From the IMG/VR virus record IMGVR_UViG_3300043443_000124, positions 1 through 44,205 of that record: 44,205 nt of DNA. One strand, 5' to 3'. Source of the stretch: a virus (Duplodnaviria > Caudoviricetes). Made by a program: the position numbers and the translations under genes. The notes beneath the pieces are model-generated. The model saw only the letters and a list, made by a program, of their open reading frames with translations, made no database searches and was not told the DNA's origin. This document shows, one piece after another, positions 1-44,205 of this stretch. Position 1 is the stretch's first letter. Each line of letters opens with the position of its first letter.

Positions 1-142
1 TGTTGATTGGTAGGAAGCGGTGGCCTCCCTCAACGTCAAGCATTAGGCGTGGGTATGGAGCTGTTACAGCAAAGCTGGACTTACCAACCTTAGATTCGCC
101 ATAAACCATAATTGTTAAACTGCGATCAACTGCGTTACTCAT
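1..142 (-). CDS. AAA-type P-loop ATPase, Sak4-like recombinase (N-terminal part; runs off the window edge)
   Basis: Not in the ORF track. Translated by hand from ATG at 142, which overlaps the upstream TAA (TAATG): MSNAVDRSLTIMVYGESKVGKSSFAVTAPYPRLMLDVEGGHRFLPIN. Walker A GESKVGKS plus LDVEGG is typical of the Sak4/AAA_24 family, and it sits beside an exonuclease. Confidence 0.8.
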   Translation of the reverse strand, partial: MSNAVDRSLTIMVYGESKVGKSSFAVTAPYPRLMLDVEGGHRFLPIN

Positions 143-1074
143 TACTCACTTCCCTTCTGTTCATCGTTTATTCCATAGTATCCGTACGGGTCGGCGACCA
201 CGAACGCATCGCTAATTGCTGCTTCAGCTGCCGAACCATCGTCAACTAGAGGGCAAATAGCGAAGAATTGGCACTTCCACTTACAATCACGGCTTGGTTT
301 CGGATATGCATAGCGGAAGTGGCTCTCACCAGCGTCTAGGGCATCACGCACGCGCATCATGTCCTCTAGAGTGCCTTCCAGGCGCTCATAAAACGAGCGG
401 AGAGCAAACTTATTGTGTCGAACTTCGATTTGGTCGTAGAACGGTGGCTTAGCGTAAGCACCGCGCTTTACCTTTCGAAGCATTGTAAAGATAGCGCCAT
501 CAGACCTTTCGCCTTCTTTATTCTGCGCCTCTTCGAGAATCATATAGGTCAAGACCTGCTCATTCATGTGAGAGATAGAGCCAAAGTCGGCAAATGAGCC
601 ACCAACAGTCTTAAAGTCACGGAACATGCGAGCGCCGTCAATCTTACGACGAACACGCATATCAATCTTTCCCTGAAGAGTTACGCGACCATTTAGCATT
701 GGGCGTTCAATAATTTCTTCAGTAGAAATCATCTCTAGCTCTGCATCAATGCCATTGAGCTCAATCCACTCAAGGTATCCTTCAAGCATAACTCGGCCTA
801 GCTCGGCTTCAGTTTCAAGATTCGTAGTATCGCGGAATGCGTCATTCATCTTCTTTAGGTCTTCTTTGACTAGCTCAGAGTGAGCTTCAAGAAGATCCTG
901 ACCAGTGGAGTAGTGTCGATCTAGTGCCTCGTGGATTCGAGACCCGAGAGCAAGGGCTCCAGTAAATTCTTCAACCTTTGGACGAAGACGACGGTAGTAC
1001 GTAAACCACCAACGGCGACGGCAGTCCTTAAAGGTTTGGATCTCCGAGTTGGAGATTCTAATTGGCTCTGTCAC
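142..1074 (-). CDS. Cas4/RecB-like PD-(D/E)XK exonuclease with probable 4Fe-4S cluster
   Basis: N-terminal SxSEIxTFxDCRRRWW, then GSRIHEAL, catalytic GKID...DFKT and Q..TY, and C-terminal CKWKCQFFAIC. The 1+3 Cys arrangement matches the AddB/Cas4 iron staple. Confidence 0.85.
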   Translation of the reverse strand: MTEPIRISNSEIQTFKDCRRRWWFTYYRRLRPKVEEFTGALALGSRIHEALDRHYSTGQDLLEAHSELVKEDLKKMNDAFRDTTNLETEAELGRVMLEGYLEWIELNGIDAELEMISTEEIIERPMLNGRVTLQGKIDMRVRRKIDGARMFRDFKTVGGSFADFGSISHMNEQVLTYMILEEAQNKEGERSDGAIFTMLRKVKRGAYAKPPFYDQIEVRHNKFALRSFYERLEGTLEDMMRVRDALDAGESHFRYAYPKPSRDCKWKCQFFAICPLVDDGSAAEAAISDAFVVADPYGYYGINDEQKGSE

Positions 1075-2903
1075 TATAGTTCCTTTTTGTTGTCATTTAG
1101 TAGCTTGATGAGCTGCTCTTTGTCGCGCACTACTTGCTGGAAGTTTTCTGACTTACCATCAAGCGCTTCAATTACTCGCTCTTCAATTGTTCCCTCGGTC
1201 ACATAATCAGTTATGAGAATCGAATCGTGAATCTCAGAGCCAATTCTGTGAACTCGGTCCAAGGCCTGCTTGTAGTCGACAAGGGACCATGGTCTTTGAA
1301 GCATAACAAGTCTTCGTGCTGCTGTCAAGGTGACACCAACACCACCAGCCTGAGCCGTGAAAAGAATCCACTTCGTTCTACCAGACTGGAAGTCGTCAAT
1401 AGCTCGCTGACGCTCGTCGCCAGACTGAGCACCAGTAATTAGCCCGTGTGGGATCTTCTCTTTAGTCAGTCTTGCACTGAGCAACTCAATGAGCTGGCGC
1501 GATACTGCACATACTGCTACAGAGTCATCGCCAAAGTCACCATTTTCAATGTCATCCATCAGAGCATCAACTTTACAAGAAGGGTCTGACAAAATCATTT
1601 TCTCTTGTCCATCTACAAGTTCCATAGTTCCGTACGAACTAGCAAACTGTAGTAGACGCATTGTCTGAGTTAGCGGGTTAGGTGCCACAACAATATCAGT
1701 TTCACCCTGCTCATAAGCTTCTTGAAAACGTTCTTCTGGCGTAGTGCTTAGCTCAGCAATCATGTTTTCAAGCATCTGCTTATATGCCTTAGCCTGCTTG
1801 GCACCCATTTCAACATCTCTGCGGTCATTGATGACAGCTGGAAGCCAAGGCAGCACCTTCTGCTTCAACATACGGCGCATACGAGGGTGAATACCTGCAA
1901 AGAATTCTGCTTCCATAGCTGGTTTAAGCCCAAGAATCATAAGCCCGCCAAAGGCGTTCATCATTGTATTGACGTAGCGATCTAGCCACTTAGTCTTGCT
2001 TGGCCACTCTTTTGCGTCTAGCCAGTGAAGAATTGGCCACAGGTCAACTACGGTATTTGCAATTGGAGTACCTGTAAGTGCAAATCTGATATCAGCATTG
2101 CCAGAGGCTGCCCAAAAAGCACGAGTCTGCTTAGACTTAGGGTCCTTTGAGCGGTGGATCTCGTCAGCAACTACGGCTTTAAAGTCAATAACGTTTAGCT
2201 CTCGTTGGTGTACCTCGCACCTAGCAGCTGTGATCTTAGAGTCGTGGCCACCACACTCGGTGCAGCGGGCAAGAGCAATAGAGCCATACGACAGCAACTT
2301 TGAGTGAGTCCTGAGCGATTCCCAGTTGATGACATACACCTGTGCTTCGTGGTCGAAAGCTTTGCGCCGTTGGGTAGCCGAACCCTTAATCACCTGCACA
2401 TCAATTCCAGGCCACCAGCGGTCAAACTCTCGCTCCCAGTTGGTTTTTAGAGTGTTAGGGCACACGATTAGGGCAGGGAAAACCTGATCTCCGCGGTCAT
2501 GTAGGCGCTTTAGGGATCTGATAGCCTGAGCAGTCTTGCCTAGGCCTGGTTCGTCCGCTAAGAGCGCCCTACGGGCTGTAGAGAGAAACTCTACGCCAGC
2601 ACGCTGGTGCGGAAATAGGTCCTGATCTCCGTCCTCTACTCCTTCAACTTCTCTCAAAGCATTAGACGGATCAATTCTGGTTGCTTTCTCTAGTCTTGCC
2701 CATTCAGCAAGCTTTGGGCCAATTTCTAGCTGCTGACCAAAAGTGGATCTCAAAGACAGGCAGCCAGTCCAGGAAACTGGAATTCGCCAAACGTTCTTAT
2801 CTGAATCCCACTTGGAGCCAGGGAGTGCGCGGCAAACTTCCTTTAGACGCCACTCAGCATTAATAATGATGTGGTCATTCTCAAGTTCTACAAAAACACC
2901 CAA
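1074..2903 (-). CDS. SNF2-family (SF2) DNA helicase/translocase
   Basis: Motifs LFPHQ, LADEPGLGKT (Walker A), DEIH (Walker B), LTGTP, GGVGVTLT and QALDRVHRIG; TTG start. Confidence 0.92.
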   Translation of the reverse strand: MGVFVELENDHIIINAEWRLKEVCRALPGSKWDSDKNVWRIPVSWTGCLSLRSTFGQQLEIGPKLAEWARLEKATRIDPSNALREVEGVEDGDQDLFPHQRAGVEFLSTARRALLADEPGLGKTAQAIRSLKRLHDRGDQVFPALIVCPNTLKTNWEREFDRWWPGIDVQVIKGSATQRRKAFDHEAQVYVINWESLRTHSKLLSYGSIALARCTECGGHDSKITAARCEVHQRELNVIDFKAVVADEIHRSKDPKSKQTRAFWAASGNADIRFALTGTPIANTVVDLWPILHWLDAKEWPSKTKWLDRYVNTMMNAFGGLMILGLKPAMEAEFFAGIHPRMRRMLKQKVLPWLPAVINDRRDVEMGAKQAKAYKQMLENMIAELSTTPEERFQEAYEQGETDIVVAPNPLTQTMRLLQFASSYGTMELVDGQEKMILSDPSCKVDALMDDIENGDFGDDSVAVCAVSRQLIELLSARLTKEKIPHGLITGAQSGDERQRAIDDFQSGRTKWILFTAQAGGVGVTLTAARRLVMLQRPWSLVDYKQALDRVHRIGSEIHDSILITDYVTEGTIEERVIEALDGKSENFQQVVRDKEQLIKLLNDNKKEL

Positions 2904-2930
2904 TTAGGGTCTCCAATCTGTCGCTACATA

Positions 2931-2974
2931 TATATTATCAGAAAAAACTACCAGTGCAAGTGTTTTTTGATAAT
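2931..2974 (-). promoter_or_regulatory. Probable promoter for the helicase/exonuclease operon, overlapped by an imperfect inverted repeat
   Basis: Minus strand reads TTGCAC-16 nt-TAATAT. The arms TATTATCAGAAAAAAC and GTTTTTTGATAATA form an inverted repeat around the -35 box. Confidence 0.5.
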
Positions 2975-2978
2975 ATTT

Positions 2979-3440
2979 TTAGTCTTTTAGTAATCCTACA
3001 GGCTTCCAGCCAGTATTCACTGCACGCAATAGGGCGTGTCGGATTGCATCTAAGGCATGTCCAGCCCCTCCACGGTGCCAATATCCAAGCTTTTTTAGCT
3101 TTTCATTGGTAAACATTGCCATGGCATTGGCAGGTGCTTGAAAGTATATGTCATCGCCAGACTTATCGACATCGAATAGACATTGCTTCAAGATACCTAT
3201 AACCTCTAGGGAGTACGGAGCCTGAGAGTTACGTACCGTCTGCGCATTAATGACAAATCGTTCGCAGGCGACATCGACAATTATGTCTAAATTTCCTAGA
3301 ACTTCTCGAATAATAGGAGCAACCTCGTGCTGTTGGAGCTCCCAGGAGCTTTCCAGTTCTGGGTCAGAGCCAGGGTTCAGCTTAAGTAGGGCTACTCCAG
3401 TAATTTTACCTGGATCCAGGGCTAACACGTATTTAGACAT
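2979..3440 (-). CDS. RuvC-like Holliday junction resolvase
   Basis: N-terminal VLALDPGKITG, central VACE, C-terminal HALDAIRHA: the RNase H-fold acidic residues typical of actinophage RuvC-like proteins. Confidence 0.8.
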   Translation of the reverse strand: MSKYVLALDPGKITGVALLKLNPGSDPELESSWELQQHEVAPIIREVLGNLDIIVDVACERFVINAQTVRNSQAPYSLEVIGILKQCLFDVDKSGDDIYFQAPANAMAMFTNEKLKKLGYWHRGGAGHALDAIRHALLRAVNTGWKPVGLLKD

Positions 3441-5253
3441 ATTTAGCTCCCCAGTTCTCTAGTGGACCATCAACATCAGCAGTCAAAGGCACTGCCCATC
3501 CGTCGGTAGTAGTCATACACTTCCTAACAAGTTGCTGGATCTCAGCTGCGTCCTCTCTAGGAGCATTGAGCACAATTTCATCATGCACTGGGACAATTAG
3601 CAAGTCAGTTAGGTCAGCTTGATCAAGTTTCACCAAGTTTGATTTGAACACTTCTGCAGCTCCACCTTGGATTAGGTAGTTAACTAGGGTATACACACGA
3701 TCTTCATCACACGGGATTCTTCGTCCAGTCCATGTGTGAACATAACCTTGGCCTTCTGCCTCGAGGCGTGCACTGCCAGTCTGCTCTACGTATTTTTGGA
3801 ATCGTTGCATTCCAGGGTATCGCTCATCGAAGGCATTAGATACGGCACGCATCTGCTCTTCTGGTACACCAGCAGTTAGGGCCTGCTTCGAAACACCTGC
3901 GCCATATAGACGCCCATAAACTACACCCTTAATGAGGCCACGGCGCTTATCCGACTTCTGCATAGTAGGGTCTTGATAAACTTCTCTACCAATTTCGGTG
4001 AACGGGTCAGAGCCAGTAGCGTCTGAACGCAAGAACAGCTGAATCAGGTTTGGGTCCTGAGATAGAGAAGCAAACATACGGAACTCAACCTGGTCAAGAT
4101 CCGAGGTGATGATTACATGGTCGTCATCCTTTGGAAGGAATGCGCGACGAACAGTGTCGTCACCCTTAGGCAGAGTCTGTAGCGCAGGGTTCTGGATTGA
4201 CATACGACCAGTTCGTGCACCCATAGTGTTGATAGATGGGTGAACAAAGCCGTCTGTGTTGTCGTTTAGGAAGTTTAAGAAGTAAGTGTTTGCCAACTTA
4301 AGTGCTTGACGATACTTGAGGGTAGTCTCGGCCAGCTGCTTAGACTCTGCATTACCGTCACGAGAGATAAGTTTTAGCTGGTCCTTAGATGCAGACTTCT
4401 GACCCTTATCGGTTAGCTCGGTAATTTCAAATCCTAGGGTTTCAAATTGTCGAACTAGTTGCTGGTTACTTCCAATAGAGAGACCATAGCTACTCTTAGC
4501 CCACTCGGCTACTTGCTCGGTGTAGTCAATTAGCTCTTGATACTTTTTCTTAGAGTAGTCGAGGTCCAAACGAGCACCGTTAAGTTCCATCTTTGTCGTG
4601 ATTCTACGAGTATTCATTTCAAGCTCGTAAGGAATACTGTAAGGCTTACCAGGAGCAGTCTTCTCCCAAAACATCTCAAATAGACGCATTGTAAGGACAG
4701 TGTCAAGGGCACCATAAGACCAGTATGGCTCATAGTTGATTGGGACAGTGCCCCAAGTCCAACCGTTGTCCGACAAACCGTAATCAAGAATTGACTGCAA
4801 AGCTGCAGCTGTAGGGTCTACATACTGTTCGGTGAGCTTTTTAAGGGCACCAGTACCTAGCGGGTCAATAATCTTTGCCATGATCATGGTGTCATGGGCA
4901 CGGTGCCAAGGGATAGACCATTCGGATTGGGTCTCAAACCATTTAGCCTCGAAGGCAATATTGTGGCAAACTAGCGGACCATCAAACTTATCCATCGCAT
5001 CATAGAAGACGCCCTTCCAGGCATCCCATGGGATAGACCAACCAGTCATACCATCACCAACCTGAACTAGGCGTAGGCGACCGTGCCACGGAGAAAATGC
5101 GTCTTTGCGAGGGTTTCCTGGCAGTTCTCCAGTTTCAGTGTCGATAGCGATAGCATTCAAAGGGCGTCTTTCGCCAAGCCATGACATAAACTCTGAAGCT
5201 TTTGCCACACTATCGACTAGGTGGAGTTGAACTCCTTCTAGTCCTGTTGTCAT
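3433..5253 (-). CDS. polA: DNA polymerase family A (3'-5' exonuclease plus polymerase; no 5'-3' exonuclease)
   Basis: ExoI AIDTET, ExoII HNIAFE, ExoIII YGALD; TGRMSIQNPALQ; motif A DLDQVEFR; motif B RRGLIKGVVYGRLYG; NYLIQG; motif C VHDE. Confidence 0.95.
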   Translation of the reverse strand: MTTGLEGVQLHLVDSVAKASEFMSWLGERRPLNAIAIDTETGELPGNPRKDAFSPWHGRLRLVQVGDGMTGWSIPWDAWKGVFYDAMDKFDGPLVCHNIAFEAKWFETQSEWSIPWHRAHDTMIMAKIIDPLGTGALKKLTEQYVDPTAAALQSILDYGLSDNGWTWGTVPINYEPYWSYGALDTVLTMRLFEMFWEKTAPGKPYSIPYELEMNTRRITTKMELNGARLDLDYSKKKYQELIDYTEQVAEWAKSSYGLSIGSNQQLVRQFETLGFEITELTDKGQKSASKDQLKLISRDGNAESKQLAETTLKYRQALKLANTYFLNFLNDNTDGFVHPSINTMGARTGRMSIQNPALQTLPKGDDTVRRAFLPKDDDHVIITSDLDQVEFRMFASLSQDPNLIQLFLRSDATGSDPFTEIGREVYQDPTMQKSDKRRGLIKGVVYGRLYGAGVSKQALTAGVPEEQMRAVSNAFDERYPGMQRFQKYVEQTGSARLEAEGQGYVHTWTGRRIPCDEDRVYTLVNYLIQGGAAEVFKSNLVKLDQADLTDLLIVPVHDEIVLNAPREDAAEIQQLVRKCMTTTDGWAVPLTADVDGPLENWGAKYV

Positions 5254-5271
5254 TTTGTCTTTCTGTTGTGC

Positions 5272-5742
5272 TTATGGAACTATTTCAAAATTATAGACAC
5301 TAGCTATATCTTTGTCAAGTTTTGCTGCATCTCTAAGTAGACGCTGGGAAACACTCGTCAGATAGTAGGTCCCATTGTCGCCTTCCCTATATAGAGCATC
5401 TAAAATAGCTTCTGGCTCCGAGGCAATTAGGGCCCAGTACCTATACTTCTCTGGAAAGACTAGGTCGAGGCTATCATCTGGGTTGCACTCTTCGCAAGGC
5501 GCTGATTTCCTAGAGATATCGTAAATCGAAGCTTCACTTAGTTTATATTTAGACACAATGGAACAGGCAGCTCCGTGAAATACTAGTGAAACCCCTACGC
5601 GACTTAGTATGTAGGATCCGCTCTCTGTCTTATACAGCTCGAACTCGATCCATCTGTTAGAACCTTTTCGTTCCGAGGTAGATTTAGCGAGCAGGGACCC
5701 GTTGAATTGTAGAGTTCTGTCTCCGTCTTTAACACTAAACAT
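5272..5742 (-). CDS. Hypothetical protein with possible Zn-binding His/Cys residues
   Basis: 156-aa ORF coupled to the tail fibre stop (TAATG overlap). Contains HGAAC and CEEC; no family recognised. Confidence 0.6.
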   Translation of the reverse strand: MFSVKDGDRTLQFNGSLLAKSTSERKGSNRWIEFELYKTESGSYILSRVGVSLVFHGAACSIVSKYKLSEASIYDISRKSAPCEECNPDDSLDLVFPEKYRYWALIASEPEAILDALYREGDNGTYYLTSVSQRLLRDAAKLDKDIASVYNFEIVP

Positions 5743-8700
5743 TACTTACCCTCCAACGCACTAAGTCTGGCTTCCAGTGCAGCATTTTTTTCCGAAAGCT
5801 CTTGAATTGCTTTTGTTAGGTAAGGAATAAGCTCGGTGTGGTTAAGCGTGAGAAGAGGGTCAGTGTCAAACCCTAAGCTCTCGGCTCCCTCCATATTCGG
5901 AATCATATCTGGATTTTCTTGTACTACAGTGTAGGTAGTTATTGGCAGAACATTAGCGACATCTTGAGCTAAGAATCCAGAGAATAACTTGTCGGTTTCG
6001 TCGACTTTGCTGTTGAAGGTTACTGGACGCAGCTGGGATACGATGTCTAGTCCAGAAGCTATTTCCTCGATCGAATCCTTAATGCGCCTATCCGAGCTAA
6101 CTACCTGAATAGCAGTTCGGTAATCTTGACGTCGCATATTGGCGGCGCTTGTTGTTGTACCTACAAAAGTCAATAGCTGACCAGAGTTAGTGAACGAGGC
6201 AACGGTACCGTTACTATCATTTAGCTGCACACCGCTTCCAACGACAAGACTTCCAGTTAGGGGGCCACTACTAAGATATAGACCACTACCGATACCTTCT
6301 ATTTCACCTCTTAGGTTTCCTGCAGTGTCTCTAAACTGAACGCTATCAGTATCACCTCTGATTTCTACTCGCTGGCCCGAAGCAGAAGTTCTAATGATTC
6401 CACCAGTGATGGTTCCACCAGACCCTACGGTAATAGTGTCTGCTATGACATCGTCAAGATATGACATACCATTTGCATAGAATCTAAAAGCTGTACCAGT
6501 AGCTTTATAGCCTACAATTCCAGGGGCAGACGATGAAGACCCTCGGATCTCGATTCGAGCTCCAGTGGTGCCAGTTCTTATGGTTCCAGCAAGAACCGAA
6601 GTAGCTTTTAGTCGGTCTGCATCAATAGTTCCAGTAGTAATCGCACCACCGTCAATAGTAGTTGTATCTTTCCAAGTGTTAATGTCAGACGCAGCGCCAC
6701 CCTTCGGGATGGCGTTAGCTGCTACATTGCTTACAGTACTCAGATCTGCGCTTGTGGCGTAGCCGCCGATTTGAACACCGCTAGCGATATAGACAGAGCC
6801 GTCGCTACTAAGAATTCTAAATGTCAGACCGCCGCCAGAGTTGTAGGCATAAAGTCCAGTGTTGTTCATCTCAACGCGTGGGTTAGTAGCAGAGGTCCTG
6901 ACTGTGGCACCAGTAATTAACTTACCGTCAAGGGCACCAACTTTAATCTTGTCCGCTTCAATAGCATTTGCCTGAATTGCGTTTGCAGAGATAGCATTGG
7001 CCGCAACAGTGTTAGCTGTTACTGCATCTGCGCCAATCTTGCCCGCAATAATTGCGCCAGCTGCAATCTGGTTCGCACCAATTGCGTTTGCAGAGATGGC
7101 ATTCTGAGTCACAACGTTAGGTCCAAGCAGCGATGCAGCATTGATAGCACCATTCGCTAGTGCACCAGCAGAGACCAAGTTTCCAGCAAAAGACCAGCTG
7201 TTTAGTACGTTTGCAACTAGTAGGTCGGTATTAACTAGAGGCGTAACTCTAGCAGTTGACTGTACTGATGCAAGACTGTGGACGCCGCTACTGTCTGTCA
7301 GAACAAACTTGAAATAGTAGTCAGTGTTGTACTCTACGTCAGAGAAAATCGCATAGTTGTTGGCTACAGCAGAAATGGTAGATATGAGGGTAGAGTCCGA
7401 TGGCGTGAACCCAGAGACTGTGCTCCTGTGGATCTTTAAATACAAGAGATCGCTAGGAGGCAGTGACGGTGGCGTAGTTGCTAACAGACCATCCCACTTA
7501 ACAGTCATCGTGCCAAGCTTTGATTCAATGATTGGTGCTGTCGGGCCTACTGCCGATATTGGAGTTGATTTGATAGCCGTAGTGTGGCTCTTCGACACTG
7601 GGTCAGAGTCTTGCTGCCCACTATCGTACGCAATGAGCTGGAAGTAGTAAAGCTTGCCTTGCTCAAATCGAGCATCATCATCGAAAGTGTAAGAAGTTGC
7701 TGTTTTGATAGGCACGTCTTTGATGCGCCAGTCTTCGTTAGTATTTCTTCTCCACTTAATTCTGTATCCAACTAAGTCAGTAAGGTCTTTACCAGCTTTA
7801 GTCTTATTTGGAGCTGTCCAACTTAGAGTTACCTTAGCTGTAGGGAAAGAGACATTAGTAGAGACCATTCCCTCACTTGTAACTTGAAGGTTTGTCGGTG
7901 CTGCAGGAGGGTCGCCGTCCTGTACAGGGTCAGCAACATTTGAGTAGTCAACCCAACGAATGCCATCCCAGTAGTAGATCTTGTTATTCGCGCTATCAGC
8001 CCATGTGGACCCGATAGCTAAGAATTTTTTAGCAACTGGGTACACATAAAATGGAGCATCGGGAGTGGTAGTTGGTACAGGAGTATCGACACCAGCATCC
8101 AGTGTGTAAGTTATGGTATTACTGGTTACGCCAGTAATTCTGAATAATCCATCAGGGCCGTAAGCCCTAGAGTCTTCGGCAAAAATATCAACAAATACTA
8201 TGTCATCAACTTGAAACTTGTGGGTCGCGTTAGTAGTTAAAGTTACAGTTGTACCAGTTATCGCGTATGTGCTAACTAAACGCTTAGTCTGCAGCTGTCT
8301 GTATTGAGTTAGGGTGGTAGGCGCTGCTGTCTCTGGCGCAAACGAGTAAGTGTTTGTAATGACAACGCCAGGAAGCTGATCGGTGGACGGGTCATCCTTA
8401 ACTTTACCGCCTGGGAGCGTTCTCTTAGTCCATGGCGGAGTGTCTACTGCCTTTACAATGAAGTCTTCAGACGTGACATCGATATTTAGAGTAGAAGTGC
8501 CGTGAATACCGCTGACGTGGATAGTGTCACCGACTGCTAGATCTAAGTCAGACTCTACATAAATTTCTACTCTGTCTTCTGTCTGGCCGTTAATTTTTTT
8601 AGGATATAGATAAGCATCCTGAATCTTAACGAAAACAGGTGCACCATCGGCTAGAACAGCTGTAGGAGGTAGGGTCGGTGTGCCAGTTTCCACGGCTGCA

Positions 8701-8813
8701 GTGATTTGATCCTGAGTTAAAAGACTTATAGGGCGAAGCTCTACTGATTTTACGCGTTGATCTAGTCGACTCATTAGAGTCGTAAGTTTTCTGCGGCGTC
8801 TACGAATACCCAT
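5742..8813 (-). CDS. Tail fibre / host-recognition protein with FN3-like domains and a C-terminal intramolecular chaperone (peptidase S74 type)
   Basis: FN3-like segment PAAPTNL...LSWTAP...GYRIKW...YYFQLIAYD; ANAI/AGAI/ADKI short repeats typical of beta-helical fibres; C-terminal SSDRRIKDSI...GFLAQDV...LIPYLTKAIQEL followed by a coiled coil; last gene of the tail module. Confidence 0.85.
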   Translation of the reverse strand: MGIRRRRRKLTTLMSRLDQRVKSVELRPISLLTQDQITAAVETGTPTLPPTAVLADGAPVFVKIQDAYLYPKKINGQTEDRVEIYVESDLDLAVGDTIHVSGIHGTSTLNIDVTSEDFIVKAVDTPPWTKRTLPGGKVKDDPSTDQLPGVVITNTYSFAPETAAPTTLTQYRQLQTKRLVSTYAITGTTVTLTTNATHKFQVDDIVFVDIFAEDSRAYGPDGLFRITGVTSNTITYTLDAGVDTPVPTTTPDAPFYVYPVAKKFLAIGSTWADSANNKIYYWDGIRWVDYSNVADPVQDGDPPAAPTNLQVTSEGMVSTNVSFPTAKVTLSWTAPNKTKAGKDLTDLVGYRIKWRRNTNEDWRIKDVPIKTATSYTFDDDARFEQGKLYYFQLIAYDSGQQDSDPVSKSHTTAIKSTPISAVGPTAPIIESKLGTMTVKWDGLLATTPPSLPPSDLLYLKIHRSTVSGFTPSDSTLISTISAVANNYAIFSDVEYNTDYYFKFVLTDSSGVHSLASVQSTARVTPLVNTDLLVANVLNSWSFAGNLVSAGALANGAINAASLLGPNVVTQNAISANAIGANQIAAGAIIAGKIGADAVTANTVAANAISANAIQANAIEADKIKVGALDGKLITGATVRTSATNPRVEMNNTGLYAYNSGGGLTFRILSSDGSVYIASGVQIGGYATSADLSTVSNVAANAIPKGGAASDINTWKDTTTIDGGAITTGTIDADRLKATSVLAGTIRTGTTGARIEIRGSSSSAPGIVGYKATGTAFRFYANGMSYLDDVIADTITVGSGGTITGGIIRTSASGQRVEIRGDTDSVQFRDTAGNLRGEIEGIGSGLYLSSGPLTGSLVVGSGVQLNDSNGTVASFTNSGQLLTFVGTTTSAANMRRQDYRTAIQVVSSDRRIKDSIEEIASGLDIVSQLRPVTFNSKVDETDKLFSGFLAQDVANVLPITTYTVVQENPDMIPNMEGAESLGFDTDPLLTLNHTELIPYLTKAIQELSEKNAALEARLSALEGK

Positions 8814-10924
8814 TAAATTACGGCCTTTCCGTCAACAATTGTAACTCCAGAGATCGGAACCGAGGGCTCGGTGACTAGCTCAATAGAGACTTCCTCTGGG
8901 TATCCAGGACTATCAGGTACTGATACGTCGTAGGATACAATTTTTCTGACCAGCACACCGTTGTCAGTTCCGTAGTCTTGCTCTAAATAGCTGTCTGCAC
9001 GCAATGATGCAAAATCATCATTTAGTTTAATAGAGCACCAGTCTCCAGGGTTATATGTACCGAGTTTTGGATAAGCAGAGCCATTCACAGAAATAGTGAA
9101 AGTGCTGATCGGTGGTACAGATTCTGCCAGTAGTCTAGAAGCCTGTTTCCACAGAACTCCCTCCTGAGGGGAGTCTAGAGTATCAACCGCATCGAGCAGC
9201 GGCCACCCCTCTCTCAGAAGTTTGTGGTTTGACGCAGCCGAGTACGGTTGGCTAGCATCGGATGATAGTCGATCATCTTTACCTTGAATAAAGAATCTTG
9301 TAGCAGCATCTTCTGCATTCTCTTCGAAGTCTGCTTGCAAGATATTTCCAGGATACTCAAAAATCAATTCTGTAGCTCCATAAGCGCTAGCAGGGATCGA
9401 TCCAGAGAATCCAGCCTCCTGCTCGTCTAGCCATGCAGTTAAAGTTGCTGGGACTAGAGGTAGGAACTTGAAATATTTCTTAAATGAATTGCTGGCTGAG
9501 TCATAGACACAGTCGACTCGGTACTCGAAACCATTCGGCTTAGTTGAATAGTCCTCGAATATCTCTGCAACAGTCTTTAGCTCGAAACCTCGAATAACTG
9601 GATTGGCTTCACGATTAGAGCTAAATTGATCGTTATAGCTTAAGTCCAAACCTATATCACCTAGAGTTGAAAACTCTCCAAATGTGCTATAAGTAGCAGA
9701 GGCTCTACGTTTTACTGTTGGAGGATAGGTAGTAGAGTCAGTTTCCGTGTAGCTCTTTGCGATATTTGCTCCATACATAACAACCTTGAACTCGGTGTTC
9801 GACGGAGTGGCGTCTGGATCAACGTAGATCGTATAGTAGCCATCAAAAGTCTCGCTAACATTGTCGATGTAGACAATGTCCCCTTCCTCGAAAGGATGAG
9901 CAGACGTTGTCTCGAAAGTTGCAATGTTTGCAGAACGCTTAAAGCTACTAACAGTTCTGGTGAAATCAGAGACGTTGGTAGTAGCTACGTCGCTACCAGG
10001 GTTTGAATATGTGAAGCTCTTGTCACCTAGAACAGCCAGAACAGTGGCCTCTTTATTGTTAAACCCTGAAGAAACTTCAACGTCAGCAATAGTGACTTTT
10101 TGGCCTGGCACCATTTCGTGCTTCTTGGAGGTGACAACAGTAGTTACGTTACCTGATCTGCCAACGCTAACGATTTCGTTGAATAAATCGATACCTGGTC
10201 TAATTGAGTCATTAGCAAAGTCAAAGTCAAATAGATCAGTATTAAGCTCACGCAGCAAATCCTGAGCAAACTGATAAGTATCTTGTCTGGTCTCAACGGT
10301 AATTGGGTTTTCTTCACCGATAGAGATCTCTGGTATAGTTTTAGTTCTACCCAGCTCGTCTACGTATGTAGCTGGGACAGTGATGTAGGACCTGTCATCT
10401 TCTGTAAGTCCAGTAGTTAGAACTTCAAAGTAGCCGTTGTACTTCACGTAGTCAGTAATCCAGTAGAGATATACTGCCTCGCCTACGGCAAAATTGTACT
10501 GACCGCCAGTCAGCGTAACGGTTAAAGTGTCGTTAGCAACTTCAGCAATCGCTTCATATGAACTGTTCCAAGTTTTCCACACAACACGATGCGCTAGATA
10601 GCTAGTGAATTCGGCTGCGGTCACTGAAAGAACCTTATCAATCAAGCTGTAGGTTCTACCCCAAATAATTCCGCCCCAAACGCAAACGCCATTACGCACT
10701 ACATACACAGCGGTCTTAGCTGGGAGAGTGTTTTCATATAAGCTTAAGTTGTATGTATCTTCAGTGACTGCAATGTCACCAGTAAATCTACCAGCTTCAG
10801 TTAAAGACCTAGAGTATGAAACGCCCTTAAACGGTACTTCAGCTAGAAGCTCGTTTGTCATAAGGTCGCAAACAAAATAGCGATAATCAACAGATTGATT
10901 AGCTGGCGAAGTTGATACTGGCAT
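8813..10924 (-). CDS. Minor tail / baseplate hub protein with inserted repeat domains
   Basis: N-terminus YRYFVCDLMTNELLAEVP...RNGVCVWGGIIW typical of actinophage minor tail proteins; follows the Dit-like gene; three inserted beta modules. Confidence 0.8.
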   Translation of the reverse strand: MPVSTSPANQSVDYRYFVCDLMTNELLAEVPFKGVSYSRSLTEAGRFTGDIAVTEDTYNLSLYENTLPAKTAVYVVRNGVCVWGGIIWGRTYSLIDKVLSVTAAEFTSYLAHRVVWKTWNSSYEAIAEVANDTLTVTLTGGQYNFAVGEAVYLYWITDYVKYNGYFEVLTTGLTEDDRSYITVPATYVDELGRTKTIPEISIGEENPITVETRQDTYQFAQDLLRELNTDLFDFDFANDSIRPGIDLFNEIVSVGRSGNVTTVVTSKKHEMVPGQKVTIADVEVSSGFNNKEATVLAVLGDKSFTYSNPGSDVATTNVSDFTRTVSSFKRSANIATFETTSAHPFEEGDIVYIDNVSETFDGYYTIYVDPDATPSNTEFKVVMYGANIAKSYTETDSTTYPPTVKRRASATYSTFGEFSTLGDIGLDLSYNDQFSSNREANPVIRGFELKTVAEIFEDYSTKPNGFEYRVDCVYDSASNSFKKYFKFLPLVPATLTAWLDEQEAGFSGSIPASAYGATELIFEYPGNILQADFEENAEDAATRFFIQGKDDRLSSDASQPYSAASNHKLLREGWPLLDAVDTLDSPQEGVLWKQASRLLAESVPPISTFTISVNGSAYPKLGTYNPGDWCSIKLNDDFASLRADSYLEQDYGTDNGVLVRKIVSYDVSVPDSPGYPEEVSIELVTEPSVPISGVTIVDGKAVI

Positions 10925-10960
10925 CTTTTGTCCTTGATTGTCTTTCTACTAGTTTAGCAG

Positions 10961-11926
10961 CTATCCAATCCAGCCAGATCTCCACAGGATCTGGCAAGAA
11001 TAGCTACTGCTAACTAGGTTGTTGTCTGTTTCATACTTGATGACATTTGTCCCTGGCTGTAGATATATCCAGTCCACTAGAACCTCTGCCTTGCTTCTGG
11101 CATTCAACACGATGTCATCTCCACCTACTACAGGGGTGACTTTGATAATTTCCCTATTGTATGTGTCAATTTCGAGCACGTCAGAGGACGCTACCGACGA
11201 GATTACATTTATAGTCTCAGCTGTTGTGTTGTTGGTGATAGACCAATAGTTAGAATCAGATGCATTAACTCCACCAGTGAGCGCAAAGACTACTGGAACT
11301 GGAACGTTTCCAGTATTCTCTACACTTATCTGGCTACCTACGGTAATAGTGGAAGATTGATATCCGTCAGGATTACCATCTACATATTCGTATTTAATTG
11401 GGTCTACGGCTTTGAACCCAATAGAAAAATCATGACGGCCACGAGCGTTTACGCTCATAATTTGCGGTGCTCCGCTTAGACGAACATAGGCGGCTTTACC
11501 GTTAACAGACGTGCCACTTTCATAGACGACTAGCCAACCTCCAGTTTTCACAAGGTTGGCCGCTTCAATTAATGAATTTCTGGCGGCAGAAGCGTCTTCT
11601 GGTCTTTGAGGTAAAAATGATCCGTTTAGAGTAATGAGTCGGTTAGCCCATCGGCCTTTAGCATCATATGACCCGTCACCCCAACCCCTAGGTAAGTCTG
11701 GAAGCTCTGGTTCTGGTAGGGTCCACCAGCCTTCGATCTCTGACACTACCCACACAACGCCATTCTCGTCGATAGTGTTTAAGGTCAGCCCATTTAGTAC
11801 CACATCTTGTCTAAGTTTTAGGCCAGATATATGAGGCGTTGGTAGCTTACTGAGTGAAGTATTTACAAGTTTGTTTTCTTCACTTTGCGCGACAGGGTCT
11901 ACGCTGTAGTCGTAATATTCAGCCAT
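10961..11926 (-). CDS. Distal tail protein (Dit-like minor tail protein)
   Basis: Directly after the tape measure gene. Motifs IEGWW, R.ITLNG, F.AVDP.KY, NTGNVPVP and C-terminal LQPGTN...WRSGW. Confidence 0.82.
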   Translation of the reverse strand: MAEYYDYSVDPVAQSEENKLVNTSLSKLPTPHISGLKLRQDVVLNGLTLNTIDENGVVWVVSEIEGWWTLPEPELPDLPRGWGDGSYDAKGRWANRLITLNGSFLPQRPEDASAARNSLIEAANLVKTGGWLVVYESGTSVNGKAAYVRLSGAPQIMSVNARGRHDFSIGFKAVDPIKYEYVDGNPDGYQSSTITVGSQISVENTGNVPVPVVFALTGGVNASDSNYWSITNNTTAETINVISSVASSDVLEIDTYNREIIKVTPVVGGDDIVLNARSKAEVLVDWIYLQPGTNVIKYETDNNLVSSSYSCQILWRSGWIG

Positions 11927-14811
11927 TAGATAGTTCCTTTACGCATCTCAAACGCCAGCTGGCGAGACACTGCAGCTGCTAGTTCCTTCTCGTCCATCCC
12001 AGGAGCTGGGTTTACAGTGATATTGATACCCTGACCTCCACCCATCTGGTTAATGAGCGCAATGTCTCGATCTGATAGGCCATTAGGGTTCAATGGTTCG
12101 ATTCGCTCTGGTCTACCAGCCTCGGCTACGGTTACCATAGTTCCACCATCAGAAGGATATACAGTACCACCTAGGGCTAGTTTAGGAGTTCCATCTGCCT
12201 TAGTTTTTGTTCCAGTCCCCGATTTAGCATTCTGGCCTGCTAGATATTTATCAAGGTTCTTCTTAGCATCTCCAGTCCAGTCAACCAAGGTGAGCTTGGA
12301 GATCTTAGCCTTGCCGAGGTCCAAACCAAAAGTGTCTTTTACGAACTTACCTAAAGGTCCTTCGGCAATGCTAGAGATGAATGAATTTATTCTATCTAAG
12401 ATGCCTACGTTAATTAAGGTGATAACACCATTTACGATGAACTGAATAATTCCCAGGAGCGCGATACCAATTCCACCAAAGATTTTTGCTAGACCGCTTC
12501 CAAAGTTTCCTTTGAAGAGATCCATAATTCCCTCGATGACAGTCCCGACGCTGTCAAATAGAACTCCCACGGTGTTAGAGATAAAATCAATAATGCTACT
12601 TAGGGAGTTTATAATTCCCTCGATTGCTCCACCAACCGCAGGGATTATGCCTTCTAGTAGGAACTTCAGGATTGGGTCAAAGGCGGCCATCAAGCCACCT
12701 AGACCCTCATTGCCGAAGAGGTTATCAAACAGTCCACCGATAGACTCCCAGAGGCCACTGAAGGCTTCCCCAACTCCAGCAAGAACGGTATCAACCATGA
12801 TACGGAAGTCTTCGAATTTATTGTAGAACTCTATAATCTTCGAAATGATAAAGATAATAACGCCAACGATACCGCCAGCCTTGAGAGTCTTACCTAGGTT
12901 ACCGAAAACACCACCACCAGGCTTGTCCCCAAATAGTTTAGTGACAGGTCCCAGTAGGCCATTCATTTTAGCAAAGGCGAAGGCTATATAGCCGATAAAC
13001 ACATTGAATCCGAAAGCTACGGCATCGATAATGACACCTAGGGCCGAGAAGAATCCAATAATAGGACCGACCTTATCGAGGAAGCCTTGAACTCCTTCTG
13101 CCTCTAAGAAGTCTGCAAGTTTATCAGCACCAACGCTTAGAGTGTCGAAGAATGCTGACAGCTGCTTAGAGTCAGTAAGTGCAGCAAAGATTCTAACTAC
13201 GTTTACAACAAGCTCAGCGAAAGATGGACCTGCATCAATAAATGCATCCAGCATCTTACCGATATATGGAGCACCTTCAGCTAACTTGTCAAAAGTCTTA
13301 GCAATGTTTGGATTATCGGCTACGCCTAGCACTTGCTTAACTAGTTCGCCGATAGAGGACAGCACAGCACGAGCATTGACCATAGCGTCTTTGAAGAACT
13401 TCTTACCAGAGTCTGGGTCCTCAGAGAACATGGTCTTGAAGCCTTCAGACGCTTCTGTGAACCACTTAAGCATCTCTTCGCCAGCACTGCCAGGGCCAGT
13501 TGTTAGCTTGATTAGGTTACCGAACCCGCCAAAAACGTTTCCAATAACCTTCCCCCACTTGGCTGCCTCTGCTCCAGCATCGTTGAAGAACTTAGTCAGG
13601 CTGCCATCAGCATTCATCTGAGTGAGAGTGTCAGACCATGTCTTGGTTAGGTCAACAATCCACTTTAGACCGCCCTGAGCCAGCTCATCTGTTGCGTCCA
13701 TAATAGACAAGAAAATATCTGCAACGTTTCCAACTAGATCTCCGATTAGATCAAGAGTTGGTTGCATTTCCAATAGGATGCGATCAATCTTTGCTACGTT
13801 ATCTGGAGTTGCAATTCGCTGGAAGACTTTGTCAATGTTTGTTCCAATTTTCCCAGCAACTTCTGGGAGCCGCTTATCGAGGATAGGGAACAGCTTTTTC
13901 TCAAAAATGTCTACAGAGTTATATAGAGGCTTAAGAAAGGCTTCTGACATCTTGAGTTTTAAAGCATCAAGTTTAGGGGTTAGCTGTAGTAGCCTCTTTG
14001 CAAATTCCTTTTGGGCAGAGTTCAGGCCGTCGAATGCATCAGCACCGCCACTCTTATCCTTCTGAGCATCCTTAAATGCGTCATAGCCATCCTTGACTAC
14101 TTCATTTAGGTCTTTAGTCTTATCTTTAGCCCGTCTGAATGCTAGGTCAGCCTTCTTATACTCAAGTTCTGCTTCTCTTCTTGCAGCCGAGTTAGGCGGG
14201 AGGTCTGCAGTTCTTCTAAGGTTCTCAAAAGCTCGTTCTAGATTAAGAGCAGCTTCCTCCTCGCTGTAGGAGGCAGCTTCTGCATCGAAGAGAAGCTGCT
14301 GCCACTCTTCTCTAATCTCCTTTAGTGACTTGGTGTAGCCACCATTTTGCTGTGTAGCCTTTTTCACGGAGTCAAAGATTCCACCAAATGCTGTCTTAGC
14401 AATTAGCATGCCAACTTTAAGTGTGACGAATGCGTTAGCCAGACCTGCAGCAGCAGGGGCAGCTTTCAGTAAGGAGCCGATAAGAGGACCGATAGAGACT
14501 ACAACAGACGAGATGGCACCAACTAGAGAGCCTAATGCCCCCTGAAGTACATACCCAGTTCTCATAAGAGACTGGAATCTCTCTCTAGCTGACTCTGCCT
14601 CTGGTACTAAGCTTTTCAGTCCATCAGCAAGCTGCCCAAATGTAGTCTTGGCTTGACTTCTATTGAAGCCGTCAGCAAACCCGTCGCCAATTTTCCTACC
14701 AGCACCGATAGAGATGCTCTTCGAGATATTACTTAAAGTTCCCTTAAGCTCTTTCTCGAAATTGTTAGTTATAGCTCTAACAACTATCTCTGCATGTCCA
14801 ATTACAGCCAT
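11926..14811 (-). CDS. Tape measure protein
   Basis: 961 aa, helical and Ala/Gly/Leu-rich with a hydrophobic middle region; C-terminal LALGG...VAEAGRPE motif; follows the tail chaperone pair. Confidence 0.92.
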   Translation of the reverse strand: MAVIGHAEIVVRAITNNFEKELKGTLSNISKSISIGAGRKIGDGFADGFNRSQAKTTFGQLADGLKSLVPEAESARERFQSLMRTGYVLQGALGSLVGAISSVVVSIGPLIGSLLKAAPAAAGLANAFVTLKVGMLIAKTAFGGIFDSVKKATQQNGGYTKSLKEIREEWQQLLFDAEAASYSEEEAALNLERAFENLRRTADLPPNSAARREAELEYKKADLAFRRAKDKTKDLNEVVKDGYDAFKDAQKDKSGGADAFDGLNSAQKEFAKRLLQLTPKLDALKLKMSEAFLKPLYNSVDIFEKKLFPILDKRLPEVAGKIGTNIDKVFQRIATPDNVAKIDRILLEMQPTLDLIGDLVGNVADIFLSIMDATDELAQGGLKWIVDLTKTWSDTLTQMNADGSLTKFFNDAGAEAAKWGKVIGNVFGGFGNLIKLTTGPGSAGEEMLKWFTEASEGFKTMFSEDPDSGKKFFKDAMVNARAVLSSIGELVKQVLGVADNPNIAKTFDKLAEGAPYIGKMLDAFIDAGPSFAELVVNVVRIFAALTDSKQLSAFFDTLSVGADKLADFLEAEGVQGFLDKVGPIIGFFSALGVIIDAVAFGFNVFIGYIAFAFAKMNGLLGPVTKLFGDKPGGGVFGNLGKTLKAGGIVGVIIFIISKIIEFYNKFEDFRIMVDTVLAGVGEAFSGLWESIGGLFDNLFGNEGLGGLMAAFDPILKFLLEGIIPAVGGAIEGIINSLSSIIDFISNTVGVLFDSVGTVIEGIMDLFKGNFGSGLAKIFGGIGIALLGIIQFIVNGVITLINVGILDRINSFISSIAEGPLGKFVKDTFGLDLGKAKISKLTLVDWTGDAKKNLDKYLAGQNAKSGTGTKTKADGTPKLALGGTVYPSDGGTMVTVAEAGRPERIEPLNPNGLSDRDIALINQMGGGQGINITVNPAPGMDEKELAAAVSRQLAFEMRKGTI

Positions 14812-14814
14812 GGA

Positions 14815-15186
14815 TTATCCGATCGGTGCGTCTAGTACAGCGCCAAATGGGTTGGCTGACTCTGGGTCAAACTGGGTAGGCGGTATGTACGGTTTAATCT
14901 CATCTGGATCACTGTAAAAATTATCACCAGACGATGATTTGATTTTTGATTTAATTCCGTACCTGTAATCCATGCCATACATACCGTATAGAGCAGAACG
15001 AACAGCGCTAACCGCTTCAGCTTCTTCGGCAGACCCGTATCTAGAGTCTTCCTCAAAAAAGTAGTGCACGACGTCTAGCATGTCACGCAACTCCATGTCT
15101 GCCAACCTTAGGCCTAAAGTTAGCGCTTTTCCGTTCACATATGGCCAGAGATCAACGGCCCATTCGATTAGACCTCTGGCTGCTGA
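14815..15186 (-). CDS. Tail assembly chaperone, -1 frameshift extension (gpGT-like)
   Basis: The 14815..15138 ORF lies in the -1 frame relative to 15168..15500. Its frame stays open back to the slippery heptamer, reading ...SAARGLIEWAVDLWPYVNGKAL... Confidence 0.85.
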   Translation of the reverse strand, partial: SAARGLIEWAVDLWPYVNGKALTLGLRLADMELRDMLDVVHYFFEEDSRYGSAEEAEAVSAVRSALYGMYGMDYRYGIKSKIKSSSGDNFYSDPDEIKPYIPPTQFDPESANPFGAVLDAPIG

Positions 15187-15500
15187 TTTGGGCGATCTGC
15201 GTACTGCTCAACAAGCCACCCTGTAATCTCTCCCAGTGTTTCGGTTGTAACTACGCGTTCCTTATCCACTAGGAGTGCGTTGAATCTAACCAAGCTCTCC
15301 GCAGTGAGTACTGTAGAGAAGAAATCATTAATAATTGCAGCCTGCTCCGCGGCATCGGCTGAACCTGACTTTGCTACCATGTCCAACATAACCTTGCCAG
15401 GCATGACTGGGACACAGATATACTCTTCTTCAAAAATCTTGAACGAGATAGGTTCTGCATTTTCAATCTTCGGTGATCCGAAGTCTCTGAACTTTGTCAT
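15168..15500 (-). CDS. Tail assembly chaperone (gpG-like)
   Basis: 110 aa, upstream of the tape measure gene; ends WLVEQYADRPN across the slippery site. Confidence 0.85.
   Translation of the reverse strand: MTKFRDFGSPKIENAEPISFKIFEEEYICVPVMPGKVMLDMVAKSGSADAAEQAAIINDFFSTVLTAESLVRFNALLVDKERVVTTETLGEITGWLVEQYADRPNQQPEV
15186..15192 (-). other. Programmed -1 ribosomal frameshift site C CCA AAT
   Basis: Minus strand CGC CCA AAT gives an in-frame X XXY YYZ heptamer a few codons before the stop. A -1 slip enters the downstream ORF. Confidence 0.85.
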
Positions 15501-15558
15501 ATTAGTCGTTTCCTATTTCTTGCATCATTTGTGTGTAGACGAATGTCAACACCTAATA

Positions 15559-15566
15559 ATTTTACC
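15559..15566 (-). promoter_or_regulatory. Recurrent GGTAAAAT promoter -10 element
   Basis: TTACGGTAAAATTA in the intergenic gap before the tail chaperone; the same core occurs in three other intergenic gaps. Confidence 0.6.
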
Positions 15567-15576
15567 GTAAAGTTAG

Positions 15577-16122
15577 CTACCTGAGTGAGCGTCGCTGGGA
15601 TCTCACTACGGTAGTCATTGGTGTGGTTAGGTACTTATTAGGCCTTGTCCCAGGGTGCCTGACAATCTGAGTGTGGATGACCCTAGAGCCTTTCATAAAG
15701 ACTAGATTTCCGCCTGGCTTATTAGGGGTAATGATGTGAGGCTTAGTCCCCTGGTGGTGCATAAGAGCATAATGAGTGTAAGCACCAATTTTAACCCCAG
15801 GGCCCATGGTGTTTCTAGGTATGTGCTGGAATTTGATGCTTTTCATCAATCTTCCAGTCTTTTTGCCCACTTGAAGTTTCGCCAGTTGAGTAATTCTGTT
15901 AGCAGTTCTATGCAAGTGACGGCCAACAGTACCAAAGTTGTGGTTAAGCTCGAAGTTTAAGATTGGCTTATAGACCACTAACTTACCAAATGTCATAGAC
16001 ACTTGCATGTTTCTAGGTCTTAGGTTTAATCCCTTATTTCTAAAATCTTTAGCAGCGCTTTTGTAGATTTTACTAGCACCAGTGACCCAGGGGCTGTCGG
16101 GGATTAGTCCGTAGGCTGGCAT
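15577..16122 (-). CDS. Neck / tail completion protein (HK97 gp10-like)
   Basis: Basic protein with KTGRLMKSI, YALMHHQGT and VRHPGTRPNKYL motifs; located in the head-tail joining region. Confidence 0.7.
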   Translation of the reverse strand: MPAYGLIPDSPWVTGASKIYKSAAKDFRNKGLNLRPRNMQVSMTFGKLVVYKPILNFELNHNFGTVGRHLHRTANRITQLAKLQVGKKTGRLMKSIKFQHIPRNTMGPGVKIGAYTHYALMHHQGTKPHIITPNKPGGNLVFMKGSRVIHTQIVRHPGTRPNKYLTTPMTTVVRSQRRSLR

Positions 16123-16631
16123 TATGGTACCGCCATAGTGACAACCATATCAGTTGTCTGGAATCCGCCTTCAGGAGCACTTACTTCAAGTGTTGCGATA
16201 ACGCCAACACCATAGCCAGTCTCATCCCACTGGTCTAGTTGATTGATGCATTCCATCAATACCCAGGCGTCAATAGCCATTACCTCTGCGGCGGCCTCGA
16301 TCTTCTCTGGTGCTGGAGGTCTACCGTTCTGGCTAACAATAGGTGTAGCTCGTGCAATAGAGACAGTTAAAGTGGCACTCCTAGGAACGTGGCAACGCTG
16401 CGGTTCGCCAACCTGCGCACCTGGAGGGCCTAAGTATAGCTGCTGAAAATAGACAACTAACTGTTCGCAGTCCACAGCTGGAGTAGCCATAGCCCAGTAA
16501 CGACGGGCTGGCAACTCAACGTTGTATGACTGGAAAACAGCTTGTACCCTCTCCAGCACACCCTGCATCATATCCCTGAGATTTACCGCATCCTCAGAGA
16601 CTCCAGTTAAGTCTAATTCTTGGCTAGGCAT
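16122..16631 (-). CDS. Probable tail terminator / head-tail connector protein
   Basis: 169-aa acidic protein between the adaptor and the gp10-like gene; call rests mainly on gene order and size. Confidence 0.55.
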   Translation of the reverse strand: MPSQELDLTGVSEDAVNLRDMMQGVLERVQAVFQSYNVELPARRYWAMATPAVDCEQLVVYFQQLYLGPPGAQVGEPQRCHVPRSATLTVSIARATPIVSQNGRPPAPEKIEAAAEVMAIDAWVLMECINQLDQWDETGYGVGVIATLEVSAPEGGFQTTDMVVTMAVP

Positions 16632-16637
16632 CAGTGA

Positions 16638-16823
16638 TTACTCCTCTACAGAGGTTTCCTCTGCCTTAACTTCTACTACTTCTTCAACCACTACTGGCTC
16701 TACAACTACTGGCTCTACCTTAGGAGCAGGAGCAGCAGCTTTAGGTGCAGGAGCAGCCTTCTTTGCTTTAGGCTTCGCAATACCCAACATGTCCTGGGCA
16801 CGGAAGTTAGTCTGAATCGACAT
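16638..16823 (-). CDS. Small low-complexity protein (Lys/Ala/Pro-rich, then Glu/Val-rich)
   Basis: Start moved to ATG 16823 (MSIQTNF) because AAGGA lies just upstream and this removes the overlap with the adaptor gene. Confidence 0.6.
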   Translation of the reverse strand: MSIQTNFRAQDMLGIAKPKAKKAAPAPKAAAPAPKVEPVVVEPVVVEEVVEVKAEETSVEE

Positions 16824-16836
16824 ATTTCCTTCTTTC

Positions 16837-17955
16837 TTAGTACATCTTGATCTGGAGGTTTCCAGATGCAAGTTCGACCAGGCTCTCTACTTCATCTTCG
16901 GTTGAAGATGCGTAGAGTGTCCAGGTTCCTGGGTCCACCATACCTAGAGCAGCTTTCGCTTTTGCGTAGGTAATAGTGAAATCTAACTTGTCTTCGGCGT
17001 AGTTGATGACTACATCGGAAGGGTCCAAAATAACTGACGTAGTTTCTCCGTAGTTACGAAGAATTACCTTTGGAGTATAAATATTGTTCTGCGGAAAGAA
17101 GTTGCTGAGATCGGTACCGCTACCAGTGGAAGTCCAGCTGATTGAAGCCGAGTTAGATGTGGCACTCAACACTAGGTCGAACTCTACATCTGGAACTAGT
17201 CTCAAGGGTTTTGCAACATACTTGCGAGCACGAGGAGTGTCTACCGAGAAAACTTTAGACTTGCGACGCGCATTATCTGGATTGACTGTCTTTAGGAATA
17301 AGTCAATCTCGTAGAGGCCAGTACGTAGCTCGTCGATGAACTCTTGATTATCAAGAATGGTATAAGAGACGCCCTGACGCGATACGGAAGTTACACGCTG
17401 AGGCAGCTCGCACATTTCGTCGCCAGCCCAAAGGCGGGCAAACTCGATGGCTAGCTTACGTGCTGCCATCTTTCCAGCAGTAGGAACTGGAATCCCATAA
17501 GCATACGTAATCTCCACGTTGCAAGGAGTCCAAGGGGTTCCAGCCTTGATGTGAATAGTCGAGTGATCTACTAGGTAGTAGCTGTTAGGGTCAAGAATCT
17601 GACCGTTTTTATTACGCATAGAAATAATGCGCGTTACTGGCCTACCACGTAGTCTGATTCTGGCGTCTGGCGATAGGCCATCAGCAACGAGCTCAGAGTA
17701 TTCATCATAGTCGCCAGACGGAATGTTATATACGTCACCGCCAAAAAGTACAGGACTATTAGTGCGGTCAGAAGGACCCATTCGATTATTCCGAAGGGTA
17801 CAGGTGTATCGTTCGGTAACAATGGTTTCTCCTGTATATTTACGGCCTGACATGGCCCAGAGTAGGTTGGATGCCACCTGAGCTGCTTCTAGAGTGAACT
17901 CGGTGTACGCATAGTCTCCCATTTCCTCAGGGAGAATCCAAAGATTGCTTGCCAT
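16837..17955 (-). CDS. Head-to-tail adaptor with C-terminal extension
   Basis: ASNLLWAMSGRKY, ITYAYG.PVP, LA.EFA, C.LP.RVTSVSRQGVS and TGLYEIDLFL..VNP, all typical of actinophage adaptors. Confidence 0.82.
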   Translation of the reverse strand: MASNLWILPEEMGDYAYTEFTLEAAQVASNLLWAMSGRKYTGETIVTERYTCTLRNNRMGPSDRTNSPVLFGGDVYNIPSGDYDEYSELVADGLSPDARIRLRGRPVTRIISMRNKNGQILDPNSYYLVDHSTIHIKAGTPWTPCNVEITYAYGIPVPTAGKMAARKLAIEFARLWAGDEMCELPQRVTSVSRQGVSYTILDNQEFIDELRTGLYEIDLFLKTVNPDNARRKSKVFSVDTPRARKYVAKPLRLVPDVEFDLVLSATSNSASISWTSTGSGTDLSNFFPQNNIYTPKVILRNYGETTSVILDPSDVVINYAEDKLDFTITYAKAKAALGMVDPGTWTLYASSTEDEVESLVELASGNLQIKMY

Positions 17956-17977
17956 GTAAGTACCTCTTTATAAGTTT

Positions 17978-18020
17978 AACGGGTGGCAGCCCTAGTTAGT
18001 TTCTAGAGCTACCACCCGTT
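17978..18020 (-). terminator. Long hairpin after the major tail gene
   Basis: Minus strand AACGGGTGGTAGCTCTAG-AAACTAA-CTAGGGCTGCCACCCGTT, an 18-bp stem with G-U pairs and no U-tract. Confidence 0.7.
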
Positions 18021-18031
18021 TGTTCTAGGGA

Positions 18032-19153
18032 TTAGCTAGGGTTTTCGTTTGATGCAATGATGTTGTCGATTGCACTGTCAGCGTTGTAGCCAAGGTTTCC
18101 AGGAACGTTGTAGGTGTCTCCACCAGATCCTAGAGAGGTTACTGGGGTGTAGGCAGGTGCCTCAGGGTCCTTAGAGTCAGTTACGATGACCTTAGCACCA
18201 CGAGCTACAGTGTTTGGAGATCCAACAGAAGCGATGTCAGCAGTGATAGAGCTGCTTACAAAGCTTACAGTGTTGCCAGATACTGCAGATACAACCTGGT
18301 CTCCGTTTAGAGCAGGCGATACGTTAGATACAGAGATCACGTCGCCAGCAGCTATGCCAGGAGCAGCGCTGAATACTAGGTTACCCTGGGTACCAGCTAG
18401 TGTTGCGTAGTAGCTGCTCAAGGTTACAGAGCTTGGGTCAGATACTGCAGCTGAAGTAAATACAACAGGGCCAGAGCCGTCAGTCCAAGTGTAGAAGCCG
18501 TTTAGACCAGTAGGTGCCCAGTCAGTGCGTGCGTAAGCGTATGGACGCTCTGCAGCAATCGGGAATTCCCAGCGGCCATCAAGACCTGACTTGAAGTTAG
18601 CGTTTCCAAGACCGTAGCCTTCGAAGGTGTTAGCCATTAGGCCGTTCTCGATGACACGGTCGCCAGACTGACGCATCTTCACGAATGGGAAGATCCAGTG
18701 GAAGTATGGCAGTACGCCAGCCTTCTTGCCGTCCTTAATAGCGTGTGACCAAACCTCGATGGCAACACCGTTACCAGCAGGGTCGTCACCAACACCAGGA
18801 GCAGCCCAACCGATTGACTTGTGGTTAGGGTCGTCAGCAGTGCCAAGGTTCTTGCGAAGCAGTAGACCACCAGAAATTAGAGCAGATAGCTCTGGGTCTG
18901 GCTCACAAATAGCGAGCTCCATGGTGATACGCTTTAGAGTGTCTGGGGCCTTGTATGTTACGCATACAACACCGTTGGCACCCTTTTCGGTGATCTCGTC
19001 GCCTTCTTCGTATTCTGGAGTGAACGAAACACGCATAAAGGCTGAAGTGGTGTACGAGTCACCAGCTCCGCCCATTAGGTTACCAGCAGCATCTAGGCGG
19101 GTGACACGGATCGACACACCCTGAATGCTGGCTGCATATTCTTGAGTAGCCAT
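18032..19153 (-). CDS. Major tail protein with C-terminal accessory domain
   Basis: IRVTRLD..G, Y.EGDEI..K.ANG..C, EVWS and YFHWIFP, typical of actinophage tail tube proteins; followed by a strong hairpin. Confidence 0.85.
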   Translation of the reverse strand: MATQEYAASIQGVSIRVTRLDAAGNLMGGAGDSYTTSAFMRVSFTPEYEEGDEITEKGANGVVCVTYKAPDTLKRITMELAICEPDPELSALISGGLLLRKNLGTADDPNHKSIGWAAPGVGDDPAGNGVAIEVWSHAIKDGKKAGVLPYFHWIFPFVKMRQSGDRVIENGLMANTFEGYGLGNANFKSGLDGRWEFPIAAERPYAYARTDWAPTGLNGFYTWTDGSGPVVFTSAAVSDPSSVTLSSYYATLAGTQGNLVFSAAPGIAAGDVISVSNVSPALNGDQVVSAVSGNTVSFVSSSITADIASVGSPNTVARGAKVIVTDSKDPEAPAYTPVTSLGSGGDTYNVPGNLGYNADSAIDNIIASNENPS

Positions 19154-19177
19154 CTAGCTATTCTCCTTATTGGTTAA

Positions 19178-20053
19178 TTAAGCTGTTAGATCTACTCTGA
19201 CAGCTAGGTGGATGGATGTGTCAAAGTAAACCGCAGCTGGGCGGATTGCTTTGAGACGCATGTCATTTTGATTGCCCGACACATCGTAAGCTTGGCCTAG
19301 ATTGTCGTTCACGACATCGATATCGCCAAGGTAAACCTTGACAGTACCAGTGGCGTAAATCCATTTGTTGGTGTCTGATGCAGTTGCACCAGTTGCACCT
19401 ACTGGACCATTTCCAGAGTATCCAGAACCGATAACTACTGGAGTGCCAGTCAGAGTTTGTAGGTGATCGCGGCCGTCTTCGTGGAAGAACATCTGGCCGT
19501 TAGAGCTCATTAGGGTGGCAACATCACGAGTGATGTGGATGATGCCCTGCTCGCCGCCGTGAGATATAGCACCGATTTGCGCCTCGAGGAGAGCAAGAGC
19601 CCTACGTGGAGATAGGGCAGTTCCACCATTTAGGATTGTTGCTGAACCAGACGTAAGTGCACGGTTATCGTGACCAGCATCTAGGCGAACTCCGCCGTCC
19701 CAGATTTCATGCTCTAGAGCATGCTGAGTGATTCCCTCAAGCTGGCGAGTTAGTCGCTGTACGCGGTCTAGTCCGTTAAATCCAAGTGTGGAACGAAGCT
19801 CCTGCGCTTCGATGAAGAAAGGGTTGATGTAATCAAAGTATTTAGGTGAGCCAGCAGGAATAAACTCACTGCTGCTGCTGTCAGTGGCATCCCAGTTAGT
19901 AGCCGAGTATAGCTCGGTCTCCCACTCTTGAGAGAATCCGCGGATCCACTGATCTTCGCCAGGAGCGTTCTCTGGCTTAGCTACGGCCAGTAAGCCAAAG
20001 GCTGACGGCACAATCTTAGGTGCCGATACTACGCCTGTCTTGGAGAAAGCCAT
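19178..20053 (-). CDS. Second capsid protein (probable major capsid pentamer protein)
   Basis: 291 aa directly after the capsid gene, with P..FGLL, ALALLE, TxTGTPVVIGSGY and WIYATG.V. Matches my recollection of the hexamer/pentamer gene pair of cluster-B-like actinophages. Confidence 0.6.
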   Translation of the reverse strand: MAFSKTGVVSAPKIVPSAFGLLAVAKPENAPGEDQWIRGFSQEWETELYSATNWDATDSSSSEFIPAGSPKYFDYINPFFIEAQELRSTLGFNGLDRVQRLTRQLEGITQHALEHEIWDGGVRLDAGHDNRALTSGSATILNGGTALSPRRALALLEAQIGAISHGGEQGIIHITRDVATLMSSNGQMFFHEDGRDHLQTLTGTPVVIGSGYSGNGPVGATGATASDTNKWIYATGTVKVYLGDIDVVNDNLGQAYDVSGNQNDMRLKAIRPAAVYFDTSIHLAVRVDLTA

Positions 20054-20084
20054 TATAATCCTCGCTTAAAAGTTTTTAGGGGGT

Positions 20085-20119
20085 GGGTGCCCCCCGAGCC
20101 GAAGCTCGGAGGGCGACCC
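20085..20119 (-). terminator. GC-rich hairpin with cUUCGg tetraloop after the capsid gene
   Basis: Minus strand GCCCTCCGAGC-TTCG-GCTCGGGGGGC, located between the two capsid genes. Confidence 0.75.
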
Positions 20120-20133
20120 TATTAAGTTATGGT

Positions 20134-22287
20134 TTAGAGCTCGATAGCAGCTGCAGTAGCGCCACCAGTGGTGTCGCGAAGAGCAGCAGCCACACCGTTG
20201 ATGTTAACGGTCTGGGTAACCTTTAGAGACTCGATACCAACCTTGGCAAGACCCTCGAAGGTCTCAACGAACATCTTGTAGTCGTTGGTGCCGACTAGCG
20301 AGCTGTCGCGGATGATACCTAGGTCCAGAGTACCGCCGTCAAGGAACAAGAAGGTTCCCTCAGCGAACAGGTACCAGGTGAAGGTGTCTGGGAACTCTAG
20401 AAGAGCTGCAGCACCCTGTGCACCGAAGTAGTTCTGGTCAGGAGTTGCAACTAGAGTTACGTTGCTAAGAGCTAGGTAGCCCTCGATCTCCGAACGGCCA
20501 ACTGCGATGGTGTTGTCGCCAGGCATTGCGATAGCCAAGTCAGCAGCCATTGCGTCGAATACCCAGTCAGGAATGATAGCCTTCAACTGAGTGGTCGCTG
20601 CAATGCGGTGACGTGAACGGTAAGCAACAGCAGCCTTGCGAAGAGTCACAAGGAAGTCACGACCGAAACCGATTAGGGTGCCAGAAGTAACAGCGGTTGA
20701 TGCGTTACCAATCTTGGTTAGCAAGTTAACCTCAGCCTCACGAGCGTGCTGTACAAGAGCAAGCTCGTTGTGACGAGCGATCAACTCTGGGTAAGCGCGG
20801 GTCATCAGGTTACCGAACTGTAGCTGTAGGGTTACAGCGTCAGTTACAGCAGTCTGCTCTGCAGCAGCAGAAACAGTCAGGCTGGTCTTGGTAGCACCCT
20901 GAGGGTCAGCGTCAACAGCAGCGGTCCATACGCCAACAGCGTCAGCGTAGTCGCCCGAAGCGAATGAAGGTGGGGTTACGAAACGGATACCGCCGCGGTC
21001 AGCCTGGAAGCGAGGCAGTGCATCGCGAACTGGGCGAACGGTGGTCGAGCCAAGGCCGAAAATGTCGTACTTAGTCTCGACTGGAGCAGCGTGGCCACCA
21101 GAAGCAACAAGTGCATCCTGACCTACAACTGCGTCAATCTTCGAAGCGTTTGCCTCTGCGTCGGTACCGAGGAAGCGAGCCTCTGGGTACTGGGTCGAGA
21201 AAGAAGCAACAATGTGCTGCTCTCCGTCGCCACCGTTTACACGGCGAAGCGAGTGTAGACGCTTCTCCATAGCCGAGGCAACCTCGGACATGCTTGAAAT
21301 GGTGCTTCCCGCGGTGTAGCCAGGAATGTCTGCGCCAGCGGTGATTGCCACTGGTGCCTCGGTAACCTGAACTACAGGCTGACGGTCAGCTGGAGCCTCG
21401 AAAGGCTGTTCTGCTGCGGCGCTCACTAGTGCCTGCTCTTTCTGCTCTTCTACGAGAGCGGTTGATGTTTCAATGTTTGCTTCTGAAGAAAGCTCAGCAG
21501 CAGTCTCAACTTCAGCTACTGCTTCTGCAGTCTCTTCGGTTGAAAGCTCTACGGCTTCTTCGGTTGTGGTTGATAGTTCAGAACCGTCTTCCTGAGCGGT
21601 TGATGCTTCTGCGACCTCTTCGGTCTCAGATACGGCTTCGGTGCTTGCCTCAACGGCAGCCTCGGTAACCTCTGAAGCTTCTACTACAGTCTCTTCGACT
21701 GAAGCTTCCGCCTCGACTGGAGCCTCGGCCACAGTTTCCTCAGCAGCAGAAAGCTCTGCTTCTGGGGTCGAAACCTCTGCGGTCTCAACTGTAGCTGCCT
21801 CGGTTGCTTCTACGGCAGAAGTTTCCTGCTCAGAAGCTGATGCCTGTACTGACATTTCTTCTTCCTTTTCTTCTTCTTCCTTAGCTTCCTCGGCGGCCTC
21901 TGGAGCTTCTTCCTCGGTTACCTCTTCTGCTGGAACTTCCTCTGCAGGAACTTCCTCAGCTGGGGCTTCTTCAGTAACTTCGCCAGTAGGCTCTTCTTCG
22001 GTCATAGCCATTTCTTCTCCCTCATCGGCAACCTGACCCTTGACACGGGCAGTTGCTTCAGCGGCACGCTGAGCAAGCTCAGCAGCCATAGCCTCGCGGT
22101 TAGCGAGTTCACCACGTACGATGTCAAGAGAGTCGGCTAGCGACGTCATAGCATCAACTGTCTCAGGAGTCGGGTCTTCACCCTCAACCATTTCAAACTG
22201 GCTGACAATATCTGCCTGAAGCTCTGCGAGTTGTTCGTCGCTAAGCTCAGTGATAGTGTCAAGCTGAGTCTTGATCTGGTCGTACAC
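20134..22287 (-). CDS. Major capsid (hexamer) protein with fused N-terminal scaffold and long acidic linker
   Basis: GTG start with AGGAGG. N-terminal coiled coil, about 200 aa of E/A/T-rich linker, then ALVASGG..AP....YD, DALPRF...RGGI and C-terminal LDLGIIRDSSLVGTNDY..F.ETFEG. Confidence 0.88.
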   Translation of the reverse strand: MYDQIKTQLDTITELSDEQLAELQADIVSQFEMVEGEDPTPETVDAMTSLADSLDIVRGELANREAMAAELAQRAAEATARVKGQVADEGEEMAMTEEEPTGEVTEEAPAEEVPAEEVPAEEVTEEEAPEAAEEAKEEEEKEEEMSVQASASEQETSAVEATEAATVETAEVSTPEAELSAAEETVAEAPVEAEASVEETVVEASEVTEAAVEASTEAVSETEEVAEASTAQEDGSELSTTTEEAVELSTEETAEAVAEVETAAELSSEANIETSTALVEEQKEQALVSAAAEQPFEAPADRQPVVQVTEAPVAITAGADIPGYTAGSTISSMSEVASAMEKRLHSLRRVNGGDGEQHIVASFSTQYPEARFLGTDAEANASKIDAVVGQDALVASGGHAAPVETKYDIFGLGSTTVRPVRDALPRFQADRGGIRFVTPPSFASGDYADAVGVWTAAVDADPQGATKTSLTVSAAAEQTAVTDAVTLQLQFGNLMTRAYPELIARHNELALVQHAREAEVNLLTKIGNASTAVTSGTLIGFGRDFLVTLRKAAVAYRSRHRIAATTQLKAIIPDWVFDAMAADLAIAMPGDNTIAVGRSEIEGYLALSNVTLVATPDQNYFGAQGAAALLEFPDTFTWYLFAEGTFLFLDGGTLDLGIIRDSSLVGTNDYKMFVETFEGLAKVGIESLKVTQTVNINGVAAALRDTTGGATAAAIEL

Positions 22288-22391
22288 TGTACCTCCTAGG
22301 CCAGTTAGTTGTGGATGTGACTTACATCCTATTTACAGTCAAGGCCGAGGGACTCCACGCAACATGGCGCGAGGCACTCCACCTACGGATA

Positions 22392-22399
22392 ATTTTACC
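22392..22399 (-). promoter_or_regulatory. Recurrent GGTAAAAT promoter -10 element upstream of the capsid gene
   Basis: ATAAGGTAAAATTA, about 105 nt upstream of the capsid start. Confidence 0.6.
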
Positions 22400-22406
22400 T
22401 TATTTT

Positions 22407-25400
22407 TTAGGTAAGGAGTCGGAGCAGCTTACTCATCTGTGATTGCACCTCACCTTGAGAGTAAACATCTGCTCCAGACATGTAGGATTTGAGATCAGCC
22501 GTAGCAATATCTGCATCCTCTTTACCGATCTTTGCTTCAACTCTTGTAATCATCGAATCGATGAGGTCCTTGAGTCCAGCAGGCAGATCGCTAAACTTAA
22601 TTTTGTCGGCTTCTTTACCGAACGGTAGTGGAAGGTTGGCAATTGTCTTACCTAGTTCCGCTGCTGTAAGTCTAACATTCTCTAAAGCCTGGGCATTTAG
22701 AGCACCAGCGTCTAGACGGTCAATCATTCCAAGCAGTTCTGAGCTTGCACTTACAGATGCGGCGTAGTCACCAGCGAAGTCTAGGTTTTCTGCAGCTTCA
22801 GCCTTCTCTAGAGCCTTAGCCAATCCAGCAACACCTAAGTCCTGCTTAAGACGAGCAAGAACTGTGCGGTACTTACCCTTAGCATCACGAGGCTGGTTGA
22901 CGCCAGATACATACTTTTGTCTACCATTTTCGTCATAGGTATCTTCTACAGTTGTGCGACCAGCCTTAACATCTTCGGCACGAGCGATCTCTTCTTCAGT
23001 CTGCTTTTCAGCTTCCTTTTTAGCTTCGCGGAGCTCTTTTAGGTCTGAGTCAGAGATCTCTTCCTCTTTTGGGGCAGCAGCCACCACCGCCTCTAGCTTT
23101 GCACGCATAGATGCAACTACGCTTGCAGCCTCAGCTGAGTCAGCGTTCTTCCAGTGCTGAGGAATAAGAGCTTCCTGCTTCAACTTGCGAGCCTGCTTGA
23201 TGATGTGCTTTCGGACTTCGCGACGCTCTGAAGCTTTTGCGCGACCATAAGCCTGAATAGCATTCTTAAGGTCTTCTACATTGCGAATTGGGTAAGCGCC
23301 ATCTGGCATTGCCTTACCTTCCTTAGCAAGCTCCATGCGCTCTTCTTCAGAAATCTTTGCAAGCTCTGCTACCGCAGCTGCTACAAGAGTCTTCTCACGA
23401 AGCTCAGCAGCGCTGGCAGTTAGAGCCTGCAAGTTGGCAGCACGTAGTGCCTTCTTTGCTTCCCTGACACGGCCTTTTAGATCTGGAGCACTAGCTGCAA
23501 GCTCTCCAAGCATTTCTGCCTTTGTGGAAAGAGCGCAAGCTGCCCCAGAGCACTTCATCATTGCCATGTAGCTAGCACCAGCTGCAACTAGGGCAAGAAC
23601 CTTACCAGAAGCAATCATGGCGCGAGCGGTTGGGAAGCCTGGTACGTTTACCTGACAAATAGCAACAAGTTCAAGAGAACCGTTAATTGGACGCCAGTCA
23701 CCAGAAGGAGCAGAAGCACGAAGTGCACGGATCTGAAGCTCATCTAGATTCGGACGTAGGGATCCAGCGCACCAGATTCCGTACTCGTCTTCTCCAACAT
23801 GGATATCTGCAACAGCAGATGCGGTGTCGTCATAGTGCTTTGCAGCAGTCATGGCGTCAACATTTAGCGGAGCATGTCCGCCAGCAAGAGTAAGCTGACC
23901 AACAGGAACATCAGTACCTGCTTCAGTTCTAATAACTCCAGTGTGGAAGTAAGCATACTTGCTGCGAGAGCGAGGAGGCTTAGTTGCACGTGGCAGTCCG
24001 ATGTGGTTTACGTTCCAGGCCGCAATGTGCCCGTAGACGCGACCATCATCGGTAACAGTTAGTGGGGTAGCCTTAGTGAACCCTGGGTTCTGGAACCAAT
24101 CTGCTGGTGGCGTCATCGGGATATCTGACTTTAAAAAGCCAGATGCTGTAATAGGTTCGACGTCAGCAAAGTCCTGCATAGACTCTTCGTATACGCCATC
24201 TTCTGGGGTCACGTTTTCCTCCTGATCCCCTTCGGCTTGCAACAAAATAGAGCATTCTTGGAATGCTGGCTTAGCTACAATTGTAGCAGCCATTATGCGG
24301 GCCTTATTTATGGTAAGTTTATCCTTACCAAATTCCTGCCCATCTCCCTCAGCCATTTCTGGTTCTGGCTTCTTCTCTTCTTTTGCCTCAAACTGGTCGA
24401 GGTCTACAGAAACACCACGCAAGAATCCGTGGCGAACTAAGCGCTCTGCTTCTCGACCATAAGGACCCGTGTCAAACACACCGCGAGCATTACCCATTCC
24501 GCCTTCAATACGCTCGATGTAGTCGATACGTCCAACTACAACAGAACCGTCGTGACCAGCACCAGTTTTGATTTGCCATAGAAGTGGCACTGGCAGGTCA
24601 CGCATAGTGATAGCGCCCTTGCGGAACTTTCTGCCATCGCCAGATTCGGCTTCCTCTGGGACAAGCATTGGAATAGTGAAGCTGGCTCCCTGCTCTGCAC
24701 GAACAGACGCAACTAAGCCAATCTTCTCTCTAGCATCCGAAGCTAGGGCAGCTAGGCGACCCTTCTCAATCATTGCCTCGTTGAATGCTTCTTCTGACGT
24801 GTACAGATTCTCCATACCCGAGAAAGAGTTATTCTTCTTGCCTGGGTTGTATTTGCTACCAGTGTAAACACCAGTTGCCTCCTTATGGCGAAGCTGGCAA
24901 TAGCCCTTCGCACGTGGGCCCATGTACTTGGAAAGTTGACGAACGCAGCGAGTCCAGTCACCAGGAGTGCCCCAGCGGATCTTGAGAGCACCCTTACCAG
25001 TAGTCCAGTAACGGCGAAGCTTCTCGGCATTGCCACGGTTGCGGTCGAATCCGCCAGCAGCAAGTAGTGGCTCTACTACCTTTTCCCAGAAGATCGAGAA
25101 CTCTAATGCAGAAGCCTGAACTGGTGCCTTGTCGTCTACCTGAAGGAGGACATCGTTCAAAACTTCTTTGTCATCTAGAGCAACTACAGGAGGTGGAGCA
25201 GACGACTTTAGGTCCATAAGAACCTGGCCATTAGGAACCCACTTGCCGCCTTCGCGAACAAAGGTTGCTGGCTCGGAAGAGGTTGCGCTAGCTGGCACTA
25301 AGGCAACAAGATCCATAACAGCCGAGTGGTCGTCTGGAGAAACTAGAGCTAAATACTTTGGAGCTACGTCAGACTTGTCTGGGGTGTATACAGAATCTAA

Positions 25401-26723
25401 GCCAACCTCTGCAGATGCAAATGTCAGACCGTGACGGTCTTTCACAAACTTCTTGTCGTACTCCTTCAGACCCTTAGGCTTGTCAGCGTGAAGCTTATAT
25501 GAAGCACGCGACTTCTCCACAAACTTAGGGTAGTTAGAGATCAAGTTGTGTAGGTCTGATCTCGTTAGAGGCTTCATGGTTCCAGGCAAATGAGCCTTAG
25601 GCATGTTCGATGGGGTTCTAGGTTCCGCCAAAATGCCATCAAAGTTGATAGGAGGCATATTGTCTTTGTTTAGAACTGTAGGAGCGTCAACATCCTCCTC
25701 AGCTTCAGTGTATTTTGCGTCTACAGAGATGCTCTTACCGCTGTCAAGTCGTACTTTGACCTTACCAGTTTTGTAGTCAACTGACTCAATGGTTCCAGAG
25801 CCGCGCTCGCGGTCTCCAGCAACAACAGTTCTTGAACCAACTTTTACGAACTCGCCGTTGGCGTTTCTAGGCTGGCTTGATGCAATAGATGATCGCTCTT
25901 CAGGAGTGTAATTTCCATCTTTGTCAGTAGGAGATTCGCCAGCAGCGGTAATTACTCGATCAATAGTGGTGAAATCTTCTCCAGCAAGACCTTCTTCCAT
26001 AAGAAGTGTCTCCTCTGGGTCAATCTCGCTCAAAAGTACAGACTGAAATGGTCGTTCTTGCAAGAAAGCAGAGATGATTACTGCCGAAGATGGGTCAATC
26101 AGAACGTGTGTTTTCTCTACAAGATCGCTAGGGTCATCAAGAGCTGCGTCATATGAGTAAACATCGCCATCCACGTGTCCCATGTTGTCCCAGCCAGAGC
26201 CATCCCAAAGATATACCTGGCCATCGACATCTACTTTATATAGGCGGTCAATTCCAGAGTTGTCCAGGCGAATGCGAGCCATAAATTCTGGGCCCATGTA
26301 TGGGTCAAGCTCGTGAGCCATCTTGAAAGCATCAAGCTCATCGTAAGTCTCTTCGGTCTCTACAAAACCATAAGCACCGCCAGCAGTGGTAGCTTGCTTC
26401 TTATTCTCTCGCTCTACGATTGCAGCAGCCCAACGCCAAGCAGCGTCTCCACCCCAAAGAGCCCAGGCAATGCGGCCGTTAGACGGGAACTTGTCTTCGC
26501 CTGGTGCCCAGCCTTTGCCCTTCTTGTCGACTTCGTGACGAGGGAAGTACTTCGCGATGTGACGGATCTTCTCGATACCAATCTGACCGCCCTTTGCTAG
26601 GGTGCGAGCGGTGTTCAAGCCGACAGGTGTGCCGCCGCGCTTGTGTTCTTTTCTCCACTCAAGGGCCTTTTTAGCTTCCTTTTGGACGCCTCCAGGGATG
26701 GTATAAAGTTTAGAAGTCGACAC
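22407..26723 (-). CDS. Multidomain prohead (capsid maturation) protease fusion protein
   Basis: Directly upstream of the capsid gene. Protease-like core SGDGR.F...PVPLLWQ...GHDGSVVVGRI...GVSVDLD...ATIVAKPAF; further modules NGRIAWALWGGD, LRRYW...IRWGTPGDWTRC, DGRVYGHIAAW...SGDWR and YPIRNVEDLKNAI. Confidence 0.75.
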   Translation of the reverse strand: MSTSKLYTIPGGVQKEAKKALEWRKEHKRGGTPVGLNTARTLAKGGQIGIEKIRHIAKYFPRHEVDKKGKGWAPGEDKFPSNGRIAWALWGGDAAWRWAAAIVERENKKQATTAGGAYGFVETEETYDELDAFKMAHELDPYMGPEFMARIRLDNSGIDRLYKVDVDGQVYLWDGSGWDNMGHVDGDVYSYDAALDDPSDLVEKTHVLIDPSSAVIISAFLQERPFQSVLLSEIDPEETLLMEEGLAGEDFTTIDRVITAAGESPTDKDGNYTPEERSSIASSQPRNANGEFVKVGSRTVVAGDRERGSGTIESVDYKTGKVKVRLDSGKSISVDAKYTEAEEDVDAPTVLNKDNMPPINFDGILAEPRTPSNMPKAHLPGTMKPLTRSDLHNLISNYPKFVEKSRASYKLHADKPKGLKEYDKKFVKDRHGLTFASAEVGLDSVYTPDKSDVAPKYLALVSPDDHSAVMDLVALVPASATSSEPATFVREGGKWVPNGQVLMDLKSSAPPPVVALDDKEVLNDVLLQVDDKAPVQASALEFSIFWEKVVEPLLAAGGFDRNRGNAEKLRRYWTTGKGALKIRWGTPGDWTRCVRQLSKYMGPRAKGYCQLRHKEATGVYTGSKYNPGKKNNSFSGMENLYTSEEAFNEAMIEKGRLAALASDAREKIGLVASVRAEQGASFTIPMLVPEEAESGDGRKFRKGAITMRDLPVPLLWQIKTGAGHDGSVVVGRIDYIERIEGGMGNARGVFDTGPYGREAERLVRHGFLRGVSVDLDQFEAKEEKKPEPEMAEGDGQEFGKDKLTINKARIMAATIVAKPAFQECSILLQAEGDQEENVTPEDGVYEESMQDFADVEPITASGFLKSDIPMTPPADWFQNPGFTKATPLTVTDDGRVYGHIAAWNVNHIGLPRATKPPRSRSKYAYFHTGVIRTEAGTDVPVGQLTLAGGHAPLNVDAMTAAKHYDDTASAVADIHVGEDEYGIWCAGSLRPNLDELQIRALRASAPSGDWRPINGSLELVAICQVNVPGFPTARAMIASGKVLALVAAGASYMAMMKCSGAACALSTKAEMLGELAASAPDLKGRVREAKKALRAANLQALTASAAELREKTLVAAAVAELAKISEEERMELAKEGKAMPDGAYPIRNVEDLKNAIQAYGRAKASERREVRKHIIKQARKLKQEALIPQHWKNADSAEAASVVASMRAKLEAVVAAAPKEEEISDSDLKELREAKKEAEKQTEEEIARAEDVKAGRTTVEDTYDENGRQKYVSGVNQPRDAKGKYRTVLARLKQDLGVAGLAKALEKAEAAENLDFAGDYAASVSASSELLGMIDRLDAGALNAQALENVRLTAAELGKTIANLPLPFGKEADKIKFSDLPAGLKDLIDSMITRVEAKIGKEDADIATADLKSYMSGADVYSQGEVQSQMSKLLRLLT

Positions 26724-26725
26724 TA

Positions 26726-27097
26726 TTACTCCTGGTCAGAGCTCTCTAGCTCAACGTTAATTTTGTGAGCGTACTTTACAAGGTCGCTGGCTTCAAGCTT
26801 TTCCCCGTTATCCCAGGCTTGCACCAACTGGTGCTCCCACTCCTGGCCGTTGGCAGGATTTGGGTTGATGATTGGCTCTTTGTCCCAGTCAATCTTCCAT
26901 ACGTCATACTCTTCACTGTTCAGGTATCCAGCTAGCTCTTCGCTAGTTCTTGGAGTAAGCTCCCAGTCGCCATCGCGTCTGATTGCTGTGCCGAACAGGT
27001 TGAAAGTGATGATGGCATCGACAGCGCCAGTCTCTTTGTTTACATAGCAGTAGAGCGAAACAAGCTCTGAGTCTGCATATTTAGTGTCTTCAGCCAT
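26726..27097 (-). CDS. Hypothetical acidic protein
   Basis: 123-aa ORF ending 2 nt before the protease gene start; no family recognised. Confidence 0.65.
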   Translation of the reverse strand: MAEDTKYADSELVSLYCYVNKETGAVDAIITFNLFGTAIRRDGDWELTPRTSEELAGYLNSEEYDVWKIDWDKEPIINPNPANGQEWEHQLVQAWDNGEKLEASDLVKYAHKINVELESSDQE

Positions 27098-27139
27098 CTT
27101 TTTCCTAATCGATAGTTGGCAAAACCAGCATCAAATAAT

Positions 27140-27147
27140 ATTTTACC
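27140..27147 (-). promoter_or_regulatory. Recurrent GGTAAAAT promoter -10 element flanked by an inverted repeat
   Basis: TTATGGTAAAATA, enclosed by the inverted pair ATCAAATA (27130-27137) and TATTTGAT (27152-27159). Confidence 0.6.
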
Positions 27148-27163
27148 ATAATATTTGATTTAA

Positions 27164-27343
27164 CTAGTCTTTAAGTTCCTTAACTAGACGCATTCCATAG
27201 TATTCTTTAAGCTCTGGAACTAGAGTAACTAGCTGCGCTACCTCGTCTAGAGGGAGAGCATCGAGGTCAATCCTCTCCTCTACTGGACCATCTTGCGTGT
27301 CGATGGTTACGTGAATCACGTTTTCTTTGGCGTTTTTATCCAT
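27164..27343 (-). CDS. Small acidic hypothetical protein (59 aa)
   Basis: Below the ORF-track cutoff. Translated by hand: MDKNAKENVIHVTIDTQDGPVEERIDLDALPLDEVAQLVTLVPELKEYYGMRLVKELKD. It fills the gap after the 1224-aa gene. Confidence 0.65.
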   Translation of the reverse strand: MDKNAKENVIHVTIDTQDGPVEERIDLDALPLDEVAQLVTLVPELKEYYGMRLVKELKD

Positions 27344-27357
27344 AAGTAAACCCTACC

Positions 27358-30300
27358 TTAATCCTTAGCTTTCTTCTCTACTTCTTCCACATTGCTAGCA
27401 GAAAGAATACCAGATTCAACTAAGAATTCCTTAAAGACTTCGCTAGCTTCTCCAGTCTGTAGGAACTTAGAGAATGATTCAGCAAAGTGCTCGCCGTAGC
27501 TGCTCTCGCCGTAACGAGTAATCTTTTCGGCTGCAACCTTTGCGTATCTAGGGTTGGTCTTGAATCCAAAGATGTTGATGAAGTTTTGGATTGTGTGGCC
27601 AAACTCGTGAGCAATTACGTGACTGAATGGAGTACCAAAGTACGCATCCTCAGGTAGGCCTCCACCGCGCAAGGCTTCAGCATTTACCAAAATAGTTGTA
27701 GTAAAGCTTCCATCGCTCTTAGGGAGAGCTATGTTTACACCAAGAACACCACTAGGGTTCAAACCGCCAGCTGATCTGTAAAGAGCAGAGAACTTTGACT
27801 CCTTCGATACTAGTCGAATAGTGTGGTCCATGCTGCCGAATGAGTCAGCAACTCCCTGGTCACCCAAGAACTTATCGATTGACTGAATAGTGCCAAAGTA
27901 GTCAGTAAGCTCGTTCTCTGGGAATGCAGGAGCTAGCTTTCCGTTAGGTCCCACCTCTAGATCAACAGAGATGTCGCGAATTGCTCCATCAGTCTTCCTA
28001 TACTTCGCAGGCTCTTTCAGAATCTCGGCAATCATCTGCTGCTTAGTCATTCCAAAGAATCCACGCTGCTTAGAGTGCTTTAGCTCAAGTAGTGTGCGGA
28101 TCTCTGAATCAGTGAGATCTGGGTACTGAGTTCGAGCAGCATCAATAAGCTTAGCTAGCTCTCCTGCATTGAAGTATGAAGTTGCATTTAGCGATGAAGA
28201 GTCAAACTCCCAGCCTGGGAACTTGTCCTTCAGGTCAGAAGCTAGCTCATCGATCTCTCGCTGAACTTCCTCATTTAGAGCTAGCTGCTGCTCTGCATTA
28301 CGCTTGGCGTTGACTGGAACATTGAAATCTAGACCGACACTCTTTGGACGTTCGATGGTGTTAGGGTCAGTTTCAAACTCAATCGAGTCAAGGTCGAAAT
28401 CTGGGTCAGACTCGTCCACGTCAGGGATGATCTGTTTAGTAGGTTTAGCAGCTTCTACATTGCTAGTGATTAGCTTAGGTCCGCGCTCTTCGCCAGCAGC
28501 AACAGCTGCCTTCTTAACTTCACCATCTCGGTTGATGTAAAGAATGCCGAAGCCCTTCTTGTCGTCCTTACCGACAATAGGAACAGACTCGACTACAACA
28601 CCTAGGTTTGCACCTTCCTTGCTGTAGAAGTTATCGCCAGGAACTAGATCGTCAACCTTAGAGATCTTATCTGGGATAGAAGTCTGTCCAGGGAATCGTA
28701 GGGTACCAGGTGTGTAGAACACACCGCGCTCTTCGCGCATTCTAGCTCCAGACACGCGGCCCTTGTATGTTGTTAGGGCTGTTTCCTGGTCCTTAAGAAT
28801 TGCAAGGCTTGTAGATGGTAGAGAGGTTCTCTTACCATCAGCATCGATGACAGTAACATAGTCACCGTAGTCAAAGATGTCGTCACTCTGAGCTGGAGCA
28901 GCTGTATTGACCTTCTGTCGTGCAACTACCTTGACAACTGACTTCTCGCCGATGTTGTTGGTGTACTCTACAACCTGACCAGGCTCTAGAGAAGTAACCT
29001 TGTCCTTTGATGACCAAGGTACGGCTCGATTTTCTGGGGTGTCAAGGAGGTTCTTCTGGACAGCTCGAGATGCCATAGTAACTGCGATACCGAAGCTACG
29101 CTTATCAGCGTCAGGGAAGCGCTCTGCAAACAGTTCACGAATTGCGGTTCTTGCTTCTTCGTGAGTCTGCTCATCTACTGGTAGACGACCAAAAACTGCA
29201 CGAAGGCGAGCTTCTAGTGCGTCACGGTCTCCACGCTCATAGGCTTCAAAAGTGCTAGGAACTTCTTGCTCAAGCAGGGTTCCGTTGACAGGGTTGACAC
29301 GCTGAGCGTAGCCAGTGGAGTAGTACTTGGCACTCTCAGCAACAGTCTTGGTTCTACCCTGATACTTGAAGTACAGAGAACGTTCTAGGACATCGTTAGC
29401 GTGAATAGCAGTGTCAAAAGTTGGGCTGTACTTACGAGTCTCTTTTCCAGTCAGGATGTCCGCAAGGACTTCTGGACCGTTGGTCTTACCAAAGAGAGCC
29501 TGAACTGAGTCACGAGCATCCTTGTGTAGAAGAGTCTGCTCCTCGCCAGTGTCTAGGTCCTTGAAGTGGAACATGTAAGCAATCTTCTTTTCGCCAGTAA
29601 TGGCTGCGCGAATTTCCCACTGAATGTTTTTGCCATTTTCAGTGGAAGTCTCTCGCATTAGGACTAACTGATCGCGGTCATTGAACTTAGAGTTCTTGTA
29701 GGTAGCTGCCAAGAAGTTGAGCATTGCATTAGGGTCACGAGGACGTCTAATCTTGCCCTTAGCATCAGTCTCTAGTACAGCCTCGCCGTTCTCGTCGACA
29801 AGTTCGTCTAGCTTTGCCTTACGAAGCTCTTCCAACTCTTCAGGCGTAAAAGTCTGACGCTTGATGGTTTTGCCGTCGTCCTTGCGGCGAGGGGCAGCTC
29901 CAACCTTCTGAGGCTTAGCTGGGGCAGCAGGTGCTTCTGGGACTTCTGGAGTCTCTGGGACTGATGGCTCGACTGCTTCTGGTGTTGCAGGTGCTTCTGG
30001 CTCAGATGGAATTTCTGCTTTAGGTGCAGGCTTGACTGGCTTTGGTAGGCCCTTCTTAGCCTGAACTACAGAGTAGTCCTTCTTCGGGTCAAGCGGGAAG
30101 AAACGACTAGGAATCTTCTGGCCAGGGTTCTTAGGGTCGTCAATTGGTCGAGTTACTGGACGTCCATCAGCAGTTAGAAGCTTCATCCAACCATCAGACA
30201 GACTGAGGTCTTCAATAGTGTAATCATTGCCGTCGCTAGCACGAATAACGTTGCCGCGATCTAGATTAAATCCGCGTGTCTTCTTGATCTTCGATTCAGC

Positions 30301-31032
30301 TTCTATTTTCTGAATCAAACTCTCGACGGTCTCTTTAGTGTCTCCGTTATATGCAATCTCGGCCATAAGCTCTGATAGTGCATCTCTAGATGTTAGATCT
30401 GGCTCGCCTTCTCCAGCACCCTTGTCAAACTCGTCTGGGTCAACGCCAGAATCACGGAGAAGCTGCTTAACTTCCTCTGGGTTTTCGGCTTCGAAGCCAG
30501 CTGGCATATCAGCAATAGGAGAGTTCTCTCGTCCATCCTGCTCGGCAGCCTTTTCTTCAGGAGTCAGCTCGCCACGTGCTAGACGCTCGTCTTCAGCTGT
30601 GATCTCCTGCGAGTTTGAAAGTAGGTTCTGCAAGTCTGGAAGCTTAGAGTCTTCAAGAGTTTTTACTGGCTTACCGAACTTGTCAGTTCTCTGGCCCTTC
30701 TGTCCGCCGTCAGCGTCAGGGATAATAGCTTTAAACTGCTGAAGGTTTCTTGACTCGACTTCATAGATACCAGCCTTTAGGCCAGAGTCCGTGTCTTTCG
30801 CAACCATAACGCGGGCAAAGCCTGGCTTACCTGATGGACCTACGTAGACACCGCGAGCTGTTGCAACTACTAGGTTGCCATCGCCAGTACGGAAGCGGAA
30901 CAGTACGTCCGCACCCATCTCAATCCATTGACCTTCGTCATCACGAGGCTGGATTCTCCAGAAACCCTTGTTGGCACCGTCATTAAAGCCAATGCCAGCG
31001 GTTAGTGCGGTGAATGTCAAGTCTTCGGACAT
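27358..31032 (-). CDS. Large multidomain head-region protein with C-terminal zincin-like metallopeptidase domain
   Basis: C-terminal HVIAHEFGH...ITRYG...EHFAESF (HExxH plus distal Glu); N-terminal QPRDDEGQW; Pro/Ala/Glu linker; several L.PG(D/Q) beta-rich modules. Confidence 0.72.
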   Translation of the reverse strand: MSEDLTFTALTAGIGFNDGANKGFWRIQPRDDEGQWIEMGADVLFRFRTGDGNLVVATARGVYVGPSGKPGFARVMVAKDTDSGLKAGIYEVESRNLQQFKAIIPDADGGQKGQRTDKFGKPVKTLEDSKLPDLQNLLSNSQEITAEDERLARGELTPEEKAAEQDGRENSPIADMPAGFEAENPEEVKQLLRDSGVDPDEFDKGAGEGEPDLTSRDALSELMAEIAYNGDTKETVESLIQKIEAESKIKKTRGFNLDRGNVIRASDGNDYTIEDLSLSDGWMKLLTADGRPVTRPIDDPKNPGQKIPSRFFPLDPKKDYSVVQAKKGLPKPVKPAPKAEIPSEPEAPATPEAVEPSVPETPEVPEAPAAPAKPQKVGAAPRRKDDGKTIKRQTFTPEELEELRKAKLDELVDENGEAVLETDAKGKIRRPRDPNAMLNFLAATYKNSKFNDRDQLVLMRETSTENGKNIQWEIRAAITGEKKIAYMFHFKDLDTGEEQTLLHKDARDSVQALFGKTNGPEVLADILTGKETRKYSPTFDTAIHANDVLERSLYFKYQGRTKTVAESAKYYSTGYAQRVNPVNGTLLEQEVPSTFEAYERGDRDALEARLRAVFGRLPVDEQTHEEARTAIRELFAERFPDADKRSFGIAVTMASRAVQKNLLDTPENRAVPWSSKDKVTSLEPGQVVEYTNNIGEKSVVKVVARQKVNTAAPAQSDDIFDYGDYVTVIDADGKRTSLPSTSLAILKDQETALTTYKGRVSGARMREERGVFYTPGTLRFPGQTSIPDKISKVDDLVPGDNFYSKEGANLGVVVESVPIVGKDDKKGFGILYINRDGEVKKAAVAAGEERGPKLITSNVEAAKPTKQIIPDVDESDPDFDLDSIEFETDPNTIERPKSVGLDFNVPVNAKRNAEQQLALNEEVQREIDELASDLKDKFPGWEFDSSSLNATSYFNAGELAKLIDAARTQYPDLTDSEIRTLLELKHSKQRGFFGMTKQQMIAEILKEPAKYRKTDGAIRDISVDLEVGPNGKLAPAFPENELTDYFGTIQSIDKFLGDQGVADSFGSMDHTIRLVSKESKFSALYRSAGGLNPSGVLGVNIALPKSDGSFTTTILVNAEALRGGGLPEDAYFGTPFSHVIAHEFGHTIQNFINIFGFKTNPRYAKVAAEKITRYGESSYGEHFAESFSKFLQTGEASEVFKEFLVESGILSASNVEEVEKKAKD

Positions 31033-31071
31033 GAAATATCCTCTACATATAAAGATAAGAAGCTATCTAAA

Positions 31072-31079
31072 ATTTTACC
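31072..31079 (-). promoter_or_regulatory. Recurrent GGTAAAAT promoter -10 element
   Basis: TTACGGTAAAATTT in the intergenic gap before the 1224-aa gene. Confidence 0.6.
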
Positions 31080-31089
31080 GTAATAATAT

Positions 31090-31779
31090 TTAATTGACTT
31101 TAGAGTAGCGATCAGATAAGTTTTTGATCTGCTGAAGAGTGCCTTCAGTTAGCGAACCACTCGAAACCATAGCTCTAATTCTAGTACTAGCGTGTAGAGA
31201 CTTTACGTAGTCAGAGTCTTCGCTGAATGCAGTCAGTAGAGCTTCTCTTCCCGAATTGTCCAGGTCAGGAGCTCCAGCTACCCAAGCTGCGGCAGCCGAC
31301 ACAGCACATTCGGTGTCTGGGTGGCCTTCAGCAGTGAACTCTGCGTACATAGAGAAGTCTTCTCCATCCGCAACTGTTCCAGTTGTAGCGTATTCAGCAA
31401 ATGTGTGAAGCTCCCACATAATCGCTGAGTGGATGTCGTCGCAAGAAGCTAGGTAGCTGTACTTTTCCAAGGCAGCCCTAGCAACCGAGTATGCAGACTC
31501 CTTTGAAACGTGTCGAGAAACACCGAACGATGAGTTAACGTCATCAATCAAATAATTAATGGTGGCAGAAGAAGGTACGCAGTTAGGAACGCGCTTGCCA
31601 TTCTTCTCCTTCATGCCAACCTGAACATAGCCAGACCAGCAAGGATCATCCTCGTCCTTCTCTAGAGCAGCTTCAGTTTCAGTCTCCTCTTCAGGGGTGA
31701 TGATTTTTTCTTCAGTCAAAATCTCTTCTGGAGCTGTAGCTCCTCCAGTAGCTAGAATTACTTTTTCGATGTATTCCAT
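31090..31779 (-). CDS. Hypothetical head-region protein with a CWxGY...VPNCVP motif
   Basis: 229-aa ORF coupled to dps (TAATG); contains DPCWSGYVQVGMKEKNGKRVPNCVP. Confidence 0.65.
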   Translation of the reverse strand: MEYIEKVILATGGATAPEEILTEEKIITPEEETETEAALEKDEDDPCWSGYVQVGMKEKNGKRVPNCVPSSATINYLIDDVNSSFGVSRHVSKESAYSVARAALEKYSYLASCDDIHSAIMWELHTFAEYATTGTVADGEDFSMYAEFTAEGHPDTECAVSAAAAWVAGAPDLDNSGREALLTAFSEDSDYVKSLHASTRIRAMVSSGSLTEGTLQQIKNLSDRYSKVN

Positions 31780-32234
31780 TAGCGAACCCCTAAGAATGCC
31801 TTAATCTGCCAAATCCACTTAGCGTACATGTCCATGCGTGTAGCCAAGAAGTCCATTAGTCCCTGCAGATTGCAGTGGTTTGCGTGGCGGAAAGCCTCTT
31901 CATGGCAATCATAAAGGTGCTGGACAACACGAAGAGCTGACTCCAATAGGAATCTGCTAGAGCTGCCATCTTGACGATCTTCTCTAATACATGACATCTC
32001 TACGAAGTCTGAAAGAAGATATGGAGCTGGGAATCCAACCTTTAGGATATTCTCCGCTAGATCGTCGATAGAGCCGTCAACATCTGCATATAGCTCCCCG
32101 AAAAACTCGTGGTACTCGCCGAAGTCTGGGCCCATAACATTCCAGTGGTAGCCCTGAAGAATGAATTTTGCGGAGACTACATCAGAAAGCAGTACTGCTA
32201 ACTTCTGTGCTACGTCTGTCTTACTGCTTTCCAT
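31779..32234 (-). CDS. dps: Dps family mini-ferritin (DNA protection during starvation)
   Basis: Dps signature YHWNVMGPDFGEYHEFFGELY, ferroxidase segment DDLAE, C-terminal KWIWQIKA; 151 aa. Confidence 0.9.
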   Translation of the reverse strand: MESSKTDVAQKLAVLLSDVVSAKFILQGYHWNVMGPDFGEYHEFFGELYADVDGSIDDLAENILKVGFPAPYLLSDFVEMSCIREDRQDGSSSRFLLESALRVVQHLYDCHEEAFRHANHCNLQGLMDFLATRMDMYAKWIWQIKAFLGVR

Positions 32235-32235
32235 G

Positions 32236-33954
32236 TTATACCTCTGGTTCTGCTAGCCCTGGAGCTTGCGCTTCAGTTGGCGCGGCACCTTCTGGTGATC
32301 CGCCTTGTAGTAGTTGATCAATGTCTGGTGGAATTGGTGCCCCACTTTGCTGCATGTTCTGTCCGCGAACCTTCTGCATCAGCTCTGGAGCAACGGCACC
32401 AAGCATGGACTCTGTTAGCTCTGGACTAACCATGCCCTTGCTCATGATGAGTCTCAGTGCGAACTCTGTAGGGTCAGGCGCGTCGGTCTCAGAGAAACCG
32501 TGAGCACGACGCCATGCGTCATACGAAACCGCCATCTTGTCAAAGCCCATGTCAGCGTCTGCAGCGCGGTCATTGCGAGTAGCAACCAGGCTTGGGTCAT
32601 ACCAAATGCAAACGTTCTTAACCTCTTCTTCAGAGTAACCGTTAGCAACTAGGTATGGACGCAAGTACATAACTGTCAGTGCGTCAACGATAAGAAGCAT
32701 CAGAGGCTCGATGTGCGCCTTGTAGAGGGCTTCATCAATCTGTAGGGCGTTGGAGTACTTAACGTTCGCAAGTCCCGTTACAACGTCTTTGGGGACGTCT
32801 AGACCCTGCATGATACGCTCTAGTACACGGTCTGCACGCTGAGCAAGAGCTGGGTCGAATGAACGCTCGAACTTGAACTGCTTAATCTTGTCACCAAGTT
32901 CAGCAGGACCACGAATGATCAAAGGAACAACGGCGCTCGCAGAGTCCTCGTCCTTGATCGGAGTGGTCATTGCATCGATTAGCTGGTCTTCAAAGTCATC
33001 AGCCGCTTCTTCAGGGGTGTAAGTCTCGTTGTAATTGCCATCTTCATCGTAAGGATAGTCAGGATCAGGACCAGCAGCAACAGAAAGGCCGTCAGGAAGA
33101 TACAGAGCGCCAGCATTGAGGCGAGAGCGAGCAGTCGCACGGAATGTCCTATTCAGTAGTAGGAGCTCAGCACAGAGATCTAGTAGACCACGTAGTGAAG
33201 AGTCAGCCTCTTGGCTATAGCGAGGGTGTGAGCGCCAAATGCGACCAACAAAAGCTTTCTGAGGAAGAGCAATAGCTTCCTTGTTGCCCTGAGACATCAT
33301 TCCACCGTTACCAACGTCACGACGTGGGTTGATGATGTAGTTTCCCTTTGAGTCAACCTGTAGTTCGTCCACTGAACGAATGTCCCAGCTCTCTGGGAGT
33401 CCCGAACCAATACGCTCTGGGACCTGAACTAGGTAGCACTCGCCAGTTACCTGAATATTTAGAGCTGCATCCTTGAGAAGACCAGCCTGCCCGCCAAATG
33501 CAGAGCTTAGACGGTCCAAAGCACGCTGAGAAGCCGCTGCTAGGCGAGAGTCAACCTTGCTAACGTCTTCAATAGGGGCTGGAGCTTCGTTTGGGTTGTT
33601 TACTGCAGCAGCATAGAGGCGGATACGTGAAACAACAGACGCAACTAAGTTAAATGCGTACTTGATTTCTCCAATTGAGTCGTAGTACTCCCAGGCCTCG
33701 GTCTGCCAAGAGGTAGAAGCTGATTGGCGGCGAGCCTTAAAGAGCTCTGCTTCGCCTTTATCGTTGAGATTTACCTGAGCAGCGGCAGCAGTGAGTGGTC
33801 GAGGAGTGTTAAAGACTTGAGGCTCGGCGTAGACGATTCCAAACGAGTCAACTGAGATGCCAGGAGCAACACGAGTAGCGTTCTTTGGGGCTGAAGCACG
33901 CACGTTTCTGCGAGTCTCACTCGGCTTTGCGTTTTCTTTCTTAAAAATACCCAA
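32236..33954 (-). CDS. Portal protein
   Basis: WQTEAWEYYDSIGEIKY...SRIRLY, TGECYLV, RIWRSHPR....DS and SAVVPLII, resembling cluster-B-like actinophage portals; downstream of terminase. Confidence 0.88.
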   Translation of the reverse strand: MGIFKKENAKPSETRRNVRASAPKNATRVAPGISVDSFGIVYAEPQVFNTPRPLTAAAAQVNLNDKGEAELFKARRQSASTSWQTEAWEYYDSIGEIKYAFNLVASVVSRIRLYAAAVNNPNEAPAPIEDVSKVDSRLAAASQRALDRLSSAFGGQAGLLKDAALNIQVTGECYLVQVPERIGSGLPESWDIRSVDELQVDSKGNYIINPRRDVGNGGMMSQGNKEAIALPQKAFVGRIWRSHPRYSQEADSSLRGLLDLCAELLLLNRTFRATARSRLNAGALYLPDGLSVAAGPDPDYPYDEDGNYNETYTPEEAADDFEDQLIDAMTTPIKDEDSASAVVPLIIRGPAELGDKIKQFKFERSFDPALAQRADRVLERIMQGLDVPKDVVTGLANVKYSNALQIDEALYKAHIEPLMLLIVDALTVMYLRPYLVANGYSEEEVKNVCIWYDPSLVATRNDRAADADMGFDKMAVSYDAWRRAHGFSETDAPDPTEFALRLIMSKGMVSPELTESMLGAVAPELMQKVRGQNMQQSGAPIPPDIDQLLQGGSPEGAAPTEAQAPGLAEPEV

Positions 33955-33970
33955 GACGGGCTCCTACCTG

Positions 33971-34261
33971 TTATCGTTCAATCCAGGCTGACAAAAGCCC
34001 GACCGAAGCAGAAATAGCCAACACTAATGATACCACAGTAGCAGCTACGGGTAAAGTCAACCAGAAAATAACTACAAAAACCGACGCCCAGAACCCAGTG
34101 CACCAGTTACATGTAATTAAGTATCCAATTTTTGTGTTCGGTGGAAACTTTTTCCACACTTTTGTACGAAAACCATCGGCAATTGCATCTGTAGTGATCA
34201 GATGCGTCAATCTATAGGCAGCTAGTGCCAAAATCACAAACGTAGTTATGTCAATTCCCAA
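33971..34261 (-). CDS. DUF1360-like membrane protein
   Basis: LAAYRLTHLITTDAI...GYLITCNWCTGFW with hydrophobic helices; between terminase and portal. Confidence 0.75.
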   Translation of the reverse strand: MGIDITTFVILALAAYRLTHLITTDAIADGFRTKVWKKFPPNTKIGYLITCNWCTGFWASVFVVIFWLTLPVAATVVSLVLAISASVGLLSAWIER

Positions 34262-34262
34262 T

Positions 34263-34622
34263 TTAGTCCTTTATCGAGCCTAGAGTGTTGTATGGATTCC
34301 ATCCTCTTAGACGTGATCCACACCCGCAGCCAGTGTCTTTCTTGAATGCTAGCATCTTTCCTGACGTTGTGACAATAAAAGAATCTTTTGTAGGCTCCTT
34401 CGAAGGAATGAAGGTGTCATATGTCTCTCGAAATACGATTTGCGGGCCATCATTTCCATCCTTTGCGACCACAACGTGTGTTTCGGTAACTATAACTCGT
34501 GTAATTTCGAGATAATTTGACCCTGGAGTGGGTTCGAAGCTTCTCATGGTCGTTACATCTTCAATTTTTTCTGGTCCGATGGCAGCTAAGTGGCATGGAA
34601 AGCGATCAAGCAGAATTCTCAC
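34263..34622 (-). CDS. Hypothetical protein with C-terminal GCGCG motif
   Basis: 119 aa; its GTG start overlaps the terminase stop codon. Confidence 0.6.
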   Translation of the reverse strand: MRILLDRFPCHLAAIGPEKIEDVTTMRSFEPTPGSNYLEITRVIVTETHVVVAKDGNDGPQIVFRETYDTFIPSKEPTKDSFIVTTSGKMLAFKKDTGCGCGSRLRGWNPYNTLGSIKD

Positions 34623-36049
34623 TATTTCACCCTAAAAACACGGCCTGCAGGGCGATTATTTGGGTTTACAACACCTAATTTGCGGTCTGCAAAGCTCTTT
34701 GCACGGATTTTACCGCCAGAAAAGCCTGGAGGTGGCTTAATTAGTAGCGCGGTGAGCGCGTGAACCAGTGCGTCGACACGGTCAGGAGACTTAGACGCAC
34801 TTTCTGGGATCCAAGAGTACATCTGAGACTCTAAATCTTGCAAATATCCGACGTGGTGGACGCGCTTTTGCTCGTAAGCAAGCACTACTGGCTCTGCACG
34901 GAGAGCTTTTCCATATTTTGAGTGAACTTCTAGGACCTTAATGGTCGGATCGATCGAGAGGATGGCATTTTTAACGAGAGCGCCACCCTGATTAACCTCG
35001 GCAACAACGGGACAACCCCACTTGCGAGCCATTTCCACAACTTTACGGGCCCAGGTGTCGGGGGAACCATGAATTGTAGCGTCTTCAAGAACCCAAGCAT
35101 TTCTTTTATAGAGATCTTGTTCTGCAGTCGCTGCGCAGACAACAATGCCGCACTCGTCACGGGGATTCTCAGCAACCGAAGGGTCCACGCCGATAACACG
35201 TAACGGAGTAGCTGGAGGGTAAACCATCTCTCTAGCCGATTCAACCATCTCTTCATTCCAAAGAGCTCCTTCAACGTCGTCTAGCATCTCACCGTAGAGT
35301 TCCTGACGAGCTAGGCTGGTTCCTTCATATACTCCAGTAATTGTGTCCAAGTATGCCTGAGACAAGTTACCAGCGTTATCTAGGGTCGAACCTCTAGTCA
35401 CAACTACCTTGGCACCACCAGGGCGGTCAGTGCGCGACTCTTCAATTAGTTTGTAAAGAAGCGGAACACGCTTTGGCGTAGTGGTACAAATCAGTTTTGG
35501 GTTTCTACCGAGACGAGTACCAACTCGAAGGTTGTCGAATGCGGTCATACCTGCAGCATCTGGAGTCTGACGCCAAGCTGCGATCTCATCACCCCATGCG
35601 TGCGTGAACTGAGGACCACGGAGAGAGTCAGGCTCATCCGCGGTAAAGAGTGTTGCGGTGTTTCCATTTGGCCAAGTTAGACGACGCTTCGAAGGCTCGT
35701 AGTGTGGCTTCTCGGAAGGCGGCGAAATGTTGATGATACCTGATTCACCTTCAACAATAACGTCACGTACGTCAGCTGCAGTACGAGCAACTAGAGCGAA
35801 TCGACGCTGACCTTCGTTGGTATATTTAGCTTCTTCACGAACCCACTCGGATGCAAGACGAGTCTTACCAAAACCACGACCAGCGAGAACTAGCCAAACG
35901 TTCCAGTCATCACCTTTCGGGGCAAACTGCTCTGGACGCCCCCAGACGGACCAGTCCCAGACTAGTGCTTCTGGATCCATACCAGCAAGAATCGCATTGC
36001 GTTCTTCTTCGGGCAGCGTTGCTAGCTGCTCCATGATGCTTTTACCCAT
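34622..36049 (-). CDS. terL: Terminase large subunit
   Basis: Walker A AGRGFGKT, LRGPQ, Walker B WGDE, motif III TTTP, RQELYGE, nuclease residues GVDP, EVNQGG and SPDRVDA. Confidence 0.95.
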   Translation of the reverse strand: MGKSIMEQLATLPEEERNAILAGMDPEALVWDWSVWGRPEQFAPKGDDWNVWLVLAGRGFGKTRLASEWVREEAKYTNEGQRRFALVARTAADVRDVIVEGESGIINISPPSEKPHYEPSKRRLTWPNGNTATLFTADEPDSLRGPQFTHAWGDEIAAWRQTPDAAGMTAFDNLRVGTRLGRNPKLICTTTPKRVPLLYKLIEESRTDRPGGAKVVVTRGSTLDNAGNLSQAYLDTITGVYEGTSLARQELYGEMLDDVEGALWNEEMVESAREMVYPPATPLRVIGVDPSVAENPRDECGIVVCAATAEQDLYKRNAWVLEDATIHGSPDTWARKVVEMARKWGCPVVAEVNQGGALVKNAILSIDPTIKVLEVHSKYGKALRAEPVVLAYEQKRVHHVGYLQDLESQMYSWIPESASKSPDRVDALVHALTALLIKPPPGFSGGKIRAKSFADRKLGVVNPNNRPAGRVFRVK

Positions 36050-36053
36050 AGAG

Positions 36054-36587
36054 CTATTCTAGCTCAGACATTGAACGTAGAGAAGAAACTGGTACCAAAT
36101 ATGTTGGCTTGCCGTTCTCTTCTCCATTAATTAGGTCTGGGCGAAGAACTTCATTTGGATAGCACCAACCGTGTGCAATAAAGTCTGGAGTTCTGTAGTC
36201 GTTGATTGCACTACGAATAATTTTCTTCTCTGGTCCACCAGTCAGAAGCACGTAGGGGGAGTTTAGTTTGTCAACATCTCCGCTGAATCTCAGGGTTGGC
36301 TCTCGTAAGCCGCCATCCGTGAAGCGGTAACGAACTTCCCAGATGCCGACATCTGGTTCGCCTTTACGGGTATTCACGCTAGGGGAAAAATCATCCATGC
36401 CAAGCATTCTGGCAAACGCAATCTCGGACATAACTGTCATTGTGTGCTGCCAGGTCTCCCACATATCTCCCTCGGAGTATCTGCGGTTTGCTTCGGGTGC
36501 GCCTAAGTACGGCTGCTGTCGAAGAAATCCAACGCTGCAGGCAAGTGCCTCTTCTGTGGGGGTAAGTCCGTAAGCCCATCTAGTCAT
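36054..36587 (-). CDS. Hypothetical protein, possibly nuclease-fold
   Basis: 177 aa; SEIAFA...PDVG.WEVR resembles a degenerate PD-(D/E)XK pattern. The function call is weak. Confidence 0.55.
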   Translation of the reverse strand: MTRWAYGLTPTEEALACSVGFLRQQPYLGAPEANRRYSEGDMWETWQHTMTVMSEIAFARMLGMDDFSPSVNTRKGEPDVGIWEVRYRFTDGGLREPTLRFSGDVDKLNSPYVLLTGGPEKKIIRSAINDYRTPDFIAHGWCYPNEVLRPDLINGEENGKPTYLVPVSSLRSMSELE

Positions 36588-36624
36588 TTTGAAAGACTAT
36601 ATCTTCTTCGATAAAAATGCAAGT

Positions 36625-36671
36625 AAAAATAAAACACCCTGGCACTCTTTCGAGCTTGTTCCAGGGTGTTT
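36625..36671 (-). terminator. Intrinsic terminator closing the ncRNA transcript
   Basis: Minus strand AAACACCCTGG...GCTC-GAAA-GAGT...CCAGGGTGTTT followed by TATTTTT. Confidence 0.8.
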
Positions 36672-36679
36672 ATAGTGAA

Positions 36680-36857
36680 TAGGTGGGATGCTTTTTACCA
36701 CCAGGGCCTAGCTATTACGGTTCCAGTAGATCCGCTTTTGAGCCCACATGACGTTTGTCCGCTAAGACGATCCGCTAAGATCCGCCACTGCCTTACCTGC
36801 CCCATATAGCTTTGCAGGTTATTCAGCCATACTCCAGATCTCCCGTCGGATTTCTGT
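36680..36857 (-). ncRNA. Structured noncoding RNA candidate (possibly related to the manA RNA motif)
   Basis: No long ORF. Own extended -10 (TGTTAGGAT near 36865-36873) and own terminator. Stems ACCTGC/GCAGGT, GATC-TTAGCG-GATC, GTC-TTAGCG-GAC and GGTGG/CCACC. The family link is from memory only. Confidence 0.6.
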
Positions 36858-36879
36858 TGAGAATATCCTAACACAAGGT

Positions 36880-37476
36880 TTAGCTATTTGTTGGCCATTT
36901 TTCATTTAAAGCTGAAAAAATTTCTCGAGTGTAGTCAAAAGCAATAATTGCCTCGTCGATAAACTTTTGATAATCCTCTGGAGCGATTAGAGTGTCCAGA
37001 TTCTCTCGGTACGTTTCCTTGTAGCGGACGCGATCTCCGATGTCATCGAAGTCGTAGAAGGATAGGAAGTTTGGCGGAATCGAAAGGTTGCGTGCAACGA
37101 GCGTTCCTATTGCCTGACCTCCTGAGAGGTCTCCGAGGTAGCGGACGTAGTGGTGCGCAAGAATGCGTACCTCGTCCTTCTTCTGAATAAGCTTGTTGAT
37201 GTGACGAACGTACTTTATTGTTTCGTTGAGAACAATCCTGGTTCCGATGTACTCAAGGTCGGCAATGATTCGCTCAAAGCGGTCAAGGCGGCGATCGAAA
37301 AATGGCAGCTTGCCTTCCCACTTTTCAATGGCTTCATATATTGGAGCAAGCTGAGCTAGATAGTCAAAGTATGCCTCTGATGGCAAATCACCCTTCATCA
37401 GAGCAACCATAAATGGACTGCGCTCAGCGGCAGCGTGAGCATCTTTAGATGCCTCGCGAACTGACTGAGAAAGCAT
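36880..37476 (-). CDS. Heme oxygenase (HO-1/HmuO family, biliverdin-producing)
   Basis: Proximal His in HAAAE, IYEAIE, signature AHHYVRYLGDLSGGQ, FYDF and FIDEA..AF. Confidence 0.93.
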   Translation of the reverse strand: MLSQSVREASKDAHAAAERSPFMVALMKGDLPSEAYFDYLAQLAPIYEAIEKWEGKLPFFDRRLDRFERIIADLEYIGTRIVLNETIKYVRHINKLIQKKDEVRILAHHYVRYLGDLSGGQAIGTLVARNLSIPPNFLSFYDFDDIGDRVRYKETYRENLDTLIAPEDYQKFIDEAIIAFDYTREIFSALNEKWPTNS

Positions 37477-37507
37477 AGGTAATCCTTACTGGTTTAGGGG
37501 GAATTAG

Positions 37508-37518
37508 ATTCTACCACA
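37508..37518 (-). promoter_or_regulatory. Extended -10 promoter for heme oxygenase
   Basis: Minus strand TGTGGTAGAAT about 30 nt upstream of the ATG, followed by an AAGGA ribosome-binding site; a variant of the GGTAAAAT element. Confidence 0.6.
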
Positions 37519-37520
37519 AG

Positions 37521-37571
37521 TAAAAGACGCGGGCCCGATCGAGAATTCCCAATCCAAAGCCCGCGCCTCTT
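37521..37571 (-). terminator. Terminator hairpin downstream of katG
   Basis: Minus strand AAGAGGCGCGGGC...GCCCGCGTCTTTT with additional inner pairing. Confidence 0.7.
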
Positions 37572-37633
37572 ACAGAGAGTTACGACCACGTGTCGCGGTG
37601 ACACCAATCGTTCATGCCTCTAGGTGCAGTCTA

Positions 37634-39820
37634 CTAGAACTTGTCTAGTGTTGTCAACTTATACCAGACCCAAACGAACTCGTCAACGAACTTCTCTAGC
37701 GCGTCGTCTGAAGCGTAAACCTCAGCGAGTGCACGTAGAACTGAGTTCGAAGCGAAGACTAGGTCTGCGCGGGTAGCGGTCCACTTGCGCTCTCCGTTGA
37801 AGTAGGAGTGCGAACCGTAGACGCCCTTCTGGTCAGCCTTTGGAGCCCAAGCAATGTTGATATCCAAAAGGTTACGGAAGTAGGAGTTGTCTAGAACACC
37901 AGGGGTCTCAGTGAGCACACCGTGCTTGGTGTCTCCGTGAGTTACGCCTAGTACACGTAGACCACCAACAAGAACTGTCATCTCTGGAGGAGTCAGACCA
38001 AGTAGGGCTGCCTTCTCTAATAGTAGACGCTCTGCAGCATCCTCCGTGCCTTCAGGGATCCAGTTAGTGAATCCATCGGCTAGAGGCTTCAGGTAGTTGA
38101 ATGACTCGACGTCAGTCCACTCCTGAGTAGTGTCAGTGCGCCAGTTCTCGAATGGAACTTCGCCTGAAACGCCAGCCAAAGATGCTGCACGCTCGATAGC
38201 AACGTTTGATCCAAGAATGATCAAATCAGACTTGACCAACTTAACGCCAGTGTCAGTAGCAATCTTTTCTAGAGTTGCTACAACCTCGTTGATCTCGTCA
38301 GCGTTGTTTGACTCCCAGCTAATCTGTGGCTCAAGTAGGACGCGTGCGCCGTTAGCACCACCGCGCTTGTCCGAGTTACGGAAAGTCGAGATAGCAGACC
38401 ACGCTGTGCGGATCAACTTAGGAGCAAGCTCTGGGTTGGAGTTAATTGCCTGAAGAATACCAGCCTTGAGCAGGTATAGCTCTGGTGCAGAGACTATCTG
38501 TACCGAAGTCTCTCCAATAACTGGATCCTGCCAAATTAGATCTTCAGTAGGAACCTCTGAGCCAACATAGCGAGAACGTGGGCCCATGTCACGGTGAGTT
38601 AGCTTGAACCAAGCGCGTGCGAATACCTCTGAGAAGTAGTCGAAGTCTGCAAGGAACTTCTGGCAGATAGCGTCATACTTCTCGTCACCGAAACGTAGAG
38701 CTAGGTCAGTAGTTAGCATGCGAATCTCAACGTAGTCGTTCTTCAGGTGAGCATGAGGAGCTAAGTGAATCTCGTCTGCTACTGGCTTCCACTGCTTGGC
38801 ACCAGCTGGAGACTCTTCAAGCTCCCACTTGTCGTACTCGTAGATCATCTTTAGGTAGTCGTTATCCCACTGAGTCGGGTTTGGAGTCCAAGTAACCTCT
38901 AGACCAGAGGAGATGGTATCTTCCGAGTGGCCCTTGCCCTGTGAGTTTGCCCAGCCAAGACCAGCCTGGTGGATGTCTGCACCTTCTGGCTCCTTGCCAA
39001 CCTGTGAAGCATCGCCAGCACCGTGAGTCTTACCGAAAGCGTGACCACCAGCAATCAGAGCAACAGTCTCCTCGTCATTCATTGCCATACGGCCGAATGT
39101 CTCGCGGATATCTGCAGCAGCTAGCTTGAAGTCTGGGTTGCCATCTGGACCTTCAGGGTTTACGTAAATAAGTCCCATCTGAACTGCAGCAAGAGGGCCC
39201 TCTAGAGTTTCTGCACCGCGTGACTCGTCGTAACGCTTGTTTGCTAGCCACTCGGTCTCTGAACCCCAATAAGTGTTGTCTGGCTCCCAAACATCTTCAC
39301 GTCCGCCAGAGAATCCATAAGTCTTAAGACCCATGTCCTCAAGTGCAACGTTACCTGCAAGGATCATCAAGTCAGCCCAGCTGAGCTTCTTGCCGTACTT
39401 CTGCTTAACTGGCCAAAGTAGACGGCGAGCCTTGTCTAGGTTTACGTTGTCAGGCCAAGAGTTAAGTGGCGCGAAACGCTGTAGACCCTGACCGCCACCT
39501 CCGCGACCGTCAGTTGCACGGTAAGTTCCCGCGCTGTGCCAAGCCATGCGAATAAAGAATGGACCGTAGTGGCCGTAGTCTGCTGGCCACATCGGGTGAG
39601 AAGTCTTCATAATCTCAGTGATATCGGCCTTAACTTGAGCCAAGTCTAGAGATAGGAATTCCTTCTTGTAGTTGTAGTAATCGTTTAGAAACGGATCACT
39701 CTTCTCCGAGTTGTGGGTAAGAGCATCAGTAGTTAGCTGCTCTGGCCACCACTTAGTTGTGTTGGTAGTTCCCGTAACGTTAGACGCTCCGTGCGGAACT
39801 GGGCATTTTTCTTCTGCCAA
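37634..39820 (-). CDS. katG: Catalase-peroxidase, full length with both domains
   Basis: WPADYGHYGP, distal RMAWHSAGTYR, SWPDN.NLDKARRLLWP, MGLIYVNPEGP, FGRMAMNDEET, proximal GGHAFGKTHG, TDLAL, WFKLTHRDMGP and C-domain SDKRGGANGAR. TTG start with GGAGAGGA. Confidence 0.98.
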   Translation of the reverse strand: MAEEKCPVPHGASNVTGTTNTTKWWPEQLTTDALTHNSEKSDPFLNDYYNYKKEFLSLDLAQVKADITEIMKTSHPMWPADYGHYGPFFIRMAWHSAGTYRATDGRGGGGQGLQRFAPLNSWPDNVNLDKARRLLWPVKQKYGKKLSWADLMILAGNVALEDMGLKTYGFSGGREDVWEPDNTYWGSETEWLANKRYDESRGAETLEGPLAAVQMGLIYVNPEGPDGNPDFKLAAADIRETFGRMAMNDEETVALIAGGHAFGKTHGAGDASQVGKEPEGADIHQAGLGWANSQGKGHSEDTISSGLEVTWTPNPTQWDNDYLKMIYEYDKWELEESPAGAKQWKPVADEIHLAPHAHLKNDYVEIRMLTTDLALRFGDEKYDAICQKFLADFDYFSEVFARAWFKLTHRDMGPRSRYVGSEVPTEDLIWQDPVIGETSVQIVSAPELYLLKAGILQAINSNPELAPKLIRTAWSAISTFRNSDKRGGANGARVLLEPQISWESNNADEINEVVATLEKIATDTGVKLVKSDLIILGSNVAIERAASLAGVSGEVPFENWRTDTTQEWTDVESFNYLKPLADGFTNWIPEGTEDAAERLLLEKAALLGLTPPEMTVLVGGLRVLGVTHGDTKHGVLTETPGVLDNSYFRNLLDINIAWAPKADQKGVYGSHSYFNGERKWTATRADLVFASNSVLRALAEVYASDDALEKFVDEFVWVWYKLTTLDKF

Positions 39821-39832
39821 TTTAGTCCTCTC

Positions 39833-40048
39833 CTAGTTGTCGTTCTTTAGGTGTGCGCAAACTGCACGCGCAATAGTGTCGGCAAACATTAGCTGCTGCT
39901 CTTCAGTGGAGTTGAACCATCCACCAACCTTTGGAAATTCCAAGGCTTTTGCATTTCCCGAAAGAATTTCATTAACTCGAGCTGCAACAAGAAGTGCAAA
40001 ACGCTCTTGCTGTAATTCTACGTTGTATTGGTCGATAAGTTCCTGCAT
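39833..40048 (-). CDS. Hypothetical protein
   Basis: 71 aa; coupled to the upstream HTH gene (TAATG) and ends 12 nt before katG. Confidence 0.6.
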   Translation of the reverse strand: MQELIDQYNVELQQERFALLVAARVNEILSGNAKALEFPKVGGWFNSTEEQQLMFADTIARAVCAHLKNDN

Positions 40049-40638
40049 TACTGGTTATCCTCGATCACTCGGTTGTCTTTAATAATCGGCTGGTAAACCT
40101 TGGACTTTGCAGTCTTTGGTTGAATGTACCCGTAGCGAGCCAAACGGAAGCGAATGGCACCATGAGTAATTCCAAGTCGTTTCGCCAAACGGTATAGCGT
40201 AACGCCTTCAACAGTTCGAGCATAGTTAAGCAGTGCAGTGTACTCCTCTGCTTCTGCTCGGTACTTAGATCCGTTCGCTCGAACCTGCTGTGCGTATGGT
40301 TGTAGCTCAAGCAAGCGGGCGAGAGTTTCTGGAGAAGGCTCGATATATTCGCGTGGCTGCTTCTCTGCAATAACTGGCGGCTCTGGGATCTCCACCTCAA
40401 GCGGGCCGATCAGATCTGCTGGCAACTTAGCAGCAGAGTTAGAAATCTGGCGAACGCGCTCTCTAGTGAGGCCACTGGCGTTTGAAATCGCTTCATATGT
40501 CCAATTAGCATCAACCAGCTCTCGAATTAGTCGATCTCTGCGGAAATTATCCGTGATCATCTCGAACTGCGCGTTAATGCTGTCTGGTAGGCGCTGGTTT
40601 TTCTTGATGTACTTCTTGTCGTCGCTTGTGGTAGTCAT
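40048..40638 (-). CDS. Double helix-turn-helix DNA-binding protein
   Basis: WTYEAISNASGLTRERVRQI (sigma region-4-like HTH) and VTLYRLAKRLGITHGAIRFRL. Confidence 0.75.
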   Translation of the reverse strand: MTTTSDDKKYIKKNQRLPDSINAQFEMITDNFRRDRLIRELVDANWTYEAISNASGLTRERVRQISNSAAKLPADLIGPLEVEIPEPPVIAEKQPREYIEPSPETLARLLELQPYAQQVRANGSKYRAEAEEYTALLNYARTVEGVTLYRLAKRLGITHGAIRFRLARYGYIQPKTAKSKVYQPIIKDNRVIEDNQ

Positions 40639-40659
40639 TTTTCTCTCTTTATGCTTGGG

Positions 40660-40953
40660 CTATCGGATGAAGCGTTTCTTACCGATGTTGTTGTTATCCT
40701 CGATAAGTACAACACGGTAGTCTTCAGATGTCAAGTTTTCGATATCGGATCCAATTCGAACGTCCGTAACGTGAACCATAGATTCAATCAGTGAAACCAT
40801 GCGCTGAACTTCATCAGTTTCAGCATGCTCTGGACACCAAATCTCTACGGCGCAGTCGGTCATATCAAATAGTCCGCTGGTAGGAAGGATTTCCCTAAAG
40901 TCGTCATAGTTAGTAACGCTGAGGGTTCTACTGCGTGGCATCAATTTATTCAT
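40660..40953 (-). CDS. Hypothetical protein
   Basis: Start moved to ATG 40953 (MNKLMP), which overlaps the end of the upstream small membrane gene. Confidence 0.55.
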   Translation of the reverse strand: MNKLMPRSRTLSVTNYDDFREILPTSGLFDMTDCAVEIWCPEHAETDEVQRMVSLIESMVHVTDVRIGSDIENLTSEDYRVVLIEDNNNIGKKRFIR

Positions 40954-41113
40954 TTGTCTTTCTCTGTGTGTTGCCTTGAATTTCAACGTCATTGAAGTCA
41001 TCTGGTGCTCCAAGGATGATGATCAAGGATGCTATAGACGTAATCAGAAATACTACAAAGAGTAGAACTGTAACGCCAAAAATGATGCTAAAGATTACGT
41101 CTTGCGGGCTCAC
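40946..41113 (-). CDS. Small membrane protein (55 aa, one long hydrophobic segment)
   Basis: Translated by hand from GTG: MSPQDVIFSIIFGVTVLLFVVFLITSIASLIIILGAPDDFNDVEIQGNTQRKTNE. Confidence 0.55.
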   Translation of the reverse strand: MSPQDVIFSIIFGVTVLLFVVFLITSIASLIIILGAPDDFNDVEIQGNTQRKTNE

Positions 41114-41118
41114 GGGTA

Positions 41119-41286
41119 TCAGTAATCAGATCTGCGGGGCGAAAGCACCGCGAACGTTACGGAGGCGAGGCCGAGAGCTAGTGTCAGATATGGAGCGATA
41201 AACGCCGATATTACTGAAGCAATAGCAAAGGCAACGGCAATAACCGAAGTCCAGACTATGGAACGAAGGAAGAGATAAAGGCGCAT
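41119..41286 (-). CDS. Small membrane protein (55 aa, two predicted TM helices)
   Basis: Translated by hand: MRLYLFLRSIVWTSVIAVAFAIASVISAFIAPYLTLALGLASVTFAVLSPRRSDY; GAGGA ribosome-binding site; starts 2 nt after the previous stop. Confidence 0.65.
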   Translation of the reverse strand: MRLYLFLRSIVWTSVIAVAFAIASVISAFIAPYLTLALGLASVTFAVLSPRRSDY

Positions 41287-41288
41287 GT

Positions 41289-41495
41289 CTAGTCCTCTCT
41301 GTTAGCGCGGTAAATGGTTGAGTTTTTGTGCTCAGGGTATACAACGCCAAGAAGAGGTCCAGGGAGGTTCTTCTTGTGTTGGCGAATGCGTCGAACCGTA
41401 CGGAGGTTGGTGACCAAACGACTTGCAACTGGTGCTGCAATAATCGCTACGATCACCAACCATCCGACGATCGGGATCAAGGTTTCAAAATTCAT
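41289..41495 (-). CDS. Small membrane protein (N-terminal TM helix, basic tail)
   Basis: 68 aa; hydrophobic segment LIPIVGWLVIVAIIAAPVA followed by an Arg/Lys-rich region. Confidence 0.6.
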   Translation of the reverse strand: MNFETLIPIVGWLVIVAIIAAPVASRLVTNLRTVRRIRQHKKNLPGPLLGVVYPEHKNSTIYRANRED

Positions 41496-41510
41496 ACCGC
41501 TAGCATAACA

Positions 41511-42221
41511 CTAGTAGCGGATATATGCAACCTTGTTATTTTTTCCTGCGAATTTGTCGACTGATTCAAGAACGGTGTCCTCGCCACGGTTCTTTGCGTG
41601 GATCATAAACCCGCCACCAACGTAAATACCTACGTGGTATGCGCTCTTAGATCCTTTGTAGGTGAATGCGACTATATCACCTGGGATAGGGGCGTCTACT
41701 ACTTTTCCGCCATTGGCCTGTGCCGATGCGCGGTGCTCAAGGTAGTAACCCTTGTACTGTTTGTAGAACCACATGACAAGACCTGAGCAATCCCATCCTG
41801 TCGGTCCAACACCAGAAAGAACGTACGGAGACTTTCCAACGTATGTGTGGAGCTTTGTAATAAGCGCGTCTACGTTTTCGTACTTCTCAAACTCAGCCTC
41901 GATCTCTTCGATTTTTTGGTCGATTCGTTCGTCAGCTTTTTCGAGCTTGTCTTCTAGTGTGTCAACCTGGAGTTCGAGCGAGTACTCGCGCAGAGTAACT
42001 GGTCTAGCTCCAAGTAAGGTTTCCAGCTTGTTGCTAGGAACCTGCATCTTTACTGCTGCGGCGGGAACTACTCCGCCTGGTGGCATTGCATATGCCGAGC
42101 TTTCCGTGCTCGGAGTTACTGCGCTTGCCGTTAGCATCAGGAGAACTGATGCTGTTATGTAGTGGAGAAAAACGTTTGGTCTTTTATTTCCACTGCGGGT
42201 TTCGGTTGTGTTGTTCTTCAT
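41511..42221 (-). CDS. Secreted NlpC/P60 cell-wall peptidase
   Basis: N-terminal signal or TM segment, coiled coil, then PYV.SG..P.GWDCSGLV, PGDIV, HVGIYVG and MIHA (Cys-His-His triad). Confidence 0.9.
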   Translation of the reverse strand: MKNNTTETRSGNKRPNVFLHYITASVLLMLTASAVTPSTESSAYAMPPGGVVPAAAVKMQVPSNKLETLLGARPVTLREYSLELQVDTLEDKLEKADERIDQKIEEIEAEFEKYENVDALITKLHTYVGKSPYVLSGVGPTGWDCSGLVMWFYKQYKGYYLEHRASAQANGGKVVDAPIPGDIVAFTYKGSKSAYHVGIYVGGGFMIHAKNRGEDTVLESVDKFAGKNNKVAYIRY

Positions 42222-42277
42222 TGGCGGCCTACCTTTCCTTATTGAGAGTAATTTCTCAGCCGTTATTGAGTAGTGAC

Positions 42278-42307
42278 ACTGTAGCCTGCTCCCTGCAGAC
42301 GTGTCAA
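42278..42307 (-). promoter_or_regulatory. Sigma70/SigA-type promoter for the NlpC/P60 operon
   Basis: Minus strand TTGACA-18 nt-TACAGT. Confidence 0.65.
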
Positions 42308-42340
42308 ATTGACTTGATGTTCTTCTTTCTGTGAGGGGGC

Positions 42341-42868
42341 CTAGAGAATGACCCGTTTATACATTGCTCGGTACGTAACTCCTGCAGCCTCGGCGAGCTC
42401 TCGGATTGAGACATTTCGTGAGTGGAGATCTTTGCATAGCTCAGTGAGTCGCTGGTTTGCGACTGCTGGGGCTGATGTGGATGCCATTCGGGAACGGAAT
42501 GTGCGTGCAAGGGGTGCCAGTTGCTTAATATCCTCAAGGGTCCTGTTGGGGATCCCTGGGGAATTACGTTTCTTCTGGTAGCCGCCTTCTTCTGAACGTT
42601 GTTTTGGTGTCGGAATAGGGGCGTCTATTACTTCTGTACCGCTCTTCTCTTGAGAGGATGCCTTCAAAACCCAGCTGCGGATCGTAGTTCGTGGACGCTT
42701 TGGCGAGAGTGCTTCACCTATACACTGCAAGGACCAGCCTGCTGTGTAAAGGGCGTTCACTCGCACAATAAGGGCGTCCGCGCTAAGCGAATTGAGAAAC
42801 TCGACCTCTTGGGGAGGAAGCTTCTGCCCACGTGCTGCTGTTCGAGACATTTTTCTATTGTAGGGCAT
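42341..42868 (-). CDS. Double helix-turn-helix DNA-binding protein (paralog of 40048..40638)
   Basis: WSLQCIGEAL...RTTIRSW and VSIRELAEAAGVTYRAMYKR. The true start may be ATG 42850. Confidence 0.72.
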   Translation of the reverse strand: MPYNRKMSRTAARGQKLPPQEVEFLNSLSADALIVRVNALYTAGWSLQCIGEALSPKRPRTTIRSWVLKASSQEKSGTEVIDAPIPTPKQRSEEGGYQKKRNSPGIPNRTLEDIKQLAPLARTFRSRMASTSAPAVANQRLTELCKDLHSRNVSIRELAEAAGVTYRAMYKRVIL

Positions 42869-42869
42869 T

Positions 42870-43550
42870 TTTAGGGGCGTTTTTGATTTGGACGTAATTT
42901 TTTGAAAAAATTTTTGAAAATTTTTAGGGCGAAAAGAAAAAGGGGGGTAGGGGCGTTTTTTAAAAAGAGGGGGGTGTACAGAAGAGGAGGAGTTAGTACC
43001 TTAACGTCTACTGCTTTTGACGGGTGAGAGAGCAGCGGTATGTTTTCGGGTGCTCGCAATTTGTTTCCTAAAATCAAGGGGGTCTTGTCAAAACTTGTCT
43101 AGGGGTTCTTGACAAAATGTTTCAACCCTTGATTGAAAAAAATATTTATTTTTTCTAGGTTGCTTAGGTGATAGAGCCTAGGGGGGTCTAGGTCTAGGTC
43201 TATCTATCTATCTAAGTGTCTAGGTCTTACTAGGTGTCTATGTCTATCTAGCCCTTGCTAGGGGCTTGTAGGGGCTAGAAACCTGTCTAGGTGTCTGATA
43301 CTAGGAAGATAGGCAAAAGCCTTCCTAGGGGCGTTTACGGGCTGTTTAGGGCTATAAGTGTGTAGCAACTCTGGAAGGTGTGCCTGCCCTGCCTAGATTA
43401 TTTAATGCCCCCTGCCCCTAGTTGTCATAGCCAATAGCACTCAAAGGGGGTGGGGGGGTCTAACTCTAGGGGCTATGGGCAGTATGAGTAGGGCTAGGCA
43501 AGCACTCAATACTGGCTACGGCAAAGCCCCTAATTACCTATTTACGGCAA
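42870..43550. repeat. Noncoding low-complexity region with homopolymer tracts, nested inverted repeats and CTAG/CTAT tandem repeats
   Basis: TTTTTGAAAA twice, AGGGGCGTTTTT twice, AATCAAGGG/CCCTTGATT enclosing TTGTCAA/TTGACAA, and TCTAGGTCTAGGTCTATCTATCTATCTA; no credible ORF. Confidence 0.65.
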
Positions 43551-43555
43551 CGGCA

Positions 43556-43586
43556 AAGAAAAAACCCCCAGCCAAAGGCTAGGGGT
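43556..43586 (-). terminator. Intrinsic terminator
   Basis: Minus strand ACCCCTAGCC-TTT-GGCTGGGGGT followed by TTTTTCTTT. Confidence 0.8.
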
Positions 43587-43600
43587 CTTAGGTGGGTGGG

Positions 43601-43867
43601 TTAGCCCCAGATAACTGGAACCCCCAAAGCCTTAGCCTCTCGGGCTACACCAACCAACTGAACGAACCGCATAGCGTCAAGCCCGTTGCCTAGCCCTGCG
43701 TAGCAACGCTTCTCGAACTCAACGGCAGAGCACTCGCCAACGCAAGCGTCTGAAAAGTCGGTGTCGGCAAGGAAGCCCATAGCCTCAAGAACTCGACCTG
43801 CGTTTAGGTTCGAGTAGTTAGCCTCGAGAGTAGCGACCTCGGCATCTGCGTAGAAAGAAACTGACAT
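43601..43867 (-). CDS. Small hypothetical protein (88 aa)
   Basis: Start moved to ATG 43867 (MSVSFYAD) with GAAGGGG upstream; has its own promoter and terminator. Confidence 0.65.
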   Translation of the reverse strand: MSVSFYADAEVATLEANYSNLNAGRVLEAMGFLADTDFSDACVGECSAVEFEKRCYAGLGNGLDAMRFVQLVGVAREAKALGVPVIWG

Positions 43868-43914
43868 TTGAAAAACCCCTTCGGTTGAACCCCAGCCCCT
43901 TGCTGGTTGACACC

Positions 43915-43942
43915 AGCCTACACCAATTACGGCAAAAGTCAA
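43915..43942 (-). promoter_or_regulatory. Promoter with a TTTGCCGT repeat in the spacer
   Basis: Minus strand TTGACT-TTTGCCGTAATTGGTG-TAGGCT. Confidence 0.55.
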
Positions 43943-44003
43943 ACTCCTCGGCGTGGCTCGCAGAGATACAGAAAAAATAACTATGCCCCAAACCAAACAC
44001 GGC

Positions 44004-44036
44004 AAAAGAAAAACCCCTGCCCGTAGGCAAGGGTTT
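44004..44036 (-). terminator. Intrinsic terminator
   Basis: Minus strand AAACCCTTGCC-TACG-GGCAGGGGTTT followed by TTCTTTT. Confidence 0.82.
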
Positions 44037-44052
44037 CATCTTCCGTGAAAAG

Positions 44053-44205
44053 TTAGGCGTTCACTCCAATGAACTCAGTCGCTAGGCAGACACGCTGTCC
44101 ATTCTCGTAGCCGTAGCCACGAACCCAAACAATGGTGTCCTCGAACAGGCTGGTCTTGTAGAACTCAACGAACTCTTGAAACTTGGCATAGCCGTAAGCC
44201 TCAAA
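44053..44205 (-). CDS. Hypothetical protein, C-terminal part (start lies outside the window)
   Basis: Open frame FEAYGYAKFQEFVEFYKTSLFEDTIVWVRGYGYENGQRVCLATEFIGVNA*, followed by a terminator. Confidence 0.6.
   Translation of the reverse strand, partial: FEAYGYAKFQEFVEFYKTSLFEDTIVWVRGYGYENGQRVCLATEFIGVNA

Follow-up and report, generated by a model that had tools for sequence, protein, structure and literature searches.

Gene content and integrity of the locus

The stretch analysed here, referred to as the window, is the full 44,205-nucleotide virus record IMGVR_UViG_3300043443_000124. It harbors genes for a catalase-peroxidase (KatG), a heme oxygenase (HO), and a Dps mini-ferritin, all intact open reading frames (ORFs) on the minus strand within a span of 8,042 bp (Table 1). 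The original prediction had placed three intact genes around the terminase-portal block, and ORFs, profile scores, and active-site residues all agree with this observation, which is thereby confirmed. The phage nature of the window is evident from a terminase, a portal (phrog_776), a major head (phrog_777) and a major tail protein (phrog_792), and polA, and the GC level is flat over the katG/HO/Dps region.

Table 1. Coordinates of the features discussed, in window positions
Feature	Position	Strand	Remarks
Head-maturation polyprotein	22407..26723	-	phrog_18402 match
Dps mini-ferritin, 151 aa	31779..32234	-	Directly after portal in head operon
Portal protein	32236..33954	-	phrog_776; stops 1 bp ahead of Dps
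Terminase large subunit (TerL)	34622..36049	-	PF03237, PF17289; downstream border of cargo slot
177-aa ORF	36054..36587	-	phrog_18407; accessory, same slot, only in some relatives
Terminator-like hairpin downstream of HO	36632..36671	-	-21 kcal/mol, z -4.3
HO, HO-1/HmuO fold family, 198 aa	36880..37476	-	No bilin reductase partner
Extended -10 promoter-like motif TGGTAGAAT before HO	37508..37516	-	Positional conservation in relatives
Terminator-like hairpin between katG and HO	37517..37573	-	-37.7 kcal/mol, z -6.6 vs 200 shuffles
KatG, 728 aa	37634..39820	-	Accessory, in slot between HTH gene and terminase
71-aa ORF of no family	39833..40048	-	Travels with peroxide gene
HTH protein	40048..40638	-	PF04545, phrog_686; upstream slot border, kept in relatives

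Contigs from other studies' runs, each covering single boundaries and none the whole stretch, bridge the Dps-portal (X3 record 30500-32674), portal-TerL (X3 32645-36781), HO-katG (X3 36755-39058), and katG-HTH junctions (X3 39429-42500), with a flat depth of about 22 in X3, as well as the junction between g36054 and HO (X8 36476-37390). The gene order is repeated in many records, including three complete genomes. Together, bridging contigs and repeated order rule out misassembly, and the concern about a coverage break at the katG/HO boundaries is settled. The same order with all three genes is present in L001/L002, L004-L006, L008, L009 (katG truncated by the contig end), L010, L018, L351, and G010:C118; at least 8 further phages in a clade of actinophages of 152-154 kb thus share the triple. 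The dN/dS values of the three genes (0.05-0.17) indicate purifying selection, and their codon use is phage-like. As expected of phage antioxidant AMGs, they are kept by selection and have phage genes on either side in what is a genuine phage genome.

Three proteins with conserved active sites

KatG is a full-length two-domain protein that scores 953 bits against TIGR00198 (cut-off 770) and 1043 bits against PRK15061 (cut-off 981), and its motifs align to 5l05. Residues R91, W94, H95, D124, Y219, M245, H260, S305, W311, D372, and R410 are invariant in all 16 phage copies; among these are the distal R-W-H, the Met-Tyr-Trp adduct residues, the proximal H-W-D, and the switch Arg. Against its three closest copies, katG has a dN/dS of 0.10-0.14. 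In trees built with cellular homologs, the sister group of the phage KatGs consists of eight cellular sequences, five of them titled Rhodoluna, and Nanopelagicaceae KatG lies elsewhere; these trees (a quick tree and FastTree, with L142 left out because it carries a stop) are unrooted, and transfer may have run from host to phage or the reverse. The window KatG is 67-69% identical to cellular KatG.

HO scores 126 bits against PF01126 (cut-off 23). Its best solved match is the HmuO-type 1iw0 from Corynebacterium, an enzyme that releases iron from heme; the proximal His and the GDLSGG motif with the catalytic Asp are common to both, and H14 and D116 are kept in 14/14 copies. The phage protein differs from HmuO in that identity is about one third, it is phage-borne, and no DtxR-like box was found. 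Specifically, a search with the DtxR/IdeR box consensus gave none near HO and one 3-mismatch match far from it, at 24314, equalled in 10 of 100 shuffles. All phage HO copies form one clade in the tree and are only 33-44% identical to cellular HOs; for HO, synonymous sites compared with the window copy are close to saturated (pS 0.67-0.73), which limits its dN/dS. A ferredoxin-dependent bilin reductase (PF05996) was found in 0 of 5 clade records, three of which are complete, and a phytochrome PHY domain in none of the genomes scanned for it (three candidate hosts and two complete phages). A scan of 174 of the 191 ORFs of relative G001 gave no ferredoxin, so the reductant of HO would have to be the host's. 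In HO lineages that lack katG, a DUF2218 gene precedes HO, and this family has been found beside siderophore-uptake genes (PMC11317620). HO is a clade-specific lineage without bilin reductase, and it is the unusual member of the three because most genomes of the probable hosts have no HO and no route to heme.

Dps is a divergent member of its family: it passes PF00210 (39.6 bits, cut-off 24.5) and falls below the cut-offs of three NCBIfam Dps equivalogs (33-35 bits vs 114-300). Its predicted structure (pLDDT 92.9; helices at 2-32, 38-53, 56-66, 74-80, 93-120, and 124-148) has a TM score of 0.90 to Dps 8ff9, BC helix included. The intersubunit ferroxidase ligands (two His, Asp, Glu, and Trp; H30, W31, H42, D57, E61) are present in 44/44 copies, the second-shell Asp position varies among copies and is Gly here, and there is no long basic tail. 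Dps directly follows the portal in 51 of 53 loci and belongs to a packaging/head cluster in 67 of 83 ranked viral loci; outside this portal type, 22 of 38 loci lie in such a cluster and 14 do not. In other phages it is fused to prohead protease S78 (10/14 scanned long ORFs), and in L273 a homolog of the window's head-maturation polyprotein has a Dps domain inserted, with PF00210 between matches to residues 707-1062 and 1125-1438. Dps is thus a core head-operon gene.

A swappable slot upstream of the terminase

By contrast with the core Dps, katG and HO are swappable accessory cargo. The slot carries KatG in 11 and AhpC in 3 of 36 lineages, never both; in the latter three, AhpC-TrxB-Trx replaces katG. 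This mutual exclusion suggests that selection maintains the removal of peroxide rather than a particular gene for it. Among distant relatives, most carry neither katG nor HO in the slot (21/36 lineages). Among 27 close HO loci, HO adjoins katG in 17 and lacks any slot peroxide gene in 8, and it adjoins AhpC-TrxB-Trx in L047/L049; katG and HO each occur without the other in some lineages. The predicted co-occurrence stands insofar as the triple recurs in relatives and HO is significantly associated with a peroxide gene over all 36 lineages (p 0.0007); restricted to the closer lineages, the association loses significance (p 0.29).

The two genes also differ in their closest relatives. The nearest KatG (91%) is that of L010, whose HO is only 67% identical; the nearest HO (83%) is that of L003, whose KatG is at 63%; and TerL is 96% identical to that of L008, whose KatG is at 65%. 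Relatives have hairpins at the equivalent position between katG and HO, although the hairpin sequences are unrelated. The T, G, T, A, A, and T columns of the promoter-like motif before HO are invariant in 11/11 aligned upstream regions; the motif by itself is no rarer than chance in the window, its evidence being positional conservation, and scanning for promoters in general gave no more matches than chance. The 71-aa ORF was scored in 12 of 14 lineages with slot katG or AhpC vs 2 of 22 without; family profile searches with it gave none, and its Atlas matches were all <0.9. L024 has this ORF too, overlapping the HTH end.

The likely host lacks most of these functions

We infer that the host is a small-genome freshwater member of the Microbacteriaceae, most likely Rhodoluna. 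The codon usage of the window and of G001 and G004 fits G006/G007 best (r 0.68-0.82), and TrxB of a relative is 70-76% identical to Microbacteriaceae vs 63% to Nanopelagicaceae. Local tmRNA scores, a weak host pointer, are 169-213 for Rhodoluna-titled genomes, 167-178 for Nanopelagicaceae, and 181-183 for G010.

Across 121 genomes of the Rhodoluna-like genus of G006, HO is found in 1, ferritin/Dps in 0, katG in 31 (24 over cut-off), and ferrochelatase in 4, with the control COX1 in 111; in the Microbacteriaceae family, 126/201 genomes have HO. The sole Rhodoluna-genus HO lies ~0.6 kb from katG. As for other genes of heme degradation or uptake, two of five Rhodoluna-genus genomes have the ABM family and none PF01497 binding proteins. 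Rhodoluna is reported to be auxotrophic for heme (PMC12381374). Two observations count against this picture of the host: the best-fitting Rhodoluna lineage encodes its own katG, and binning placed one clade phage with G010, which belongs to a different genus of the Microbacteriaceae. NrdE of G010 and of the phage are 79% alike, and 12 further genomes of 62 in that genus have HO.

Proposed peroxide and iron control from two places

The phages' iron demand is larger than first proposed. Complete relatives encode 15, 11, and 15 2OG-Fe(II) oxygenases, clade relatives have two WhiB and NrdIEF, and the Cas4-like exonuclease suggested as an Fe-S recipient has a four-cysteine pattern (C18, C264, C268, C274). 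HO is not needed for the iron oxygenases, because G005 has 15 of them and no HO.

With a probability of roughly 0.55, we propose that the phage supplies peroxide and iron control that its streamlined host lacks, from two separately controlled places. The host would have shed most of its iron and peroxide housekeeping, with the phage carrying replacements. The slot before the terminase would provide an HO with its own promoter and a means of removing peroxide, which is KatG in this phage and AhpC-TrxB-Trx in sister lineages; KatG would destroy H2O2 inside the infected cell, and HO would open host-imported heme to yield Fe(II), biliverdin, and CO. Iron freed in this way could feed the 11-15 phage Fe(II)/2-oxoglutarate enzymes and Fe-S proteins, with loose heme removed. 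Dps would be expressed late, alongside the head proteins, and probably associates with the head, where it may bind Fe(II) and use up H2O2 beside the DNA being packaged. Purifying selection, conserved active sites, and gene content are consistent with the peroxide protection and iron supply originally predicted, an interpretation that is partly supported overall. It counts against the combined model that heme is scarce and that KatG needs what HO would destroy. We advance more tentatively, as a possibility well short of an even chance, that the clade runs its own heme-to-iron economy in hosts that have no ferritin and can carry out neither synthesis nor breakdown of heme. In this economy, a phage-specific HO of long residence would mine imported heme, an exchangeable peroxide remover would shield iron enzymes, and Dps would form part of the virion head, protecting the DNA inside or buffering iron when the phage enters a cell.

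The locus was originally read as one three-gene set, which in its strong form would be a single co-acquired and co-regulated redox module. All three genes do share one locus in at least 8 other phages, and HO accompanies a peroxide gene over the 36 lineages, but this reading is largely refuted and now improbable: KatG, HO, and TerL have discordant closest relatives, a terminator-like hairpin and HO's own promoter motif split katG from HO, each of these two is also found alone, Dps is core where they are accessory, and HO stands at 33-44% to cellular homologs vs 67-69% for KatG. An assembly chimera, or neutral hitch-hiking of host DNA, has a negligible probability given the bridged boundaries, the repeated gene order, dN/dS far below 1, and phage-like codon use, even though such artefacts exist: the 7 GenBank records that matched katG among isolated phages are either contigs of bacteria or very small entries with no annotation.

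Other explanations concern HO itself. It could be a detoxifier rather than an iron source, clearing heme from host cytochrome turnover, with biliverdin as an antioxidant acting in the same direction as KatG/AhpC. Its frequent position beside katG or AhpC-TrxB-Trx fits this, as do the single Rhodoluna-genus HO near katG and a suspicion, voiced in bioRxiv 2021.01.11.426183, that excess heme harms a katG-less acI strain; we nevertheless regard it as rather unlikely, given the 8/27 loci without a slot peroxide gene, the non-significant association in close lineages, and the Fenton-active iron that HO frees. We give still less credence to an anti-host weapon that destroys irreplaceable heme (and releases CO), stopping respiration or a heme-dependent sensor or defence and cutting endogenous ROS or an abortive response. 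The likely hosts need heme (COX1) and cannot make it (ferrochelatase), and HO has a host-type promoter motif, but a large lytic phage needs host energy, phage KatG itself requires heme, and no heme-dependent defence was identified here. Biliverdin production for a pigment or light sensor, as in cyanophage ho1-pcyA/pebS cassettes, is very unlikely; the Pfam family is common to cyanophage Ho1 (28-34% identity), but bilin reductase is missing from the five clade records and PHY domains from the phages and candidate hosts scanned.

Under the favored reading of peroxide and iron control, the consequences would reach beyond this locus. Few lake bacteria are as abundant as the streamlined freshwater Actinobacteria, which rely on their neighbours both to provide heme and to clear peroxide; a phage restoring catalase and adding heme breakdown and iron storage would reroute heme iron during infection. 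The exchange of KatG and AhpC-TrxB-Trx in one slot argues, on comparative grounds, that phage replication in lakes is limited by peroxide, and the HO would offer a testable case for phage heme oxygenases outside photosynthesis, a question left unanswered in PMC11480375.

Relation to known systems

Viral katG and phage ferritins have already been published, so novelty rests on HO. The literature search, which covered mainly open-access papers and the main text of bioRxiv preprints, found neither the katG/HO/Dps triple nor a stand-alone actinophage HO, although the Lake Mendota AMG table may list it. The Mendota study (Zhou et al., bioRxiv 10.1101/2024.02.06.579183) likewise describes katG on phages of fresh water and proposes that it clears H2O2 to the benefit of actinobacterial hosts. 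That katG is linked with Nanopelagicales (Planktophila, Nanopelagicus) as well as with heme synthesis (ahbD), the sense of "heme" in all four text mentions compared, whereas the window KatG clusters with its Rhodoluna counterparts and has a heme-degrading partner. Antioxidant genes of freshwater phages also appear in Kavagutti et al. 2019 (PMC6802176), with a PF00210 ferritin-like domain in 114 phages as well as thioredoxin, GSH peroxidase, and redoxin; its Table S5 has neither catalase-peroxidase nor heme oxygenase, and the passages compared gave no link between ferritin and a head operon.

HO-1-type enzymes are likewise known from aquatic phages, as ho1 with pcyA/pebS/pcyX and as hemO-pcyA-alaS cassettes, and an iron-supply role has been raised for them as speculation (PMC11480375; bioRxiv 2020.02.13.942896). 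The HOs of those cassettes share about 30% identity with the window HO and, unlike it, have a bilin reductase as partner. The window HO has no bilin reductase, has peroxide-gene neighbours, and probably serves in actinobacterial hosts. A Baikal viral metatranscriptome table contains one heme oxygenase, with no host given.

Bacterial Dps (8ff9, 1n1q) and the Dps of S-SRM01 and Lactobacillus myophages have the four-helix bundle, BC helix, and ferroxidase ligands of the window Dps, which differs in having no long basic tail and in its second-shell Gly. Its fixed place after the portal also sets it apart: the S-SRM01 copy lies outside the head genes, and those of Lactobacillus myophages are described near replication genes.

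The peroxide, heme and iron genes lie in two modules

The window is a fragment of a tailed phage (44,205 bp) whose long genes all lie on the minus strand. As originally noted, katG and the genes for heme oxygenase (HO) and Dps are all present at the stated positions, and each passes family tests. When the gene boundaries were checked for misassembly, every one was bridged by contigs from two other studies, with flat depth. Three complete relatives (152–154 kb, with direct terminal repeats) carry katG, HO and Dps (G001), AhpC, TrxB and Trx with HO and Dps (G004), or katG and Dps (G005).

Coordinates in the window and in loci from other records (L-numbers)
Feature	Record	Positions	Strand
HTH gene	window	40048-40638	
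71-aa ORF	window	39833-40048	-
katG	window	37634-39820	-
HO	window	36880-37476	-
Terminase	window	34622-36049	
Dps	window	31779-32234	-
1224-aa head-region protein	window	27358-31032	-
Major head protein	window	20134-22287	-
HO beside AhpC-TrxB-Trx	L047, L049	8834-9415	
Dps fusion ORF	L298	5578-7974	
Dps fusion ORFs	L277, L303		
2OG-Fe(II) oxygenase array	L163 (G001)	9244-19053	
tmRNA	L156	15671-15971	
tmRNA	L168	5090-5421	
PstS	L108	8620-9669	
Thioredoxin-like proteins	L056, L058, L059		
DUF2218-TrxB	L093	7701-8940	
Glutathione peroxidase family protein	L156	12538-13164	

Catalytic residues, assigned by comparing motifs with those of solved structures, are unchanged in 16/16 KatG, 14/14 HO (His14, Asp116) and 44/44 Dps copies. 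For KatG, dN/dS is 0.10–0.14 to its three nearest copies, with a median of 0.17 across 42 pairs; it is 0.04–0.08 for HO, near saturation, and 0.05 (median) for Dps, compared with 0.08 for terminase. The genes are real and under selection, and enzyme activity is predicted from sequence for all three products. The HO copies beside AhpC-TrxB-Trx in L047 and L049 (G004, G333) have a very long branch and are 40% identical to the window's HO; their distal-motif changes (S118A, G119A, and R157G; dN/dS 0.08 between the pair) possibly alter activity.

The claim that the three genes form a single set fails: Dps is linked to the portal, katG and HO are scattered, and the closest relatives differ by gene. 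The layout is two modules. Among the best 80 of 437 terminase matches, Dps directly follows the portal in 51 of the 53 loci holding that end. The cargo slot, bounded by the HTH gene and terminase, could be read in 53 loci, which fall into 36 lineages when terminase DNA is grouped at 95% identity; 11 lineages carry katG, 3 AhpC-TrxB-Trx, and none both. HO occurs in 8/14 lineages with either peroxide system vs 1/22 others (P = 0.0007, one mixed group scored by its first member), but the association has P = 0.29 among the 18 lineages whose terminase is ≥84% like that of the window. When 48 records, most of them fragments, were searched in full, katG was present in 18 and HO in 11; in the 42 chosen by terminase, the counts were 13 and 9, with both in 7.

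Viewed from HO, 27 loci reach ≥60% identity, some being the same contig in two collections; 26 of them sit in the slot, and the remaining one is too short. Of the 27, 17 adjoin katG, 8 lack it, and 2 are unreadable. None of 71 more distant HO loci had the clade's phage genes. katG and HO are dispersed across the terminase tree, nearest relatives are not the same for each gene, and between katG and HO lie a strong hairpin and an extended -10 motif that is conserved. In G350, another record, katG lies outside the slot. The 71-aa ORF, of no known family, accompanies KatG or AhpC in the slot and is a candidate partner or regulator. Further cargo, whether inside the slot, close to it or elsewhere in the genome, includes PstS, thioredoxin-like proteins, DUF2218-TrxB, and a glutathione peroxidase family protein.

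Dps and the head region

We surveyed three loci found earlier together with the 80 best viral Dps matches, out of at least 573. Of these, 45 follow the window's portal type; among the other 38, 22 have terminase, portal, protease or capsid genes of several unrelated families around Dps, 14 form one group with Dps between replication and baseplate genes, and 2 are unclear. Dps is fused to prohead protease S78 in 10/14 long ORFs scanned, and in L273 it is inserted within a homolog of the window's head-maturation polyprotein. These positions, fusions and insertion point to late, head-associated use. In other phages, head-region ORFs join a Dps domain to DUF5824 or to a kinase domain of the zeta-toxin family. 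The window's head region also encodes a 1224-aa protein that matches no family and has a HEFGH metalloprotease-like motif near its C terminus, and a major head protein whose N terminus is extended by a long acidic stretch.

Origin of the genes and likely hosts

In the tree built against host homologs, a sample biased by query, every one of the 20 phage KatGs falls into a single group, the copies from other actinophage types (L026, L030) among them. Its sister is a set of eight cellular KatGs, of which five are titled Rhodoluna, and the KatGs of Nanopelagicaceae and the G010 genus lie apart. Phage HOs form their own clade and share 33–44% identity with cellular HOs; some 94 clusters fall at 55–95% identity, followed by a gap down to 48%. 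Copies of katG from the same phage lineage also sit near nrdIEF elsewhere in the genome and in other actinophage types (L022/L039, L026/L028, and L030/L031), so the gene moves between phages. One Rhodoluna KatG type (L114–L121), among variable surface-protein genes, is nearer to the phage KatGs than to other Microbacteriaceae KatGs, and may reflect phage-to-host transfer.

Rhodoluna, reported as a frequent phage host (bioRxiv 2020.08.14.250803), is the probable host judging by codon usage, by how similar TrxB is, and by the KatG tree; co-binning and NrdE favor a second small-genome Microbacteriaceae genus, that of the MAG G010. Host physiology is covered elsewhere (bioRxiv 2021.01.11.426183; PMC12381374). 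Among mostly incomplete genomes, the Rhodoluna-like genus of G006 (121) has HO in 1, PF00210 in 0, katG in 31, ferrochelatase in 4 and COX1 in 111. The G010 genus (62) has HO in 13, PF00210 in 5 and katG in 23, each of these three counts including the binned phage contig. HO was found in 126/201 genomes of the whole family and 0/121 Nanopelagicaceae genomes searched, again mostly incomplete. The binned contig (G010:C118; L113, L173, L221, and L230) comes from a phage of this clade, contributes its actinobacterial MAG's only katG, HO and Dps, and would mislead host metabolic inventories. tmRNA with the tag ANSRSAFALAA and several tRNAs occur in both complete relatives represented by L156 and L168.

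Iron supply or heme detoxification

Iron enzymes such as Fe(II)/2OG oxygenases, RNR and Cas4-like nucleases require iron and are damaged by peroxide. The complete relatives encode 11–15 Fe(II)/2OG oxygenases, JmjC proteins, two WhiB and a class Ib RNR; the window encodes a Cas4-like nuclease that has four cysteines. In a heme-auxotrophic host lacking HO and ferritin, phage HO would open an iron pool closed to the host, KatG or AhpC would shield DNA as well as iron enzymes, and Dps at the head would serve as an iron buffer. In katG-less lineages HO is preceded by a DUF2218 gene, which weakly fits an iron role. Against iron supply, G005 carries the iron enzymes but no HO, HO and KatG compete for heme, and the search for a reductant in the phage came up empty (no ferredoxin in the 174 of 191 G001 ORFs scanned). 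The main rival is that HO detoxifies loose heme.

Two of the three genes are of kinds already described. Earlier reports cover viral katG (bioRxiv 10.1101/2024.02.06.579183; PMC12713726), phage ROS defense and ferritin in 114 freshwater phages (PMC6802176, including Table S5), and phage Dps or host dps/catalase induction during infection (PMC6669764; PMC7354516). Phage HO is accompanied there by bilin reductases (PMC11480375; bioRxiv 2020.02.13.942896), whereas no such reductase was found in five records of the window's clade. Literature searches gave no account of the three genes together, nor of an actinophage HO standing alone; supplementary tables may bear on this. What merits testing is the reductase-free HO, in phages whose hosts are probably heme auxotrophs.

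A tandem array of more than 10 2OG-Fe(II) oxygenase genes lies beside collagen-repeat tail genes and glycosyltransferases in G001, G004, G005, and G350, and perhaps modifies tail fibers.

Follow-up and report, generated by a model that had tools for sequence, protein, structure and literature searches.

The katG locus and its neighbours

The window analysed here, a stretch of 44,205 nucleotides that makes up IMG/VR record IMGVR_UViG_3300043443_000124, carries a siphovirus-type module with terL, portal, capsid and tail genes and polA; no tRNA gene was found in it. Positions 37634..39820 of its minus strand form a single open frame of 728 codons with a TTG start, while the plus strand is full of stops over the same interval. 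Pfam, NCBIfam, alignment to PDB structures and motifs all identify this frame as katG, coding for a catalase-peroxidase of 728 aa. The start codon lies 12 nt past the stop of a 71-aa ORF (39833..40048), and a Shine-Dalgarno site read from the sequence, AGGAGAGG (39827..39834, minus strand), overlaps that stop. Comparable purine-rich ribosome sites precede the gene in most of its phage relatives. An initial sequence-only reading of this DNA had placed the gene 12 nt downstream of a hypothetical gene of unspecified strand: it is this 71-aa ORF, on the minus strand.

All the neighbouring features are on the minus strand as well. The 71-aa hypothetical protein is conserved in the phage family, including relatives devoid of katG. 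Next to it, an HTH protein gene (40048..40638; Pfam, PHROGs and comparison of relatives) is the fixed upstream border of a cargo slot, the fixed downstream border being the terminase large subunit gene terL (34622..36049; Pfam, PHROGs). Between katG and terL are found a heme oxygenase gene of the HmuO/HO-1 type, hereafter HO (36880..37476; PF01126, 126 bits), a manA RNA (RF01745; 36672..36853) and a 177-aa hypothetical protein, which is variable cargo of the slot (36054..36587; PHROGs and relatives). Upon alignment with PDB 1iw0, HO keeps the proximal His14 and the distal GDLSGG motif. A Dps/ferritin-like gene (31779..32234), recognized by Pfam but below the NCBIfam Dps cut-offs, follows the portal gene; it is a core gene of the phage family, with or without katG. 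HO, the manA RNA downstream of it, and the Dps-like gene beyond terL and portal were absent from the sequence-only reading. Both sides of katG consist of viral genes, and a scan of 37 ORFs with Pfam and PHROGs detected neither a transposase nor a host housekeeping family, in agreement with that reading.

The manA RNA, described as cis-regulatory by Rfam (RF01745), scored 55.5 bits, barely above its gathering score of 55.2. Blastn matches to it were found in 30 fetched loci, repeats of the same contig included. It stayed below the gathering score in 8 related loci, and the blastn matches cover one of these 8 (L022). In this actinophage window, the RNA precedes a hypothetical gene or terL.

Candidate regulatory elements

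Promoter and terminator scans of the window did not perform above chance (10 promoter sites, against 6.9 +/- 2.9 in shuffled sequences, and 5 terminators, against 7.0 +/- 2.5), and we therefore relied only on motifs conserved across relatives. The spacer between katG and HO has the same order in all 9 spacers compared (9/9): a hairpin with a T-rich tail, an extended -10 motif and a ribosome site. In the window, these are a long terminator-like hairpin followed by a T run (37522..37571), missed by the terminator scan, and an extended -10 motif (37508..37518). A hairpin is found in all 9 folded spacers, its sequence varying between them, and the -10 motif is conserved in all 9 aligned. This organization suggests that the transcription unit of katG ends with this gene, HO being transcribed from a separate promoter.

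Between katG and the hairpin lies a conserved structured element of 48 nt (37574..37621). Its ends are invariant, while the hairpin in its middle varies and shows covariation, 4 of 15 predicted pairs having two-sided changes (the window row is a few bases short). It had no Rfam match at E ≤ 1, and its exact pattern was recovered in seven viral contigs (L269-L275). Boxes resembling -10 motifs lie 6-7 nt before it in several relatives. In the window, a sigma-70-like promoter motif (10 of 12) overlapping the 3' end of katG (37628..37657) probably drives this element, which is a candidate phage small RNA or riboswitch-like motif. A second sigma-70-like motif (10 of 12; 42278..42307), before an NlpC/P60 gene, is a candidate for the start of the unit ending with katG. 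Spacing and motifs are thus the grounds on which katG may be placed in a phage transcription unit, as the sequence-only reading had proposed. At 42870-43600, about 730 nt are devoid of long ORFs and contain repetitive low-complexity stretches, partly conserved in many relatives; they could be an origin, a genome end or a promoter cluster.

KatG is full-length and keeps all catalytic residues

The product of katG scored 953.3 bits against TIGR00198 of NCBIfam (cut-off 770.25; residues 5-728) and 1043 bits against PRK15061 (cut-off 981), and its residues 3-728 align with the solved KatG structure 5l05. The Pfam peroxidase domain matches two stretches of the protein, and the duplicated, heme-free C-terminal domain is present, the alignment running to residue 728. 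The enzyme is therefore full-length, as had been claimed. By eye, no signal peptide or lipobox was seen: residue 3 aligns with the start of 5l05, and there is no hydrophobic leader.

The motifs RMAWH, LIYVN and FGRMAM occupy residues 91-95, 217-221 and 242-247, respectively. We compared 28 rows, made of 20 phage copies and the 8 nearest cellular copies, of Rhodoluna type. Distal residues R91, W94, H95 and D124, the Met-Tyr-Trp adduct residues W94, Y219 and M245, the Arg switch R410, and proximal H260 and W311 were invariant in all 28. The proximal-triad D372, read from the TTDLAL motif, is present in the rows displayed and lies outside this count. The roles of the catalytic, adduct and Arg-switch residues are established in KatG enzymes, and the adduct is required for catalase activity. 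The distal Arg-Trp-His, all three adduct residues, the proximal His and the C-terminal domain listed in the sequence-only reading are all there, and the enzyme is probably functional. With bacterial HPI/KatG (TIGR00198; PDB 5l05 series and 2cca), it shares the two-domain length and the catalytic, adduct and Arg-switch residues. It differs from them by the states that the phage clade shares around residues 232-380, by a faster protein evolution, and by a C-terminal signature that it has in common with one Rhodoluna clade.

katG is a genuine phage gene

Relatives of katG, 59-91% identical, were found in 29 IMG/VR loci (of 33 candidate stretches). In 19 of these, katG occupies the same slot, between the same HTH gene and terL. 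In the other 10 (L011-L021, L029), it is located at a second genomic site, beside nrdIEF and 2OG-Fe(II) oxygenases; the L029 contig has both katG at this second site and the terL of the family with an empty slot (L076).

Such a gene could also reflect a chimeric assembly, or a phage contig to which host sequence has been attached, and artefacts of this kind do exist. A tblastn search of GenBank phages returned 7 katG matches among 50,697 records (52-56% identity), which by titles and lengths appear to be host DNA. The best 'cellular' match to the window katG (73%; L105, RFTL01000005.1) is the reverse artefact, a phage contig of the same family binned into an Actinomycetota MAG, with terL and HO 87% and 81% identical to those of the window. 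In the present case, however, the synteny is identical in 19 IMG/VR loci, and part of the region was found in 20 public DNA runs from 9 studies, two of these runs being a possible source of the record. Junctions were checked in 4 runs from 4 other studies (X3, X4, X9 and X10): the HO-katG junction was bridged by X9 record 28 (36755-37859, 0 differences), and the junction between katG and its upstream gene by X9 record 30 and X3 record 14, so that contigs from two other studies bridge both. Depth was even over katG and terL in X3 and X4, and patchy in X10. Finally, the nearest cellular copies, from Rhodoluna, are only 67-71% identical, with a pS of about 0.7; neither near-identity to a bacterial katG nor host synteny, the signs of a chimera named in the sequence-only reading, was found. 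Shared synteny and bridged junctions rule out a chimera or host contamination, which we regard as practically impossible.

katG evolves under purifying selection and resembles phage genes

Ratios of dN/dS were computed by the Nei-Gojobori method, phage pairs being limited to those with pS < 0.6. Against its nearest phage copies (L001 and L003), the window katG gave 0.11 and 0.13, and phage pairs ranged overall from 0.07 to 0.28. These values are 2-3 times higher than among host katG pairs (0.05-0.095): selection on phage katG is purifying, but looser than on host copies. For codon usage (RSCU), the correlation of katG with the capsid and major tail genes was r = 0.88, the highest relative to 18 other window genes tested, against r = 0.64 for a Rhodoluna katG; GC3 in this comparison was 0.52 versus 0.37-0.41. 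A codon log-likelihood score could not tell phage katGs apart from cellular ones of higher GC content, and katG itself may be part of the host set used for it, so that we relied on the RSCU correlation and GC3. Both the dN/dS comparison with phage homologs and the codon comparison with the capsid gene had been put forward as checks in the sequence-only reading.

The looser selection, together with the absence of katG from many relatives, could point to a recently captured or decaying passenger, bringing no benefit to the phage. This is highly improbable: no internal stop was found in any full-length phage copy extracted, the active site is invariant, codons are ameliorated, and the phage radiation is deep (up to 41% divergence). 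The earlier view of katG as a domesticated auxiliary gene is instead supported by purifying selection, residues invariant in 20/20 phage copies, phage-like codons, synteny and bridged junctions. Divergence of katG does not simply follow that of terL (L022: terL 96% and katG 65% identical to the window; L001: terL 89%, katG 91%), and by such comparisons katG alleles move among phages of the family.

The cargo slot hosts alternative peroxide enzymes

We surveyed the slot in the best 80 of 437 terL loci, 53 of which span it entirely; grouping these at 97% terL identity yields 27 clusters, with 30 slot types. katG was found with HO in 6 slot types and alone in 4, a set of peroxiredoxin, TrxB and Trx genes with HO in 1 and alone in 1, HO alone in 1, and none of the three in 17. 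Within this sample, katG is therefore present in 10/30 slot types, and as both peroxide systems are absent from 18/30, it is dispensable.

In L035, L038 and L040, the peroxiredoxin set lies where katG sits in relatives (L038, 6981-8824; L035, 2081-3947). Its TrxB is above cut-off (385 bits, cut-off 343), its peroxiredoxin is AhpC-like and below the AhpC cut-off (100 versus 272), and its thioredoxin is just below. None of the 80 complete-slot loci gathered from all queries contained both katG and the set. Likewise, complete genomes G184 and G185 are positive for katG and negative for AhpC (G184 having one weak AhpC-TSA match under cut-off), and G186 is the opposite. Since the set occurs in only two slot types, the test has little statistical power, and the mutual exclusion is suggestive rather than statistical. 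A single cluster at 97% terL identity (L003, L005, L038, L040) includes phages with katG and HO, with katG alone, or with the peroxiredoxin set and a distant HO (40%). As relatives fill the slot with this non-homologous set, the slot appears to be selected for peroxide removal as a function, and we consider this swap the best evidence for such a selected role.

At E ≤ 1e-20, the phage peroxiredoxin had no match in 183 genomes of the likely host genus (see below). Its relatives in viral contigs number at least 600; among the 80 that were kept (L189-L268), 78 had none of the slot-flanking genes of the family. The same cargo slot may also hold tmRNA and tRNA genes (L013, 8916-9709; L022, 13203-13274).

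Heme oxygenase and the heme context

Among slot types with HO, 7/8 also have katG or the peroxiredoxin set, against 5/22 of those without HO (best 80 of 437 terL loci). When restricted to relatives with at least 87% terL identity, the same comparison gives 7/8 versus 4/6, and the co-occurrence cannot be separated from kinship. The phage HOs form a separate clade (55-95% identity), nearest to actinobacterial HmuO-like proteins. Marine cyanophages and a pelagiphage also encode HO-1-type enzymes (P-SSM2, P-HM1, Mosig), 28-34% identical to the window HO. Cyanophage HO pairs with bilin reductases, whereas HO of the window family adjoins peroxide enzymes, and bilin reductase (PF05996) was found in 0/5 related records, 3 of which are complete. 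On these 5 records, a role of HO as a bilin-pigment gene was rejected. Phage-encoded heme synthesis by way of ferrochelatase was also rejected, this enzyme being found in 0/5 related phage records.

We considered whether KatG might mainly bind or buffer scarce heme, or whether the peroxide that it clears might come from phage HO and 2OG-Fe(II) enzymes and not from the environment. The association of HO with peroxide enzymes, the second-site katG copies adjoining nrdIEF and 2OG-Fe(II) oxygenases, and a host-like contig in which HO and katG are one gene apart on the same strand (L187, G068:C132) would fit such a role. However, the association is confounded by kinship, 4 slot types have katG without HO, and replacement by a heme-free peroxiredoxin points to peroxide removal, not heme binding. 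We hold this role in heme or iron economy to be quite unlikely.

The likely host

The phage belongs to a family of siphovirus-type actinophages of about 125-155 kb, three relatives being complete records with direct terminal repeats. The nearest named terL is that of DSL-LC01 (74.5%), an uncultured, metagenome-assembled phage of the proposed 'Nanparkviridae' (PMC10611076), followed by those of Microbacterium phages (61-64%; Cece, A3Wally, Zooman, Big4 and Pumpernickel). All are large actinophages bearing WhiB, which was present in 5/5 related records. Unlike the window, DSL-LC01 and these Microbacterium phages have no katG match (tblastn, GenBank phages).

TrxB of one relative shares 70-74% identity with its counterparts in two Rhodoluna-genus genomes; the values are 63-64% in two Nanopelagicales-type genomes and 55% in an Ilumatobacteraceae genome. 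For NrdE of another relative, one of the two Rhodoluna-genus genomes gives a 78% match, and the other four genomes no close match. The tmRNA of L013 is a weak pointer, as it has only matches of 30-64 nt to two Rhodoluna-genus genomes. The host is thus likely, though not proven, to be a Rhodoluna-like member of the Microbacteriaceae. One record titled Bifidobacterium breve (L133, CAMDBB010000002.1) is probably mislabelled, katG and its neighbours matching Planktophila/Nanopelagicaceae.

We inventoried 183 Rhodoluna-genus genomes (the genus of G001), mostly incomplete MAGs, in which RecA was above cut-off in 171. katG was present in 57/183, monofunctional catalase in 0/183, ferrochelatase in 9/183 and heme oxygenase in 2/183. 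There is no overlap between the 8 genomes with a phage-like katG and the 9 encoding ferrochelatase. By the katG and ferrochelatase counts, a host of this kind would frequently have no catalase and rely on scavenging for its heme. Dependence on scavenged heme has been reported for acI (10.1101/2021.01.11.426183), in which tolerance to H2O2 was better in a katG-bearing strain than in one lacking the gene; in the available portion of that preprint, Rhodoluna is mentioned only as an outgroup. Our counts make heme auxotrophy probable outside acI, in the Rhodoluna genus.

Probable exchange of katG between phages and Rhodoluna

In a quick mixture-model tree of 50 rows, a single branch (SH-aLRT 91) separates the 20 phage copies from all other rows, the 8 Rhodoluna-type copies being their sister group. 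Together, they are set apart from other cellular katGs, including those of other Rhodoluna, by a stem of length 0.43 with support 100. In a FastTree of 173 rows (database homologs of unknown context), on the other hand, a shallow Rhodoluna-type clade of 43 sequences is nested in the phage radiation.

Trees of gene segments and AU tests (39 rows, LG+G4) explain this conflict by a disagreement between segments; as these were picked after viewing sliding windows, the p values below are optimistic. For residues 300-425, the union of Rhodoluna with the subclade of the window was rejected (p = 0.006, post hoc). For residues 600-728, phage monophyly was rejected (p = 0.033, post hoc), and Rhodoluna and the subclade of the window were joined with support 100. 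For residues 60-300 and for the whole length, phage monophyly was preferred, the alternative not being rejected (p = 0.08 and 0.20). As regards a host-derived katG homolog in the viral clade, monophyly holds for the catalytic region and is rejected for residues 600-728. The places where shared states cluster in the gene differ as well (KS p = 0.009; Mann-Whitney p = 0.09). Phage and Rhodoluna-type katG have therefore likely recombined, judging from these alignments. A test of the direction of transfer between phage and Rhodoluna was not significant (p = 0.40).

Discussion

We propose that, by means of a long-domesticated katG, the phage clears H2O2 in a Rhodoluna-like host that is itself poorly protected and scavenges its heme, and consider this model, taken as a whole, fairly probable. 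KatG would be made in the infected cell, take heme b from the host pool, probably scavenged, build its Met245-Tyr219-Trp94 adduct and remove H2O2. In a host often lacking catalase, this would shield iron enzymes and the replication of phage DNA against Fenton damage. HO, separately promoted, would probably free iron from heme, and the Dps-like protein would bind this iron. The model builds on observed sequence, residues, synteny, selection, codon fit, enzyme swap and gene inventories of the host genus. From them we infer the identity of the host, as well as that the enzyme is expressed and active, when it acts, and that it benefits the phage.

Several points count against this model: katG is dispensable, selection is looser than on host copies, the replacing peroxiredoxin is below the AhpC cut-off, and the host is not proven. 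In addition, HO would destroy the very cofactor that KatG needs, a conflict over heme that separate promoters may solve by keeping the two enzymes apart in time.

Alternatively, katG may be a lysogenic-conversion cargo, acting in a lysogen or carrier state and helping a catalase-less host in sunlit, H2O2-rich water rather than lytic replication. The host genus often lacks catalase, and DSL-LC01, the nearest named relative, was predicted to be lysogenic in what is available of its authors' account (PMC10611076). But no integrase was found among the 37 ORFs scanned in the window, which is about 30% of the genome, and three relatives are complete with direct terminal repeats. Moreover, katG has the codon usage of virion genes and belongs to a series of genes that all point the same way, towards the packaging module. 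We find this alternative unlikely, and keep to the model of peroxide removal during infection.

Viral katG has already been published, and this freshwater actinophage adds a well-supported case to a phenomenon already described. The sequence-only reading had called the gene rare in phages. This stands for GenBank phages, in which the few matches appear to be host DNA, but not for freshwater viromes, nor for the present family, given the slot types counted above. The statements that follow refer to the available portions of each source. In a 20-year lake virome, katG is among the most abundant auxiliary metabolic genes (AMGs), abundant and persistent (10.1101/2024.02.06.579183, Zhou et al.). 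In an estuary virome combining metagenomes and metatranscriptomes, viral katG transcript and/or gene abundance is higher at low salinity (PMC13390420). A review lists viral katG as 'not validated' (PMC12713726), and in PMC13547368 catalase-peroxidase appears as a host gene only. Like these freshwater and estuarine AMGs, the window katG is phage-encoded in an aquatic virus linked to actinobacterial hosts. Zhou et al. assign their katG viruses to Planktophila/Nanopelagicus, whereas the clade of the window points to Rhodoluna, and they consider katG viruses too scarce to protect host populations (10.1101/2024.02.06.579183). Heme oxygenase, peroxiredoxin, thioredoxin, ahpC and Rhodoluna are mentioned nowhere in their main text, though the supplement may cover some of them. 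More generally, in the main texts searched, including few subscription journals, no phylogeny of viral katG was found, nor any selection test, cargo slot, swap with a peroxiredoxin or link to HO.

To abundant but unvalidated viral katG, this locus adds comparative support, through selection, codon fit, the peroxiredoxin swap and a catalase- and heme-poor likely host genus, and it connects phage infection, in a way open to testing, with H2O2 and with the heme economy of bacteria that abound in lakes. The points deserving follow-up are the enzyme swap, the scarcity of catalase and heme synthesis in the host genus, and a possible back-transfer. On a longer time scale, phages might serve as a catalase reservoir for freshwater Actinobacteria that are streamlined and auxotrophic for heme, and a Rhodoluna clade might have regained katG, or its C-terminal part, from a phage. 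KatG and the peroxiredoxin/TrxB/Trx module would then be interchangeable, with HO and Dps mining the iron of scavenged heme. We put this forward as a tentative and rather doubtful extension. If such back-transfer is true, phages would be a source of host catalase, and not borrowers only.
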